DNA of 64,000 nt from Marivita sp. (GTDB taxonomy: Bacteria; Pseudomonadota; Alphaproteobacteria; Rhodobacterales; Rhodobacteraceae). Below, in pieces: positions 1 to 64,000 of this stretch. The translations under genes and the position numbers were made by a program. Positions within the stretch are counted from its first letter, which is position 1. Each line of letters begins with the position of its first letter. The notes below the pieces were generated by a model, which searched no databases, was not told where the DNA came from, and was given only the letters and a program-made list of their open reading frames with translations. The stretch lies in NCBI RefSeq assembly GCF_020055675.1, contig NZ_JAIPUS010000011.1, positions 774 through 64,773 of the forward strand, in the 5' to 3' direction.

Positions 1-448
1 TTACCGTGCTACTGTCGGCTTTGACCAAATTGCCGACCTGATGGATCGGGTTATGACCAACGAGGTCAGCCAACCGACCTATCCCCCCTACAACATCGAA
101 AAGACCGCAGATGATGCATACCGCATCTCGATCGCCGTTGCCGGGTTCTCCGATGACGACCTGAGTGTCGAGGTCAAGGACGGCGCGCTGAATGTGTCGG
201 CCAGAAAAGTTGATGAAAACGAAGAGCGCACCTATCTGCACCGTGGCATTGCCACCCGCGCCTTCCAGCGCAGGTTCCCCTTGGCCGACCATGTTCGCGT
301 GATCGGGGCGAGCCATGAGAACGGGATGCTCCACATCGACTTGCAGCGCGAAATCCCCGAAGCGCTGAAGCCGCGCCGGATCGAGATCGCGAAGGCCGAT
401 GCGGTCGAGACGGACAAGGACGTGGTTGACGCGCAATCTGTGAACTAA
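1..448 (+). CDS. ibpA: Small heat-shock protein IbpA/Hsp20 family, 5'-truncated by window edge
   Basis: Frame is open from base 2 (YRATVGFDQIADLMDRV) into PTYPPYNIEK...YLHRGIATRAFQRRF...NGMLHIDL, typical alpha-crystallin sHSP motifs. Confidence 0.93.
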   Translation, partial: YRATVGFDQIADLMDRVMTNEVSQPTYPPYNIEKTADDAYRISIAVAGFSDDDLSVEVKDGALNVSARKVDENEERTYLHRGIATRAFQRRFPLADHVRVIGASHENGMLHIDLQREIPEALKPRRIEIAKADAVETDKDVVDAQSVN

Positions 449-506
449 GCACAGGACGGGTCACCGACCCCCCAAACGCTTTGACGCATTTGAGCCTTGA
501 CACAAG

Positions 507-539
507 CGGCCCGGCAGAAGACCTGCCGGGCCGTTTTTT
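507..539 (+). terminator. Intrinsic terminator between convergent ibpA and gabD
   Basis: 11-bp stem CGGCCCGGCAG/CTGCCGGGCCG, 5-nt loop, then TTTTTT. Confidence 0.85.
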
Positions 540-690
540 GTCGCAGACCAAGACCGGCAATCGTGCTGGTCGTTGATTCCTGTCGTCCGCGTCGGGTTCA
601 CGCAGACGACAACGCCAGATCGCGGAGACTATCCCCGCCGCGCGTGTCGATGGCGTCTTTGACCTTCTCGACCCGGGGAAAGACACAAGC

Positions 691-2166
691 TCAGACGCTC
701 ATGCAAACGTATTTCATCTCGAGAAAATCATCGATGCCGTGATGGCTGCCTTCGCGGCCAAGTCCGGATTGCTTGACGCCGCCGAAGGGCGCCACCTCGG
801 TCGAGATGATGCCGGTGTTCACACCGACGATGCCGTATTCCAGCGCCTCGGCCACCTTGTAGACGCGGCTCAGATCATTGGCGTAGAAATAGCTGGCGAG
901 ACCGAAGATCGTGTCATTGGCCAGTTCGATCACGTCGTCCTCGGTCTCGAACTTGAAGAGCGGGGCAAGCGGGCCAAAGGTCTCCTCGGTCGCGAATGCC
1001 ATGTCCCTGGTCGCGCCGGTGACGATTGTCGGACCGAAGAAATTGCCCTCCTTGCGATGCTCTTGCTCGCCAAGGATGACATCGGCCCCCTTGGACTTGG
1101 CATCCGCGATGTGGTCCTGCACCTTGGTGAGCGCATCCGCATTGATGAGCGGGCCAAGGTCGGTCCCCTCTTCAAGCCCGTCGCCCACCTTCATGCCGGA
1201 GACCTTGTCTTTCAGCTTTTGGGCGAATTCGTCATACACCCCCGCCTGCACATAGATCCGGTTGGCACAGACGCAGGTCTGGCCGTTGTTGCGGAACTTG
1301 CACAGGATGGCACCGTCGACCGCCGCATCGATATCGGCATCGTCGAACACGATGAAGGGCGCGTTGCCGCCAAGCTCCATCGAGCATTTCATCACCTGGT
1401 CGGCGGCCTGGCGCAACAGGATACGGCCCACCTCGGTCGAGCCGGTGAAGGTCAGCTTGCGCACCGCCGGGTTCTCGCACATTTCCTTGCCCACGTCCGA
1501 AGACGAGGAGGACGGCACCACGTTGAACACGCCTGCCGGGAGACCGGCGCGTTCGGCCAGCACCCCCATGACGATAGCCGAAAGCGGGGTTTCCGCCGCC
1601 GGGCGCGCGACGAAACTGCACCCCGCCGCCAGGGCCGGACCGGCCTTGCGGGCGATCATCGCGTTTGGGAAATTCCACGGCGTGATCGACCCGACAACGC
1701 CAATGGGCTGTTTCATCACCATGATGCGCTTGTCGCGCTGGTGGCCGGGGATCGTCTCACCATAAACGCGCTTTGCCTCCTCGGCAAAGAACTCAATGAA
1801 AGACGCGCCGTAGCCGATTTCTCCCTTCGCCTCGGTCAGGGGCTTGCCCTGTTCGGCGGTCAGGATCGTGCCCAGATCCTCCTGATGTTCGATCATGAGG
1901 TCGAACCACTTGCGCAGAACGGCAGCCCGTTCCTTCCCAGTCCATTTTGCCCAGTCCTTCTGTGCCGTTTCAGCAGCGGCAATGGCCTGGGCCACTTGGG
2001 CACGGGACAGGTCGGCAACCTCGGCGATGGTGTCACCACGCGCCGGGTTGTCGACCGCGAACGTGCCATCGTCCCCGTCAATCCAGCTGCCGTTGACATA
2101 GGCACGGATCTCCAAAAGCGTTGGGTCCTTGAGCAAGCTGGCAAGGTCGGTTGTCTGGTCGAGCAT
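691..2166 (-). CDS. gabD: NAD(P)-dependent succinate-semialdehyde dehydrogenase
   Basis: ALDH motifs ITPWNFP, FTGSTEVG, MELGGNAP, FRNNGQTCVC, EETFGP, PFGGVKQSGLGREG; ATG 2166 with GGAGAG RBS. Confidence 0.9.
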   Translation of the reverse strand: MLDQTTDLASLLKDPTLLEIRAYVNGSWIDGDDGTFAVDNPARGDTIAEVADLSRAQVAQAIAAAETAQKDWAKWTGKERAAVLRKWFDLMIEHQEDLGTILTAEQGKPLTEAKGEIGYGASFIEFFAEEAKRVYGETIPGHQRDKRIMVMKQPIGVVGSITPWNFPNAMIARKAGPALAAGCSFVARPAAETPLSAIVMGVLAERAGLPAGVFNVVPSSSSSDVGKEMCENPAVRKLTFTGSTEVGRILLRQAADQVMKCSMELGGNAPFIVFDDADIDAAVDGAILCKFRNNGQTCVCANRIYVQAGVYDEFAQKLKDKVSGMKVGDGLEEGTDLGPLINADALTKVQDHIADAKSKGADVILGEQEHRKEGNFFGPTIVTGATRDMAFATEETFGPLAPLFKFETEDDVIELANDTIFGLASYFYANDLSRVYKVAEALEYGIVGVNTGIISTEVAPFGGVKQSGLGREGSHHGIDDFLEMKYVCMSV

Positions 2167-2244
2167 GGGTCTCTCCGTTTTTGGTACTGACAAAGGCGGA
2201 TCATTTGATAGATGCAATGGCAAGGATCAACACGGGGTGAACCA

Positions 2245-3042
2245 GTGGATTGGGACGATGCTTATGCCAATGCGGCGTATATTCCCGGCGCGGATATGTA
2301 TCCGGACCGGTGGCGCTCCGATGCCGATGACTTTCGGACACGACTGGCGGTCCTGAACCGCGCACGTCTTGGTGTCATGTATGGGCACGGAACGCGCGAA
2401 ATCGTCGATCTGTTCCAGCCCGACAAACCGGCGCAGGGGACAATGATCTTTGTGCATGGCGGATATTGGCGGCGCTTTGACGGTTCGCTGTGGTCTCATT
2501 TCTCGCAGGGCGCTTTGAACAGCGGCTGGACGGTTGCGATGCCCACCTATGACCTCGCCCCGCGCGTCCGAATCGCGGATATCACCCGTCAAATCGCACA
2601 GGCAGTCTGTGTCGTGGCGAATGAACATCCAGGGCCTTTGCGTCTTGTTGGGCATTCCGCGGGCGGGCACCTTGTCGCGCGGATGCTGGACCCGGAGGTG
2701 CTGCCCCCCGAGATTTCCACCCGCATCGAAAAAGTTGTGCCGATCTCGCCAGTCTCCGACCTGCGCCCGCTCTTGAACACGACCATGAATGATGACTTCA
2801 AGATGGACGAGGCCGCCGCCAAAGCCGAAAGCCCGGTGTTCATGGCCCCGCCCTCAACACCGGTGACCGTCTGGGTCGGGGCCGACGAAAGACCCGTATT
2901 CCTAGACCAGGCGCGCTGGCTGGCCGACGCATGGGGATGCGAGCGCATCGAAGTGCCCGGAAAGCACCATTTCGACGTGATCGATGGATTGAAGGACCCT
3001 GACAGCCCATTGATGCGGTCAATTCTCGCATCCACCGCTTGA
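2245..3042 (+). CDS. Alpha/beta hydrolase (arylformamidase/esterase-like)
   Basis: HGGYW oxyanion motif, GHSAG nucleophile elbow, C-terminal HHFDV; GTG start estimated. Confidence 0.8.
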   Translation: MDWDDAYANAAYIPGADMYPDRWRSDADDFRTRLAVLNRARLGVMYGHGTREIVDLFQPDKPAQGTMIFVHGGYWRRFDGSLWSHFSQGALNSGWTVAMPTYDLAPRVRIADITRQIAQAVCVVANEHPGPLRLVGHSAGGHLVARMLDPEVLPPEISTRIEKVVPISPVSDLRPLLNTTMNDDFKMDEAAAKAESPVFMAPPSTPVTVWVGADERPVFLDQARWLADAWGCERIEVPGKHHFDVIDGLKDPDSPLMRSILASTA

Positions 3043-3167
3043 CACTCGGTCTTGATCGGCATGGCGTGCTGCCATGGCGATGTCTTTTTTGGACCCGGGT
3101 TTGACCAAAAAGGACAAGCCGTTTCGTTTTGAGCCGCGCAAGGTTCACGGTGAAGGAGGCGTTGAAC

Positions 3168-4418
3168 ATGCGATACTCAGGCTTTCGGGTCATCAAGGAG
3201 GCTCTGACCGGTCATCGCGGCTGGGGACCGGCATGGCGCGATCCCGAACCGCAGCCCCGGTATGACTACATCATCATCGGCGGCGGCGGCCACGGTCTGG
3301 CGACCGCGTATTATCTTGCCAAGCACTTCAAGCAATCGCGGATCGCGGTGCTCGAAAAGGGCTGGATCGGTGGCGGCAATGTCGGACGCAACACCACGAT
3401 TGTGCGATCCAACTACATGCTCGATGGGAATGAGCCGTTCTACGAGTTTTCGCTCAAGCTCTGGGAAGGGTTGGAACAGGATCTGAATTACAACGCCATG
3501 ATGAGCCAGCGCGGGGTTATCAACCTCATGCATTCAGACGCCCAGCGCGATGCGTATGTCCGGCGCGGCAACGCGATGATCCTGAACGGGGCGGATGCGG
3601 AATTGCTGGATCAAAAGCAGGTGGTTGCGAAATATCCTTTCCTGAACGTCAAAAACGCACGCTTCCCGGTGATGGGCGGCTTGCTGCAAGCGCGGGCTGG
3701 CACCGCCCGGCACGACGCGGTGGCCTGGGGCTTTGCCAGGGCTGCGGACCAATGCGGTATCGACATCATCCAGAACTGCGAGGTGACCGGGTTCAAGATC
3801 GAGAACGGCAAGGTTCAGGGAGTCGAGACATCACGCGGGTTCATCGGAACCAAAAAGGTCGGCGTCTGCGTGGCCGGATCATCCTCGCGCGTGATGGCGC
3901 AGGCCGGGATGCGCCTGCCCATCGAAAGCCATGTCCTGCAGGCCTTCGTGACGGAAGGGCTGAAGCCCGTCCTGCCGGGTGTGATCACCTTTGGCGCCGG
4001 TCATTTCTATTGCAGCCAGTCCGACAAGGGCGGGCTGGTCTTCGGCGGCAATATCGATGGCTACAATTCCTATGCATCACGCGGCAACCTGCCGGTGGTC
4101 GAGGATGTGATCGAGGAAGCCATCGCCATGTTCCCGATGCTGGGTCGCGCGCGTCTGTTGCGCATGTGGGGCGGCATCGTGGACATGTCGATGGACGGCT
4201 CTCCGATCATCGACAAGACATCTGTGGACGGGCTCTATTTCAACGGCGGCTGGTGTTACGGCGGGTTCAAGGCAACGCCGGCCTCGGGCTTTTGCTATGC
4301 GCACTTGCTGGCAACCGACACGCCACATGAAACCGCAACGGGATACAGGCTGAACCGTTTCGAGACGGGGCACATGATCGACGAAAAAGGAGTGGGCGCG
4401 CAGCCCAATCTGCACTGA
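3168..4418 (+). CDS. soxB: Heterotetrameric sarcosine oxidase beta subunit
   Basis: GGGGHGLATAYYLA FAD motif, GNVGRNTTIVRSNY, GWCYGGFKATP; AAGGAGG RBS before ATG 3168. Confidence 0.92.
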   Translation: MRYSGFRVIKEALTGHRGWGPAWRDPEPQPRYDYIIIGGGGHGLATAYYLAKHFKQSRIAVLEKGWIGGGNVGRNTTIVRSNYMLDGNEPFYEFSLKLWEGLEQDLNYNAMMSQRGVINLMHSDAQRDAYVRRGNAMILNGADAELLDQKQVVAKYPFLNVKNARFPVMGGLLQARAGTARHDAVAWGFARAADQCGIDIIQNCEVTGFKIENGKVQGVETSRGFIGTKKVGVCVAGSSSRVMAQAGMRLPIESHVLQAFVTEGLKPVLPGVITFGAGHFYCSQSDKGGLVFGGNIDGYNSYASRGNLPVVEDVIEEAIAMFPMLGRARLLRMWGGIVDMSMDGSPIIDKTSVDGLYFNGGWCYGGFKATPASGFCYAHLLATDTPHETATGYRLNRFETGHMIDEKGVGAQPNLH

Positions 4419-4699
4419 TGATTATCACCCACCCCATCCTAGGCCCGCGCGACAGCAGCGAATTCGTTTATCTGGGCGATGCGACGCTTCTGGATCGCCC
4501 GGATTGGCAGGCCGACGATGCCTTGCACCAATTCACCCGGTATCAGCACAGTCGCGACAACCCGGCCGGGCTGCACCGCGAGCTTTGGTTTCACGAACAG
4601 GGCGATCGGTCCTGGCTTGTCGTCACACGCGATACCGTCACGCATGAGATCATGCAGGTTGAATTCGCCAGTGACATGGCGCGGAAGGAGCGGTCGTGA
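4418..4699 (+). CDS. soxD: Sarcosine oxidase delta subunit
   Basis: GPRDSSEFVYLGDA...RDNPAG..RELWFH..G.RSWLVVTRDTVTHEI; coupled to soxB and soxA. Confidence 0.88.
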   Translation: MIITHPILGPRDSSEFVYLGDATLLDRPDWQADDALHQFTRYQHSRDNPAGLHRELWFHEQGDRSWLVVTRDTVTHEIMQVEFASDMARKERS

Positions 4700-7653
4700 T
4701 GAGCCAGAAAAACCGTTTGGACGACGGGCTGATCGACCGGTCAGAGACCTTTTCCTTTCGCTTCGACAGTCAGTACTACAAGGGTCACAAGGGCGATACG
4801 CTGGCCTCGGCGCTGCTGGCCAACGGTGTGCGGCTGATGGGCCGCTCGTTCAAGTATCACCGTCCGCGCGGCGTGATGACTGCCGGCTCCGAGGAACCGA
4901 ACGCCCTGGTCGAACTGCGCGACGGTGCACGGAAAGAACCGAACACGCGGGCGACCACGGCGGAGCTGTTCGACGGGTTGAGGGCAGAATCGCAGAACCG
5001 CTGGCCGTCACTGGCGTTTGACGCCATGGAAGTGAACGATCTTCTGTCGAGCTTCTTCGCCGCCGGGTTCTATTACAAGACCTTCATGTGGCCCGCCGCG
5101 TTCTGGGAAAAGATCTACGAGCCGATCATTCGCCGGGCAGCCGGTTTGGGGTCACTCAGCACGCGGGACGACCCGGATGAGTACGACAAAGGGTTCCTGC
5201 ATTGCGATCTTCTGATCATCGGCGGGGGGCCAGCCGGGCTGGCCGCAGCCTTGACCGCCGGCGAAAGTGGCGCGCGGGTTATCCTCGCGGACGAGGATTT
5301 CCTTATCGGGGGTCGGCTGAACCTCGAAAGCCACGCCCTTGGCGGCATGTCCGGCCCCGCCTGGGCGGCAGAAATGGGTGCACGCCTTGGTGCCATGCCG
5401 AATGTACGGGTCATGCCACGCACCACGGTAATGGGCGCGTTCGATCACGGCGTTTACGGCGCTGTGGAACGGGTGAGCGACCACCTGAAAGTTCCGGAGG
5501 ACGGCAAGCCGCTGCAAATCCTCTGGCGCATCACATCGAAGCGCGCGATCCTCTGCGCGGGGGCCACCGAACGACCCATCGTTTTTGAAAACAACGACCG
5601 CCCCGGCATCATGCAGGCCAGCGCCATACGCGCCTACGCAAACCGTTGGGCCGTGACACCGGCGCGGCAGGTGGCGATCTTTACCAACAACGATGACGGG
5701 CATCGCACTGCGTCCGATCTGGTGGCCAAGGGCGTGGACGACGTGTCGGTGATCGACACGCGCACCGATGCGCCCTCGTCGTCGGATTATAACGTGATCG
5801 CCGGGGGCGTGATCGACCAGACATGGGGGCGGCTTGGCCTGACACAGATCGAGGTGAAGATGCCCAGGGGCGGCATTCGCAGGATCAAATGTGGCGCTTT
5901 GGGTGTGTCTGGCGGGTGGAACCCGAACGTGCACCTGACATGCCACCAGCGGGGGCGCCCCGTCTGGAACGATGCGATTGCCGGCTTTGTGCCCGGCGAA
6001 GCGTTGCCAATGGGCATGACAGTCGCTGGCGCTGCAAATGGCGTGTTTTCCACCCATGGCGCGCTGAAAACCGGTGCCGATGCCGCGAAAGGGGTCCTGT
6101 CCGACTTGGGGCTGACGGCCAAGACGCTGCCCCTTCCCGAGACCGAGGATGCACCCGCCCGCGTCACCCCGTTCTGGCATGTCAAAACCGCAAAACGCGC
6201 ATGGGTGGACCAGCAGAACGACGTGACCGCCAAGGACATCAAGCTGGCACATCAGGAAAACTTCCGATCCGTCGAGCACCTGAAGCGTTACACGACGCTG
6301 GGGATGGCGACGGACCAGGGCAAGACATCGAACATCGCCGGCTTGGCGATCATGGCCGAGGTGGCAGGCACATCCATCCCCGAGGTCGGCACGACCATGT
6401 TCCGCCCACCCTACACGCCCACCGCGATGGCTGTTTTCGCGGGGCGCGCCCGGGGCACCGAAACGCGCCCGACACGCCTGACGCCAAGCCACCGCTGGGC
6501 CGAAGAACAGGGCGCTGTCTTCACAGAAGCCGGGCTTTGGTTGCGCGCACAGTGGTTCCCCAAACCGAGCGAGACGCATTGGCGCGAAAGCTGTGATCGG
6601 GAAGTCCTGCAAACCCGCAAATCGGTCGGTATCTGTGACGTCACCTCACTGGGCAAGATCGACGTGCAGGGCTCTGATGCCGCGGCGTTCCTGAACCTGG
6701 TCTACTGCAACGGATTTGCCAAGCTGCCGGTCGGCAAGGTGCGCTATGGCCTGATGCTGCGCGAGGACGGGATCGTCATGGATGACGGCACTGCGGCGCG
6801 ATTGGCCGAAGATCATTTCATCGTCACGACAACGACCGGCAACGCGCTCGGAGTCTACCGTCACATGGAATTCGTGCGGCAATGCCTTTGTCCCGACATG
6901 GACGTGCAACTGATCTCGACCACCGAGGCCTGGGCGCAATTCGCGGTCGCCGGTCCCAAATCCCGCGCACTTCTGCACAAGATCGTGGATGACGAGTTTG
7001 ATCTGTCCAACGCGGCGTTCCCGTTCATGGCCTGCGCCGAGACAACAATTTGCGGCGGCCTGCGCGCGCGGCTGTTCCGGATTTCGTTCTCGGGCGAGCT
7101 CGCCTACGAGATTGCAGTGCCGACGCGGTACGGTGACGCCCTGATCCGGCGATTGATGGACGCAGGCAAGGAATTCGACGTCGTACCCTACGGGCTTGAG
7201 GCGCTGAATGTCATGCGCATCGAGAAGGGGCACGCGACGGCAAACGAATTGAACGGCACCACCACGGCGCTGAACCTCGGGATGGGGCGAATGGTCTCGA
7301 AGAAGAAGGACTCGATCGGATCCATTCTGTCAGAACGGCCGGGCCTGACTGAAGCCGACGCTCTGAAGCTGGTTGGCCTGAAGCCGGTCGATCCCGAGAA
7401 CCCGGTGCCTGCCGGTGCCCACCTGATGACGAAAGATGCAAAGGCGACTGCATCCAACGATCAGGGCTACGTGACCTCAGCCTGTTATTCGCCCAACCTC
7501 GGACACCACATTGCGCTGGGGTTCCTGAAAGCGGGCGACGCACGGCTGGGCGAGGTGATCGGGCTGGTGAGTCCTTTGACGGGCATCAATCATGATGTTG
7601 AAGTCGTCAGCCCCCATTTTCTCGATCCAAAAGGAGAGCGTCTGCGTGCATGA
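4696..7653 (+). CDS. soxA: Sarcosine oxidase alpha subunit
   Basis: GDTLASALLANG, RSFKYHRPRG, GGGPAGL, HLKRYTTLGMATDQGKTSN, C-terminal GcvT-like folate domain. Confidence 0.93.
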   Translation: MMSQKNRLDDGLIDRSETFSFRFDSQYYKGHKGDTLASALLANGVRLMGRSFKYHRPRGVMTAGSEEPNALVELRDGARKEPNTRATTAELFDGLRAESQNRWPSLAFDAMEVNDLLSSFFAAGFYYKTFMWPAAFWEKIYEPIIRRAAGLGSLSTRDDPDEYDKGFLHCDLLIIGGGPAGLAAALTAGESGARVILADEDFLIGGRLNLESHALGGMSGPAWAAEMGARLGAMPNVRVMPRTTVMGAFDHGVYGAVERVSDHLKVPEDGKPLQILWRITSKRAILCAGATERPIVFENNDRPGIMQASAIRAYANRWAVTPARQVAIFTNNDDGHRTASDLVAKGVDDVSVIDTRTDAPSSSDYNVIAGGVIDQTWGRLGLTQIEVKMPRGGIRRIKCGALGVSGGWNPNVHLTCHQRGRPVWNDAIAGFVPGEALPMGMTVAGAANGVFSTHGALKTGADAAKGVLSDLGLTAKTLPLPETEDAPARVTPFWHVKTAKRAWVDQQNDVTAKDIKLAHQENFRSVEHLKRYTTLGMATDQGKTSNIAGLAIMAEVAGTSIPEVGTTMFRPPYTPTAMAVFAGRARGTETRPTRLTPSHRWAEEQGAVFTEAGLWLRAQWFPKPSETHWRESCDREVLQTRKSVGICDVTSLGKIDVQGSDAAAFLNLVYCNGFAKLPVGKVRYGLMLREDGIVMDDGTAARLAEDHFIVTTTTGNALGVYRHMEFVRQCLCPDMDVQLISTTEAWAQFAVAGPKSRALLHKIVDDEFDLSNAAFPFMACAETTICGGLRARLFRISFSGELAYEIAVPTRYGDALIRRLMDAGKEFDVVPYGLEALNVMRIEKGHATANELNGTTTALNLGMGRMVSKKKDSIGSILSERPGLTEADALKLVGLKPVDPENPVPAGAHLMTKDAKATASNDQGYVTSACYSPNLGHHIALGFLKAGDARLGEVIGLVSPLTGINHDVEVVSPHFLDPKGERLRA

Positions 7654-8212
7654 CCTGGCCCCCCTTTGCGCCCTTGGCGGCACTGACCCCGCGATTGAAA
7701 CGCTTGCCGGCGTCACTTTGACCGAATTTCCGGACCTGGCGCTCGCATCGGTCTCTGCCCGAAGAGGCTCGGAAGCGGCCTGCAGGGCACACTTGAAAGG
7801 CCTACTGAACAGCGCAGTGCCAAAGCCCGGCAGAGCCGTGTTCAAGAACCCCGAGGCGGCTTTCTGGATCGGGCCAGATCAATGGATGGTCAGCGCGCCC
7901 CATGCCAGCCACGCGGACCTGACCGATCAGCTAAATTCCCGCTTCCTGAACACCGCGTCTATCACGGAGCAAACCGACGGCTGGGTCTGTTTCGACTTGC
8001 GCGGGGAGGGCGTTGAAGAGGTGATCCGTCTTTGCGCAAATATCGATATCGACCAGATGCAAACCGGCGATGCCGTGCGGACCGTTGTTCACCACATGGG
8101 CGTTTACATCCTGCGCCTCGATCCGGCGAACGCGCTGCGCATCTTCGGCCCTCGATCCTCGGCCAAATCGCTGCACTTGGCACTCAAGACGGCAATGGGT
8201 GCGGCGCTCTAG
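7646..8212 (+). CDS. soxG: Sarcosine oxidase gamma subunit
   Basis: FWIGPDQWMV, ITEQTDGWVCFDLRG, RSSAKSL; GTG start overlaps soxA end. Confidence 0.85.
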   Translation: MHDLAPLCALGGTDPAIETLAGVTLTEFPDLALASVSARRGSEAACRAHLKGLLNSAVPKPGRAVFKNPEAAFWIGPDQWMVSAPHASHADLTDQLNSRFLNTASITEQTDGWVCFDLRGEGVEEVIRLCANIDIDQMQTGDAVRTVVHHMGVYILRLDPANALRIFGPRSSAKSLHLALKTAMGAAL

Positions 8213-8230
8213 CGCAGCGGGTTCGGGTTT

Positions 8231-8255
8231 GGAACAACGCCATGGGTCGGGAGTT
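8231..8255 (+). promoter_or_regulatory. EcfG (sigmaT/RpoE2)-type general stress promoter
   Basis: GGAAC-N17-GTT, 23 nt upstream of a strong-RBS small ORF. Confidence 0.6.
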
Positions 8256-8278
8256 GTCCGGGCAGAAAGGAGGCACGT

Positions 8279-8431
8279 ATGACAGCAGAATTCGCAGTCC
8301 CTCTCTTGGCCTTGATAACGATGCTGGCGGCAATCATTTTCGCCTTGGTCAGCAAGCAGCGCACTGACCAAAAGATGGCCGATCCAAACGCATCCAAATC
8401 ACGATTGGCCGAGGACGCGCCGAACCACTGA
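8279..8431 (+). CDS. 50-aa single-pass membrane protein of unknown function (not in ORF track)
   Basis: AGGAGG RBS; MTAEFAVPLLALITMLAAIIFALVSKQRTDQKMADPNASKSRLAEDAPNH; followed by terminator. Confidence 0.75.
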   Translation: MTAEFAVPLLALITMLAAIIFALVSKQRTDQKMADPNASKSRLAEDAPNH

Positions 8432-8452
8432 AGGCGACCCGTTTACAAAATC

Positions 8453-8487
8453 AAAGCGCGCTTTGGATATCCAAGGCGCGCTTTTTT
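8453..8487. terminator. Bidirectional intrinsic terminator
   Basis: AAAGCGCGCTTTGGA-TA-TCCAAGGCGCGCTTT(TTT) between the small ORF and the convergent kinase. Confidence 0.75.
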
Positions 8488-8505
8488 GCGCGCAAATCGT
8501 GGACC

Positions 8506-10266
8506 CTATTCCGGTTCAAACGACTGATATTCAAACGTCATGGTCACACCGCGCCGGTCGTCTTCGTCGATCTCGTTCAGGTTGGCATCGAGCTGGGCGG
8601 CGAAGGCAAGGATCAGGCGTTTGCCAAGGCCCGTACCATTTGTCCGTTTCATGGTTGGATCGACGCTGTTTTCGATCGTCAGACGCACGCTGGTCTGGTC
8701 TCCGTGCGTTTCTTCCTTCAGGTCGACTTTCAACCGGAACACACCATCGCGACCGGGACCGCCATATTTGAACGCATTGGACAGAGCCTCGGTCGTGACC
8801 ATGGCAATCGGACTGGTCTGGTCGGGCAAGAGCGTTACCGGATCGAGATCAAGCGTCACCGTAGGAGCGTGCTCCTTGGCACCGCCGACAGCTTCCACTT
8901 GTTCTACCAGATCGCGCAACAGGACATCGCACCGAATATGCGTCAGCGACGGCTCCTGGTACAGCGCGCGGTGGACGGTCGCGAGACTGGTCACGCGGTC
9001 CTGAAATTGGCGCAAGGCCGAAACCGCTTCGGGATTGGCCACCTGTCGCACCTGCATGTTGATGATGGACGAGATGAGCTGAAGATTGTTCTTGACCCTG
9101 TGGTGCACTTCTTTCAGCAGCACCTCGCGTTCGAAGACGGCGTTTTCCAGATCGGCTTCTTCACGCAAGAGCTGGTCGGCCATCGATTCGAACGTGCCAT
9201 TGATCATCTGGATCTCGCTTGGCGCATCCGCGATGTTGTTCGAGGTTTCAACATTGCGATAAGTCGCGAAATGCCGCATCCGACGCCCAAGATCGCGGAT
9301 ATGGTGCAGAACGAGACGGTTGAGCGAAATCACCGCAACGGCGATCCCGACCATCCACATAAGGAAGGGAAACAACAGCGTGGTTGCCGTGAACCACGGA
9401 GCGGTCGTGCGTTGCAGCGCGGTGCGCCCCCAACTGCCAAGCGCATAGACCTCGTCTTCAAGGACCGGCACGACTGAAATCAGACGTGTATCGCCCATCC
9501 GCGAGGTTGCGGTGAAGAAGGTGTCTCCCTGCGTGGCAAACCCTTCAAGCGACAAGCCCTCGGGCAGATATTCTTCGATCGGGCGATCGGGGGTCGCGCT
9601 GGACAGGACTTGCCCGAACTTGTTGAACGTCACCAAGGCAATATCCGGGTTGGACCCCAGGTCACTGTCTTTGCGCAAAAGCGGTTTTGTCTCGAAAGAC
9701 AATGTCGTAAGGCCGAGAAGTGTTCCATCCGGGCGGAAGGCCGGATGTGCGATCATGATAACCGGGCGTTGGCTGACCTGCCCGCGCGGATTGAAGGCGA
9801 TATAGGGTTCGGGATTGTCAAACAAACCCTCGGATTGCGGATCAGGTGAAAATTCGATCCGGTCTCCGGTGTTGTTGCATGTCGAGACAAACCCGTCGTC
9901 CACGACACCCGCAAAGCTCACGCGAGGGTTCGAGTCGAGAATGCGCCGCATGATGGCGATGCATTGGTCATTGGACAGATCGACCTCGCCCAGCGTGTCG
10001 GACAAGGTGCGAGAAACACCCAGCTTGGACAAAAGCTGGCGGCGTTCAGGTTCGACAAGCGTGCTGGTGCGCGCGTGGATGGATGCTTCGAGATAGGAAT
10101 TGTTGGTGCTCAGCGCCCGCCAGCTTTGTCCCATGGCAACAAGGCCGATCGGCAGGAGCGCGAGCGACAACAGGAACGCGATACGCACGACAAGACTTCC
10201 GCTGGACGTTGCGGGGTACAAGTCTGCGTCGTCACGACCACCTTGACTGGGCTGCGATCCCGACAT
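8506..10266 (-). CDS. Membrane sensor histidine kinase, HisKA_2/HWE-like with periplasmic Cache-type domain
   Basis: Two TM segments flanking a periplasmic domain; H-box EVHHRVKNNLQLISS; EALSNAFKYG; GTGLG. Confidence 0.85.
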   Translation of the reverse strand: MSGSQPSQGGRDDADLYPATSSGSLVVRIAFLLSLALLPIGLVAMGQSWRALSTNNSYLEASIHARTSTLVEPERRQLLSKLGVSRTLSDTLGEVDLSNDQCIAIMRRILDSNPRVSFAGVVDDGFVSTCNNTGDRIEFSPDPQSEGLFDNPEPYIAFNPRGQVSQRPVIMIAHPAFRPDGTLLGLTTLSFETKPLLRKDSDLGSNPDIALVTFNKFGQVLSSATPDRPIEEYLPEGLSLEGFATQGDTFFTATSRMGDTRLISVVPVLEDEVYALGSWGRTALQRTTAPWFTATTLLFPFLMWMVGIAVAVISLNRLVLHHIRDLGRRMRHFATYRNVETSNNIADAPSEIQMINGTFESMADQLLREEADLENAVFEREVLLKEVHHRVKNNLQLISSIINMQVRQVANPEAVSALRQFQDRVTSLATVHRALYQEPSLTHIRCDVLLRDLVEQVEAVGGAKEHAPTVTLDLDPVTLLPDQTSPIAMVTTEALSNAFKYGGPGRDGVFRLKVDLKEETHGDQTSVRLTIENSVDPTMKRTNGTGLGKRLILAFAAQLDANLNEIDEDDRRGVTMTFEYQSFEPE

Positions 10267-10301
10267 CTGCGCTTACGATGTTTGCATCGGCGCACCGCAG
10301 C

Positions 10302-10336
10302 GCACGGGCACGGGCAAGGACACGGGCACGGGCACG
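10302..10336. repeat. Hexamer tandem repeat (CACGGG)n with one variant unit
   Basis: cacggg cacggg caagga cacggg cacggg cacg in the kinase 5' leader. Confidence 0.85.
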
Positions 10337-10412
10337 ATTGATCTTGAACTCACTAACTCGCAGGTCGACATGGATTTGTTGCCTGTTTGTGTCGAAGATG
10401 GGTTGCTTCTTG

Positions 10413-10437
10413 AACGTGTCGGGACACGCATGGTTCC
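10413..10437 (-). promoter_or_regulatory. EcfG-type promoter directed at the histidine kinase
   Basis: Minus strand GGAAC-N16-CGTT, exact consensus. Confidence 0.72.
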
Positions 10438-10844
10438 CTGTGGACAGTCCAGAACGAATGCCAGGCGCCCTTTCGGACCTGCACTATGCTCAAATGACAG
10501 GGCGCGCCACACCATGCTGGCTCCAACCGGGGTGTCGATTTGACAAGTTGCGTATCGTGCGCCGAAATTCCGGCCACACCGGCATGTCCGATACAGAACA
10601 TGGCCGTGCGTGGTCTGTCAAAAGAATCGGACCCGACAAGAGTCCAGATCGAACGGAGATCGGACTTGTTGCACGTCAGACCCTCCGTAGCGCATACCCT
10701 GGATCGGCCTCGGCTCCGCGAAAGGCCGTCCTGTCCGGAGCCCAGTTGGATTATCGAAGAAACGCTTTGCTTGAAGAACCTGCGCCGATCCGCAACGATG
10801 CAATCAGGTGTTTCCGGCAGCGAGACACGAAGCGGAGGTGGACT

Positions 10845-11111
10845 ATGCTCGCACTTGGACGGCTGTTGATCATCGGGTTCCTTGTCCTGAGCGTGGTCTA
10901 TATCTGCCTGTCGCTCTATTCCCGCGCGGTGCGGCGTGACAAGCTGGAGCGCGAATGGGACGAAGAGATACAGCAAGGGGATCGCGCCGCCTTTGTCGAG
11001 GCGGGCCTGAGCGCATATGATGGCTCCCTTCGCCGCAAGCTGATTCTGGGGGTGTATATCGTGCCGCTGACAGTTATCTCTGCCATCATCTATTTTACGA
11101 ATTTCCACTAG
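10845..11111 (+). CDS. 88-aa two-TM membrane protein, unknown function
   Basis: GGAGG RBS; MLALGRLLIIGFLVLSVVYICLSLYSR...RRKLILGVYIVPL. Confidence 0.75.
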   Translation: MLALGRLLIIGFLVLSVVYICLSLYSRAVRRDKLEREWDEEIQQGDRAAFVEAGLSAYDGSLRRKLILGVYIVPLTVISAIIYFTNFH

Positions 11112-11122
11112 GAGACGACGCC

Positions 11123-11767
11123 GTGGGGTATATCAAGTGGACCGTTATCCTGACCTTCTGGGTCCTGTTTGCGTCGTTTCTGCATTACACGCTGCCGCAG
11201 CACGACGTGGCCCGGATTACCGACACCGAAGTGCGGCGCGTTGATCCGGGCGAGAACAGTTTGTTTTGGGCCCAGGCTGATGTCGGCAATGACGGGAGCG
11301 TGTCGAATCGCGATGTCTTCTTCATCTCGGCGGTGCGCGACAGCGGTGGTGTCATGGTCTACCGCAACGAGGATACGGGTTGGGGTTGGCCTCCGTATTT
11401 CAAGTTCGACACCTCCAACCTTCAGGCCGAGGCCGCCGATCTGCGCAGCACGTCGGCAAATCCGCAATGGGTGGTGATCAAGCATTACGGCTGGCGCAAC
11501 GAATTCCTGACGATCTATCCGAATGCCATCAGCGTGCGCCCGGTGGATACGCCGGATGTGCAGATCATCCCGTGGATCAACATCATCATCCTGACGCTTC
11601 TCGCGGCGACGTTCTGGGCGATCTGGGTCCGTTGGCGGCGGTTTCGTCGAGCGCGGATCGATCCGGTGATCGAGGATGTCGGCGACGGATTCGAAGCGGT
11701 GGGGGACGATTTCGCTCGCCGGCGCAGCGGCATACGGCGCTGGTTCGACCGCTGGCGCTCCAGCTAA
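11123..11767 (+). CDS. DUF1523-like membrane protein
   Basis: LHYTLPQHDV.RI..TEVRR, VYRNEDTGWGWPPYFKFD..NLQA, YGWR recalled as DUF1523; GGAG RBS, GTG start. Confidence 0.65.
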   Translation: MGYIKWTVILTFWVLFASFLHYTLPQHDVARITDTEVRRVDPGENSLFWAQADVGNDGSVSNRDVFFISAVRDSGGVMVYRNEDTGWGWPPYFKFDTSNLQAEAADLRSTSANPQWVVIKHYGWRNEFLTIYPNAISVRPVDTPDVQIIPWINIIILTLLAATFWAIWVRWRRFRRARIDPVIEDVGDGFEAVGDDFARRRSGIRRWFDRWRSS

Positions 11768-11953
11768 GATACCACGCTTGCCAAACCGGAGCTGATCCGC
11801 CACCGTCATGCGACCGCATGCACGAAGGGGTCATGGCCGGTGCGCATCCCGAACAGGCAGGTGTGCGCCGCGCCCCCGATCCAGTCAAGAGACCGGCAAG
11901 GCGCGGCTATACATCGGCCCGGTGGTCGTCAAACCCCGGCACGACGGGGATAC

Positions 11954-12826
11954 TCAGCGCATTCCGTAGTACAGGCCGACCACGTGTTCCGCCTCGGCAA
12001 AGAAAAGCCAGCGCGACACCAGGACCCCGGCGACATGACTGAGAAGCGCCAACACAGCCCCGACGTGCGAGAAGGGCAAGAGAAGCAGAACCACAGGCAG
12101 AAGCAACATCAGGAACAGCGAAATCAGGCGCAGTTTGCGCGCGTGCCGGCGGGCCACGGTATACACCATTTCATTGAGAAGGTAGTTCGTCCCGGTATGC
12201 GGCGGCTCGAAAGCGCGCACCTCGCCGATCGTGCCAAGGCCGGTCGCGGACTTCATGTCCGTCCCGCTCTTGGCAAAACGCTTGTCGCCGATTTGCCACC
12301 AGACAAGCTGAATCAGCCCCGCGATCAGCAGCAGGACAAGCCCGATGGCAACCCGCCCGGACAAGAGCGCACCACCCGCCACTGACAGGGCCAGGAACAG
12401 GATGCTGGTCAGCACCGTGTTCCACCGCGGCACCGTCTTGAGCTGGGCATAGATCATCGAGGTGGTATAGACCGTCATGAGGCAGAAGAAGGCGCCAATC
12501 GCGCCAAGCAATCTGATCTGCGTGTCGAAGAACACCAGAAAGAGCCCGTAAACACCCATTGTCACAAGGGCGGCTACGGCGCACCATGCCTCGCGGCTGA
12601 GCCAGCTTGTCTGCCATTGGGTGAATGCCTTGAGCGCGCGTTCCGGGCGGCCAAGATGGAAGGTCGACGCCACCAGCCCCCCCACTGCCAGCAGATAGCC
12701 AATGGCGAAAAACGCGAAGGCGACCCAGCCGGTCGGTGCGGAAGAGGCGACGCCGAGCCAGAACAACAGCCCAAGCCCAAGGCCCGAGAACGTGCTGAAG
12801 GCGATAATAGAGGGAGCTGGATGCAT
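11954..12826 (-). CDS. soeC: DmsC-family membrane anchor of sulfite:quinone dehydrogenase
   Basis: MHPAPSIIAFST, STFHLGRPERALKAFTQWQTSWLSRE, RWLFFAEAEHVV; last gene of xsc-linked Mo-enzyme operon. Confidence 0.8.
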   Translation of the reverse strand: MHPAPSIIAFSTFSGLGLGLLFWLGVASSAPTGWVAFAFFAIGYLLAVGGLVASTFHLGRPERALKAFTQWQTSWLSREAWCAVAALVTMGVYGLFLVFFDTQIRLLGAIGAFFCLMTVYTTSMIYAQLKTVPRWNTVLTSILFLALSVAGGALLSGRVAIGLVLLLIAGLIQLVWWQIGDKRFAKSGTDMKSATGLGTIGEVRAFEPPHTGTNYLLNEMVYTVARRHARKLRLISLFLMLLLPVVLLLLPFSHVGAVLALLSHVAGVLVSRWLFFAEAEHVVGLYYGMR

Positions 12827-13575
12827 CAGATCTTCTCCAGCGTCTTGTCCAGCCAGCCAAGAAAGCCCTTCGGCTCTTCCGCGACAGGCGCGAGCAAGGG
12901 GGCAAGCATGTCAACCTCCTCGTTCAACTGGTCCTTTGGACGGGGCGGCAGGTATTTGTTGACAGGCTTGGTTCCCTGCTCAGGCATCAGGTCCATGCCG
13001 CCGCGTTCGGCGACCAGTTGGCTGACCGCGCTGTCGGGGTCCCCCAGATCGCCGAAATGGCGCGCATTGGACGGACAGGTGCGCACGCAGGCTGGCTCGC
13101 GATCTTCCTCGGGCAGATTCTCGTTATAGATCCGATCCACGCAAAGAGTGCATTTTTTCATCACCCCTTCGGCCTTGTCCATTTCCCGCGCGCCATAGGG
13201 GCACGCCCAGGCACACAACCCGCAGCCAATGCAGTCTGTTTCGTTGACCAGAACGATCCCGTCCTCTGTGCGCTTGTAGCTGGCACCCGTCGGGCAAACG
13301 GTCACGCAAGGCGCATCTTCGCAATGCAGGCAGGACTTTGGAAAATGGATCAGTTGCGCCGGGCCCTCCTCGGGTTGCACCTCGTAGGAATGAATGCGGT
13401 TCAGGAAGGTGCCGGACGGATCGCCGCCATAGGGGTCTTGATCGGACAGGGGCGCGCCGTAATTTTCGGAATTCCAGCCTTTGCAGGAAATCACGCAGGC
13501 ATGGCATCCGACGCAGGTATCAAGGTCGATGACCAAACCCAATTTGCGTTCTGTCTTTTCCGGTAGCTGCGTCAT
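12826..13575 (-). CDS. soeB: 4Fe-4S subunit of sulfite dehydrogenase
   Basis: CVGCHAC, CLHCEDAPCVTVCP, CIGCGLCAWACPYG, CTLC...C; ATG 13575. Confidence 0.85.
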   Translation of the reverse strand: MTQLPEKTERKLGLVIDLDTCVGCHACVISCKGWNSENYGAPLSDQDPYGGDPSGTFLNRIHSYEVQPEEGPAQLIHFPKSCLHCEDAPCVTVCPTGASYKRTEDGIVLVNETDCIGCGLCAWACPYGAREMDKAEGVMKKCTLCVDRIYNENLPEEDREPACVRTCPSNARHFGDLGDPDSAVSQLVAERGGMDLMPEQGTKPVNKYLPPRPKDQLNEEVDMLAPLLAPVAEEPKGFLGWLDKTLEKI

Positions 13576-13733
13576 GCGACCTCCATCGTCTGTACCGCCT
13601 CGGGGGGTGTCTGCTTCACGATCGGCTCCTCCGCATCTCTGTCCCATGTCGCCACGAACCAGATGAAGGATACGGCCATGCCGCCAAGAACCAGACCGAT
13701 CGCCAGAAGCGTCACCATCGTCGCGCGGTTCAT
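13572..13733 (-). CDS. 53-aa single-pass membrane protein inside the soe operon (not in ORF track)
   Basis: MNRATMVTLLAIGLVLGGMAVSFIWFVATWDRDAEEPIVKQTPPEAVQTMEVA; ATGA overlaps with soeA stop and soeB start. Confidence 0.72.
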   Translation of the reverse strand: MNRATMVTLLAIGLVLGGMAVSFIWFVATWDRDAEEPIVKQTPPEAVQTMEVA

Positions 13734-16558
13734 GTTCCCACCTTCCAGCGCAATTCGTCCGGACCTTGACCCACGGGCGATGTGATATCGTCGTGCACCG
13801 GGTGGGCTTCGTCCGGGGCGGGCACTTTCTCAATTTTCACGCGCAGGTCGAACCATGCCGCCTGCCCGGTCACCGGATCGGAATTCGACCAGCGCAGACC
13901 ATCGCCCTTAGGTGGCAGCAATTCGTGAATCAGGTGGTTCAGCAGAAAGCCCTTGGTCGCTTCCGGCGCAGTCTTGTCGAGCGCCCATGCCCCCTTGCGC
14001 TTTCCAATCGCGTTCCATGTCCAGATCGTGTTCTCGTTCAGCGCGGCCATATGCGCCACCGGGACGGTGATCTTGCCATGCGCCGAGGTGACCAAGGCCC
14101 AGTCGCCGTCCTTGAAGCCATGCTGCTCCCAGAGCTTGGTCGGCAGGTACATCGGGTTGCGCCCATGGATTTGCCGCAGCCACGCGTTCTGCGAGCCCCA
14201 AGAGTGATACATCGCCATCGGCCGTTGCGTCAGAGCGTGGACCGTGAATTCCTCGGGATCGACATGGCCATCCTCAAGCGGCGGGTACCAGATCGGAAGG
14301 GGATCGAGCGTCGCCTTCAATCGCGCGCGCAGATGCTCTGGCGGTTGGCGCTCACCATGCCCTTCGGCGGCAATCTGAAACTTGCGCATCGGCTCGACAT
14401 AAAGCTGGAAAAGGAATGGCGCCGGCGCGTCATAGAGACCGATCTCGACCGCCCAGTCCTGATACGCTGTGTTCCACGGTTTGTAATACAGCCCTTCGTC
14501 CGGGACATGCGACGACCAGAAGCCGCCATTCGCGATGTAGCTGTCAAGCTGCGCTTCGTTCACGTCGCCGCGTCCGCCGGTCAGCCCATCCTCGCCCATA
14601 CGCCAACCCGCCAACGGACCGATGCCCGGCCGGCGCTGGTGGTGGGTCATGTAGTCTGCATAATCCGCGTATTTCTGGCTGCCATCCTCGGTCACGAACC
14701 CCGGCAGATCGAGCTGCGCACCCAGGTCGCACAACACCGACTGGAAGCCCCGCACATCGCGATCTGGTTCCACCACCGGCCAGCGGATCGCATCCGCCGC
14801 CGCGTCCGCCTCGCAGATCGGACGGTCGAGCAATGAAATGCAATCGTGACGTTCCAGATAGGTCGTATCTGGCAGGATCAGGTCGGCATAGGCCACCATT
14901 TCCGAGGAATAGGCATCCGAATAGATGATCCGCGGGATCACGTATTCGCCGTTCTCGTCGGTGTCGGTCAGCATGTTCATCACGCCACCCGTGTTCATCG
15001 ACGAGTTCCAAGACATGTTGGCCATGTACATGAACAGCGTATCGATCTTGTAAGGATCGCCGGCATGCGCGTTCGAGATGACCATGTGCATCATTCCGTG
15101 TGCGCTCATCGGGTTGTCCCAGGTGAACGCCTTGTCGATGCGTGCAGGCGTGCCATCCTCCTTGAGGCACAGGTCTTCCGGGCCCTGTACAAAGCCCAGA
15201 TGCGGCCCGTCCAGTGGCTGGCCAGGGGTCACCTTGCAATGCGGCTTTGGATGCGCGGTCGCGGGTTTTGGATAGGGCGGTTTGAAACGGAAACCGCCGG
15301 GCGTCTCGACAGAGCCCAGGAGGATTTGCAACACATGCAGCGCGCGGCAGGTCTGGAAGCCGTTGGAATGGGCGCTGATCCCGCGCATCGCATGGAAGCT
15401 GACGGGGCGGCCGATCATCTTGTCGTGTTTTTCACCGCGGAAATCGGTCCAGGGCTGGTCTATCTCGATCGCTTCGTCAAAGGCCACTCGCGCGATCTCG
15501 ACGGCGATGCGCTTGATCTTGGCAGCAGGCACGCCGCAGGTCTCGGCCACGTTTTCGGGGGCGTACTCCGGGTCGAGATAGCGTTCGGCCATGAGGTGCA
15601 TCACCGGCTTGTGGGTGATCCCGGCATGGCGATAGCTGGCGGAAAGGTCTGGCTTGGTTCCCGGCTGATCGAACGGTGTCAACTTGCCCGTCACGCGGTC
15701 CATGACCAAAGGCTTGCCGTTATCATCCTTGAGGAACAACCCATGTTCGGGTGATTTCGGGTCGCCGTTCACCAGCACGGGCGCGTTGGTATAACGGGCG
15801 AGGTAATCAAGGTCGATCTTGCCGGCCTTCAGCAGTTCGTGAACCAGCGCGAGAATGAACAACCCATCGGTTCCGGGCGTGATGCCGACCCAATCGTCGG
15901 CGATCGCGTTGTAGCCGGTGCGGATCGGGTTCACCCCGATCACCTTGGCCCCGCGCTCCTTGATCTTGCCAAGGCCCATCTTGATGGGATTGCTGTCGTG
16001 ATCCTCTGCCACGCCGAACAGCATGAACAGCTTGGTGTGATCCCAGTCGGGCTGGCCGAATTCCCAGAAGGCACCGCCCATCGTGTAGATACCGGCAGCC
16101 GCCATGTTGACGGAACAAAAGCCCCCGTGCGCGGCATAGTTCGGCGTGCCGAAATTCTGCGCCCAGAAAGAGGTAAAACTTTGGGACTGGTCACGCCCTG
16201 TGAAGAACGCGAGCTTCTCGGGCGCTTCGTCACGCAGAGGTTTCAACCACCCTGTCGCGATCTCCAGCGCCTCGTCCCAGGAAATTTCCTCGAATTCACC
16301 CGACCCGCGCGGGCCGACCCGCTTGAGCGGTGCGCGCAGACGGGATGGCGCGTTGTGCTGCATGATCCCGGCGCTGCCCTTGGCGCACAGAACACCCTTG
16401 TTCACCGGGTGATCGCGGTTGCCCTCGATATAGGCGACCTTGCCATCCTTTATGTGCACGTCGATCCCGCAACGACAGGCGCACATGTAGCAAGTGGTCT
16501 TGCGCACCTCGTCCGACACCTTGGGCGACAGATTCAGGTCTGGTTGGACATGACCCAT
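13730..16558 (-). CDS. soeA: Molybdopterin oxidoreductase, SoeA-type sulfite dehydrogenase catalytic subunit
   Basis: TTCYMCACRCGI...LCAKG Fe-S motif, Mo-bisPGD motifs, no Tat signal; downstream of xsc as in Ruegeria pomeroyi soeABC; GGAGG RBS. Confidence 0.82.
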   Translation of the reverse strand: MGHVQPDLNLSPKVSDEVRKTTCYMCACRCGIDVHIKDGKVAYIEGNRDHPVNKGVLCAKGSAGIMQHNAPSRLRAPLKRVGPRGSGEFEEISWDEALEIATGWLKPLRDEAPEKLAFFTGRDQSQSFTSFWAQNFGTPNYAAHGGFCSVNMAAAGIYTMGGAFWEFGQPDWDHTKLFMLFGVAEDHDSNPIKMGLGKIKERGAKVIGVNPIRTGYNAIADDWVGITPGTDGLFILALVHELLKAGKIDLDYLARYTNAPVLVNGDPKSPEHGLFLKDDNGKPLVMDRVTGKLTPFDQPGTKPDLSASYRHAGITHKPVMHLMAERYLDPEYAPENVAETCGVPAAKIKRIAVEIARVAFDEAIEIDQPWTDFRGEKHDKMIGRPVSFHAMRGISAHSNGFQTCRALHVLQILLGSVETPGGFRFKPPYPKPATAHPKPHCKVTPGQPLDGPHLGFVQGPEDLCLKEDGTPARIDKAFTWDNPMSAHGMMHMVISNAHAGDPYKIDTLFMYMANMSWNSSMNTGGVMNMLTDTDENGEYVIPRIIYSDAYSSEMVAYADLILPDTTYLERHDCISLLDRPICEADAAADAIRWPVVEPDRDVRGFQSVLCDLGAQLDLPGFVTEDGSQKYADYADYMTHHQRRPGIGPLAGWRMGEDGLTGGRGDVNEAQLDSYIANGGFWSSHVPDEGLYYKPWNTAYQDWAVEIGLYDAPAPFLFQLYVEPMRKFQIAAEGHGERQPPEHLRARLKATLDPLPIWYPPLEDGHVDPEEFTVHALTQRPMAMYHSWGSQNAWLRQIHGRNPMYLPTKLWEQHGFKDGDWALVTSAHGKITVPVAHMAALNENTIWTWNAIGKRKGAWALDKTAPEATKGFLLNHLIHELLPPKGDGLRWSNSDPVTGQAAWFDLRVKIEKVPAPDEAHPVHDDITSPVGQGPDELRWKVGT

Positions 16559-16864
16559 GTGATTCCTCCCTCTCGCGATAGGATGGCCCCCTATCCGGTC
16601 TGGCGACAGTGTTCCCGTTTCCATCTCAATCGTAAAGGTGCAAACCGCAAGCGTTTTTCAGCAGGCTCCCCTGCCTGGTTGCGGCAGAGATCCGAACGGG
16701 CAGTCCAGATACGGCCCGCAAAAACGCGATGTCGGCCATTGCAAAAGCCGGTCTTTGCGAAACACGCCTTCCACTTGGATCACCACATCGCCGCCAAGGA
16801 TCCGATCGCGGACAATCCCGCGTCAATGACCAAGGTCAGCCCATCAGGTGTTTGGCCCCTCATG

Positions 16865-18643
16865 TCAGGCAACAGTCTGCGGACGCATGTCCGCCGGATC
16901 GATTCCCGCAACAGCAACCGGCGCCTTCATGGCGTCGCGGCGGAACGGCTCACCCAGTTCCTGATTGATCATCGCTTCGATCAGCGTGGTGGTGCCGTTC
17001 TGCATCTGATCCGTGATCGCGGTATTCAACGCGTCTGTCAGGTCGGCCATCGTCCGGACCTGAATGCCCTTGAGGCCGCAAGCCGTTGCGACGCCCGCGT
17101 AGCTGACACCTTCGTCGAGTTCCGTGCCGACGAAATTGTCGTCATACCACAACGTCGAGTTACGCTTTTCGGCGCCCCATTGGTAGTTGCGGAAGACGAT
17201 CATGGTGATCGCCGGCCATTCCGGGCGACCTATGGCGGTAAGTTCAGGCACGGCGATACCGAAGGCCCCGTCGCCCGCGAAACCGACAACTGGCACATCA
17301 GGGCAACCAATCTTCGCCCCGACGATGGACGGCAGCCCATAGCCACAGGGACCGAACAGGCCGGGCGCAAGGTATTTGCGCCCCTCCTCGAAGGACGGAT
17401 AGGCGTTGCCGATGGCGCAGTTGTTCCCGATATCGGACGAGATGATCGCCTCTCTCGGCAATGCAGACTGGATCGCGCGCCAGGCCATGCGGGGACTCAT
17501 CCAGGCCGGTTTTGCCGCGCGGGCGCGTTCGTTCCAGGTGGTGCCGGGATCGTCGTCTTCGTGATCCATGCTGGACAGTTGCTGCGCCCAGGTGGATTTC
17601 GTTTTCGCGATGGTGGCTTGCCGGTCGTCACGGCCCTCGTCGCCTGCCGTATCCGACAGGCGCGCCAGAATGCCCTCGGCCACCTTTTTCGCATCGCCGA
17701 CAATGCCGACGCTGATGGTCTTGGTCAGGCCGATGCGATCGGGATTAATGTCGACCTGAATGATTTTCGCGTCCTTTGGCCAGTAGTCGATCCCGTAACC
17801 CGGCAAGGTCGAGAACGGGTTGAGCCGCGTCCCGAGACACAGCACCACGTCCGCCTTGGAAATCAGCTCCATCCCCGCCTTCGAGCCGTTATACCCCAAC
17901 GGCCCTGCAAACAGCGGATGTGAGCCGGGAAAGGCGTCGTTGTGCTGATAGCCAACACAGACGGGTGCCGTCAGTCGTTCGGCAAGCTCTATCGAGGCCG
18001 GGATCGCCCCGGCAAGGACGACACCCGCGCCGTTGAGGATGACCGGGTTGCTGGCGTTCGACAGCAGGTCCGCCGCCTGTTGGATCGCGCCATCGCCGCC
18101 CGATGGACGTTCGAATTCCACCACTTCGGGCAGCTCGATGTCGATCACCTGGGTCCAGAAGTCGCGCGGCATGTTGATCTGCGCCGGCGCCGAGGCACGC
18201 TTGGCATTCAGGATCACGCGGTTGAGAACTTCGGCCACGCGGGAAGGATCGCGGACTTCTTCCTGATAAGCGACCATGTCTTCGAACAGTTTCATCTGCT
18301 CGACTTCCTGGAAGCCACCCATCCCGATTGTCTTGTTGGCCGCCTGCGGCGTCACCAACAGCAACGGGGTATGGTTCCAGTAAGCGGTTTTCACAGCCGT
18401 GACGAAATTGGTGATACCGGGGCCGTTCTGGGCGATCATCATCGACATCTTTCCCGATGCGCGGGTGTATCCATCCGCGATCATCCCGCCGGAGCCTTCA
18501 TGCGCACAATCCCAGAAGGTGATCCCCGCCTTGGGAAAGATGTCCGAGATCGGCATGAAAGCCGATCCGATGATCCCGAACGCATGTTCGATACCGTGCA
18601 TCTGGAGGACTTTGACAAAGGCTTCTTCGGTGGTCATTTTCAT
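16865..18643 (-). CDS. xsc: Sulfoacetaldehyde acetyltransferase (ThDP)
   Basis: MKMTTEEAFVKVLQMHGIEHAFGIIGSAFM, AGDGAFG...FRNYQWGAEKRN, NQELGEPFRRDAM. Confidence 0.95.
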   Translation of the reverse strand: MKMTTEEAFVKVLQMHGIEHAFGIIGSAFMPISDIFPKAGITFWDCAHEGSGGMIADGYTRASGKMSMMIAQNGPGITNFVTAVKTAYWNHTPLLLVTPQAANKTIGMGGFQEVEQMKLFEDMVAYQEEVRDPSRVAEVLNRVILNAKRASAPAQINMPRDFWTQVIDIELPEVVEFERPSGGDGAIQQAADLLSNASNPVILNGAGVVLAGAIPASIELAERLTAPVCVGYQHNDAFPGSHPLFAGPLGYNGSKAGMELISKADVVLCLGTRLNPFSTLPGYGIDYWPKDAKIIQVDINPDRIGLTKTISVGIVGDAKKVAEGILARLSDTAGDEGRDDRQATIAKTKSTWAQQLSSMDHEDDDPGTTWNERARAAKPAWMSPRMAWRAIQSALPREAIISSDIGNNCAIGNAYPSFEEGRKYLAPGLFGPCGYGLPSIVGAKIGCPDVPVVGFAGDGAFGIAVPELTAIGRPEWPAITMIVFRNYQWGAEKRNSTLWYDDNFVGTELDEGVSYAGVATACGLKGIQVRTMADLTDALNTAITDQMQNGTTTLIEAMINQELGEPFRRDAMKAPVAVAGIDPADMRPQTVA

Positions 18644-18952
18644 TGCGGCTCTCCCAACGATGCACGCCGACCATGCGGCCAGCACAATTCGCCACGATCC
18701 TAGCCGCCGCCACGGACACCAACTAGGACCAGTTTGGAAGGCCACCTATAGCCAAAATCGCGGGCTGACTCGCTGCAGTCTTCTTGTATTGCCCTGACCG
18801 GGATCACGTATTTGCTGCATTCCAGAGCCATTTATGCCGGATTTCAACTGCAGTATGTTGTAAGGCAGGGTTTGAGATATCCCGCTTGACGAGACGACGA
18901 GCCGGCCTCACGCACGTTAAACGCCCGGACAAGGGAACAAACAGGATCCTGA

Positions 18953-20347
18953 ATGCCAAACGCATTGGCAACACTGGCACTGGCCCTCTGGCCAATCGTC
19001 ACGGTGGCTTTCTTTCAGAAACTGCCGCCGGGCCGCGCCGTGATTGCGACATTGTTGATTGGCTACCTGTTCTTGCCGGAACCGCCTGCCGGATTCGATT
19101 TTCCATTGATTCCACCCCTGACCAAACACACCATCCCGGCGTTGAGCGCATTGGCCATGTGGGCGGTCCTGTATTCGCGAAACTTCAATCTCTTGCCGAA
19201 ATCACCGGTCACGAATTTTCTCTTCGCGCTGTTCATATTCTCGCCTATCGTCACGGCGATTTTGAACCCCTATCCGGTCTTGTGGGGCGAATTCGTGATC
19301 CCGGCAATGTCCTTCAAGGACGGCATCGGGCTTGTCATTCAGCAGGCCTTGCTGATCATCCCGTTCCTTCTGGCACGCCGGTTCCTTTACCGGGCAGAGG
19401 ACCAGCGCGATCTGCTTTTTGCCTTCGTGATCGGCGGCGTGGTTTATTCGGCCCCGATGATTGTCGAGGTTGTGCTGTCCCCACAATTGAACAGGTGGAT
19501 CTACGGCTATTTCCAGCATGAGTTCGCCCAAACGATCCGCTTTGGCGGATATCGTCCGATGGTGTTCCTCTATCATGGGATCTGGGTGGCGTTTTTCATG
19601 TTGCTGGCCATCCTTTCGGCTTTCGCCCTTTGGAAAACGCGGCAGCTCGAAACGAACTGGCACCTTCTGTTGGTCGCGCTCTACCTGACCGGCATCCTCG
19701 TGCTCGCCAAATCTCTGGGGGCCTGGTTGTACGCCGGGGTTTTGATCCCGATGGTGGCACTGGCCGGGCAGCGATGGCAGATGCGGCTGGCCGTTGTCAT
19801 CGCCGCCTTCACGATCGCCTACCCGGCGCTCAAGGGTGTGGACCTGATCCCACAGGGCAAGATCCTCTGGGCCGCAGAAAGCATAGATTCCGAACGCGCG
19901 GCATCACTGGCCTTTCGCTTCAACAACGAAAACCGGCTTCTGGAGCGTGCAAAGCAAAAACCATTGTTCGGCTGGGGCAGCTTCAACCGTAACCAGATCA
20001 TCGACACGGCCACCGGCGAGGCCGAAACGGTAACCGACGGACGCTGGGTCATCCTGATCGGGCAATTCGGCTGGCTGGGCTTTCTTGCAGAATTTTCGCT
20101 GATCGTGCTTCCGGTCTTTTTCCTGTGGCGTGAAATCCGGCACCGGGATCCGAAAGACTATTCTCCCTTCATCGTACCGCTGTCCTTGATGCTCGCGGTG
20201 AACGCATTTGACATGCTGCCCAACGCGACACTGACACCCCTGACTTGGTTGATGGCGGGGGCGCTGACCGGCTATGCCGAAACCCTGCGCCACGGTCGCA
20301 ACGCATATCTGTCCGCGGATCGGCTGCAATGGCGGCCTGTCCTGTAA
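18953..20347 (+). CDS. O-antigen ligase/Wzy-like polytopic membrane protein
   Basis: About 11-12 hydrophobic segments; RFGGYRPMVF..HG, SL.FRFNNE..LLERAKQKPLFGWG, TDG.W. Confidence 0.7.
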   Translation: MPNALATLALALWPIVTVAFFQKLPPGRAVIATLLIGYLFLPEPPAGFDFPLIPPLTKHTIPALSALAMWAVLYSRNFNLLPKSPVTNFLFALFIFSPIVTAILNPYPVLWGEFVIPAMSFKDGIGLVIQQALLIIPFLLARRFLYRAEDQRDLLFAFVIGGVVYSAPMIVEVVLSPQLNRWIYGYFQHEFAQTIRFGGYRPMVFLYHGIWVAFFMLLAILSAFALWKTRQLETNWHLLLVALYLTGILVLAKSLGAWLYAGVLIPMVALAGQRWQMRLAVVIAAFTIAYPALKGVDLIPQGKILWAAESIDSERAASLAFRFNNENRLLERAKQKPLFGWGSFNRNQIIDTATGEAETVTDGRWVILIGQFGWLGFLAEFSLIVLPVFFLWREIRHRDPKDYSPFIVPLSLMLAVNAFDMLPNATLTPLTWLMAGALTGYAETLRHGRNAYLSADRLQWRPVL

Positions 20348-20362
20348 CACGTGAGGTACGGA

Positions 20363-21649
20363 ATGACTGACCCCTCGAGCATCCGACCCCGCGTGCTCGC
20401 CATAGCCGAGGCCGCGAACCCAGAATGGGTGAGCGTGCCGCTTGTTGGCTGGTCCTTGGCGCAGGCGCTGCGCGAGGTCGCGGATGTGCACCTCGTTACG
20501 CAGATCCGGAATCGCGACGCGATCCTGCGGGCCGGGCTGGTCGAGGGTCGCGATTTCACAGCCATAGATTCCGAAGCAGTCGCCCGCCCTCTTTGGACCT
20601 TGGCCGAGAAATTGCGGATGGGCGAAGGAAAGGGCTGGACCACGCTTCAGGCATTCAATGCCCTGATCTACCCATGGTTCGAGCATCTGATCTGGAAGGA
20701 ATTCGGAAACGCGATCAAGGCCGGAGAGTTCGATCTGGTCCACCGGATCACGCCGCTCAGCCCGACCATCACATCTCCGATCGCGAAGAAGGTCGTCAAG
20801 GCCGGTGTGCCCTTCGTGCTGGGCCCCCTGAATGGAGGCGTGCCATGGCCAAGCCAATTCGACGCAGAGCGGCGTGCCGAGAAGGAATGGCTGAGCTATC
20901 TCCGAAGTGCGTACAAACATCTTCCGGGGCGGGCCAGCACGCTCAAACATGCCGCCACCATCATCGTCGGATCGCGCCACACCCAGAGCGAGGTTCCCGC
21001 CAAGCACCAGGGCAAAACCGTTTATATGCCAGAAAACGGCATTGATCCGGCGCGATTCAACCTGGCGTCAGAGCCTGACGGCGGAGTCCTTCGGGCGACC
21101 TTCGTCGGGCGACTGGTGCCCTACAAAGGCGCGGACATGCTGATCGAAGCGGCCGCGGATTTGATCGGATCGGGACGCATGACGCTTGATATCATCGGCG
21201 ACGGCCCGATGCTGGACCAGTTGACCGAACAAGCAAACTCACTGGGATGCGAAAAAGGGTTAACCTTTCACAAATGGATCCCGCATGAACAGGTCCAGTC
21301 AATTCTGAGCCGGTCGCATGTCCTGAGTTTCCCGTCGATCCGCGAATTCGGTGGCGGCGTGGTGCTCGAAGCCATGGCGTTGGGTGTGGTCCCGGTGGTC
21401 GTCGACTACGCTGGACCCGGGGAGCTTGTGACCCGGGAGACCGGCTTCAAGGTTCCCTGCGGCAGCCGCGACGAGATCATCGAGGGCTTCCGCTCCACCC
21501 TGTCGGACGTCGCGGAAAATCCAGCGCGTCTGGGTCCGGTGGCGGAAAACGCGAAACGCCTTGTGCAGTCGCAGTTCCTGTGGTCGCGCAAAGCCGAACA
21601 AGTCCGGCGCGTCTATGACCGGGCCTTGGCGAAGGACAGGCCGGATTAG
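20363..21649 (+). CDS. Glycosyltransferase family 4
   Basis: FVGRLVPYKG, IIGDGP, FPSIREFGGGVVLEAMALG (EX7E). Confidence 0.88.
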   Translation: MTDPSSIRPRVLAIAEAANPEWVSVPLVGWSLAQALREVADVHLVTQIRNRDAILRAGLVEGRDFTAIDSEAVARPLWTLAEKLRMGEGKGWTTLQAFNALIYPWFEHLIWKEFGNAIKAGEFDLVHRITPLSPTITSPIAKKVVKAGVPFVLGPLNGGVPWPSQFDAERRAEKEWLSYLRSAYKHLPGRASTLKHAATIIVGSRHTQSEVPAKHQGKTVYMPENGIDPARFNLASEPDGGVLRATFVGRLVPYKGADMLIEAAADLIGSGRMTLDIIGDGPMLDQLTEQANSLGCEKGLTFHKWIPHEQVQSILSRSHVLSFPSIREFGGGVVLEAMALGVVPVVVDYAGPGELVTRETGFKVPCGSRDEIIEGFRSTLSDVAENPARLGPVAENAKRLVQSQFLWSRKAEQVRRVYDRALAKDRPD

Positions 21650-21880
21650 GGCTTGCACCCTAACCCGACCTTTTTGTGGCGCGCAGGCGTCACCCGGCAT
21701 AAAACCCCGTTTGACATATTGTTTCTGCATTGATCGTTGCCAGGGCTGCACCCCGGCTGTTATGCGTCATCCATGGCGTGGGGGCGCTTAAGATAGAATT
21801 GTGTCGCTTTGCCTGCCCGATCGCAATTAAAAGTTTGGAACCTGTTCCGGATCAGAGACACGGACTCTGCACGCTCTGAA

Positions 21881-23833
21881 ATGCGGCAGTTCCTGTTCGC
21901 GATGGCGTGCCTCGCATTCCTGTTGTCGGCCCTCGGGTTTGGGAGCATCAGCGCGAACATCTTTGCTGCCGACATCGTACTCGTATTCTGCGGCGCATGG
22001 TGCGCCAATCAACTGATCCGTGGGCCGCAGATATTCAAAGCCCAGGCGATCTGTGTCCTGCAAGCCTATTTCATCGGCGTCTTTTGCATTTCGACCCTGC
22101 TCTACGTTGCGGGGTGGTTCTTGTTCCTGCCCGTCGAGTATCAGAACCTCGGTCACGCGCTCTTGCTGGCGGCCACGTTTTCAACCAACCTCGGATTGGT
22201 GTTTTTCCCGGTCGACAGCGGATTGCGCTTTGACGGGTTGTTCCATCACCTCTGGCTGCCTGCCTTGATCGCGCAATGCTGCGCCATTCTGTCGTTTATC
22301 TTCTGGCGCCTTTACCGCAACCAGATCCGGCTTCTGGTCGTTCTGGGGGTGATCGCCTGCCTGTCGCTGGTGTTGTCGCTGATTGAAACGCAGATGGTGA
22401 AGATGCTGCCAATCGGCGGCCTGTGGGCCTTCCTGTTCGGGGCGGTACCGTTCATTGCCACGCACCGGTTCCAGGTCCTGAAATACGCGTCGATGATCGG
22501 GGCTATCAACCTCATTGCCGGGATCATGGCGATCACCGCGACGGGCGATACGATCTTTGCGCGCGCCCTTGTCGCGCTCGGTCTGTCTTTCCTCTATGTC
22601 GGCAGTCGCCCTCGAGAGATGGACACCGACGCCACGATGCAACGCCGCCGCTGGTTCGGGATGATGTTGCACACGTTTCTCTGGGCGGTGCCGCTGGCAC
22701 AGTTGAATGCCGGGCTCCACATCCTGACGCCGGGCCAGGCCGATGTGCTGCTGCTGATATTCCCTTGCCTCGTCTTTGCGATCTTTTCGTGGACCATCTG
22801 GCAACATGTCGAGCAAAAGGCAGGGCGGAACCGTTTCTTCATCAGCGCGTCTGTATCGATTGTTCTCGTCATCAACGGGCTGATCGGCGCAGCGACGCAG
22901 GGAGCCGCGTTCCGGTTTCCCGAGGTGTCACAAGCCTACCTGACGGCGCTGGATGCACCGGAACCGGCGTTCACCTGCCCGCTTGAAACCGAGGGGCCGC
23001 TTGACGGGCTGGCAGTGTGCCACCTTGGCCCCAAGGGCGCGCCAGAGGCTCTGATATGGGGCGATCACCAACTGGACGCCTTGCGCGCCGGCTATTCCGA
23101 GGCAGCCCGCCGCACTGATATCCCGACGCTCCTGATCGGGCGAACGGATTGTATACCGCTCGACCGCTTGCAAACGCGGTTCCCGGCGAGCGCCGAACAG
23201 TCGGGACGGCAATGCGACCGGCAATCCGCACAGATCCTCCAGGCGCTGCCACACCTGCCCGGCATAAGGCAGGTCACTCTCGTGGGCGATTGGCTCCATT
23301 ACACGAATACCCGCTCCACCGAACTGTCGCCGCGCGTGCCGATCCGGATTGGGCCCAGTGATGGAACGCCGATCAATCTGGACCATCAAACCGCCTATAT
23401 CGCCACCGCGGCCGAACACACCACCCGAATGCTGACAGAGCAGGGCATTCGTGTCTCAGTGCTGCGCCAGGTCCCGTCACAGCCCCGGTTCGACGCGGAG
23501 CTGGCCGCCCGCGCTGACGTTCCCGGGGCGCAGTTCTACGTCAACCTGCCTCGAATTTCCCTTGGCACTGACAAACAGGCAGCCGCGGCGCGCCACGCCG
23601 AAATTGACGGTCTGTTCAATGATCTGGCGGTGAAAGGGCTTCTCAGCTATGTGAATTCATGGCCCGCATTCTGCAGCGATCTGCGCTGTGACGTGCGCGG
23701 CGGGTTGTCCAGCGACTATCTCACCTCAACGCGTCTGACTCCCAGCGGTGCACTGTCGCTCAGCGATATCCTTGCCGAAGACCTGAAGCGGGTGAAAACG
23801 CACACACCGATCCGGCGCGGGATGGGAAGCTGA
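21881..23833 (+). CDS. Acyltransferase-3/SGNH fusion-like protein with degenerate catalytic motifs
   Basis: About 10 TM N-terminal domain with remote AT3 similarity; periplasmic domain with LIWGD, Cys pairs and VTLVGDW; Ser and DxxH not found; start estimated. Confidence 0.62.
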   Translation: MRQFLFAMACLAFLLSALGFGSISANIFAADIVLVFCGAWCANQLIRGPQIFKAQAICVLQAYFIGVFCISTLLYVAGWFLFLPVEYQNLGHALLLAATFSTNLGLVFFPVDSGLRFDGLFHHLWLPALIAQCCAILSFIFWRLYRNQIRLLVVLGVIACLSLVLSLIETQMVKMLPIGGLWAFLFGAVPFIATHRFQVLKYASMIGAINLIAGIMAITATGDTIFARALVALGLSFLYVGSRPREMDTDATMQRRRWFGMMLHTFLWAVPLAQLNAGLHILTPGQADVLLLIFPCLVFAIFSWTIWQHVEQKAGRNRFFISASVSIVLVINGLIGAATQGAAFRFPEVSQAYLTALDAPEPAFTCPLETEGPLDGLAVCHLGPKGAPEALIWGDHQLDALRAGYSEAARRTDIPTLLIGRTDCIPLDRLQTRFPASAEQSGRQCDRQSAQILQALPHLPGIRQVTLVGDWLHYTNTRSTELSPRVPIRIGPSDGTPINLDHQTAYIATAAEHTTRMLTEQGIRVSVLRQVPSQPRFDAELAARADVPGAQFYVNLPRISLGTDKQAAAARHAEIDGLFNDLAVKGLLSYVNSWPAFCSDLRCDVRGGLSSDYLTSTRLTPSGALSLSDILAEDLKRVKTHTPIRRGMGS

Positions 23834-24835
23834 TCAAGCGGCCTGTGTGGCCATCAACTCCTTCCAGCGGTGGCAGGACACGGCATGTCCCGCGCCGTCG
23901 ATTTCCAATTGCGGCTCGACCTGTTTGCAATGGTCGATCGCATGCGGACAGCGCGTGTGGAATTTGCAGCCCGAGGGCTGGTTCGTGGGTGACGGGATTT
24001 CGCCTGTCAGCTTTTGCACCGCACCCCGATCATCGGGATCAAGCGACGGGATCGCCGAAAACAAGGCCCTCGTGTAGGGATGACGCGCTGCTTCGAAAAG
24101 CTTGCGCGTGGGCGCGGTTTCGACCAGCCGGCCCAGATACATGACCGCGACATGATCACAGGTATGGGCAACCACCGACAGATCATGACTGATGAACATG
24201 AATGTAACGCCCATGTCGGACTGGATCTGCTTCAAAAGATTCAGAACATCCGCCTGGATCGACACATCGAGCGCGGCGACGCTTTCATCGGCAACGATGA
24301 AGTTCGGAGCCGAGACAAGCGCGCGCGCGATCGAGATCCGCTGACGCTGGCCGCCAGAAAATGCATGCGGGAAACGACGCAGATGCTCTAGGTTGAGCCG
24401 GCATTTCGCCGCGATCTCGCGCACGCGCTTGTCGGTTTCCTGACGCGTTTTGGTCAGGCCCATCACTTCCAGCGGTTCGGCGATAATGTCGCGCACCGTC
24501 ATGCGCGGGCTCAAGGCCGCGTATGGATCCTGAAAGATCAGCTGCGCCCGTTTGCGATAATCCTTGAGCTGGTTCTTGGTGATGTTTTCGAGGTCGTATT
24601 CCACCTCTCCATCGCTGTAATGCGCGCCGCCCCCTGTGATCGGAACTGCCTTGAGAAGCGCGCGCCCCAGCGTTGTCTTGCCCGACCCGCTTTCCCCGAC
24701 AAGTCCAAAGACAGATCCCTTTTCGATGTCCAGCGACACGTCATCGACTGCCTTGAGGATCTGCTTGCTGAACAGGCCGGAGCCTATGGGAAACCCGACG
24801 GACAGGCTCTTCGCTCGGATCAGTATGTCGCTCAC
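23834..24835 (-). CDS. Oligopeptide-type ABC ATP-binding protein (OppF-like)
   Basis: GESGSGKT, FSGGQRQRI, DESVAALD, C-terminal CKFHTRC. Confidence 0.9.
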   Translation of the reverse strand: MSDILIRAKSLSVGFPIGSGLFSKQILKAVDDVSLDIEKGSVFGLVGESGSGKTTLGRALLKAVPITGGGAHYSDGEVEYDLENITKNQLKDYRKRAQLIFQDPYAALSPRMTVRDIIAEPLEVMGLTKTRQETDKRVREIAAKCRLNLEHLRRFPHAFSGGQRQRISIARALVSAPNFIVADESVAALDVSIQADVLNLLKQIQSDMGVTFMFISHDLSVVAHTCDHVAVMYLGRLVETAPTRKLFEAARHPYTRALFSAIPSLDPDDRGAVQKLTGEIPSPTNQPSGCKFHTRCPHAIDHCKQVEPQLEIDGAGHAVSCHRWKELMATQAA

Positions 24836-25827
24836 GCCATCTCCTCCGTGTAGATATGACATGCAACACGATGCGACCCGTCAAGATCGCGGTCTTTCGG
24901 GTCGACTTGCTTGCAGACATCGCCAACCACCTGGCGACAGCGGGTGTGAAACACACATCCTGATGGCCGTTCCAACGGAGACGGAATATCACCGGGCACA
25001 GGGGTCAGCGGCGCATCAATATCATCCAGTTTCGGCAGCGCGGCGATGAGTCCTTGTGTGTATGGATGCTTGGGCTGGCGGATCACATCACGCACCGGAC
25101 CGGTTTCGATCATGCGTCCCAGATACATCACATTCACCTTGTCGGCAGTCTGGGCCACGACACCCAGGTCGTGCGTGATAAAGACGATCCCCATCTGGAA
25201 TTCCGATACGAGATCTTTCATCAGGTCGATCACCTGCGCCTGGATCGTCACGTCCAGAGCGGTGGTCGGCTCATCCGCGATCAGAAGCTTGGGCTGTGTC
25301 GAAAGTGCCATGGCGATCATCGCGCGCTGCCGCATCCCGCCGGACAACTCGAACGCATATTGATTGAACCGCTTGCCAGCGTCCGAAATCCCGACACGGT
25401 CGAGCATCTCGATGGACCAGCGTTTTGCCTGTTCCTTGGTGTAGTCGCCATGCAGTTGCAGCTGTTCGACCATCTGGTTGCCGATGCTGATCGCGGGGGC
25501 GAAACTGGCCATCGGTTCCTGGAAAATCATCGAAACGGCGCCTCCGCGCACGATGTTCAACTCCTTCGGCGTCTTCAGCGACAAGACATCGACCGGGCCG
25601 GTCTCGGTGTGCAGAGTGATCTTGCTTTCAGGGCTGTAGACCGCGTTCCTGGCATTGAGATGCATCAGCGCCTTGGCGGTGACGGACTTGCCAGAGCCGC
25701 TTTCGCCGACCAGCCCCATGACCTCGCTCTTGTCGAGCGAGAAGCTCACATTGTCGACAGCCGTGATCAATCCCTCGTCGGTACGGAATTGCAGCGTCAG
25801 GTTTTCAACATCAAGCAAAGCCGTCAT
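24832..25827 (-). CDS. Oligopeptide-type ABC ATP-binding protein (OppD-like)
   Basis: GESGSGKS, LSGGMRQR, DEPTTALD, CVFHTRC. Confidence 0.9.
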   Translation of the reverse strand: MTALLDVENLTLQFRTDEGLITAVDNVSFSLDKSEVMGLVGESGSGKSVTAKALMHLNARNAVYSPESKITLHTETGPVDVLSLKTPKELNIVRGGAVSMIFQEPMASFAPAISIGNQMVEQLQLHGDYTKEQAKRWSIEMLDRVGISDAGKRFNQYAFELSGGMRQRAMIAMALSTQPKLLIADEPTTALDVTIQAQVIDLMKDLVSEFQMGIVFITHDLGVVAQTADKVNVMYLGRMIETGPVRDVIRQPKHPYTQGLIAALPKLDDIDAPLTPVPGDIPSPLERPSGCVFHTRCRQVVGDVCKQVDPKDRDLDGSHRVACHIYTEEMA

Positions 25828-27023
25828 TTGTTGTTATCCGAATAGGGGTCGGCTGCGTCGCGCAGACCGTCGCCGACAAACACGAACGCCATCACCAGTG
25901 CGATGAAAAAGATCACGGGGATGAAGTACCATTGATAGTTGAGCAGCACATCCGCGCTGGTCACGTTCTGGAGCATGACCCCGAGACTGTTGACCGGATC
26001 CTTGAGGCCCAGCCCGATAAAGGACAGCGCGGTTTCCGACAGCACCATGTACGGAAACGAGATCACCAGATCCACGATAATGTAGCTGGTAAAACTGGGC
26101 AGCAAATGCCGCCGGATCACATGGCCCGAGGACGCGCCACACAACTGCGCCGCCAGCACGTATTCCTGATTGCGCTCGGTCAGAAGATGCGTCCGCACCC
26201 GCCGCGCCAAGGTGGGCCAGCCGATCAGCCCGAGGATCAGGGATATGTAGAAGAACCGTTCCTCTGCCGAAAGCTCTGGCGGCATGAAGGCAGCCACAGC
26301 CATGAACAGCGGGATCGCGGGCACCGTTCGGACGGCATCTGTGATCATCTGCAACACGGAATCGATCCAGCCGCCATAGTATCCCGACACACCCCCGATC
26401 ACGAGCGCCAGGACAAAGGCGATAAAGACGCCGATGGTGCCCACCTGAAGCGAGGTCCAGATCGCGTGGAAGGTGCGCGAGAAGATGTCCTTGCCGCTCG
26501 CATCCGTGCCGAAGACATGCACAAAACCCTCTTGGGTGCCAAACAGATGCGTGTCCATCGGGATGAAGCCGAACAGCTTGTACTCCCAGCCCTCGACGAA
26601 GAAATAGACGTAGTTCCGCTCGTCCTCGTTCACCGTCGTCACCCAGCGGAAATTCGTTTCCAGGGACCGTTCCCGCTCCACGGCGTGCACGAAGGGGCGC
26701 AGGGAACAGCCAGTGTCATCACAGAACATCGGAACCTGCGGCGCGCCGTTGGTGTAATCGTCATTCTTGCCCGCTATGGTCGGATTGTACGGCGACAGGA
26801 ACGGCGCAAAGAGGCCTGTCAGGATCAAGAAGGCCAGCACGCAGGCGGCGACCATCGCCGACCGTTGTTTCTTGAACCGTGCCCAGATCAGCTGGCCCTG
26901 CGAGGCGGTGAAATACGCCTCTTTCGACCTGCGCTGCACCGCGTCTTCTGTTTCGACCACCTGCACATGGGGGCCGGTGGTCTCTGCGAGGTTCGGCTGC
27001 AGGGGATCCGGTGTCGTCGTCAT
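25824..27023 (-). CDS. ABC permease (OppC-like)
   Basis: FGTDASGKDIFSR, EYVLAAQLCGAS..HVIRRHLLP, ETALSFIGLG. Confidence 0.9.
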   Translation of the reverse strand: MTTTPDPLQPNLAETTGPHVQVVETEDAVQRRSKEAYFTASQGQLIWARFKKQRSAMVAACVLAFLILTGLFAPFLSPYNPTIAGKNDDYTNGAPQVPMFCDDTGCSLRPFVHAVERERSLETNFRWVTTVNEDERNYVYFFVEGWEYKLFGFIPMDTHLFGTQEGFVHVFGTDASGKDIFSRTFHAIWTSLQVGTIGVFIAFVLALVIGGVSGYYGGWIDSVLQMITDAVRTVPAIPLFMAVAAFMPPELSAEERFFYISLILGLIGWPTLARRVRTHLLTERNQEYVLAAQLCGASSGHVIRRHLLPSFTSYIIVDLVISFPYMVLSETALSFIGLGLKDPVNSLGVMLQNVTSADVLLNYQWYFIPVIFFIALVMAFVFVGDGLRDAADPYSDNNK

Positions 27024-27027
27024 GGCG

Positions 27028-28032
27028 TCACCTCACAATGCTTTTGCGGACGCGCGGGTCCAGAACGGCCAGCATCACATCCGTCAGAAAGTTCAGCGAC
27101 ACGATGGACGCCGTCAGAAGGAAGATGATCGCGCCGGCAAGCTGTTGGTCATTCGACCGTGCCAGCGCCTCGATCAACAGCGCCCCCGCCTCGGTCAGCG
27201 TCAGGATGAGGGCCACGATGGGCAATTCGTTGAAGATGCGATTGAGATCGAACCCGAGGCTGTTGATGATCGGCCCGAGCGCATGACGCGCCGGGTAATT
27301 CCACAAAAGCCTGCGCCCATGCACACCGCGGGCCGACGCAGCCGTGACATAAAGCTTGCCAATCTCGTCGGACATGAGGGCGCGCACCGTCTGAAGCGCA
27401 AAGGCCGTGGCCGACCAACCAAGAATGAAGATGGGAAGCCAAGCATTGCTGAGCAGGTCTTTCATCCGCCCCCAACTCCAGTCCGCATCGCGATATTCGG
27501 CGGAAAAGAGGCCGGTCAGCGTGTCCCCGAAATACACGGTCGAGAACAGCATGATCATCAGCGCCAGCAGGAAATTCGGCAGCGCCAGGCCAAGATAGCT
27601 GAACAGGCGCAACGAATTGTTCAGAACCGCGTTTTGCGAGGCCGCCGCAATGATCCCGACGGGCAGGGCGATGGCATAGGCAAGCGCCAGAGACGCCAGA
27701 CACAGGCCAAGCGAGATCCAGAACTTGTCACCCATCAATTGCGCGATATTCACCCGCAGGATGCAGCTTTCGCCGAATTCGCCCTGAAAGGCGTTGACGA
27801 TCCACTTGCTCCACCGTTCAAGAAACGGGCGGTCAAGGCCCAGTCGCACGCGTTCGGCTTCGATATCGGCCACCGAAATGCCGGAGCCTTGTGTGTTCTT
27901 GAAGGCCAGATAGCGTTCGGCACAATCGCCGGGGACAAACTCCATCAGCGAAAACACGACAAGCGAGACGATCACCAATGTGAGCATCGCGAAAACAGCG
28001 CGTGTCGCAACAAAACGAGCAAAGTTCAGCAT
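27028..28032 (-). CDS. ABC permease (OppB-like)
   Basis: LGLDRPF, ALPNFLLALM, EAA-like loop YVTAASARG. Confidence 0.88.
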   Translation of the reverse strand: MLNFARFVATRAVFAMLTLVIVSLVVFSLMEFVPGDCAERYLAFKNTQGSGISVADIEAERVRLGLDRPFLERWSKWIVNAFQGEFGESCILRVNIAQLMGDKFWISLGLCLASLALAYAIALPVGIIAAASQNAVLNNSLRLFSYLGLALPNFLLALMIMLFSTVYFGDTLTGLFSAEYRDADWSWGRMKDLLSNAWLPIFILGWSATAFALQTVRALMSDEIGKLYVTAASARGVHGRRLLWNYPARHALGPIINSLGFDLNRIFNELPIVALILTLTEAGALLIEALARSNDQQLAGAIIFLLTASIVSLNFLTDVMLAVLDPRVRKSIVR

Positions 28033-28151
28033 GAAGAACGTCCCTGCAAGATGTCCAAATCCCCGATTGTCACGGGCTGTTTTCCAGACAACACTCAGTC
28101 CCTAAACCGCTGCGGACACGCAAAGCCCGCCCGCAGCAGAGTCACACGGGC

Positions 28152-30191
28152 TTATTCGTCCAGCCACCATTGCGTGGCACGGTACGGATAGGTCCGGTAG
28201 TATTCGTAGGAATGCGTCTTGAAGTCGGCAAAGTTCTTCAGATCGTTGTTCTGATAAATCGGTGCCGGAGCATTCACAGTGCCGATGAACATCATGTTCT
28301 CGACCATCGCCTTGACCAGATCATTGCCAAGCTGCTCGAACTCCGCGGTGCCTTGGGCGGCGGACTGAAGCGCGTTGATGTCGTCGATCATGTCCTTGGC
28401 CCATTGCGGAGGCTCGACACCCTCGGCACCATCGGAATCGATCCACTCGGCCCAGAGCATCGCGTTGCGCACACCGAAGTAGTTTTCATACGGCGGCACC
28501 CACAATTCGTTGTTGCCCAGAACAATCGCCAGCGGCTGTGATTTGCGCCACATGGCCACGTCAAGCTGGTTCGAGGACTGCGCCGACCGGTACTCGTCCG
28601 GCGTCACTTCCTTGACCACGGACTGGATCCCCACATCGGCCCAGTTCTGTGCCACGAGTTCAACGGTCTGACCGGCCACGCCCTGGGTCGAGAAGTTGAG
28701 GTTCAGCACAAGCTTGTCGCCGTTCGGCAATTCGCGGAAGCCGTCACCGTCGGTGTCTTCCATGCCCAGCGCATCAAGCGCAGCATTGGCCGCATCTGGA
28801 TCATACTCGGCCTTGTAGGTCAGCCAGTCCTGATCCACGAATTCCGGCAACGGCGAGAACCCCACATATTGCTGCGGTGTGCCCTGACCGAAGAAGCCAA
28901 GCTCGTTCAGATCTTCGCGGTTGATCGCAACCGACATCGCCTCGCGGAAGGACAGATCGCTGAACACTGCGCGCTTGGCCGGGTCCTCATGCGTGACGTT
29001 GAAACCGAACACGCTCTGCGTGATCTCGGAGCGCAGATGAATGGTGTAGTCGCTGCTTTCCTGGTTCTCCAGGAGGATCGGCGCAGAGGCGAGTTGCAGG
29101 GATTGAGACTTGTAATCCACCTCACCGTTCACGAGCTTGAGGATACGCACCTCGTTGTCGTTGATATAAAGCTCATCCTGCGTCGAGATATAGGGCAACT
29201 GCTGGCCCGTCGGATCGACCTGGAAGAAGTAGGGATTCGCCACCAACTGACGGCCCTCGGTCGTGTCGTTGATGTAGATGTGCGATTCCAGCGTCGGATA
29301 GGTCGCCTTGGGCAGATCGTCGACAATATCGGCACGCGACAACATCGGCGTCGGCGTGTCGGTCCAGTCGGAGTTGCCATAATACGCAAGAATGGCGTCA
29401 TAACCGTCTTCGAACCCGAGGCTCTGCGCATAGCTGTCCGCATCCGGGTTCACATCCGGGTGGAACTGGCCAAGGAAATGCTTCGGCTGGAATGGCTGCG
29501 AATAATGCGTCGCAAAATGCGCGATCAAACCGGGCTTCGGTGCCGGCAGGTTGAAGATCACCGTGGTGTCGTCCGGTGCTTCGATGGTCATCGGCTCGCC
29601 CGCGACGGTGATGTAATCCTTGGGCGTTTCGGAGATGTTTTCGTCCAGCATCAGGTTGTCGTGGTAGAACACGATATCCGCACTGGTGAACGGCTCACCG
29701 TCGGACCACTTGTGGCCTTCGCGCAGCTTGATCGTCAGTTGGGTGAAATCGTCGTTCCAGTCCCATGACTTCGCCACGTTCGGCACGATGGTCTGAAGAT
29801 CGTCTGAGTAGCGCATCAGGCTGACATGGCGCACCGACAGGAAATCGGACGTGCCCGCCTCGGTCGCGTTGGACAAGACGTTCAGTTCACCGCCATATTC
29901 GCCAACACTGTTATAGGGCACCATGACAAGAGGTTCGGCCGGGATCCGCTCGGAGAGCGGTGGAAGCTCCGGGTTGCCCTTGATCTGCGCGTTCAGCGCT
30001 TCAATCTCGGGGTTGGTGGAAAACTCCATCACGCAGCCAGCGGCGTCCTGAAAGGCACTGAGCTCGTATTGCTGGGGATATTCGCCGGGCGCGATGCCCT
30101 GCATGTCATCCAAGGTGACCGCCGGGCAATTGGCATAGGCCGCTGCCGGAAGGGCAAGCAGGGCAACGCCTGAAAGTAATAGTCGTTTCAT
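28152..30191 (-). CDS. ABC substrate-binding protein, family 5, about 680 aa
   Basis: Signal peptide MKRLLLSGVALLALPAAAYA; LPPLSERIP..P, YGG, PNVAKSW.WNDD, LREGHKWSDGEPFTSADI; GGAG RBS. Confidence 0.88.
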   Translation of the reverse strand: MKRLLLSGVALLALPAAAYANCPAVTLDDMQGIAPGEYPQQYELSAFQDAAGCVMEFSTNPEIEALNAQIKGNPELPPLSERIPAEPLVMVPYNSVGEYGGELNVLSNATEAGTSDFLSVRHVSLMRYSDDLQTIVPNVAKSWDWNDDFTQLTIKLREGHKWSDGEPFTSADIVFYHDNLMLDENISETPKDYITVAGEPMTIEAPDDTTVIFNLPAPKPGLIAHFATHYSQPFQPKHFLGQFHPDVNPDADSYAQSLGFEDGYDAILAYYGNSDWTDTPTPMLSRADIVDDLPKATYPTLESHIYINDTTEGRQLVANPYFFQVDPTGQQLPYISTQDELYINDNEVRILKLVNGEVDYKSQSLQLASAPILLENQESSDYTIHLRSEITQSVFGFNVTHEDPAKRAVFSDLSFREAMSVAINREDLNELGFFGQGTPQQYVGFSPLPEFVDQDWLTYKAEYDPDAANAALDALGMEDTDGDGFRELPNGDKLVLNLNFSTQGVAGQTVELVAQNWADVGIQSVVKEVTPDEYRSAQSSNQLDVAMWRKSQPLAIVLGNNELWVPPYENYFGVRNAMLWAEWIDSDGAEGVEPPQWAKDMIDDINALQSAAQGTAEFEQLGNDLVKAMVENMMFIGTVNAPAPIYQNNDLKNFADFKTHSYEYYRTYPYRATQWWLDE

Positions 30192-30399
30192 GGTCTCTCC
30201 TGTTGGTTCCAAGTGTTCATCAGGGGCTGATCCCCCTGTTGTGTCCGGATCTGCCGAAACAGCCGGTCATTCCGGATCTTGATCCATCGCTTGAGTCATT
30301 TGTAAGATTCGTATTGGCGATAGAGGGCAGTCGGTCGAAACATCTCCTGTTTTGCATCCGCGCAGGTGCGGACAGCCGCGTTTTGTATCTCTGGCAACC

Positions 30400-30417
30400 A
30401 TGACAGATCCATGACAG
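30400..30417 (-). promoter_or_regulatory. Pho box (PhoB site) upstream of the ABC operon
   Basis: Minus strand CTGTCAT-GGAT-CTGTCAT: two consensus heptamers at 11-bp period, oriented toward the SBP gene. Confidence 0.75.
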
Positions 30418-30426
30418 TCCAACGGG

Positions 30427-31926
30427 TCACGACGCCACCTTAACGCCGTCATCGGTAATCTTCGTGCGGGAAAACGTGCCATCGGCATGGATCATGCGAT
30501 GGCGGAGCAAATCCTGCATCAAATCGAGCATTGTCTGCGAATGTGATGAATTTTTCGCCAGGTTTTGCGTCTCGGTCCCACCCGACACATCCATGAGAAC
30601 AGGGGGCAAGCCCCCGGCAAACTGCACATAGCGCAGAGTGTCTTTGCGCAGCACGGCCAGCTTGGCCTCGTCGATGGACAGGCCATGCGCCGTTTGCCAA
30701 GCCGTTGGCGTGATCGGGTCAGCGAAATCAAGCTCGGACACCGAAACCTGTTTCCAGGCCTCCGGAACGGTCCGGTTCAGAAACGGTTTCAGGCTGCGCC
30801 CATCCATGGAATGGAGCACCGACAGGCCAAGGCAGTCGAGGATTGTCGGCGTCACATCTATCGACTCTGTCGGCGCCATCACGACATGACCGCGCGCTTG
30901 GGCCGCTGGATCGCGGATGATCAGCGGGACATGGAAAGCGGCGTCGTGGAACGTTGTCTTGCCCCAAATACCGTAATCACCCAACAAGTCGCCATGATCG
31001 GCAGTCAGGACGATCAGCGTGTCGTCATACTGGCCCGTCTCCCTGAGCCAGCCGATCAGCCGGCCGACATGATGATCGACCTCGGTCGCCAGCCCGAAAT
31101 AGAGCTTGCGGATCATCTTGGTGGTTTCGTCTGTCGCGGGCAGATCGGGAAACCCGATGACAGTCGACGCGGCAGAGCTTTGCATCCGCGCGGTGGTCAG
31201 GAACGGGTGCCAATCCGGGTCCGCAGCCTGTCGCGGCGGGGGCATCCGCGCAGCATCATACATCGCGTTGTAAGGCGCCGGGGCGACAAACGGGGGATGC
31301 GGGCGAATATAGGTCAGCAGCGCGAACCAGCCGGAATCGCGCTGCGACAGGTCGGCAAGCGTCCGGTCGGTCAGGAAGGCGGTATCACTGTCGCCGGCTG
31401 CGTAAAGGGCCGGAGCGTCAGGCGCATCTCCCGCGGGTCGGTACAGGGCCGGATAGGGCGGGACATCATACCCCTTCTGGCCCAGGTCGGTCTCCCACGC
31501 GCGGGAATCGCCTTCCAGACGCATTCGCACCACTTCGGTGAAACCGGGCATCACCTCTTCATAGGAAAACAACCGCGGATCGTCCGGGGGCAGGAACCGG
31601 GGATCCTGCGATGTGTCGGTATACCCAAAGAGCAGCGGATCATGCCCCTGCGCGCGCATCACGCTGGCAAGGTTCGGCGTATCCCGCTTGAGCGGCGTCC
31701 CGTTGCGGGTCGCTCCGTGGTTCGACGCGTATTGCGCCGTGAGCAGCGACACCCGAGACGGCCCGCAGGGCGAGGTGACGGAATAATGCGACTGGAACGC
31801 GACCGAGTCATCGGCCAGCTTACGGATATTGGGCAGGTCAAGATGCTCTGACAGAGCGCCGAAAACGCAATCAGCGCGCAGCTGATCGATTACGATAAAA
31901 AGCGTATTCGTCTTGGTTTTTGTCAC
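30427..31926 (-). CDS. Alkaline phosphatase superfamily, phosphonate monoester hydrolase/phosphodiesterase (PMH/PehA-like)
   Basis: LFIVIDQLRAD, SPCGPSR..LLT (CxPxR), YIRPHPPFVAPAPY, TADHGDLLGD...GK; no signal peptide. Confidence 0.72.
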   Translation of the reverse strand: MTKTKTNTLFIVIDQLRADCVFGALSEHLDLPNIRKLADDSVAFQSHYSVTSPCGPSRVSLLTAQYASNHGATRNGTPLKRDTPNLASVMRAQGHDPLLFGYTDTSQDPRFLPPDDPRLFSYEEVMPGFTEVVRMRLEGDSRAWETDLGQKGYDVPPYPALYRPAGDAPDAPALYAAGDSDTAFLTDRTLADLSQRDSGWFALLTYIRPHPPFVAPAPYNAMYDAARMPPPRQAADPDWHPFLTTARMQSSAASTVIGFPDLPATDETTKMIRKLYFGLATEVDHHVGRLIGWLRETGQYDDTLIVLTADHGDLLGDYGIWGKTTFHDAAFHVPLIIRDPAAQARGHVVMAPTESIDVTPTILDCLGLSVLHSMDGRSLKPFLNRTVPEAWKQVSVSELDFADPITPTAWQTAHGLSIDEAKLAVLRKDTLRYVQFAGGLPPVLMDVSGGTETQNLAKNSSHSQTMLDLMQDLLRHRMIHADGTFSRTKITDDGVKVAS

Positions 31927-32009
31927 GGCACATCCCAGAACTGGACGGATGATGCCCTGAACAAATCATATGTAAAGAGAGGCGTTCGCTATACCTCCAT
32001 AGGTCAAAC

Positions 32010-32888
32010 TTATACTTTGGCCTGCGCAACCACCCGTTTCACAGACTTGAGAAACCCCCGGATCAACGGCACGTCGCACCGCGCGGACAGGGTGACAAGC
32101 GATTCCGACATGCCGATGTCCACATCTTCGAACGGTAACGTCAGCAGCCGCCTGTCGTGCCCGACCTCCGCCTCGCTGATAAACCCGATCCCGGCACCAG
32201 ACGCCACGACTTCGCGCATTGCCTCACGCCCCTCAACCTCGATCGCGGGCATGAGGGACAACCCGAGGCGCATCGCTTCTTCTTCAACAATCGCGCGGGT
32301 CCGCGACCCCGCCTCGCGGAAAACAAGTGGATACCTGGCCAGATCCCTGAACCGCAGCGCCCGCGTTCCCTTGCGAAGATACCCCTTGCCCGCAAGGCCA
32401 AGGATCGGTGTACGGCCCAGATCGACCGCATCAAGATCGGGTGCCGTGACAGAGTTGCCGATCACGCCGATCTCGGCTTCGTAGTTGCGCAGGCGGCGCA
32501 ACAAGTCTTCTGTATTGCCGGTCCGGATCGTGACGAACACATCCGGGTTCGAGGCACGAAACCGGCTGACCGCGGCCGTGATATGCATCGCGGAATCGGC
32601 CATGATCCGAAGATGCCCGGACAGCGCCGCGCGGTTCTCATCGAACAGCGCGGCGATCCGGTCCTCGACTTCGAACATCTCGCTTGTCAGGCGAAAAAGC
32701 GCTTCGCCGGCCTTGGTCATGCGCACCTGCCGCGCCTCGCGCGAAAACAGCAGCACGTCGTGTCGCTGTTCCAGTTGCCGGACCTGATCGGACACCGAGG
32801 GTTGCGATATGTTCAGCGCCCGCGCTGCGCTGGAAAAACCGCCATGCAAAGCAACGTGATGAAACGCCCGCAAATGACTGTATCGCAT
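32010..32888 (-). CDS. LysR regulator of aminoethylphosphonate catabolism (phn-associated LysR)
   Basis: HTH FSSAARALNISQPSVSDQVRQLE; divergent from phnW. Confidence 0.85.
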   Translation of the reverse strand: MRYSHLRAFHHVALHGGFSSAARALNISQPSVSDQVRQLEQRHDVLLFSREARQVRMTKAGEALFRLTSEMFEVEDRIAALFDENRAALSGHLRIMADSAMHITAAVSRFRASNPDVFVTIRTGNTEDLLRRLRNYEAEIGVIGNSVTAPDLDAVDLGRTPILGLAGKGYLRKGTRALRFRDLARYPLVFREAGSRTRAIVEEEAMRLGLSLMPAIEVEGREAMREVVASGAGIGFISEAEVGHDRRLLTLPFEDVDIGMSESLVTLSARCDVPLIRGFLKSVKRVVAQAKV

Positions 32889-32916
32889 GGATCCCTCCGA
32901 TTTGATACGAAGACAT

Positions 32917-32931
32917 ATAACCAAGGGTTAT
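32917..32931. promoter_or_regulatory. Putative LysR recognition site
   Basis: Palindrome ATAACC-AAG-GGTTAT containing T-N11-A in the lysR/phnW divergent gap. Confidence 0.6.
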
Positions 32932-33010
32932 TGAAGAATAGCAAACAAAGATTTCAAATATGAATGCCCGCATTGCATATCGGACACAGGATCAAATTCG
33001 GAACCCCGCC

Positions 33011-34192
33011 ATGTCGTCCAGCCCCCTGCCCATGCCAGCACTCGGCGAACCCTATCTTCTCACCCCCGGCCCGCTGACAACCGCCTGTTCCGTCAAACAG
33101 GCGATGCTGAAGGACTGGGGCAGTTGGGACGACGATTTCCGCGCCCTCACCCGCGACATGCGCCGTCGCCTGCTTGCGATGATCGGAGACACCGCGCCGG
33201 AGTATGACTGCGTGCCGATCCAGGGCTCGGGCAGCTATTGCGTCGAAGCGATGCTGGGTAGCTTTGTGCCACGCGACGGTAAGGTGCTTGTCCTGGCAAA
33301 CGGCGCCTACGGCCTGCGCGCGGCGCAGACACTGGATTATCTGGGACGCGCATATCACGTGCTCGACAAGGGCGATTACCTGCCTCCGCGCGGCACGGAG
33401 GTGGCACAGATCCTCGCCGAGGACCCAATGATCACCCATGTGTTGGCGATCCATTGCGAAACCTCCAGCGGTATACTGAACCCGTTGGAAGAAATTGCCG
33501 AAGCAACGCAAGCCGCCGGGCGCAAGCTGCTGATCGATTCCATGTCGGCCTTTGGCGCGCTGCCGCTTGATCCCGGCGCTCTCAACTGCGCCGCCTTCGT
33601 ATCCTCGGCCAATAAATGCATCGAAGGTGTGCCCGGGTTCGGCTTCGTCATCGCCCGCAAGGAGGAAATTGACGCCTCCAGGGGCAACTCGCATTCCCTG
33701 TCGCTGGACGTGCACGCGCAATGGGCAACGATGGAGAAAACCGGACAGTGGCGCTACACCCCGCCGACCCATGTGGTCGCAGCGTTCCTCAAGGCGCTCG
33801 ATCTGCACGAGGCCGAAGGCGGCGTGCCCGCCCGTGGTGCGCGCTACACAAACAATCGGGACGTGGTCGTGCAGGGTTTGCGGGATCTCGGCTTTGAAAC
33901 ACTGCTCGAGGATCGCTGGCTCAGCCCGATCATCGTCACCTTTTTCTGCCCCGCCGATACAAACTTCACCTTCAAGGGATTCTATGACTCCATGAAAGCG
34001 CGGGGCTTCATCATCTACCCCGGCAAGCTGACCGTGGTGGAGTCTTTCCGCATCGGGGTGATCGGGCAAATGGATGAACACGTCATGCGCCGCGTGGTCG
34101 AAGCGGCCCGCGAGGCTCTGACTGACATGAACGTAAGCTGCGCGGCCCCACCCGCAGCCGCCCTCGAAGAACGCAAGAAACTCGCCGCCTGA
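33011..34192 (+). CDS. phnW: 2-aminoethylphosphonate:pyruvate transaminase
   Basis: YLLTPGPLTT, DWGSWD, HCETSSGILNP, SSANKCIEGVPG, QWRYTPPTHVV, FIIYPGKLT; start uncertain. Confidence 0.93.
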   Translation: MSSSPLPMPALGEPYLLTPGPLTTACSVKQAMLKDWGSWDDDFRALTRDMRRRLLAMIGDTAPEYDCVPIQGSGSYCVEAMLGSFVPRDGKVLVLANGAYGLRAAQTLDYLGRAYHVLDKGDYLPPRGTEVAQILAEDPMITHVLAIHCETSSGILNPLEEIAEATQAAGRKLLIDSMSAFGALPLDPGALNCAAFVSSANKCIEGVPGFGFVIARKEEIDASRGNSHSLSLDVHAQWATMEKTGQWRYTPPTHVVAAFLKALDLHEAEGGVPARGARYTNNRDVVVQGLRDLGFETLLEDRWLSPIIVTFFCPADTNFTFKGFYDSMKARGFIIYPGKLTVVESFRIGVIGQMDEHVMRRVVEAAREALTDMNVSCAAPPAAALEERKKLAA

Positions 34193-34202
34193 AGGAAGAG
34201 AC

Positions 34203-35462
34203 ATGCCCCTCACGAACCCCGTGGTCGCCAATGACCGCACCTACCCCGTGCCCAGAACCTGCGCGATTGCGATCTGTCTGGATGGCTGCGAACCGGAATA
34301 CCTTGAGGTCGCGATTGCCGAAGGTCTGATGCCGACACTCAAGCGCATCCGCGAAACCGGGACAGACCGTCTGGCCCATTCGGTGATCCCCTCCTTTACC
34401 AACCCCAACAACATGAGCATCGCCACCGGCCGCCCGCCTGCGGTGCATGGCATCTGCGGCAACTTCCTCTATGAGCCGGAAACCGGCCAGGAAGTGATGA
34501 TGAACGACCTGCGCTTCCTGCGCGCCCCGACCGTTTTCTCGAAATTCTACGAGGCCGGTGCGCGTGTCGCTGTCATCACCGCCAAGGACAAGCTGCGCGC
34601 GCTTCTGGGCGCTGGGCTGAAGTTCGACGAAGACCGCGCGATTGCGTTTTCCTCGGAACGGTCGGGCGACACGACGAAAGCGGAACACGGGATCGACAAG
34701 GCGTCGGACTGGCTCGGCATGCCGGTGCCCGAGGTCTATTCCGCTGACCTGTCGGAATTCGTCTTCGCCGCGGGCGTAAAGTTGCTGAAGGAGTGGAAAC
34801 CGGACGTGATGTACCTGTCCACGACCGACTACATCCAGCACAAGTTCGCCCCGGACGAACAAGGCGCCAAGGACTTCTACGCGATGTTCGACCGCTACCT
34901 GACCGAGCTTGACGCGATGGGTGCCGCCATCGTCGTGACCGCCGACCACGGCATGAAGCCCAAGCATGACGCCAATGGTGACCCGGCGGTGATCTACGTT
35001 CAGGATCTGCTCGACGAGTGGCTGGGCGAAGCCGCCGCCCGCGTGATCCTGCCGATCACCGACCCTTATGTCGTGCATCACGGTGCACTTGGGTCCTTTG
35101 CCACGGCCTACCTGCCCTCCGGCGCAGATCAGGCCGACATCATCGCCCGCCTGCGCGCTTTGCCGGAAATGCTCGAAGTTGTGGACAAGGCCACGGCTGT
35201 CCAGAAATACGACCTGCCCGCCGACCGGATCGGTGATATCGTGATGATCTCGACCGAGAACATGACCATCGGCACCAGCGCCCACCGTCACGACCTTGCC
35301 GCACTCAAGGAACCGCTCCGCAGCCATGGCGGCCTGACCGAACAAGAGGTCCCGTTCATCGTGAACCGCAAGATCGATTTGCCCGGCGCGCCCGTCTTGC
35401 GCAACTTCGATGCGTTCTTCTACGCCACCGCCGCCGCAGCCCTCGAAGAGGTGGAAGCATGA
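34203..35462 (+). CDS. phnA: Phosphonoacetate hydrolase
   Basis: [53 protein letters not shown]. Confidence 0.93.
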
Positions 35463-36898
35463 CCGACATCCGCCACGACCAGATGCGCATCGGCGGCGAA
35501 AAGGTCGATACCGACGCGCGCATCGAGGTGCGGTATCCCTATACCGACGAGGTGATCGGGACGGTGCCCGCTGGCAACGCAGACCACGCCCGCCGCGCAT
35601 TCGAGATTGCCGCGAACTACACGCCAAAACTCACCCGGTATGAACGCAGCCAGATCCTGCAACGGGCCGGGCAACTGATCGGCGAACGCCGCGATGACCT
35701 CGCCAAATGGCTGGTGCTGGAACTGGGCATCTGCCACCAGCACGCGATCTACGAGACCAAGCGCGCGCAGGATGTCTACCAATTCGCCGCCGCCGAAGCG
35801 CTCAAGGACGATAGCGAGGTGTTTTCCTGCGACCTCACCCACAACGGCAAGGCGCGCAAGATCTTCACCATGCGCGAACCGGTGCGCGCCATCAGCGCGA
35901 TCACCCCGTTCAACCACCCGCTCAACATGGTCAGCCACAAGATCGCGCCATCGATTGCGACCAATAATTGCATGGTCTGCAAGCCGACGGAATTGACACC
36001 ACTCACGGCGCTGACTTTGGCGGATATCCTCTACGAGGCGGGCCTGCCGCCCGAGATGTTCCAGGTGGTCACGGGGATGCCCGCCGACATCGGCGATGAG
36101 ATGATCACCAACGAGAATATCGATATCATCACCTTCACCGGCGGTGTTCCCGTCGGCAAACTCATCGCGGGCAAAGCAGGCTACAAACGCACCGCTCTGG
36201 AACTGGGCGGGAACGATCCCCTGATCGTCTGCAACGACCTGAGCGATGCCGACCTCGACAAAGCCGCGACCATCGCCGTGGCAGGCGCCACCGGCAATTC
36301 CGGCCAGCGGTGTACCGCGATCAAACGCATCCTCGTGCAGGAAAGCGTGGCGGACCGCTTCGTCCCGCTGGTGGTCGAGAAGGCCAAGAAGATCAAATTC
36401 GGCGATCCGCAGGACCCGGAAACCGAACTTGGCTGCGTGATCCATGCGCAAGCCGCCGAGCTTTTCGAAAAGCGCGTCACCATGGCCGCAGATCAAGGCG
36501 CCAAGGTTCTCTACAATCCCGGTCGTCAAGGCGCGCTGCTGCCCCCCATCGTTGTCGATCACGTGCCCCATGAAAGCGAACTGGTGATGGAGGAAACCTT
36601 CGGCCCCATCATCCCCATCGTGCGCGTGCCCGACGATGACACCGAGGTGATGCGCATCTCGAACAGCACCGACTTCGGTCTGTCTTCGGGCGTGTGCACC
36701 AACGATCTGAACCGCGCGATCGCCTATATCAACGGCTTGAATGTCGGCACCTGCAACATCTGGGAACAGCCCGGCTACCGGATCGAGATGTCCCCGTTCG
36801 GCGGCATCAAGGACAGCGGCAACGGCGTGAAGGAGGGCGTCATCGAAGCGATGAAATTCTTCACCAACGTCAAAACCTACAGCCTGCCATGGCCATGA
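35459..36898 (+). CDS. phnY: Phosphonoacetaldehyde dehydrogenase
   Basis: [47 protein letters not shown]; follows phnA. Confidence 0.92.
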
Positions 36899-36902
36899 AG
36901 GA

Positions 36903-37730
36903 GTGACGCTGTCCATTCTCGGGATCGTCCTGACAGCGGCGTTCCTGCACGCGCTGTGGAACGCGCTCGTCAAGGCATCGGGTGACCGTGCGATCACCTT
37001 GGGGCTGGTGGCAGCGGGCCATTGCGTGCCTGCGATCCTGCTGCTGCCGATGGCGCCGGTCCCCGCGATGGCGGCGCTGCCCTATATCGTGGCCTCCACG
37101 GTGATACACTGGGGCTACTATTACTTCCTGAACATGGCTTACCGCTTTGGCGATCTGTCCCTGATCTATCCCATAGCCCGTGGCGCGGCCCCGGTGATGG
37201 TCGCACTGGGCGCGATGGTCTGGGCCGACGAGGGTCTGCCAGTCCTCGCGTGGATCGGGATAGTCACGGTATCCGCCGGGATCATGATCCTCGCAGCCAT
37301 TCGCCATGCCGACACGCGGGGCATCGCGGCGGCCCTGTGCACCTCGGCTATCATCGCTGCGTATTCGATCATTGACGGCATCGGCATCCGCGTCTCCGGC
37401 GCGCCATTGGGATATGTGATCTGGCTCTTCGCCGCAGAGATCTTTGTGGTGTTCTTTGTCGGCGCCACGCGGGTCCAACGCCTTCGGGCGCTGCCGGGCA
37501 AGGCAGTGACCCTGGGCCTTTTGGGCGGTGCGATCTCGGGCCTGGCTTACGCCCTTGCGCTTTACGCCAAAACCCTCGCACCCATCGGCATCGTCTCGGC
37601 CATTCGCGAAACCTCGGTGATCTTCGCCGCCTTGATCGGTGTCTACTGGATGGGCGAAGGCCCGGCCCGACGCCGGCTCATTGCCGCGTCTGTCGTTGCG
37701 CTGGGTGTGATCCTGCTGACGTTCTCATGA
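36903..37730 (+). CDS. EamA/DMT membrane protein (phosphonate-utilization associated type)
   Basis: AAFLHALWNALVK, DLSLIYPIARG, AIRETSVIFAALIG; 10 TM; last gene of phnWAY operon. Confidence 0.82.
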   Translation: MTLSILGIVLTAAFLHALWNALVKASGDRAITLGLVAAGHCVPAILLLPMAPVPAMAALPYIVASTVIHWGYYYFLNMAYRFGDLSLIYPIARGAAPVMVALGAMVWADEGLPVLAWIGIVTVSAGIMILAAIRHADTRGIAAALCTSAIIAAYSIIDGIGIRVSGAPLGYVIWLFAAEIFVVFFVGATRVQRLRALPGKAVTLGLLGGAISGLAYALALYAKTLAPIGIVSAIRETSVIFAALIGVYWMGEGPARRRLIAASVVALGVILLTFS

Positions 37731-37742
37731 TGCACCACCGGA

Positions 37743-38609
37743 TCACAGCTTGCGAAAGATTCGCGTCGACTGGAACATCTCCTCCAGCGCCTCGATCCGG
37801 TCCAGCGCGGTTTCGGACACACGCGTCTGCACCTCTGCGACAAGCGCCTCGATCACGAGGTTGATCGCCAGCGTCGAATCCCAGCTTGACGGCGCCTCGA
37901 TCTGCGCATTCACCACATGATCCGCCTGTCGCGAAATCGGGGACCCCCATTGATCCGTGAACAGGATGATCTGCGCGTCGCGATCCTTGGCCAACTCCGC
38001 CAGTCGGTCCAGGTCACGCTCATACCGCCGGATGTCGAACAGGATCAGAACCGACATGCGATCCATATCAAGAATGTATTGCGGCCACACGTTGGGGGAC
38101 GCGCCCAAAAGCGTGACCCCCGGCCGGATGATCTGAAGATGATTGTAGAAATAGTCCGCATTTGACCGGGTAATGCGCCCGCCGGACAGGAACAGCCGCC
38201 GCTCCCGATCGGCCAACACGGCGGCAATCGCGTCCACCGTCCCCGGCTCGAGCCGGTCGATGGTGCGGCTCAGATTGTCGAACACGGCTTCGGCAAACGC
38301 CTTGAACGCGGCAGAGACCGGCTTTGCGTCGCCCCACCCATCCCGCTTGGCGATGGGCGTCTTGAACTGCGCCGACGCTTCATCGCGCAGTGCGGCCTGC
38401 AAGTCCGGGAACCCGTCAAAGCCCAGCTTGCGCGCCAATCGGATCACCGTCGGCGTCGAGACCCCCGCCGCTTCGGCAATACGCGTGATCGATTGCAAGC
38501 CTCCCACGGGGTAGTCGCGCATCAAAACACCCGACAATTGCCGTTCTGCAGGCGTCAAGGCGCTTGCAGTGTCATGCAGCCGATCCTTCACTGAAAGTGC
38601 TTTTGCCAT
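37743..38609 (-). CDS. MurR/RpiR family regulator
   Basis: LTPAERQL...SITRIAEAAGVSTPTVIRLARKLGFDGF plus SIS domain. Confidence 0.9.
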   Translation of the reverse strand: MAKALSVKDRLHDTASALTPAERQLSGVLMRDYPVGGLQSITRIAEAAGVSTPTVIRLARKLGFDGFPDLQAALRDEASAQFKTPIAKRDGWGDAKPVSAAFKAFAEAVFDNLSRTIDRLEPGTVDAIAAVLADRERRLFLSGGRITRSNADYFYNHLQIIRPGVTLLGASPNVWPQYILDMDRMSVLILFDIRRYERDLDRLAELAKDRDAQIILFTDQWGSPISRQADHVVNAQIEAPSSWDSTLAINLVIEALVAEVQTRVSETALDRIEALEEMFQSTRIFRKL

Positions 38610-38623
38610 AAAATGATGCCGTT

Positions 38624-38639
38624 TGTAGCAATCGTTACA
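38624..38639. promoter_or_regulatory. Putative RpiR-family operator
   Basis: TGTA-GCAATCGT-TACA inverted repeat in the divergent promoter. Confidence 0.45.
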
Positions 38640-38712
38640 TCGTTGCTTGGATTGGTACAAAAATCAACCAAATTTTCTTGACATGGCCCGAAACAGCACG
38701 ACAAATGAAATA

Positions 38713-39480
38713 GTGATCCAGAACACCCCACATACGATTCTGACCGCGCAGGATAGCGCCGCCGAGGTGATCCACCCCGAGGGCGCCGCGCCGATCTGCC
38801 TTGTCTGCGAACACGCCAGCGCCCGGATTCCTGCGGTGCTGGACGATCTGGGTCTCGCGCCCGAGGACCGCTACAGCCACGCCGCATGGGACATCGGCGC
38901 GCGCGATCTGGCCGTTGCACTGGCGCAAAAGCTCGACGCACCGCTTGTCGCGGCGGGCGTGTCGCGGCTCGTCTATGACTGCAACCGCCCGCCAGAAGCA
39001 CCGGATTCGATCCCGGCACGGAGCGAACTGGTAGAGGTGCCCGGCAATGCCGACCTGAGCAACGACGACCGACAGGCGCGCGTTGCCTCGGTCTACAGAC
39101 CCTTCCGCGACATGCTGTGCCGCAAGCTCGATCAATTCGAGAAACCTCCGATCATGGTGACATTGCACAGCTTCACGCCTGAATGGTTCGGCGTTCCACG
39201 CAACGTTGAACTCGGCCTGCTGCACGACAACGACGACCGGTTGGCAAAGGCAATGCTCGCAGAGGCGCCGCACGACCTGGATACACGGCTCAACGCCCCT
39301 TACGATGCCAGCGATGGTGTAACGCACACGCTGCGCGAACACGCGGTCCCGCGGGGGCTTCACAATGTCATGGTCGAAATTCGCAACGACCTGATCTCCG
39401 ACAGCACCGGGATTGCGCGATTTGCCGATATCCTTGGCGATATGCTGACACGGGCAATGGTCCGGGAGGTGGCGCGATGA
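38713..39480 (+). CDS. N-formylglutamate amidohydrolase family (putative gamma-glutamyl-glycine amidohydrolase)
   Basis: LVCEHAS, HAAWDIGA, VSRLVYDCNRP, LHSFTP, HTL.EHA, VMVEIRNDLI; start uncertain. Confidence 0.82.
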   Translation: MIQNTPHTILTAQDSAAEVIHPEGAAPICLVCEHASARIPAVLDDLGLAPEDRYSHAAWDIGARDLAVALAQKLDAPLVAAGVSRLVYDCNRPPEAPDSIPARSELVEVPGNADLSNDDRQARVASVYRPFRDMLCRKLDQFEKPPIMVTLHSFTPEWFGVPRNVELGLLHDNDDRLAKAMLAEAPHDLDTRLNAPYDASDGVTHTLREHAVPRGLHNVMVEIRNDLISDSTGIARFADILGDMLTRAMVREVAR

Positions 39481-40058
39481 CGGCTGCCCTCAAGGCTTAT
39501 GTGCGGGTCATCGACCCGGTCAACCGGATGATCGGGCGCATCGTGATGTACGGCATCTTCGTGATAATCGGCATCCTGCTCTGGTCCACCGTTTCCAAGG
39601 CGTTCCTGCTGCCCTCGCTCTGGACACTTGAAATGGCGCAATTCGCGATGGTCGCCTATTACATCCTTGGGGGTCCATATTCGATCCAGATGGGGTCCAA
39701 CGTGAGGATGGACCTGATCTACGGCGAAATGAGCGACCGCCGCAAAGCCGCCATCGACGCTATGACGGTGGTGTTCCTGCTCGTCTACCTCGGTTTCCTG
39801 CTCTATGGCGGCATCGCCTCCACCGCCTATTCGCTGGGCTATTTCGGATCGGAACCGATCAGCTTTTTCGCGGGCCTTGCCACAGGCAGCGCCGAACTTG
39901 GCTTCCTCGAACGCAGCCCCACCTCGTGGCAGCCTTACCTTTGGCCGATCAAGACGATCATGGTGATCGGCATCTTCCTGATGCTGCTCCAGGTGCTCTG
40001 CGAACTGGCCAAGGACATCCTGCGCCTCAAGGGACATGAAATGGGAGCCAAGGTCTGA
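39477..40058 (+). CDS. TRAP small permease (DctQ)
   Basis: 4 TM; WTLEMAQF, NVRMDLIY. Confidence 0.88.
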   Translation: MTAALKAYVRVIDPVNRMIGRIVMYGIFVIIGILLWSTVSKAFLLPSLWTLEMAQFAMVAYYILGGPYSIQMGSNVRMDLIYGEMSDRRKAAIDAMTVVFLLVYLGFLLYGGIASTAYSLGYFGSEPISFFAGLATGSAELGFLERSPTSWQPYLWPIKTIMVIGIFLMLLQVLCELAKDILRLKGHEMGAKV

Positions 40059-41383
40059 TGCCTTACGAGGTGATAGCCGCCCTCATGTTCTCGACCATGA
40101 TGCTGATGCTGCTCACCGGGCAGCGTGTATTCGGCGCCATCGGGTTTGTGGCCGTGATGGCGGCCTTTCTGCTCTGGGGGGACCGGGGCGGATACGACCT
40201 TGGCTTCTCGGCGGCGATGAAGCTGATGAAATGGTATCCGCTGCTGACTTTGCCGATGTTCATCTTCATGGGCTATGTCTTGTCCGAAAGCCGCATCGCC
40301 GACGACCTTTACCGCATGTTCCACGTCTGGATGGGCGGGCTGTCGGGGGGGCTGGCCGTGGGCACCATCGGCCTGATGGTCCTGATCTCTGCCATGAACG
40401 GGCTCAGCGTCGCGGGCATGGCCATCGGGGCCACCATCGCCCTGCCAGAACTCTTGCGGCGAGGATACGACAAACGCATGGTCACCGGGGTGATCCAGGC
40501 CGGATCATCCCTGGGCATCCTCGTGCCACCCTCGGTGGTGCTGGTGCTCTATGCGATGATCGCCCGGCAGCCCGTCGGCCAGCTCTGGCTGGCCGGGGTG
40601 ATCCCCGGCCTGTTCATGGCAGCGATGTTCATCATCTATATCACCGTCCGCTGCAAACTGAACCCGGCGCTTGGCCCGGTCCTGCCTGCCGCCGAGCGCG
40701 ACATTCCCCGCGCCGAAAAGCTGCGCTTGCTGCGCGCCGGTATCCTGCCGCTTGCGATCTTCTTCATCATGATGGTGCCTTTCGTGAACGGTTGGACCTC
40801 GCTCGTCGAAAGCTCGGCCATCGGCGCCATCGCCGCCTTCATGGCGGCTGTCCTCAAGGGACGCATGACACGCCAAGTGTTCGAAAACTCGGTCCGTCAG
40901 ACCCTTGGCATCTCCTGCATGTTCATGTGGATCATCCTGGCCGCACTGGCCTTCGGCGCGGTGTTCGATGGGCTGGGCGCGGTCAAGGCGATCGAAAGCC
41001 TGTTCACCGAACAGCTTGGCCTGAACCCCTGGATGATCCTGATCCTGATGCAGCTCAGCTTCATCATCATGGGCACCTTCCTTGACGACACCGCAATGCT
41101 GGTGATCGTGGCCCCGCTCTACGTGCCGCTGGTGGGAGCGCTCGGCTTTGACCTGATCTGGTACGGCATCCTTTATACCATCACCACGCAGATCGCCTAT
41201 ATGACTCCGCCCTTCGGCTATAACCTGTTCCTGATGCGCGCGATGGCCCCGCCCGAGATAACCCTGCGCGACATCTATACATCCATCCTTCCCTTCGTGG
41301 CAGTGATGGTGGTCGCCCTTGCGACGATCATGATCTTCCCGGAAATCGCCCTGTGGCTCCCGGGATACGTATACGGAAATTAA
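40058..41383 (+). CDS. TRAP large permease (DctM)
   Basis: PMFIFMGYVL, GSSLGILVPPSVVLVLY, AYMTPPFGYNLF. Confidence 0.92.
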   Translation: MPYEVIAALMFSTMMLMLLTGQRVFGAIGFVAVMAAFLLWGDRGGYDLGFSAAMKLMKWYPLLTLPMFIFMGYVLSESRIADDLYRMFHVWMGGLSGGLAVGTIGLMVLISAMNGLSVAGMAIGATIALPELLRRGYDKRMVTGVIQAGSSLGILVPPSVVLVLYAMIARQPVGQLWLAGVIPGLFMAAMFIIYITVRCKLNPALGPVLPAAERDIPRAEKLRLLRAGILPLAIFFIMMVPFVNGWTSLVESSAIGAIAAFMAAVLKGRMTRQVFENSVRQTLGISCMFMWIILAALAFGAVFDGLGAVKAIESLFTEQLGLNPWMILILMQLSFIIMGTFLDDTAMLVIVAPLYVPLVGALGFDLIWYGILYTITTQIAYMTPPFGYNLFLMRAMAPPEITLRDIYTSILPFVAVMVVALATIMIFPEIALWLPGYVYGN

Positions 41384-41433
41384 CCAAGAGACCCCGCAAA
41401 CGGGGCGCATCAACCCAACCGAGAGGAAATGAC

Positions 41434-42471
41434 ATGACCACAAGACGAAAGTTTCTGAAAACCGCTGGCATCGCCGGTGTCGGCAGCCTCGCCGCTCCCG
41501 CTGTCGTCAAGGCGCAGGACGCAATCACATGGCGCTTCCAGACCTACGCAGGGGCTGCTTTGGGCGAGCATGTGACCAAGCCGGTGATCGACTACATCAA
41601 CAACAACTCCAACGGCGAGCTTCAGGTCGAATTGTTCTACGCCGACCAGATCGTCCCCACGGGAGAGCTGTTCCAGGCGCTCCAGCGCGGCACCATCGAT
41701 GGCGTGCATTCGGATGACGACTCCATGGCATCCCCCACCCCGCTGCGCCAATTCGGCGGCTATTTCCCGTTTGCGACCAAGCATATCCTCGACGTGCCGG
41801 TGCTCTTCAACCAGTACGGCCTGGCCGAGATCTGGGACGAGGAATATGCCAAGGTCGGTGTGAAGTGGCTGTCGGCCGCGGGCCAGGACCCGTGCAACTT
41901 CAATACCACCAAGGAAATCACCTCGGTCGCCGATCTCGACGGCCTGCGGCTCTACACTTTCCCGACTGCGGGGCGCTTCCTGTCGCAATTCGGCGTTGTC
42001 CCGGTCAGCATCCCCTACGAGGATGCCGAGGTTGCGGTGCAGACAGGCGAGCTTGACGGCATGGCCTGGTCCGGCATCACAGAAGATTACACTGTCGGCT
42101 GGGCGGACGTGACCGACTACTTCCTGACCAACAATATCTCGGGGGCGTGGATCGGATCTTGGTTCGTCAACCAGCAACGCTGGGCCGACCTGCCCGATCA
42201 CCTCAAATCCGTCGTCATGGCCGCCACCGAGGCAGGCCATACCTATCGCAACCAATGGTACTGGGGCGGCGAAGCGGCGCTGCGCGCAAACGGTGAAAAG
42301 CTGGCGCTGCGCCAGGTCCCCGCAAGCGAATGGGCCGAGGTCGAGAACGCCGCCAAGGAGTTCTGGAACGAGATTGCGGAAGAAGGTGAAGTGCACCAAA
42401 AAGTCATCGACATCTTCCGCGAATATAACGGTGTCATCAATCAGGCGGGTGCCCCGTACACGTTCGAGTAA
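41434..42471 (+). CDS. TRAP substrate-binding protein (Tat signal), putative ethanolamine-binding
   Basis: MTTRRKFLKTAGIAG twin-arginine signal; WRFQTY, IVPTGELFQAL; context matches the Chromohalobacter ethanolamine cluster. Confidence 0.8.
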   Translation: MTTRRKFLKTAGIAGVGSLAAPAVVKAQDAITWRFQTYAGAALGEHVTKPVIDYINNNSNGELQVELFYADQIVPTGELFQALQRGTIDGVHSDDDSMASPTPLRQFGGYFPFATKHILDVPVLFNQYGLAEIWDEEYAKVGVKWLSAAGQDPCNFNTTKEITSVADLDGLRLYTFPTAGRFLSQFGVVPVSIPYEDAEVAVQTGELDGMAWSGITEDYTVGWADVTDYFLTNNISGAWIGSWFVNQQRWADLPDHLKSVVMAATEAGHTYRNQWYWGGEAALRANGEKLALRQVPASEWAEVENAAKEFWNEIAEEGEVHQKVIDIFREYNGVINQAGAPYTFE

Positions 42472-42570
42472 ACACATCATGGCGTTCCCCGGCACCGGCC
42501 GGGGGGCGCCGACCGCACAGACACACCGCACCGCAGACGCGGTGCGCACCGACCATCCCCGGAGGCCCCG

Positions 42571-43923
42571 ATGACCCTAGACGAGTTGCAAGCCAAAGCC
42601 GAGACCGGCGAGATCGACACCGTTCTGGTGTGCATGGTCGACATGCAGGGGCGCCTCATGGGCAAGCGTTTCCATGTCTCGAACTTCCTCGAAAGCGCCT
42701 GGAAAGAGACCCATTGCTGCAATTACCTGCTCGCCACCGATCTCGAAATGGACACGCCGGCTGGCTACAAATCCACCAGTTGGGCAGCGGGGTACGGCGA
42801 TTACGTCATCCAGCCCGACCTTGGCACGCTGCGCAATGTTCCGTGGCTTGAAGGCACCGTCATGGTCCTGTGTGATGTGCTTGACCACCACACCCACAGC
42901 CCGGTTCCCCATTCGCCGCGCCAGATGCTCAAGAAACAGGTGGACCGCCTGTCCGAGATGGGCCTGACCCCGATGATGGCCACCGAGCTGGAATTCTTCC
43001 TGTTCGAACACAGCTTCGATGACATCCGCAAATCCGGGTTTCGCACCCTGACCCCGATCAGCGGGTATAACGAGGATTACAACATCCTCCAGACCACCCG
43101 TGAAGAACACGTCATGCGTCCGATCCGCAATCACCTGGTGGCCGCCGGCGTGCCTGTCGAAAACTCCAAGGGCGAGGCCGAGACCGGCCAGGAAGAGCTG
43201 AATATCCGTTACGCCGACGCATTGGCCTGCGCCGACAACCACACCATCGCCAAACACGCGGTCAAGGAAATCGCCCAGATGCAGGGCCACGCCGCGACCT
43301 TCATGCCAAAGTGGCGCGCCGACAAGGTGGGCAGCGCCGCGCATGTGCACCAGTCGCTGTTCAAGGGCGACACCAACGTTTTCCATGACGCGGGTGACAC
43401 GCTCACCATGTCCGACACGATGAAAAGCTATGTCGCGGGCCTGATCAAATATGCCCCCGACATGACCATTTTCCTTGCACCCTACGTCAACAGCTACAAA
43501 CGCTTCCTGCCAGGCACATTCGCCCCCACCAAGATCGCCTGGTCAGTTGACAACCGGACTGCGGGCTACCGGCTTGTCGGTGACGGGACCAAAGGCGTGC
43601 GGATCGAATGTCGCATCCCGGGCTCCGATATCAACCCGTATCTTGCCTGCGCGGCGCAGCTCGCGGCAGGGATTGCCGGCATGGAGGAGAGACTGTCGCT
43701 GGCCGATCCGGTGTCCGGCGATGTCTACGGCATGACCGACATCCCCGAGATTCCGAACACTTTGCTCAAGGCCACGGATGTCCTGCGCAACTCCACAATG
43801 CTGCGCGCCGCCATGGGCGACGACGTGATCGACCACTACACCCGCGCCGCCGAAGTCGAACAGGAAGCGTTCGACGCCGCTGTCACCGACTGGGAACTCC
43901 AGCGCGGATTTGAAAGAGCCTGA
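42571..43923 (+). CDS. Glutamine synthetase-like gamma-glutamylase (putative ethanolamine gamma-glutamylase)
   Basis: DMQGRLMGKR, ELEFFLF, KGEAETGQEELN, GSAAHVHQSL, WSVDNRT, RIECRIPGSDINPY. Confidence 0.8.
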   Translation: MTLDELQAKAETGEIDTVLVCMVDMQGRLMGKRFHVSNFLESAWKETHCCNYLLATDLEMDTPAGYKSTSWAAGYGDYVIQPDLGTLRNVPWLEGTVMVLCDVLDHHTHSPVPHSPRQMLKKQVDRLSEMGLTPMMATELEFFLFEHSFDDIRKSGFRTLTPISGYNEDYNILQTTREEHVMRPIRNHLVAAGVPVENSKGEAETGQEELNIRYADALACADNHTIAKHAVKEIAQMQGHAATFMPKWRADKVGSAAHVHQSLFKGDTNVFHDAGDTLTMSDTMKSYVAGLIKYAPDMTIFLAPYVNSYKRFLPGTFAPTKIAWSVDNRTAGYRLVGDGTKGVRIECRIPGSDINPYLACAAQLAAGIAGMEERLSLADPVSGDVYGMTDIPEIPNTLLKATDVLRNSTMLRAAMGDDVIDHYTRAAEVEQEAFDAAVTDWELQRGFERA

Positions 43924-43926
43924 ACC

Positions 43927-45303
43927 ATGACCAAGACCCAAGACCTGATCTCCCCGATCGACGGATCGGTTTATCTCACACGCGATGTACTGCCCCGCGA
44001 CGCCGCCTTTGCCGCCGCGAAACGCGCCCGCGACGCCCAGGCCGACTGGGCCGCGCGCCCGGTGGCCGAACGCATCGCGCTGGTCCGCAAGGCCGGCGAG
44101 ATCATTGGCACGCAAACCGACCGCATGGCGACCGAACTGGCGCACCAGATGGGCCGCCCGATCCGCTACGGCGGCGAATATGGCGGCTTCGACGAACGCC
44201 TGACCTACATGGCGGACGTGGCCGAAGAGGGCCTCGCCCCGATGGAAATCGAGGACAGCGCCACCGCCCACCGCGTCATCAAGCGGGTTCCCTGGGGCAC
44301 CGTTCTGGTGATCGCGCCCTGGAACTACCCCTATATGACCGCCATCAACACCGTCGCCCCGGCCCTGATCGCCGGCAACAGCGTGATCCTGAAGCACGCC
44401 GCCCAGACGCTCGCCGTCGGCGACCATCTGGCCGAGGCGTTTCATGCCGCAGGCGTGCCGGAAGACGTGTTCCAGAACCTCGTGCTCGACCACGATACCA
44501 CCTCTGCCCTGATCACCGACCGCGCGGTCGATTTCGTGAACTTCACCGGATCGGTCGGTGGCGGTCAGGCGATGGAACGCGCAGCGGCGGGCACCTTCAC
44601 GCCGGTCTCGACCGAACTTGGCGGCAAGGACCCCGGCTATGTCCGTGCCGATGCCAATGTCGACGCGGCAGTCGATGGGCTGATGGATGGCGCGATGTTC
44701 AACGCCGGGCAATGCTGCTGCGGAATCGAACGCATCTACGTGCACGAGAGCCTATATGACGCGTTTGTCGAAAAGGCGGTCGCCTGGGTCAACGCGCAGA
44801 AACTGGGCAACCCTCTGGACCCCGACACGATGATGGGCCCGATGGCCAACGTGCGCTTTGCCCGCGAGGTTCGCGCTCAGATAGACGAGGCGCTGGCCGA
44901 TGGCGCCACGGCCCATATCGACACCATGCCTGCCGACGATGGCGGCGCGTATCTCACCCCGCAAGTCCTGACCAATGTCACCCACAAGATGCGCGTCATG
45001 CGCGACGAAAGCTTCGGCCCGGTGATCGGCATCATGCCGGTCAAGGACGACGAGGAGGCGGTCAAGCTTATGAATGACAGCCAATTCGGCCTGACCGCCG
45101 CGATCTTTTCCAAGGACGCCGATGCCGTCGAAGCCATCGCGGACCGGATCGAGACCGGCACCGTCTTCATGAACCGCTGCGACTACCTCGACCCCGCGCT
45201 CTGCTGGACCGGGTGCAAGGACACAGGTCGCGGGCAGGGTCTGTCGAAACTGGCGTATCAGGCTCTGACACGCCCCAAATCCTACCATCTCAAGAAAGCG
45301 TGA
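43927..45303 (+). CDS. Aldehyde dehydrogenase (putative gamma-glutamyl-aminoacetaldehyde dehydrogenase)
   Basis: IAPWNYPY, FTGSVGGG, ELGGKDP, FNAGQCCCG, ESFGP. Confidence 0.85.
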   Translation: MTKTQDLISPIDGSVYLTRDVLPRDAAFAAAKRARDAQADWAARPVAERIALVRKAGEIIGTQTDRMATELAHQMGRPIRYGGEYGGFDERLTYMADVAEEGLAPMEIEDSATAHRVIKRVPWGTVLVIAPWNYPYMTAINTVAPALIAGNSVILKHAAQTLAVGDHLAEAFHAAGVPEDVFQNLVLDHDTTSALITDRAVDFVNFTGSVGGGQAMERAAAGTFTPVSTELGGKDPGYVRADANVDAAVDGLMDGAMFNAGQCCCGIERIYVHESLYDAFVEKAVAWVNAQKLGNPLDPDTMMGPMANVRFAREVRAQIDEALADGATAHIDTMPADDGGAYLTPQVLTNVTHKMRVMRDESFGPVIGIMPVKDDEEAVKLMNDSQFGLTAAIFSKDADAVEAIADRIETGTVFMNRCDYLDPALCWTGCKDTGRGQGLSKLAYQALTRPKSYHLKKA

Positions 45304-45307
45304 CGAC

Positions 45308-46453
45308 ATGAGCCTCACCGGAAACTGGTCCTACCCCACCGCCATCCGCTTTGGCGCAGGCCGCATCTCGGAAATCGCCGAGGCCTGCCTCGCCGCCGGG
45401 ATCACCAAGCCGCTTCTGGTCACCGACCGGGGTCTCGCGGACATGGAGATCACCACCAAGACCCTGAACCTGATCGAACAGGCCGGGCTGGGCCGTGCGA
45501 TGTTTTCGGATGTCGATCCCAACCCGAACGAGAAAAACGTCGAAGAGGGTCTGCGCGTCTACCGCGAAGGCGGGTTCGACGGCGTCGTGGCCTTTGGCGG
45601 CGGGTCGGGTCTGGACCTTGCCAAGACGCTGGCCTTCATGGCCGGCCAGTCCCGCCCGCTGTGGGATTTCGAAGACATCGGCGACTGGTGGACCCGCGCG
45701 GATCCCGCCGGCATTCACCCCATCGTCGCCGTGCCCACAACTGCGGGCACCGGCTCCGAAGTGGGCCGCGCCAGCGTCATCACAAATTCGGAAACCCACG
45801 AGAAAAAGATCATCTTCCACCCCAAGATGCTCCCCGCCGTGGTGATCTGCGACCCCGAACTGACCGTGGGCATGCCCAAATTCATCACCGCAGGCACCGG
45901 GCTTGATGCCTTTGCCCATTGCGTCGAGGCCTATTCCAGCCCGCATTACCATCCGATGAGCCAGGGCATGGCGCTGGAAGGCATGAAGCTGGTCGTGGAA
46001 AACCTGCCCCTTGCCTATAAGGACGGGTCACATATCGACGCGCGCGCCAACATGATGAGCGCCGCCGCCATGGGGGCCACCGCCTTCCAAAAGGGGCTGG
46101 GTGCGATCCATGCGCTGTCGCACCCCATCGGCGCGCATCACCAAACGCATCATGGAACAACGAATGCGGTCTGCATGCCCGCCGTGCTCAAGTTCAATGC
46201 AGACGCCATCCGCGACCGCTTCGACCGCGCGGCGGGGTATCTGGGTATCGACGGCGGCTTCGACGGGTTCTGCGCCTTTGTCGATCAGTTCAACGACAGT
46301 TTCGCGATCCCGAAAACGCTGACCGATCTGGGCGTCACGGACCCGGATCTCGACGTGCTGGTGCGCGACGCGCTCAACGACCCGTCCACAGGCGGCAACC
46401 CGGTCACCATGACCGAAGCCAATACCCGCGCCCTATTCGAATCCGTCTTCTAA
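45308..46453 (+). CDS. Iron-containing alcohol dehydrogenase (putative gamma-glutamyl-ethanolamine dehydrogenase)
   Basis: GGGSGLD, VPTTAGTGSE, GLDAFAHCVE, HALSH, HHGTTNA. Confidence 0.87.
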   Translation: MSLTGNWSYPTAIRFGAGRISEIAEACLAAGITKPLLVTDRGLADMEITTKTLNLIEQAGLGRAMFSDVDPNPNEKNVEEGLRVYREGGFDGVVAFGGGSGLDLAKTLAFMAGQSRPLWDFEDIGDWWTRADPAGIHPIVAVPTTAGTGSEVGRASVITNSETHEKKIIFHPKMLPAVVICDPELTVGMPKFITAGTGLDAFAHCVEAYSSPHYHPMSQGMALEGMKLVVENLPLAYKDGSHIDARANMMSAAAMGATAFQKGLGAIHALSHPIGAHHQTHHGTTNAVCMPAVLKFNADAIRDRFDRAAGYLGIDGGFDGFCAFVDQFNDSFAIPKTLTDLGVTDPDLDVLVRDALNDPSTGGNPVTMTEANTRALFESVF

Positions 46454-46507
46454 GGGCGCGCAATTCTTCGAAGAATTGCGGGAGACTTTTCGAAAAGTCT
46501 CCCGCCC
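46454..46507. repeat. Two overlapping perfect palindromes (REP-like double hairpin) between convergent genes
   Basis: CGCAATTCTTCGAAGAATTGCG (46459-46480) and GCGGGAGACTTTTCGAAAAGTCTCCCGC (46478-46505), bracketed by GGGC/GCCC. Confidence 0.85.
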
Positions 46508-47734
46508 TCACTCCACCGCCTGATACCACGCCACGATCTGCGCCCGCGCGTCCGCATCCATCTGGATCGCGTTCGGCGGCGGCATCGCGTGGGACCGTCC
46601 CGCCTGCAGGTAAATCTCTTCCGCATGCTGCGCCACGTCGCTTTCGGTCTCAAGGTACACGCCCTTGGGGGCCCAGCGGATGCCGTCCCACAAAGGCTCG
46701 CGGGCATGGCACATCGAACAATTTCCCTGCACCGCGTTATAGGCGTCGTCGAACCCCTCGGCCGAGGCAAAGCGCATCTCGAAATCGGTCAACGGGCGCT
46801 CCGCTGCCTCGTCATAGGTCTCTGTTCCACCCAGCGTCGACAGCCAGGCGATCGAAACAAAGATCACCGCGGTCGCCGCCCAGGTCCAGTTCGGCTGGCC
46901 CTTGCCCGCGTGCATGGAGTTGAAATAATGCCGGATCGTCACCCCCATCAGGAAGACCAATGAGGCGATCAGCCACGCGAACTCCGTGCCAAAGGCCAGC
47001 GGGTAATGGTTCGACAGCATCAGGAAGATCACCGGCAGCGTCAGGTAGTTGTTATGCGTTGACCGCAGCTTCGCGATCTTGCCGTATTTCGGGTCCGGCG
47101 TGCGCCCGTTCTTGAGGTCATCCACGACAATCCGCTGGTTCGGCATGATGATGAAGAACACGTTGGCCGTCATGATCGTCGCCGTGAATGCCCCCAGGTG
47201 CAGCAGCGCCGCACGCCCGGTGAACACCTGGTCATAGCCCCAGGCCATCACCACGAGAATGCCGAACAGGATCAGCATCAGCACCGTCGGTTGATCCCCA
47301 AGCGAAGATTTGCACAGGGCGTCATAGAGCAGCCAGCCAATGGTCAGCGACAAGGCCGAAATCGCGATCCCCTGCCACAGCGCCAGTTCGGCCTTGGTCG
47401 GATCGAGCAGGTACAGCTCTCCGCCCACCCAGTAGACGATCATCAAGAGCGCCGCACCTGACACCCAGGTGATATAGCTCTGCCATTTATGCCAGATCAG
47501 ATGTTCGGGCATGTGTTCGGGTGCGACCATGTATTTCTGGATATGGTAAAACCCGCCGCCATGGACCTGCCATTCCTCACCAGAGACACCCGCCGGCGCA
47601 TGGGCGACCTTTTTCAGACCCAGATCAAGCGCGATGAAAAAGAACGACGCCCCGATCCACGCCATCGCGGTGATGACATGCAACCAGCGCACCGCGAAGG
47701 CGATCCAGTCCCACAGAACGGCGAAATCATACAT
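46508..47734 (-). CDS. puuD: Membrane urate hydroxylase with C-terminal cytochrome c
   Basis: RWLHVITAMAWIGASFFF, WQVHGGGFY, RSTHNNYLTLPVIFLMLSNHYP, CSMCH. Confidence 0.9.
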   Translation of the reverse strand: MYDFAVLWDWIAFAVRWLHVITAMAWIGASFFFIALDLGLKKVAHAPAGVSGEEWQVHGGGFYHIQKYMVAPEHMPEHLIWHKWQSYITWVSGAALLMIVYWVGGELYLLDPTKAELALWQGIAISALSLTIGWLLYDALCKSSLGDQPTVLMLILFGILVVMAWGYDQVFTGRAALLHLGAFTATIMTANVFFIIMPNQRIVVDDLKNGRTPDPKYGKIAKLRSTHNNYLTLPVIFLMLSNHYPLAFGTEFAWLIASLVFLMGVTIRHYFNSMHAGKGQPNWTWAATAVIFVSIAWLSTLGGTETYDEAAERPLTDFEMRFASAEGFDDAYNAVQGNCSMCHAREPLWDGIRWAPKGVYLETESDVAQHAEEIYLQAGRSHAMPPPNAIQMDADARAQIVAWYQAVE

Positions 47735-47834
47735 GGCTAAGGCTCCGGCTTTGGGGGTTTGCACCAGACTAGCGGCAGGTGCATTCTTCTGCTATTCCAA
47801 TCAAACTCCAAGCTGTATCAAAAAACTGCGAAGA

Positions 47835-48743
47835 ATGTCCTATCTCGACAACATCAGAACCTTTGTTCGTGTCTACGAATTGGGCAGCATGTCCGCCGCC
47901 GGTCGGGATTTGCGCATTTCACCCGCCGTCACATCGACACGTATTGCGCAGCTTGAGGACCACCTGTCGGTCCGCCTGTTCCAGCGCACCACCCGCAACC
48001 TGACGCCCACCGAACAGGGGCGACTGTTCTATACCGGTGCGGTCGAGGTTCTGGAAGCGGTGGACGTGGCCGAAGCGCAGGTCGTCGATATTACCGACAA
48101 CCCGCGCGGATCGATCTACGTGGCCGCCCCCCTGGGCGTGGGCCGCCGGCTGATCGCACCGCAGGTGTCTGCCTTTCTGGACCAATACCCCGAGGTGTCC
48201 GTCCGGTTGCGCCTGACGGATCGCAAGGTTGACCTGACCACAGAAGGGCTGGATCTGGCCTTCTTTCTGGGGGAGCCCGAGGACAGCACCTTGCGGATCC
48301 GCAAGATTGCCGATGTCGATCGGCTGCTCTGCGCGGCCCCGGACTATATCGCGGCCAATGGCATGCCCGCGTCCGGCGCGGACCTGATTACACAGAACCA
48401 CGAATGCCTGAACCTGCGTTTTCCCGGCGCAACCGAATTCCAGTGGCGCCTGCAAACCCGTGACGGTCCGAAACGCTTCAAGGTGCGCGGGCGCTTCGAA
48501 TCCGATGATGGCGATGTGCTCACCGATTGGGCGCTTGCCGGGCATGGCATCGTGCTCAAACCAAAGTTCGAAGTGGCCGACCACCTGCGCACGGGCCGGC
48601 TGATCCCTGTGGCCACGACCACGCCACCGATGCCGGTACAGATGGCGTGCCTGTTCACGCATCGGCGCAAACAGGATCCCAAGACCCGGCTGTTCATGGA
48701 TTTCGTGATCGGGCAGATCGGCAACGTGATCAAGAACGCCTGA
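47835..48743 (+). CDS. LysR family regulator (purine/urate cluster)
   Basis: YELGSMSAAGRDLRISPAVTS.RI..LE, LFQRTTR. Confidence 0.9.
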   Translation: MSYLDNIRTFVRVYELGSMSAAGRDLRISPAVTSTRIAQLEDHLSVRLFQRTTRNLTPTEQGRLFYTGAVEVLEAVDVAEAQVVDITDNPRGSIYVAAPLGVGRRLIAPQVSAFLDQYPEVSVRLRLTDRKVDLTTEGLDLAFFLGEPEDSTLRIRKIADVDRLLCAAPDYIAANGMPASGADLITQNHECLNLRFPGATEFQWRLQTRDGPKRFKVRGRFESDDGDVLTDWALAGHGIVLKPKFEVADHLRTGRLIPVATTTPPMPVQMACLFTHRRKQDPKTRLFMDFVIGQIGNVIKNA

Positions 48744-48799
48744 GGCCGCGCGCAGATGCGCCACCGCGCCTGACGGGTTCCGTTGACGGAAACGCGCGC

Positions 48800-49156
48800 C
48801 TAGCTGCCCCGATAGGTCGAATACCCAAACGGCGACAGCAGCAGTGGCACGTGGTAATGCGCCTCTGCGTCAGACATGCCAAAGCGGATCGGCACCTCGT
48901 CAAGAAACAGCGGTTCGTCCGCCGCCTGCCCCATGGCACGCAGGTAATCGCCCGCGAAGAACACCAGTTCATAAGTCCCAATTTGAAACGCATCCGCGGG
49001 CAGGATCGGACTGTCGGTGCGACCGTCCGCGTTGGTCACGGTCTCGGCGATCTGTGCGGTGCCCGCTTGCGTCACGCGGGACAGCGTAATCCTGAGACCT
49101 GCTGCCGGGCATCCCTTCGCCGTATCGAGAACATGGGTCGTCAAATAACCGGACAT
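48800..49156 (-). CDS. uraH: 5-hydroxyisourate hydrolase
   Basis: LTTHVLDTAKGCPA, TNADGR, HYHVPLLLSPFGYSTYRGS. Confidence 0.95.
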   Translation of the reverse strand: MSGYLTTHVLDTAKGCPAAGLRITLSRVTQAGTAQIAETVTNADGRTDSPILPADAFQIGTYELVFFAGDYLRAMGQAADEPLFLDEVPIRFGMSDAEAHYHVPLLLSPFGYSTYRGS

Positions 49157-49304
49157 TGCGCGCTCCTCGTAATGCGATGCCTCTTTATGCAGCCAGACCG
49201 GGCCAAACCGCAAATGGAACGCGTTTGAGACACCTTTCGGGATTTCTTGAAAAACGGAATGTATTATTCGGAATACAACGACGACCACTCAGGAGGATTC
49301 ACAC

Positions 49305-50717
49305 GTGCAACGCTACCCCCGCGATATGACAGGATACGGCGCAACTCCCCCCAAGGCCAATTGGCCGGGCGGTGCGAAAATCGCCGTTCAGATCGTTCTC
49401 AACTACGAAGAGGGCGGCGAGAACAACATCCTGCATGGCGATGCCGCCTCCGAGGCGTTCCTGTCCGAAATCACCGGTGCGCAGCCCTGGCCGGGGATGC
49501 GGCACTGGAACATGGAATCGATCTACGAATACGGCAGCCGCGCCGGGTTCTGGCGTCTGCACCGGATGATGCAGGACCTGCCCATCACGATCTACGGCGT
49601 CGCAACCGCGCTGGCCCGCGCCCCCGAACAGGTGGCCGCGATGAAGGACGCCGGCTGGGAAATCGCCTCGCACGGCCTCAAGTGGGTCGAACACAAGGAC
49701 ATGCCCGAGGACGAGGAACGCGCCCAGATCATCGAGGCGATCCGCCTGCACACCGAGGTCGTGGGCGCGCCACCCAAGGGCTGGTACACGGGTCGCTGTT
49801 CGAACAACACCTTAAGGCTGGTGGCGGAACACGGCGGGTTCGACTACGTCGCCGACAGCTATGCCGACGACCTGCCCTATTGGTCGCGCTTTGACGACAC
49901 GCACCAGCTCATCATGCCCTACACCATGGATTGCAACGACATGCGCTTCGGCATCCAGGCGGGGTTCACTACTGGCGACCAGTTCGAAAGCTACCTGAAA
50001 GACAGCTTCGACACCCTCTATGCCGAAGGTGCCCAAGGGGCGCCCAAGATGCTGTCGATCGGGTTGCATTGCCGCATCATGGGACGCCCCGGCCGCGCTG
50101 CCGCCTTGAAGCGCGCGCTCGACTACATGGCAGGCCATGCCGACGTCTGGTTCGCCACCCGCCAGCAGATCGCGCGGCACTGGGCCAACGAGCATCCCGC
50201 GCCGACCGGGCAACGCCCCTCTGACATGACGCGCGAGGACTTCGTGGCGGCCTTTGGCGACATCTTCGAACATTCGCCCTGGATTGCCGACCGCGCCTGC
50301 GATTTCGAAACCGGCCCGACCCACGACACGGCCCGCGGGGTGCACAGCCTGCTCTGTCGTGCGTTCCGCAGTGCGTCTGACGAAGACCGGCTCGGCGTGC
50401 TGAACGCTCACCCGGATCTCGCCGGAAAGCTTGCCTCTGCCGGTCGGCTGACAGCCGATTCCACATCCGAACAGGCGGGCGCCGGGCTCGACATGCTGAC
50501 CGACGAAGAACGCGCGACCTTTCAAAAGCTCAACGCCGATTATGTCGCGCGCCACGGCTTTCCCTTCATCATCGCGGTCAAGGACAACACCAGGGCAACG
50601 ATCCTCGACGCCTTTCACCGCCGTATTCAAAATGATCGCGACACCGAATTCGCCGAGGCCTGCCGACAGGTCGAACGCATTGCCGAGTTGCGCCTGATCG
50701 AAAAGCTGGGCGCATGA
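49305..50717 (+). CDS. puuE: Allantoinase PuuE fused to OHCU decarboxylase
   Basis: LNYEEGGE, ESIYEYGSRAGFWR, MLSIGLHCRIMGRPGR, then IFEHSPWIA, LNAHPDLAGK, YVARHGFPFIIAVK; AGGAGG RBS, GTG. Confidence 0.92.
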   Translation: MQRYPRDMTGYGATPPKANWPGGAKIAVQIVLNYEEGGENNILHGDAASEAFLSEITGAQPWPGMRHWNMESIYEYGSRAGFWRLHRMMQDLPITIYGVATALARAPEQVAAMKDAGWEIASHGLKWVEHKDMPEDEERAQIIEAIRLHTEVVGAPPKGWYTGRCSNNTLRLVAEHGGFDYVADSYADDLPYWSRFDDTHQLIMPYTMDCNDMRFGIQAGFTTGDQFESYLKDSFDTLYAEGAQGAPKMLSIGLHCRIMGRPGRAAALKRALDYMAGHADVWFATRQQIARHWANEHPAPTGQRPSDMTREDFVAAFGDIFEHSPWIADRACDFETGPTHDTARGVHSLLCRAFRSASDEDRLGVLNAHPDLAGKLASAGRLTADSTSEQAGAGLDMLTDEERATFQKLNADYVARHGFPFIIAVKDNTRATILDAFHRRIQNDRDTEFAEACRQVERIAELRLIEKLGA

Positions 50718-51205
50718 CGATGCAGATCACCACAGACCCGCTGACCGCCGACGCCTTCGCCCCCTTCGGCGATCTGCTGGATTGCGCAGGCGACCCGGAC
50801 AAGCTGATCAATCAAGGGCTGTGCGGCCGCTATCACGACCGCGCAACGCTCGATTTCGCCGAAGGTCACGCCGGGATCAGCCTGTTCAAGGCCGAATTGC
50901 GCAGCCTGCCCTACAGGCTGGACATGATGGAACGGCACCCGCTGGGCAGCCAGGCCTTTGTCCCGATGAGCCACGATCCCTTCCTGGTGATCGTCGCGCC
51001 GGATGACGGCGGCCGACCCGGCACGCCCCGCGCCTTCCTGACCCAGGCGGGACAGGCGATCAACATCCACCGCAACACCTGGCACGGCGTTCTGACGCCC
51101 CTGTCCGGGACCGGCCTGTTCGCCGTGATCGACCGCATTGGCGCGGGCGACAACCTGCAGGAACACTGGCTCGACACACCCTGCGAGGTGATCGACGGCA
51201 GATAA
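50714..51205 (+). CDS. allA: Ureidoglycolate lyase
   Basis: AFAPFGDL, MMERHPLGSQAFVP, NTWHGVLTPL, FAVIDR.G...NLQE. Confidence 0.9.
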   Translation: MTMQITTDPLTADAFAPFGDLLDCAGDPDKLINQGLCGRYHDRATLDFAEGHAGISLFKAELRSLPYRLDMMERHPLGSQAFVPMSHDPFLVIVAPDDGGRPGTPRAFLTQAGQAINIHRNTWHGVLTPLSGTGLFAVIDRIGAGDNLQEHWLDTPCEVIDGR

Positions 51206-51267
51206 CGAACCGGACGCCTTTGAGGAGGGGCCCCGGCAAAACCACTGGTTACGAGGGAGAGAGAACC

Positions 51268-52704
51268 ATGTCAGACGCATCCATCGGCACGCCGGAGCAG
51301 CTCCGCGATCCGAATTACACACCCCCGCTTGTCAAGGCGGTCCCACTGGGCATCCAGCATGTGCTGGCCATGTTCGTCTCCAATGTCACCCCGGCCATCA
51401 TCGTCTGCGGTGCTGCGGGCTTCGGGTTCGGCTCGGACAGCGCCGATTTCCCGCAGATGATCTACATGATCCAGATGTCGATGTTCTTTGCCGGCATCGC
51501 CACCTTGATCCAGACCATCGGCATCGGTCCCGTCGGTTCACGCCTGCCCATCGTGCAGGGCACCAGCTTTGCCTTCATCCCCATCATGATCCCGCTGGTG
51601 GCGGGCAAGGGCGTTGACGCCATAGCGGTGCTGATGGGCGGCATTGTCGCCGGTGGTCTCTTCCACGCGGTGCTCGGCCTTTTCATCGGCAAACTGCGCT
51701 TTGCCCTGCCGCCTCTGGTGACTGGGCTCGTGGTCACGATGATCGGCCTCGCGCTGGTCCAGGTGGGCATCCAGTACGCGGCAGGCGGTGTTCCAGCGAT
51801 GGATCAACCGGAATACGGCTCGCTGCGCAATTGGACGATGGCGGGGATCGTGATCCTTGTCACGCTTGGCCTCAAGTTCTTCACCAAAGGCATGCTCTCG
51901 GTCTCTGCTGTCCTGATCGGCCTGCTCGTCGGCTACGCGGCCGCCTTCCTCATGGGAGAGGTCAGCCTCGGCAACGTCGCCACCGCCGCTCCCTTTGCCC
52001 TGCCCAACCCGCTGCATTTCGGACTCGAATTCACCGTGGCCGCGGTCATCGGCTTTTGCCTGATGTCCTTCGTCTCGGCCGTCGAAACCGTGGGTGACGT
52101 CAGCGGCATCACCAAGGGCGGCGCGGGACGCGAGGCGACCGACACGGAAATCCAGGGCGCGACCTATGCAGACGGGATCGGAACAGCCGTGTCGGGCCTC
52201 TTCGGGGCCTTGCCGAACACGTCGTTCAGCCAGAATGTCGGCCTGATCGCCATGACCGGTGTGATGAGCCGGGGTGTCGTCACCATCGGTGCCGTCTTCC
52301 TGATCCTCTGCGGGCTTGTGCCCAAGGTCGGCGCGGTGATCTCGTCGGTCCCCATCGAAGTGCTGGGCGGCGGCGTGATCGTCATGTTCGGCATGGTCGT
52401 CGCGGCTGGCATCTCGATGCTGTCCGATGTGAACTGGAACCGCCGCAACATGGTGATCTTCGCGATCTCCCTGTCGCTGGGTCTTGGGCTTCAGCTTGAA
52501 CCGAACGCGCTGCAATACCTGCCGCAGACGCTCCGGGTGCTCGCCACCAGCGGCATCCTGCCCGCCGCCCTGATCGCCATCGTGCTGAACCTCGTCCTGC
52601 CACAAGAGCTTGCCGGAGAATCCACAGAGGAAGTCTCGGGCGGCATGGCCGGCCATGGCACGGGCCTGAAAGGCAAGACAGACGCGTCCGCCGCCAACGT
52701 CTGA
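51268..52704 (+). CDS. NCS2 (uracil-xanthine/urate) permease
   Basis: GIQHVLAMF, QGTSFAF, PNTSFSQNVGLIAMTGVMSR signature. Confidence 0.92.
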   Translation: MSDASIGTPEQLRDPNYTPPLVKAVPLGIQHVLAMFVSNVTPAIIVCGAAGFGFGSDSADFPQMIYMIQMSMFFAGIATLIQTIGIGPVGSRLPIVQGTSFAFIPIMIPLVAGKGVDAIAVLMGGIVAGGLFHAVLGLFIGKLRFALPPLVTGLVVTMIGLALVQVGIQYAAGGVPAMDQPEYGSLRNWTMAGIVILVTLGLKFFTKGMLSVSAVLIGLLVGYAAAFLMGEVSLGNVATAAPFALPNPLHFGLEFTVAAVIGFCLMSFVSAVETVGDVSGITKGGAGREATDTEIQGATYADGIGTAVSGLFGALPNTSFSQNVGLIAMTGVMSRGVVTIGAVFLILCGLVPKVGAVISSVPIEVLGGGVIVMFGMVVAAGISMLSDVNWNRRNMVIFAISLSLGLGLQLEPNALQYLPQTLRVLATSGILPAALIAIVLNLVLPQELAGESTEEVSGGMAGHGTGLKGKTDASAANV

Positions 52705-52728
52705 TCCGGTCAGGGGAAATCCACCCGA

Positions 52729-52759
52729 AAGACCCCCGGCGCCCCGCGCCGGGGGTCTT
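52729..52759 (+). terminator. Probable terminator hairpin after NCS2 permease
   Basis: 14-bp stem AAGACCCCCGGCGC/GCGCCGGGGGTCTT; short U tract. Confidence 0.65.
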
Positions 52760-52800
52760 GTTCGTGGACCCCGCCCAGCTTGCGCGGGACCCGTGGTGCC

Positions 52801-52825
52801 GGAACGAAACAGGTCCGGCGGCGTT
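52801..52825 (+). promoter_or_regulatory. EcfG-type promoter
   Basis: GGAAC-N16-CGTT exact consensus, 47 nt upstream of PRC-barrel ATG. Confidence 0.75.
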
Positions 52826-52872
52826 TCTCCGCCGTGAGTGAGATTGAATCACGAACGGCAAAGGAGACCAAC

Positions 52873-53640
52873 ATGACCTATTTCACGACCGCAGCCCGCA
52901 CGGCCACCGCGATCACCCTCGTGGCCGCCATCCCAGCTTTTGCACAGGACAGCGAAAACCAGGACTCCGACGGCGACTCCGTTCAGGTCCTGGCGACCTG
53001 GACCTACGCCCCCCTCTATGAAGACGGCTGGAGCGTTGAGAACATGTTCAACGTGACCGATGTCACGGGCCCCGGAGACGAGGTTATCGGCGACGTCGAA
53101 AACGTGATCTTCCGCAATAACGGCGAGGTGCTTGGCATTGTCGCGCAGGTCGGGGGGTTCTGGGATATCGGCGACACGCATGTCTTTGTTCCATGGGACG
53201 ACGTCTCGGTCGGGGACGATCTCTCGCAGGCACAGGTCCCGGTGACGGAAGAGGAGGTCGACGATTTCGATATCTTCGGCGCCACGGAAGGCGATGCCAT
53301 GGTCGCCGAGAGCGACGCGTCTGATACCAATGTCGTCGATGACGATCTTGTAGCCGGTGAAAGCGTCTTCAAGGCCACCGATCTGATCGGGGATTACGCC
53401 TATCTCTCGGATGGGGTGCAATACGGCTATGTCGCGGATCTCATCGTGCAGGATGGCAGGATCTCTGCCGTTGTTTCGGACGCGGCCAGCTACGGACGCA
53501 GCGGCTATTACGCCTATCCCTATCAATACGGCCGTGGATCGCCGCGCATGGGGCCGCGCTACCAGATGCCATATGATCAGTCCGAGATCGATACGATCGA
53601 GAGCTTCGATTACACACAACTTCAGTCGCGCGCTGAATAA
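52873..53640 (+). CDS. Secreted acidic protein with two PRC-barrel-like repeats
   Basis: Signal peptide; GDEVIGDVENVIF..NGEVLGIVAQVGGFWDIGDTHVFVPW; second FKATDLIG...YGYVADLIV; AAGGAG RBS. Confidence 0.75.
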   Translation: MTYFTTAARTATAITLVAAIPAFAQDSENQDSDGDSVQVLATWTYAPLYEDGWSVENMFNVTDVTGPGDEVIGDVENVIFRNNGEVLGIVAQVGGFWDIGDTHVFVPWDDVSVGDDLSQAQVPVTEEEVDDFDIFGATEGDAMVAESDASDTNVVDDDLVAGESVFKATDLIGDYAYLSDGVQYGYVADLIVQDGRISAVVSDAASYGRSGYYAYPYQYGRGSPRMGPRYQMPYDQSEIDTIESFDYTQLQSRAE

Positions 53641-53704
53641 CCCCTGGAATCCGCGTCCACAGTCCGGCCGGGATCGGCACGACCGATCAAACGGCCGCTC
53701 CGAC

Positions 53705-53742
53705 AAAAGGCCCCCGCACCATCCGGTCCGGGGGCCTTTTTT
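53705..53742. terminator. Bidirectional intrinsic terminator
   Basis: AAAAGGCCCCC...GGGGGCCTTTTTT between convergent PRC-barrel and dodecin genes. Confidence 0.8.
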
Positions 53743-53769
53743 CGTGTTCATGTCGCGTGCGGGACAGGG

Positions 53770-53973
53770 TCAATCATCCAGAACAAAGGTCACGGAGAGG
53801 TTCACCTTGAATTCGGTGACCTTGCCGTTTTCGATCATCACGTTCTGATCCTTGATCCAAGCACTCTTGAGCCCGCGCAAGGTCTTCGATGCGCGCTCGA
53901 TCCCCAGCTTGGTGGCGTCGTCAAAACTGTTGGGCGATGTCGCTGAAATTTCAGTTACACGTGCGACCGACAT
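53770..53973 (-). CDS. Dodecin family protein
   Basis: MSVARVTEISATSPNSFDDA...GIERASKTLRGLKSAWIKDQ...FKVNLSVTFVLDD; AGGAGG RBS. Confidence 0.88.
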   Translation of the reverse strand: MSVARVTEISATSPNSFDDATKLGIERASKTLRGLKSAWIKDQNVMIENGKVTEFKVNLSVTFVLDD

Positions 53974-54005
53974 GATATCCTCCTTTTGGTTTCATGTAGC
54001 GTGTC

Positions 54006-54030
54006 AACACACAGACCGGGAACACGTTCC
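54006..54030 (-). promoter_or_regulatory. EcfG-type promoter for dodecin
   Basis: Minus strand GGAAC-N17-GTT. Confidence 0.62.
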
Positions 54031-54092
54031 GTAATTCGCCCGGCGCAGTCCGGACGGCCGCCTAAGATGGAGGAACCGGCGGGGGGTCAAAT

Positions 54093-55058
54093 TCAGAAAT
54101 CCACCTCGATCGCGACGCCACGCTCAATCGCCAATCCAACAACCTTCGACGCAACGGCCAGGTCCTGCAGCCCCACGCCGGTGCCATCGAACAGCGTGAT
54201 ATCGCTGTCCGACAGGCGACCGGGGTGCGCCTCGTTTATCACCGCCCCGATCTCGGTCACATCCGACTCCGCGATCAGCCCGGTCGCCACCGCGTGCTGC
54301 GCCTCGCCGATGGAGACCGACTGCGCCACCTCGTCGGTGAAGACACTGGCCCGCGCCAGAAGCGCCGCCTCGACCTCCTGCTTGCCCTTGGTATCGGTGC
54401 CCATGCAGGCCAGATGCGTGCCCGGGCTGACATGATCCGCCATCAGCGACGGCGCGAAAGCCGAGGTGATCGAGATGATCACATCTGCTTGCCTCAACCC
54501 CGGCAGGTCCACCGCCTCGAAGGGCACACCGGCCTCATTCGCGACCGTCTCGATATTGGGCAGCATCTCGGGGTGGTAATTCCAGCCGATCACCTTCTCG
54601 AAGGACCGCTGCTCCAATGCTGCACGCAGCTGGAACGTCGCCTGATGGCCCGCACCAACCATGCCCATGACCTTGGCATCCGGCCGCGCCAGGTGCTTGA
54701 TCGACACCGATGAGGCCGCCGCCGTGCGCAGCGCGGTCAACAGGTTACCACCCACCATCGCATGCACGCGGCCCGTGTCCGGATCGAACAGGAACACCGT
54801 CGACTGGTGGTTGATCAACCCGCGCTTCTCAAGGTTGTGCGGCCAGTAGCCGCCGGCTTTCAGGCCCAGCGATCCGCCCGCGCGGTCGAACCCGCCCTTG
54901 AAGCCATAAAGCGCATCCTCGTGGCCAACCGCTTCGCGCACCACGGGAAAATTGTACGCATCGCCGGATGCCATCGCGGCAAATACCTGTTCGACCGCCT
55001 CGAACGCGGCCTCGCGCGACACCAGATCGGCAATCCGGTCTTCCGGAACAATATACAT
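54093..55058 (-). CDS. bhcD: Iminosuccinate reductase (ornithine cyclodeaminase family)
   Basis: AYNFPVVREAVGHEDALYGFKGGFD, LGLKAGGYWP, NHQSTVFLFDPDTG, DGTGVGLQDLA, matching recalled Paracoccus BhcD. Confidence 0.92.
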   Translation of the reverse strand: MYIVPEDRIADLVSREAAFEAVEQVFAAMASGDAYNFPVVREAVGHEDALYGFKGGFDRAGGSLGLKAGGYWPHNLEKRGLINHQSTVFLFDPDTGRVHAMVGGNLLTALRTAAASSVSIKHLARPDAKVMGMVGAGHQATFQLRAALEQRSFEKVIGWNYHPEMLPNIETVANEAGVPFEAVDLPGLRQADVIISITSAFAPSLMADHVSPGTHLACMGTDTKGKQEVEAALLARASVFTDEVAQSVSIGEAQHAVATGLIAESDVTEIGAVINEAHPGRLSDSDITLFDGTGVGLQDLAVASKVVGLAIERGVAIEVDF

Positions 55059-55108
55059 GGTCTCTCCCTCGCGAAAACGGCGCGCCATCCCCGTAACGCG
55101 CCGCATAA

Positions 55109-55160
55109 TGCTTCTTTGTTTCAAAAATATCCCGGGGGTCTGGGGGCAGAGCCCCCAGCC
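55109..55160. repeat. REP-like element with GC hairpin in the bhcC-bhcD gap
   Basis: CTTCTTTGTTTCAAAAATATCCCGGGGGT followed by CTGGGGGC-AGA-GCCCCCAG hairpin; resembles interspersed Rhodobacteraceae repeats (recall). Confidence 0.55.
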
Positions 55161-55186
55161 AGTCGACGCGCGTCAGCGCGGCGAAA

Positions 55187-56350
55187 TCAGTATGCGCGCC
55201 CCCGGGCCGACACCGGCCAGACGGTTTCCACCACGCCATCGCGCACACCGACATACCAGTCGTGCACGTTGCAGGTCGGGTCGCAATGGCCGGGAACCAG
55301 CTTGAGCTTGTCATTGACCTTGAGCACCCCCTGCGGGTCCGCAACGACGCCATGCTCGTCCGAGCATTTGACATATTCCACGTCGTCCCGGCCAAAGATC
55401 ACCGGCAGGCCGCTGTCCACGGATTGCGCCTTGAGACCGGCATCCACGATGGCCTTGTCCGCCTTCGCGTGGCTCATCACCGAGGTCAGGATGAACAGCG
55501 CGTTTTCCCATTCACCCTGGTCGATGCGCTTGCCGTCCTTGTCAAGGATACGCCCGTAATCCGCATCCATGAACGCGTAGGACCCGCACTGAAGCTCGTT
55601 ATAGACACCCGAGTTCGACTCGAAATAATACGACCCCGTACCGCCACCGCCGACGATGTCGCATGCGATGCCATCGGCCTTCAGCGTATCGACCGCATCT
55701 TTCACCTGCGCCACCGCAACCGCGATCTTGGCCTTGCGCTCGTCATAGCTGTCCATGTGCTGCATCGCGCCCTGATAGGCCTGGATGCCCGCGAACTTGA
55801 GCCCCTCTGCCGCGTCGATCGCCTTGGCAAGCTCGACCACCGCAGGCGTTGTCGTCACACCGCACCGCCCAGCGCCGCAGTCGATTTCGACCAGGCATTC
55901 GATCTGGGTGCCATGCTTGACGGCAGCAGCCGACAGGTCGGCCACATTGGCCAGGTCATCCACACAACAGATCGTCCGCGCGCCCAGCTTGGGCATCCGC
56001 GCCAGGCGGTCGATCTTGGCGGGATCGCGCACCTGGTTCGACACCAGCACATCGGTGATACCGCCACGGGCGAACACCTCGGCCTCGGACACTTTCTGAC
56101 AGCAGACACCACAGGCACCGCCCCGCTCGACCTGCAAAAGCGCCACGTCCACCGACTTGTGCATCTTGCCGTGTACGCGGTGACGCATGCCATGCGCCTT
56201 GGCATAATCGCCCATCTTCTTGATATTGCGCTCCAGCGCGTCAAGATCGAGCACCAGCGCCGGTGTCTGCACATCCGCCTCGGCCATGCCCGGCTTGGCC
56301 GGGATGTCGAAGCCCACTTCGTAATCGTCGAAAACGGTCATGTCTTTCAT
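55187..56350 (-). CDS. bhcC: beta-hydroxyaspartate aldolase (PLP)
   Basis: RHRVHGKMHKS, GVCCQKVSEAE, GGGTGSY, LQCGSYAFMDADYG, SDEHG, PGHCDPTCN. Confidence 0.92.
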   Translation of the reverse strand: MKDMTVFDDYEVGFDIPAKPGMAEADVQTPALVLDLDALERNIKKMGDYAKAHGMRHRVHGKMHKSVDVALLQVERGGACGVCCQKVSEAEVFARGGITDVLVSNQVRDPAKIDRLARMPKLGARTICCVDDLANVADLSAAAVKHGTQIECLVEIDCGAGRCGVTTTPAVVELAKAIDAAEGLKFAGIQAYQGAMQHMDSYDERKAKIAVAVAQVKDAVDTLKADGIACDIVGGGGTGSYYFESNSGVYNELQCGSYAFMDADYGRILDKDGKRIDQGEWENALFILTSVMSHAKADKAIVDAGLKAQSVDSGLPVIFGRDDVEYVKCSDEHGVVADPQGVLKVNDKLKLVPGHCDPTCNVHDWYVGVRDGVVETVWPVSARGRAY

Positions 56351-56422
56351 TGGGTCTCTCCTGTTGCGCGGGCGGTGCGTGCAAGCACACACCCTAAGAT
56401 GTCTGCGGTAGGCCGGGTGATC

Positions 56423-57394
56423 TCAGGCACCTGTCATCCACGGCAATTTGTCCAGATCCACGTTGCCCCCAGTCACGATGACGCCCACGCGCTTGCCCGC
56501 GAACGCGTCCTTGTTCTTGAGCATCACCGCCAGCGGCACGGCGCAGGACGGCTCCATCACGATGCGCAGGTATTTCCAGGTCATCTTCATAGCGTCGATG
56601 ATCTCTTGCTCCGACGCGGTGTAGATCTCGGATACGTGGTTCGACACGAAATGCCAGGTCAGGTCCTTGAGAGGCACCTTGAGCCCGTCTGCAATGGTCT
56701 CCGGCGCGTCATCAGCGATGATGTGCCCCGCCTTGAAGCTGCGATAGGCGTCATCCGCCTGTTCGGGTTCCGCCGCGATGATCTTCACCTCGGGGGCCAA
56801 TGTCGACAACGTCAGGCAAGTGCCCGAGATCATGCCGCCGCCGCCGATCGGTGCCAGCATCATGTCCAGACCGTCGGTCTGTTCCATGAATTCCTTGGAA
56901 CAGGTGCCCTGACCGGCAATCACGCGCGGATCGTTGTAGGGGTGGACGAACTCTCCCCCGGTCTCGGCCTGCACTTTCGCGAACACCTCTTCGCGCGACG
57001 TGGTCGACGGCTCGGATTCGGTGATCGTCCCGCCATAGCGGCGCACCGCGTCCTTCTTGGCCTGGGGGGCCGTGCGCGGCATGACGACGTTGCACGGGAT
57101 GCCCCGGCGACCGGCGGCATAGGACAGGCACAAGGCGTGGTTGCCGGACGAATGGGTGCAGACACCCTTGCCCGCCAACTCCTCGCTCAGCCCGAACACG
57201 GCGTTCGAGCCGCCACGTACCTTGAAGGCCCCCGGCTCTTGGAAGTTCTCGCATTTGAAGAAGATCTGCGCACCGGTGAGGTCGTTGAGATAGGCCGACT
57301 GCATCACGGGCGTGCGGTTGATATGCGGCTTGATCCGCTCATGCGCAACCAGCATGTCCTCGTAGGTGGGGATAATCATGCCCAAGTCCTTCAT
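56423..57394 (-). CDS. bhcB: beta-hydroxyaspartate dehydratase (Ser/Thr dehydratase family)
   Basis: FKCENFQEPGAFKVRG, THSSGNHA, IGGGGMISG, MEPSCAVPLA, TGGNVD. Confidence 0.9.
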   Translation of the reverse strand: MKDLGMIIPTYEDMLVAHERIKPHINRTPVMQSAYLNDLTGAQIFFKCENFQEPGAFKVRGGSNAVFGLSEELAGKGVCTHSSGNHALCLSYAAGRRGIPCNVVMPRTAPQAKKDAVRRYGGTITESEPSTTSREEVFAKVQAETGGEFVHPYNDPRVIAGQGTCSKEFMEQTDGLDMMLAPIGGGGMISGTCLTLSTLAPEVKIIAAEPEQADDAYRSFKAGHIIADDAPETIADGLKVPLKDLTWHFVSNHVSEIYTASEQEIIDAMKMTWKYLRIVMEPSCAVPLAVMLKNKDAFAGKRVGVIVTGGNVDLDKLPWMTGA

Positions 57395-58584
57395 TGTGCC
57401 GCCACCTTCTGTTCGATCGTCGACCCGTGGCGGTAGAATTCCTGCGCCGCCGCAACGCCTGACCCCAGCTTGATGTCCAGGCCAAGATCGACCATGCACA
57501 TCTCGGCAGTTGCGATCCCCGACAGCGCCATCACGTCGGTGAGGCTGCCCAGGTGGCCAATCCGGAACACCTTGCCCGCAACCTCGCCCAGACCAACACC
57601 AAAGGCCACGCCATAGGTTTCGGCGGCATGGGTGACGATGTCTGTGGCGTTGACGCCTTCGGGTGTGCGGATCGCCGACACCGTGTCGGAATAGAGATCC
57701 GGCGTTTCGGCGCACAACGTCAGCCCCCAGGCATCGACAGCCGCACGGACACCCGACGCGATCCGGCTGTGGCGGGCAAACACGTTTTCCAGCCCCTCGG
57801 CCTGCAACATCCGGCAGGCTTCGTTCAGGCCATTCATCAGGCCGACTGGCGGCGTGTAGGGATAGGCGTTGTTGGCATAGCCTTTCACCATGTCCTGCAC
57901 GTCAAAAAAGGTGCGGTGCAGTCCGGCAGTTTGGGTTGCCGCCATTGCCTTGTCGCTGAAGCCGACAATGGCCAGCCCTGAAGGCAGCATGAAGCCTTTC
58001 TGCGACCCGGTCACGGCGACATCAACACCCCAGTCATCGAACCGAAAGTCCATGGAGGCAATCGATGACACCCCGTCGACAAAGAGCAGAGCAGGGTGGG
58101 TCGCCGCGTCCATGGCACGACGCACGGCCGCGATGTCGGATTTCACGCCCGTGGCCGTTTCGTTATGCGTGGCCAGAACCGCCTTGATCCTGTGTGCCGT
58201 GTCGGCAGTCAGGATCTCTTCATAGCGGTCCGCCGGAATGCCCTGCCCCCAGGGCACATCGACAATCTGCACGTCAAGGCCAAAGCGCTGGCACATGTCG
58301 ATCCAGCGATGCGAGAACATGCCGTTGCGCGCCACCAGCACGCTGTCCCCTGCGCAAAGTGTATTGGTCAGCGCCGTTTCCCAGCCGCCCGTGCCCGAGG
58401 CCGGGAAGATGAAGACCTCGGCGCTGGTGCTTTTCAGGATCGTCTGAACCGCCTTGCGGGCGGGGTGCAGGATCTGACCGAACAGCGGCGACCGGTGATC
58501 GATGGTCGGCATGTCACATGCCTTACGCAGTGACTCCGGGATGTTGGTCGGGCCGGGTATGAACACGGGGTTCTGGAAACTCAT
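57391..58584 (-). CDS. bhcA: Aspartate:glyoxylate aminotransferase
   Basis: MSFQNPVFIPGPTNIP, DHRS, GTGGWE, HNETATGV, GSQKGFML, FRIGHLG. Confidence 0.9.
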   Translation of the reverse strand: MSFQNPVFIPGPTNIPESLRKACDMPTIDHRSPLFGQILHPARKAVQTILKSTSAEVFIFPASGTGGWETALTNTLCAGDSVLVARNGMFSHRWIDMCQRFGLDVQIVDVPWGQGIPADRYEEILTADTAHRIKAVLATHNETATGVKSDIAAVRRAMDAATHPALLFVDGVSSIASMDFRFDDWGVDVAVTGSQKGFMLPSGLAIVGFSDKAMAATQTAGLHRTFFDVQDMVKGYANNAYPYTPPVGLMNGLNEACRMLQAEGLENVFARHSRIASGVRAAVDAWGLTLCAETPDLYSDTVSAIRTPEGVNATDIVTHAAETYGVAFGVGLGEVAGKVFRIGHLGSLTDVMALSGIATAEMCMVDLGLDIKLGSGVAAAQEFYRHGSTIEQKVAAQ

Positions 58585-58589
58585 GGCGT

Positions 58590-58740
58590 TTCTCCTCCAA
58601 TTATTGGCAGATTACGCGCAGCTTGTTTGCGTTACAATTTTTTCGAAAATATTTTTCACAATCTGGAATTTCAAAAAATTAATATAATTCAATGGTTTGT
58701 ATTTTTCACATTGCACAAATATATTTCTAAAACTGGCAAG
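58590..58740 (-). promoter_or_regulatory. Very AT-rich bhcA promoter region with repeated motif
   Basis: TATTTTTCACA at 58650-58660 and 58700-58710; imperfect palindrome TTCACAATCTGGAA at 58655-58668. Confidence 0.6.
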
Positions 58741-58789
58741 GTGCAAAGGCGTGCCTTCCTCACCGACCCGTGCCGCCTGAAAGAATGCA

Positions 58790-58849
58790 ACCGCGCAGGA
58801 CGGCCTGCCTGCCTGAAAACCTGGCGCTCCCGCCCGCCCCCTGCGCGGT
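58790..58849. repeat. Inverted-repeat (REP-like) element at the allE 3' end
   Basis: 10-bp arms ACCGCGCAGG / CCTGCGCGGT enclosing GCGCTCCCGCCCGCCCC. Confidence 0.5.
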
Positions 58850-59685
58850 CAGCCGGGCCGGCCCAGGCCAAGCGGCATGTGCCGGTTCACATCCTTGTAA
58901 AGCAGGTAACGGAATGGTCCCGGCCCACCGGCATAGCAGGCTTGCGGGCAAAAGGCGCGCAGCCACATGTAATCACCTGCCTCTACCTCGACCCAATCCT
59001 GGTTCAGCCTGTAGACGCCCTTGCCTTCAAGGACGTACAGACCGTGTTCCATCACATGGGTCTCCATGAACGGCAGAACCGCACCGGATTCCAGCGTCAC
59101 GATGGTCACATGCATGTCGTGGCGCAGGTCCGATGGATCGACAAAGCGCGTGGTCGCCCATTTGCCCTCGGTCTCCGGCATTGGCACCGGCGCGACATCA
59201 GCCTCGTTCGCCACGATCACCTCGGGCTGGGACAGCCCCTCGACCGCTTGATAGGCCTTGCGAATCCAGTGAAAGCGCACAGGCTCGGACCCCGTATTGC
59301 GCAACGTCCAGCCAGATCGCGGCGGCAGGTAGGCATATCCCCCCGGCCCCATCTCATGTGCCTCGCCATCCACGGTCACGCTCAGGGATCCCTCGACCAC
59401 GAACAGAACACCCTGCGCGCCGGGGTCGGTCTCGGGCCGCTCCGACCCGCCGCCGGGCATGACCTCCATGATGTAATGCGAAAACGTCTCGGCAAAACCG
59501 GAGAGCGGACGCGCGATCACCCACAGACGTGTTCTGTCCCAGAAGGGCAGGAAGCTTGTCGTGATGTCCCGCATCGTTCCCTTGGGGATCACCGCGTAAG
59601 CCTCGGTGAACATGGCACGATCCGTCAAAAGCTGGTCTTGCCCCGGAAGCCCGCCCTTGGGCGCGTAATAGGATCTGGTCATCAT
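58849..59685 (-). CDS. allE: Bicupin (S)-ureidoglycine aminohydrolase (AllE/YlbA-like)
   Basis: FAETFSHYIMEV.PGGGS, VRFHWIRKAY, ETHVMEHGLYVLEGK, CPQACYAGG, RYLLYKDVNRH. Confidence 0.85.
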   Translation of the reverse strand: MMTRSYYAPKGGLPGQDQLLTDRAMFTEAYAVIPKGTMRDITTSFLPFWDRTRLWVIARPLSGFAETFSHYIMEVMPGGGSERPETDPGAQGVLFVVEGSLSVTVDGEAHEMGPGGYAYLPPRSGWTLRNTGSEPVRFHWIRKAYQAVEGLSQPEVIVANEADVAPVPMPETEGKWATTRFVDPSDLRHDMHVTIVTLESGAVLPFMETHVMEHGLYVLEGKGVYRLNQDWVEVEAGDYMWLRAFCPQACYAGGPGPFRYLLYKDVNRHMPLGLGRPG

Positions 59686-59815
59686 GCGGTCCTCGACACT
59701 GCGTTGCCTGTAGTATCACCCGCAATCACGCATCGCACCACCCGGAAGACCAAGCAGCACCCTTCGGCTTTCTTTGATAATCCGGCCGGGGTCCCGGTTC
59801 AGCCCGGATACAGCG

Positions 59816-60820
59816 TCACACGCCGTAATAATCCCGGTACCACGCCACGAACCGGTTCATCCCGTCGCGCACATCGGTCTGCGGGGCATATCCGGTCAGC
59901 CGGTGCAGCAACCCGGCATCGGCCCAGGTAGCGAACACGTCACCTTTTTGCATGTCCATGTAGTTGCGCTTTGCGCTGAGCCCGGTCGCGGCCTCGATCG
60001 CCTCGATGAAATCCATCAGGCGCACCTTGTCGGAATTGCCGATATTGACGATCCGATACGGCGCTGCCGCGGTCAGCGTGTCTCCCTCCACCGCTGTCTC
60101 CGGCCCCCCCGGCACCGCGTCCATCAACAAGCGGATCGCGCGAACCAGATCCTCCACATATGTGAAATCGCGGTACATGTCGCCGTGATTGTAAATGTCG
60201 ATGGGCGTGCCGCTCAGAATGCCTTTGGTAAACTTGTAGGGCGCCATATCCGGCCGGCCCCAAGGCCCGTAAACGGTAAAGAAGCGAAACATCGTCGTCG
60301 GGATCTGCCACAGATGCGCATAGGAATGGGCCATGCTTTCATTGGCCTTCTTGGTGGCGGCATAAAAGGTAAGCTGGGTGTCGGCCTTGTCGGTTTCCTT
60401 GAACGGCATGTCCTCATTCGCGCCGTATACCGACGAGGTCGAGGCCATCAACAGATGCCCGACCTCTATCTGCCGCGCCGCTTCCATCACGTTGAAGGTG
60501 CCGACGATGTTGCTTTCAAGATAGGCGCGCGGGTTTTCCAGCGAATACCGCACCCCCGCCTGCCCGGCGAGATGCACAATCACATCCGGCGCAAACTCGG
60601 CTGCGACCCGCTCGAACACACCCGGCGTCTCCAGCGCGTCATGGGTAAAGCTATAGCCAGCGGATTGCAGCAGCATCTGGTTGCGCCGCGCCTTGAGCGT
60701 GACATCATAGTAATCGGTGATCGCGTCATAGCCATGCACGATGTCGCCATCCTCCAGCAACAACCGCACCAGATGATAGCCGATAAACCCGGCTGTTCCC
60801 GTCACAAGAACGCGTGTCAT
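59816..60820 (-). CDS. UDP-glucuronate 4-epimerase-like NAD-dependent epimerase
   Basis: TGTAGFIG, HLAGQAGVRYS, ASTSSVYG, YAATKK, RFFTVYGPWGRPDMA, RDFTY. Confidence 0.88.
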   Translation of the reverse strand: MTRVLVTGTAGFIGYHLVRLLLEDGDIVHGYDAITDYYDVTLKARRNQMLLQSAGYSFTHDALETPGVFERVAAEFAPDVIVHLAGQAGVRYSLENPRAYLESNIVGTFNVMEAARQIEVGHLLMASTSSVYGANEDMPFKETDKADTQLTFYAATKKANESMAHSYAHLWQIPTTMFRFFTVYGPWGRPDMAPYKFTKGILSGTPIDIYNHGDMYRDFTYVEDLVRAIRLLMDAVPGGPETAVEGDTLTAAAPYRIVNIGNSDKVRLMDFIEAIEAATGLSAKRNYMDMQKGDVFATWADAGLLHRLTGYAPQTDVRDGMNRFVAWYRDYYGV

Positions 60821-61008
60821 CAGAGTGCCCCGCCTGTGCTGTCCCGTCCAATCGCCAACGCACCTAGCATGAACCGCTGGCAAGCGCCAACGCGCAGGGC
60901 CTGCCCATGTTGCCCTGCAAACCGTTGCGGCAATGTATACCACAGTACACTGTTTACGACTCGCTTGGTTTGCCCTAAGGCAGGGGCAAACTTCGAAAGG
61001 TGTGACCC

Positions 61009-63216
61009 ATGGCTGACAACACGACTCCCGATATCATCTATACCAAGGTCGACGAAGCGCCGGAACTGGCCTCGGCGTCCTTCCTGCCGATCATCCAGAC
61101 CTTCGCCAAGGCCGCAGGCGTCAGCGTCGGCAGCAAGGACATCTCTCTTGCCGGGCGCATCCTTGCCACCTTCCCCGAAGTCCTGACCGAGGATCAACGC
61201 CAGCCGGACCATCTCGCAGAGCTGGGCAAATTGGTCAAAACGCCCGAAGCGAACGTGATCAAGCTGCCCAATATCTCGGCCTCGGTGCCGCAGCTCGTCG
61301 CGGCGATCAAGGAACTTCAAAGCCAAGGCTACGCGCTCCCCGACTATGTGGAGACGCCGCAGACCGACGCCGAAAAAGCGATCCGCGCCAAGTACGACAC
61401 GATCAAGGGCTCCGCCGTGAACCCGGTCCTGCGCGAAGGCAATTCCGACCGCCGCGCGGCCAAGCCGGTCAAAGCCTATGCCCAGAGCAACCCGCACCGC
61501 ATGGGCGACTGGAGCAAGGACAGCAAGACCCGCGTCGCGTCCATGTCTGCCGGTGATTTCTACTCGAACGAAACCTCCGCGACCCTCGGTTCGGACAGCG
61601 ACGCCAGGATCGTCCTCACCGCCAGGGATGGCACGGAAACCGTGCTCAAGGACGGGCTCAGCTACCCGGCCGGCACCGTGGTCGATGCCACCTTCATGTC
61701 CGCCAGCGCACTCGATGCGTTCCTCGAAGAGGAAATCGCCAGGACCCACAAAGAGGGCACGCTTTTCTCGTTGCACATGAAAGCCACGATGATGAAGGTC
61801 TCCGACCCCATCATCTTCGGCCATGCGGTCAAATGCTATCTCAAGCCGGTTTTCGATCAATACGGCGACGCGCTCGAAAAGGCCGGCGTCACCCCCAATT
61901 CCGGGCTGGGCGATCTGCTCGAACGGGTCAAGGACAAGCCCGAGATCACCGCCGCAATCGACCGCGTCATGGCCGATCGTCCGCCGATGTACATGGTCGA
62001 CAGCGACAAGGGCATCAGCAACCTGCACGTGCCCTCGGACGTGATCATCGACGCTTCCATGCCCGCGCTCATCAAGGCCGGCGGCAAGGGATGGGGCCCC
62101 GATAACAAGGAACACGACACCAACTGCGTGATCCCCGACAGCAGCTATGCCCCCGTCTATGACGAAACGATCAACTATTTCAAGGAAACCGGAAAGCTCG
62201 ATCCGGCCACCGCCGGCACGGTGCAGAATATCGGCCTGATGGCCCAGAAGGCCGAGGAATACGGGTCCCACCCCACCACCTTCGAAATCCCGCATGCGGG
62301 CACCGTCAAGATGGTGCTGGCCGATGGCACCGTGTTGCACAGCCACGAGGTCGAGCAGGGCGACATCTGGCGCTCCGCCTCCACCCGCAAGGCCCCGATC
62401 AAGGATTGGGTCCAACTCGCCATCGACCGCCAGAAGGCGGAGGGCTGCGAAGCGATCTTCTGGCTCGACGAAACCCGTGCGCATGACGCGGAACTGATCG
62501 CCTATGTCAAACCGATCCTCGAAGCCAAGGGCCTGACCGACACCTTCAGGATCATGGCCCCGCGCGAGGCGACCCGCGCCACGCTGGAAACGATCCGCGA
62601 GGGCAAAACCTCCATCGCGATCACCGGCAACGTGCTGCGCGACTACCTCACGGACCTGTTCCCGATCCTCGAACTGGCGACCAGCGCCAAGATGCTGTCC
62701 ATCGTCAAGCTGATGAACGGCGGCGGGTTGTTCGAAACCGGCGCGGGCGGCTCAGCCCCCAAGCACGTGCAACAGCTCATGGAACAGAACCACCTGCGCT
62801 GGGACAGCCTGGGCGAATTCTGCGCGCTGGGCGAAAGCCTGCAATTCCTCGCGGATGCGCGGAACAATGAAAAGGCGCGCGTGCTGGGCAAGGCGGTGGA
62901 TGCCGCAACACAGGGCATCCTTGACAACAGCCGCTCACCGTCGCGCAAGGTCGGAGAACCGGACAACCGCGACAGCCATTACTGGTTCGCCCGCTACTGG
63001 GCCGAAGCCTTGGCCGCCCAAACCGAGGACACCGAAATCGCAGCCCATTTCGCCCCCATCGCGAAAGCCCTGACCGACCAGGAAGACGCCATCACCAAAG
63101 AGCTTGCCACGGCACAGGGCACGGAGGTGGATCTGGGCGGCTATTACCACACCGATCCGGCCAAAACCGAGTCGGTGATGCGCCCCTCCGCCACGCTCAA
63201 CGCGATCATCGGCTGA
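61009..63216 (+). CDS. icd: Monomeric NADP-dependent isocitrate dehydrogenase
   Basis: [60 protein letters not shown]; 735 aa. Confidence 0.96.
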
Positions 63217-63225
63217 CATGAGACA

Positions 63226-63249
63226 GGGTCGGGCGACCACGCCCGACCC
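63226..63249. repeat. GC hairpin after icd (REP-like or terminator; no U tract)
   Basis: GGGTCGGGCG-ACCA-CGCCCGACCC. Confidence 0.6.
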
Positions 63250-63517
63250 GCACCCCGCAGGTTTGCAATCGCCAAAACCGCGTCGAGTGCCCAACTGCAC
63301 GCATCGATACGCCAACAGGGTCGCATCATGGCTGTCTTGGCTGCCATCACGTCGCCGGGCGCGTATCATTGGCCGGGTGGCTAGATTGCGCCGGATACGA
63401 AATCTGCCGCCCCAAAGTGCTGGGCCGCATGGGTCCAAACCTTAACACGCGGTGAATCCGCCTCCATAACCCCTTGAAATATATACAGGCCAAAGCCGTC
63501 CCAGCCATGGGACGCTC

Positions 63518-64000
63518 TCAATGCGCGGTCTCGTCCACCGCGTCCACGGTAAAGAACCACTCCGCATCGGGGTCCCTCTCGACGACCTCGTCCGGCACCA
63601 CCCCCGGCCCCGCCAGGAAAACGTTCGCTCCGAAATGGGTGTGCAGCCGGGACAGCTTTTCCAGCCGCGGCCCGGTCAGATCGGCGTAGAACGCGGCATA
63701 GTTTTCCGTCGCCCGCAGCGCGTCGATCTTGGCCCGATGCGCCGCCACCGCGGCCTCATGCGCCGCCCTGATTTCCGGATCCGCCATCATCCGCGCCAGC
63801 TCGGCCTGCATCATCGGAAGCCGTTTCTGGATCGACAGGTCCTCCTCGAAATTGTTGTTCATCCGGAACCAGTACGCCAGCCCTTGATCCCGATCCACGT
63901 GGTTCACCCGCCCCCGGTCGCGCTTGACCAGGAAACTCTCCGCCGACCGGACCGCATAGTGATTGAGCTGGACCAGATCATAACCATAGGTCTCGGCCGT
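63518..64000 (-). CDS. Glycosyltransferase family 2-like protein, C-terminal part
   Basis: Frame open to window edge: YGYDLVQLNHYAVRSAESFLVKRDRGRVNHVDRDQGLAYWFRMN. Confidence 0.7.
   Translation of the reverse strand, partial: TAETYGYDLVQLNHYAVRSAESFLVKRDRGRVNHVDRDQGLAYWFRMNNNFEEDLSIQKRLPMMQAELARMMADPEIRAAHEAAVAAHRAKIDALRATENYAAFYADLTGPRLEKLSRLHTHFGANVFLAGPGVVPDEVVERDPDAEWFFTVDAVDETAH

Follow-up and report, generated by a model that had tools for sequence, protein, structure and literature searches.

A phosphonate monoester hydrolase (PMH) gene is part of a module found across marine Rhodobacteraceae, together with a sugar-type ABC importer and genes for 2-aminoethylphosphonate (2-AEP) breakdown. 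We analysed this module in a 64,000-nucleotide stretch of Marivita sp. DNA (the window) and in related genomes. The hydrolase belongs to a known, structurally solved family, and what is new is a candidate native role that can be tested: its sequence and setting make it a good candidate for the enzyme that frees 2-AEP from natural esters. What the data show directly is the protein's family, the conservation of its catalytic residues and of its synteny, its co-occurrence with partner genes, and the sequence motifs.

For more than 15 years PMHs have served as models in the study of catalytic promiscuity, and to our knowledge none of them has an established physiological substrate. In the sea, phosphonate occurs mostly as esters in glycans, glycoproteins or lipids (PMC8931226, PMC5649143). 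The characterised catabolic routes (PhnWX, PhnWAY and C-P lyase) and transporters (AepXVW, AepP and PhnSTUV; PMC8316502) all handle free phosphonates. If true, a conserved importer-PMH-AEP module would name an enzyme and a transporter for the preceding ester-cleavage step, and would suggest specific substrates for assay and give surveys of the marine phosphorus cycle a further marker gene. The adjacency of pmh to phnWYA and lysR in Marivita has already been recorded, without a function, in a 2026 paper (PMC13608971).

Family identity of the hydrolase

The sequence places the window protein among cytoplasmic Cys-type (formylglycine-motif) metallohydrolases of the PMH clade, within the alkaline-phosphatase superfamily, with SpPMH as a close relative. 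Against solved structures, it scored 565 bits with 4UPK, 323 with 4UPH, 320 with 2VQR and 298 with 2W8S, compared with at most 190 bits for arylsulfatases and at most 126 bits for choline sulfatases. The alignments with these four PMHs ran from residue 3–5 to residue 494–496 of 499, including the C-terminal extension. The best NCBIfam match was NF045661 PehA at 394 bits, short of the equivalog cut-off of 900, which makes the protein a PehA relative but not an equivalog. Its score for the choline sulfatase model TIGR03417 (167 bits) was likewise below the cut-off of 433.

The original prediction had described a PMH-like protein with a CxPxR motif near positions 31753–31767, the PMH-like block YIRPHPPF and no signal peptide. 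Sequence, phylogeny and catalytic residues all backed the PMH-like identity. CGPSR was found at 31767–31753, and YIRPHPPF occupied residues 206–213. A signal peptide was ruled out on anatomical grounds: residue 14 is already a metal ligand (Asp), and the match to solved PMHs begins at residue 3–5, leaving no room for one. The lack of a leader is a trait of the whole family and no peculiarity of this protein, a point missed earlier. The metal ligands and nucleophile D14, C54, D310 and H311 corresponded to D12, C57, D324 and H325 of RlPMH and were invariant among 13 homologues. The second-shell and leaving-group residues Q15, N75, Y102, H210 and K323 matched RlPMH Q13, N78, Y105, H218 and K337. 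At the position of RlPMH T107, the window protein has Asp104; as Asp is also found in the solved SpPMH and AtPMH, this probably represents variation inside the PMH clade and not a loss.

The protein did not cluster with true sulfatases, the grouping named with the original prediction as evidence against it. A phylogeny had been proposed there as a check; the maximum-likelihood tree was drawn with the RlPMH/BcPMH branch, in place of sulfatases, as outgroup. The window protein fell in a clade with 4UPK supported by 99% SH-aLRT, in which the SpPMH subclade was its sister. These data assign the protein to the PMH clade, and on them we rejected a sulfatase identity. It is very improbable that the window protein is a genuine sulfatase of the cytoplasm, or a hydrolase of sulfonate esters, whose substrate is a sulfated sugar brought in from outside. 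The sulfatase fold and CxPxR motif would fit such a role, as would the measurable sulfatase and sulfonate-ester activities of PMHs and the resemblance of the importer's binding protein to acidic-oligosaccharide binders. Against it stand the bit scores, the nested position within the PMH clade, and a Pho box and phn linkage (see below) that indicate phosphorus, not sulfur. The choline-O-sulfatase BetC (PDB 6FNY and others) is also a cytoplasmic, leaderless, Cys-type protein of sulfatase fold encoded beside a LysR gene, but solved BetC structures scored 118–126 bits and the window protein lies in another clade.

SpPMH (PDB 4UPK) comes from Silicibacter/Ruegeria pomeroyi and belongs to the enzymes of the Hollfelder laboratory's studies on promiscuity in the alkaline-phosphatase superfamily; its kinetics are reportedly given in a JACS paper of 2019. 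We know of no native substrate for either SpPMH or the window PMH. The two proteins share ~60% identity over their full length, the CGPSR motif, the RPHPP and GYTDT blocks, the catalytic residues and the absence of a signal peptide. They differ in context: relatives of SpPMH adjoin a DeoR/GlpR regulator, a Na/Pi-symporter-like gene, EamA and a PotD-like ABC system, whereas the lysR-PMH-ABC-phnWAY layout belongs to the window protein's subclade. The activities of SpPMH are treated in PMC5488252. The founding phosphonate monoester hydrolases/phosphodiesterases, RlPMH (2VQR) and BcPMH/PehA (2W8S), have the fold, nucleophile motif and metal ligands in common with the window protein but form a distant branch.

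Gene neighbourhood and predicted control elements

The features of the window are listed in Table 1. As originally described, the PMH gene lies on the same strand as lysR, 83 bp downstream of it (lysR stop, 32010; PMH start, 31926). A possible Shine-Dalgarno sequence (GGGA) precedes the GTG start by 6 nt, and the probable start of lysR is the ATG at 32888. Divergently from lysR run phnW, phnA and phnY, which encode the route from 2-AEP to acetate and phosphate. The best match of the EamA-type protein, below the cut-off, was the model named 'phosphonate utilization associated membrane protein' (TIGR03340), and this protein was a neighbour in 13 related loci.

Table 1. Positions of genes, motifs and predicted control elements in the window
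Feature	Position	Strand	Remarks
Family-5 ABC importer, five genes	23834–30191	−	Downstream of PMH
Two ATPase genes of importer	24832–25827, 23834–24862	−	
Two permease genes of importer	27028–28032, 25824–27023	−	
Binding protein (SBP) gene of importer	28152–30191	−	
Perfect Pho box CTGTCATGGATCTGTCAT	30400–30417	−	9 nt past PMH stop codon; ~190–210 nt upstream of SBP gene
PMH-clade hydrolase gene	30427–31926	−	499 aa; GTG start; PF00884 at 1.4e-41
CGPSR formylglycine (Cys-type) motif	31753–31767	−	Residues 54–58; C54 aligns with C57 of RlPMH 2VQR
Predicted sigma-70-like promoter of PMH gene, TTTACA-16-CATCAT	31949–31976	−	Consensus scan
Candidate LTTR-type dyad ATAAGTTTGACCTAT (ATA-N9-TAT)	31999–32013	−	Overlaps lysR stop codon
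phn-type LysR regulator gene	32010–32888	−	TIGR03339 phn_lysR, 264 bits (cut-off 341), far above other LysR models
Perfect dyad ATAACCCTTGGTTAT, candidate LysR box	32917–32931	.	Divergent phnW-lysR control region; sole perfect match in window
phnW	32960–34192	+	548 bits, above equivalog cut-off
phnA	34203–35462	+	507 bits, above equivalog cut-off
phnY	35459–36898	+	762 bits, above equivalog cut-off
EamA-type membrane protein gene	36903–37730	+	Last in phn operon; TIGR03340, 132 bits (cut-off 288)

A promoter of its own, with a putative LysR-type box, seems to serve the PMH gene in Marivita. The sigma-70 consensus scan alone was not above chance (1 match, 0.9 expected); the promoter was called because the block TCTTTACATATGA...CAT(C/G)AT is conserved within Marivita (loci L003 and L004), and not for its scan score. 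Measured from the predicted transcription start (near 31942), the centre of the candidate dyad ATAAGTTTGACCTAT lies ~64 nt further upstream. An LTTR-type dyad occurred at the identical position in L003 (ATAGGTTTTACCTAT) and L004; the background rate of such dyads is 0.045 per kb. This dyad is of the same class as that in the phnW-lysR control region; the LysR-box and promoter evidence comes from three closely related Marivita genomes.

Pho-like boxes (≤2 mismatches) upstream of the SBP gene were also present in L003, L009, L021, L034 and L035. A search ahead of the PMH gene found no Pho box, either in the window or in the 80 loci of relatives; the boxes stood only before the SBP gene.

Linkage of the hydrolase, the importer and the 2-AEP genes

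We surveyed 251 genera of Rhodobacteraceae, of which 51 had a PMH. PMH is associated most closely with the family-5 ABC importer encoded downstream, and not with LysR, a point that the original prediction had missed. PMH and SBP5 occurred together in 42 of the 51 genera (split 42/9/8/192; odds ratio 112, p = 1e-30, kinship ignored), and in all 31 cases where both were on one contig they lay within 11 kb of each other. The orthologous SBP5 ABC system adjoined the PMH gene in 24 of 80 relatives' loci, in three layouts: downstream and co-oriented, convergent, or as one operon that the PMH gene closes (L034, L035, L046 and L073). PMHs of the RlPMH branch also adjoin SBP_bac_5 transporters. In the SpPMH subclade (Ruegeria, Phaeobacter, Aliiroseovarius), the PMH gene had no SBP5 system and no phn genes beside it.

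Comparative genomics supported the proposed link of PMH to 2-AEP catabolism, and more strongly than the window by itself could show. PhnW accompanied PMH in 38 of the 51 genera (split 38/13/15/185; odds ratio 36, p = 7e-22, kinship ignored), within 15 kb in 23 of 27 same-contig cases, and was absent from the remaining 13. The PMH gene lay beside phnWX as well as phnWAY: PhnX (TIGR01422, 293 bits) was near PMH in 6 other loci, 4 of which also had PhnW. An AEP-type LysR gene directly preceded PMH in at least 11 genera, and the full lysR-PMH-ABC layout with divergent phnWAY was present in 7 loci from at least 5 genera. The C-P lyase protein PhnJ, used as a negative control, was not enriched with PMH (20/51, 39%, vs 103/200, 52%). 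The proteomics supplements of PMC8316502, which cover Pseudomonas putida only, contained nothing on PMH.

These patterns bear on whether the module might instead serve general Pho-regulon scavenging of organophosphate diesters in the manner of Ugp/UgpQ. PMH would then act as a phosphodiesterase on, for example, an imported glycerophosphodiester or sugar phosphodiester, and its proximity to phnWAY would reflect only the clustering of phosphorus genes. We consider this unlikely, though it deserves weight. The position of the Pho box before the importer and not before the PMH gene would suit it, as would the PMH genera that have no PhnW. It is established that RlPMH and BcPMH act on phosphodiesters and phosphonate monoesters about equally well, and in some loci PMH has an inositol-monophosphatase-family gene and a Na/Pi-symporter-like gene as recurrent neighbours. 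However, PMH and importer were tied specifically to PhnW and not to the Pho-regulated, broad-range C-P lyase, the linkage extended to two non-homologous AEP routes, and the position directly behind an AEP-type LysR gene recurred. Furthermore, no phosphomonoesterase was consistently linked.

What the importer carries is suggested by its SBP. The closest solved proteins were the pectin-oligosaccharide binder SPH1118 (228 bits), the alpha-galactoside binder AgpA, and binders of chitin and mannoside oligosaccharides, and peptide binders were not among the nearest (PMC9314435). It is improbable that the importer takes up free 2-AEP or a phosphonopeptide, with PMH as a promiscuous accessory that has no dedicated step in the pathway. 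Such a reading could draw on the absence of any PhnS or PhnS2-type AEP binding protein above cut-off in the genome (best 130 bits vs 393), on the lack of a known AEP transporter adjacent to phnWAY, and on peptides being the classical ligands of family-5 binding proteins. But the pairing of PMH with the importer was the strongest signal in the survey, was kept where phn genes were absent from the neighbourhood, and included operons closed by PMH itself. The oligosaccharide-type SBP also argues against free 2-AEP import, and small phosphonates might be carried by the EamA/TIGR03340 protein instead.

Outside the module core, neighbouring genes were heterogeneous and included isocitrate lyase, threonine dehydrogenase/KBL, Lrp, methionine gamma-lyase and an MlrC-like gene. 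The PotD-like binding protein beside SpPMH-type genes was considered as AepX and rejected, as it belongs to SBP_bac_8, whereas AepX and AepS belong to pfam13343 (PMC8316502).

Proposed role and formylglycine maturation

PMHs are notoriously promiscuous and also hydrolyse phosphodiesters, sulfates and sulfonates, so family membership does not fix the substrate. We infer that the substrate is a 2-AEP ester, and also that transport runs inward, that the regulators bind and that formylglycine is formed. The family-5 importer, switched on by PhoB at the perfect Pho box, would bring in a small phosphonate monoester of 2-AEP; this could be an AEP-sugar fragment from phosphonoglycans or glyceryl-AEP from deacylated phosphonolipid. 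Among neighbours of the PMH loci, no sugar- or glycerol-catabolic genes were consistently linked to the module, so the context does not indicate the alcohol moiety. The PMH nucleophile at position 54 would then attack phosphorus to release the alcohol and free 2-AEP, which PhnW, PhnY and PhnA would turn into acetate and phosphate. In Marivita, PMH may be induced together with phnWAY through its own promoter and LysR-type box. From gene content and sequence, we see an even chance that PMH hydrolyses an imported 2-AEP ester to free 2-AEP in the cytoplasm.

Esterase and ABC importer are coupled here as in import-then-hydrolyse ester modules of the Ugp/Acc type. UgpBAEC-UgpQ serves glycerophosphodiester salvage in the Pho regulon. 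Like the present module, in which Pho-box control of the importer is predicted, it combines a Pho-box-controlled ABC importer with a cytoplasmic esterase for phosphorus scavenging; it differs in its SBP family, in its esterase fold and in its product, a phosphomonoester and not a phosphonate needing PhnWAY. In the acc system of Agrobacterium, the family-5 SBP AccA (with AccBCDE) imports a sugar phosphodiester, which cytoplasmic AccF then cleaves (PMC4526662, PMC7356202). This order of family-5 ABC import followed by a cytoplasmic esterase is shared, but AccF is a GlpQ/UgpQ-type phosphodiesterase with no formylglycine motif, and its substrate is a phosphodiester opine with no link to C-P cleavage.

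More broadly, PMH and the sugar-type family-5 importer could be what is missing from marine phosphonate cycling as now understood: a module for de-esterification. The module would open phosphonoglycan and phosphonolipid 2-AEP to the Roseobacter group and reveal the native substrate class of PMHs, the nucleophile being matured, or used unmodified, without a canonical formylglycine-generating enzyme (FGE). We put this forward tentatively, as a possibility we would not yet count on.

The reported absence of an FGE gene from the window was confirmed and extends to the whole genome, which encodes no recognisable FGE; no anSME was found in the genome either. Across the 251 genera, the presence of PMH did not go with that of FGE (FGE in 18/51 PMH genera vs 68/200 others), which also speaks against the sulfatase reading. 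If the module is real, it raises a well-defined question: how formylglycine is formed in bacteria without FGE. The sole PF03781 match in the genome, on another contig (contig 11), was rejected as an FGE maturase: it is short, scores 80.7 bits compared with ~230–280 for true FGEs, and follows nirK. Because it lies directly behind nirK, its sequence is assigned as NirV-like.

Assignment to the phosphonate monoester hydrolase family

The reading frame under study encodes a phosphonate monoester hydrolase (PMH)-like protein, and it contains both motifs named in the original prediction, CxPxR (as CGPSR) and YIRPHPPF (residues 206–213). Upstream of its GTG, an in-frame TGA (31968–31966) is reached with no earlier ATG, GTG or TTG, which fixes the start at position 31926; GGGA lies 6 nt 5′ of this codon. 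Alignments with solved PMHs start at query residues 3–5. Since the metal-ligand Asp is already residue 14, too little sequence precedes it to hold a signal peptide, in agreement with the earlier claim, and the enzyme is predicted to be cytoplasmic, a leaderless state common to the whole PMH family, including the solved members.

The Pfam search returned Sulfatase (1.4e-41). Among NCBIfam models, PehA (phosphoric/sulfuric ester hydrolase) ranked first at 394 bits, below its 900-bit equivalog cut-off, with choline sulfatase (167 bits) and arylsulfatase (166 bits) far behind. The structural matches were PDB 4UPK (SpPMH, 'phosphonate monoester hydrolase'; 565 bits), 4UPH (AtPMH; 323 bits), 2VQR (RlPMH; 320 bits) and 2W8S (BcPMH; 298 bits), followed by the 'sulfatase family proteins' 4UPL and 4UPI (190 and 179 bits) and choline sulfatases (at most 126 bits). 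Residues D14, Q15, C54, N75, Y102, H210, D310, H311 and K323 aligned with D12, Q13, C57 (formylglycine), N78, Y105, H218, D324, H325 and K337 of RlPMH. In a maximum-likelihood tree built from the window protein, 74 relatives and the four solved PMHs, with RlPMH and BcPMH as outgroup, it fell inside a 22-sequence clade (99% support) whose sister was the 4UPK subclade (Ruegeria, Leisingera, Phaeobacter and Aliiroseovarius). The scores, residues and PMH-only tree thus place the protein with PMHs and not with true sulfatases, and it is almost certainly a PMH-clade enzyme.

The position of the active-site Thr107 of RlPMH is Asp104 in the window protein, SpPMH and AtPMH, which share the block GYTDT, whereas RlPMH and BcPMH have GYTTT. 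This clade-level active-site difference could bear on substrate preference.

Features in and around the PMH locus (window coordinates unless a genome or locus is named; L, loci of relatives; G, genomes; G000, source genome)
Feature	Position	Strand	Remarks
Family-5 ABC importer, five genes	23834–30191	−	downstream of PMH, same strand
Importer binding protein (SBP)	28152–30191	−	686 aa
Pho box CTGTCATGGATCTGTCAT	30417–30400	−	perfect; starts 9 nt past PMH stop codon
PMH gene	30427–31926	−	499 residues, GTG start
Asp104 codon	31617–31615		
CGPSR motif	31767–31753	−	PMH residues 54–58
Promoter-like site TTTACA-16-CATCAT	31976–31949	−	lysR-PMH gap
Dyad ATAAGTTTGACCTAT	32013–31999	−	15 bp; lysR-PMH gap
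LysR gene	32010–32888	−	upstream of PMH; best model by far TIGR03339 ('aminoethylphosphonate catabolism associated LysR'), 264 bits, cut-off 341
ATAAC-N5-GTTAT	32917–32931		perfect, only one in window; phnW-lysR control region
EamA-type membrane protein	36903–37730	+	fourth gene, closes phnWAY operon; best match TIGR03340 ('phosphonate utilization associated membrane protein')
RpiR regulator and N-formylglutamate-amidohydrolase-like gene	37743–39480		
FGE-sulfatase-domain gene	G000 contig 11, 159137–159706; L001 1336–2094	+	directly downstream of nirK
True FGE	L052 ~16378–17742; L058 ~12145–13158		~5 kb from PMH
Inositol-monophosphatase/HisN-family gene	L005, L006 ~9025–9876	−	
PMH homologue and phnJ	G008 contig 15, 12385–18225		~3.5 kb apart

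Association with 2-aminoethylphosphonate catabolism

The phnW, phnA and phnY genes for 2-aminoethylphosphonate (AEP) catabolism, divergent from lysR, scored 548, 507 and 762 bits, each above its equivalog cut-off. We searched 80 loci of relatives, with 10-kb flanks, for the window's neighbour genes. The full layout (divergent phnWAY, lysR, PMH and ABC importer) was common to seven loci, from Marivita (two), Marivivens, Loktanella, Silicimonas, a Paracoccaceae MAG and a Roseovarius MAG; in 17 further loci an orthologous importer adjoined PMH in other arrangements, some convergent. Clustering of all neighbour ORFs revealed a second AEP route: PhnX (TIGR01422, 293 bits) lies beside PMH in L021, L024, L035, L041, L059 and L071, the first four also carrying PhnW, and these loci take in distant PMH branches and hosts outside Rhodobacteraceae. 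SBP_bac_5 transporters also occur near PMHs of the RlPMH branch (L055, L065 and L067). That the genes have been rearranged repeatedly and that PMH is found with two alternative AEP routes both speak for selection on the linkage.

The association was quantified in 251 genera of the family, one genome per genus. PMH homologues (E ≤ 1e-60) were found in 51 genomes, SBP orthologues (E ≤ 1e-100) in 50 and PhnW above cut-off in 53; all three were present in 35. By Fisher tests, which ignore kinship among genera, PMH was associated with SBP (both 42, PMH only 9, SBP only 8, neither 192; odds ratio 112, p 1e-30) and with PhnW (38, 13, 15 and 185, respectively; odds ratio 36, p 7e-22). On shared contigs, PMH lay 175 bp to 11 kb from SBP in 31/31 cases and within 15 kb of PhnW in 23/27; in 11 genera the PMH-PhnW gap was 870–1330 bp, the size of one LysR gene. 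Neither control, C-P lyase phnJ (123/251 genomes; 20/51 with PMH vs 103/200 without) nor strong FGE-domain genes (18/51 vs 68/200), was enriched with PMH. The association thus concerns AEP catabolism specifically and does not reflect phosphorus scavenging in general.

Several other neighbours recur. The SpPMH-subclade loci L014, L015, L017, L018 and L020 have a conserved context distinct from that of the window, with a divergent DeoR/GlpR-family regulator, a Na/Pi-symporter-like gene, EamA and a PotD/PotF-like (SBP_bac_8) ABC system. In 13 loci, phnWX and SpPMH-type contexts among them, EamA-type proteins adjoin PMH or phn genes, and the RpiR/N-formylglutamate-amidohydrolase-like pair recurs near such genes in several genera (L003, L007, L014, L028 and L038). 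L005, L006, L014 and L018 carry an inositol-monophosphatase/HisN-family gene, placed between lysR and PMH or near PMH; it could be a clue to a phosphomonoester intermediate or to what the alcohol is. In G008, from a genus without PhnW, PMH lies near phnJ and may, in some lineages, supply other routes of C-P cleavage.

Predicted regulatory anatomy

PMH is co-oriented with lysR and lies 83 bp downstream of it, as first described; the observation of a PMH-like frame with these motifs in a lysR context was confirmed as a whole. The promoter-like site in this gap is not above chance by itself, but two further Marivita genomes conserve the block. The dyad is centred ~64 nt 5′ of the predicted transcription start, the classic position of a LysR-type recognition site. 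In the Marivita locus L003, the sites in the lysR-PMH gap and the phnW-lysR region are both ATAGG-N5-CCTAT; the background of ATA-N9-TAT is 0.045 per kb. This arrangement suggests that LysR controls PMH in Marivita. Co-transcription with lysR seems likelier in L007 and L009, where PMH almost directly follows lysR.

The Pho box lies ~190–210 nt ahead of the SBP gene, with PMH upstream of the box. Boxes with at most two mismatches also occur 5′ of the SBP gene in L003, L009, L021, L034 and L035; none was found upstream of any PMH gene in the window or relatives' loci. Where PMH stands at the 3′ end of the importer operon (L034, L035, L046 and L073), it would share the importer's Pho-box control. 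No terminator-like site was detected in the window on either side of PMH, towards lysR or towards SBP.

Importer ligand, proposed role and maturation

The closest relative of SBP was the pectin-oligosaccharide binder SPH1118 (228 bits), followed by 5IPW, an 'oligopeptide-binding protein' without assigned ligand (211 bits), the alpha-galactoside binder AgpA, and chitin- and mannoside-oligosaccharide binders; peptide and nickel binders gave at most 50 bits (for the binders, see PMC9314435). By similarity, these scores assign SBP to the family-5 branch that binds sugars. No PhnS or PhnS2-type AEP binding protein scored above cut-off in the genome. Agrobacterium AccA/AccF provides a precedent, in which, as proposed for the window module, a family-5 importer feeds a cytoplasmic phosphoesterase (PMC4526662). 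Together these points favour a small AEP ester, either an AEP-sugar or glyceryl-AEP, as the candidate ligand; none of the linked genes identifies the alcohol moiety.

In the proposed pathway, the importer would bring in the AEP ester and PMH would then release 2-AEP in the cytoplasm, a role to which we give about an even chance. The earlier claim of 2-AEP release from esters is partly supported, by the PMH-clade identity and the linkage to AEP catabolism. Adjacency has been published: pmh adjoins phnW-phnX in Roseibium and Phycocomes isolates, and occurs with lysR and phnWYA in Marivita sp. AC-MB-28, in a September 2026 paper on Amphidinium-associated bacteria, as plain annotation that suggests no function (PMC13608971). 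The release of phosphonates from marine polysaccharide esters by a PMH-like enzyme was a speculation of Sosa et al. (2017; PMC5649143), and monoester hydrolysis goes unmentioned in a 2023 review of phosphonate degradation. The protein adds a member to a family with solved structures; what is new here is the quantified, specific three-way association of PMH, a sugar-type importer and AEP catabolism, the predicted regulatory anatomy, and the testable assignment of a native role that follows from them.

The reported lack of a formylglycine-generating enzyme (FGE) in the window extends to the whole genome, which has no recognisable one. Its single PF03781 match (252 aa) was rejected as a sulfatase maturase, as it scored 80.7 bits against 200–280 for true FGEs and directly follows nirK (copper nitrite reductase; TIGR02376, 446 bits), which makes it NirV-like. 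The genome contains no anSME (best match 19.6 bits). Strong FGE-domain genes are absent from about two thirds (33/51) of PMH-bearing genera and their presence is uncorrelated with PMH, which prompts one to ask by what means the Cys nucleophile is matured, if at all. It may be matured by a system still to be recognised, as in Cys-type enzymes expressed in E. coli, or it may serve unmodified. Ser variants show only a ~tenfold loss (PMC5488252). In a distant PMH branch (L052 and L058), PMH has a full-length true FGE (233 bits) nearby, so a maturase is linked in some lineages.
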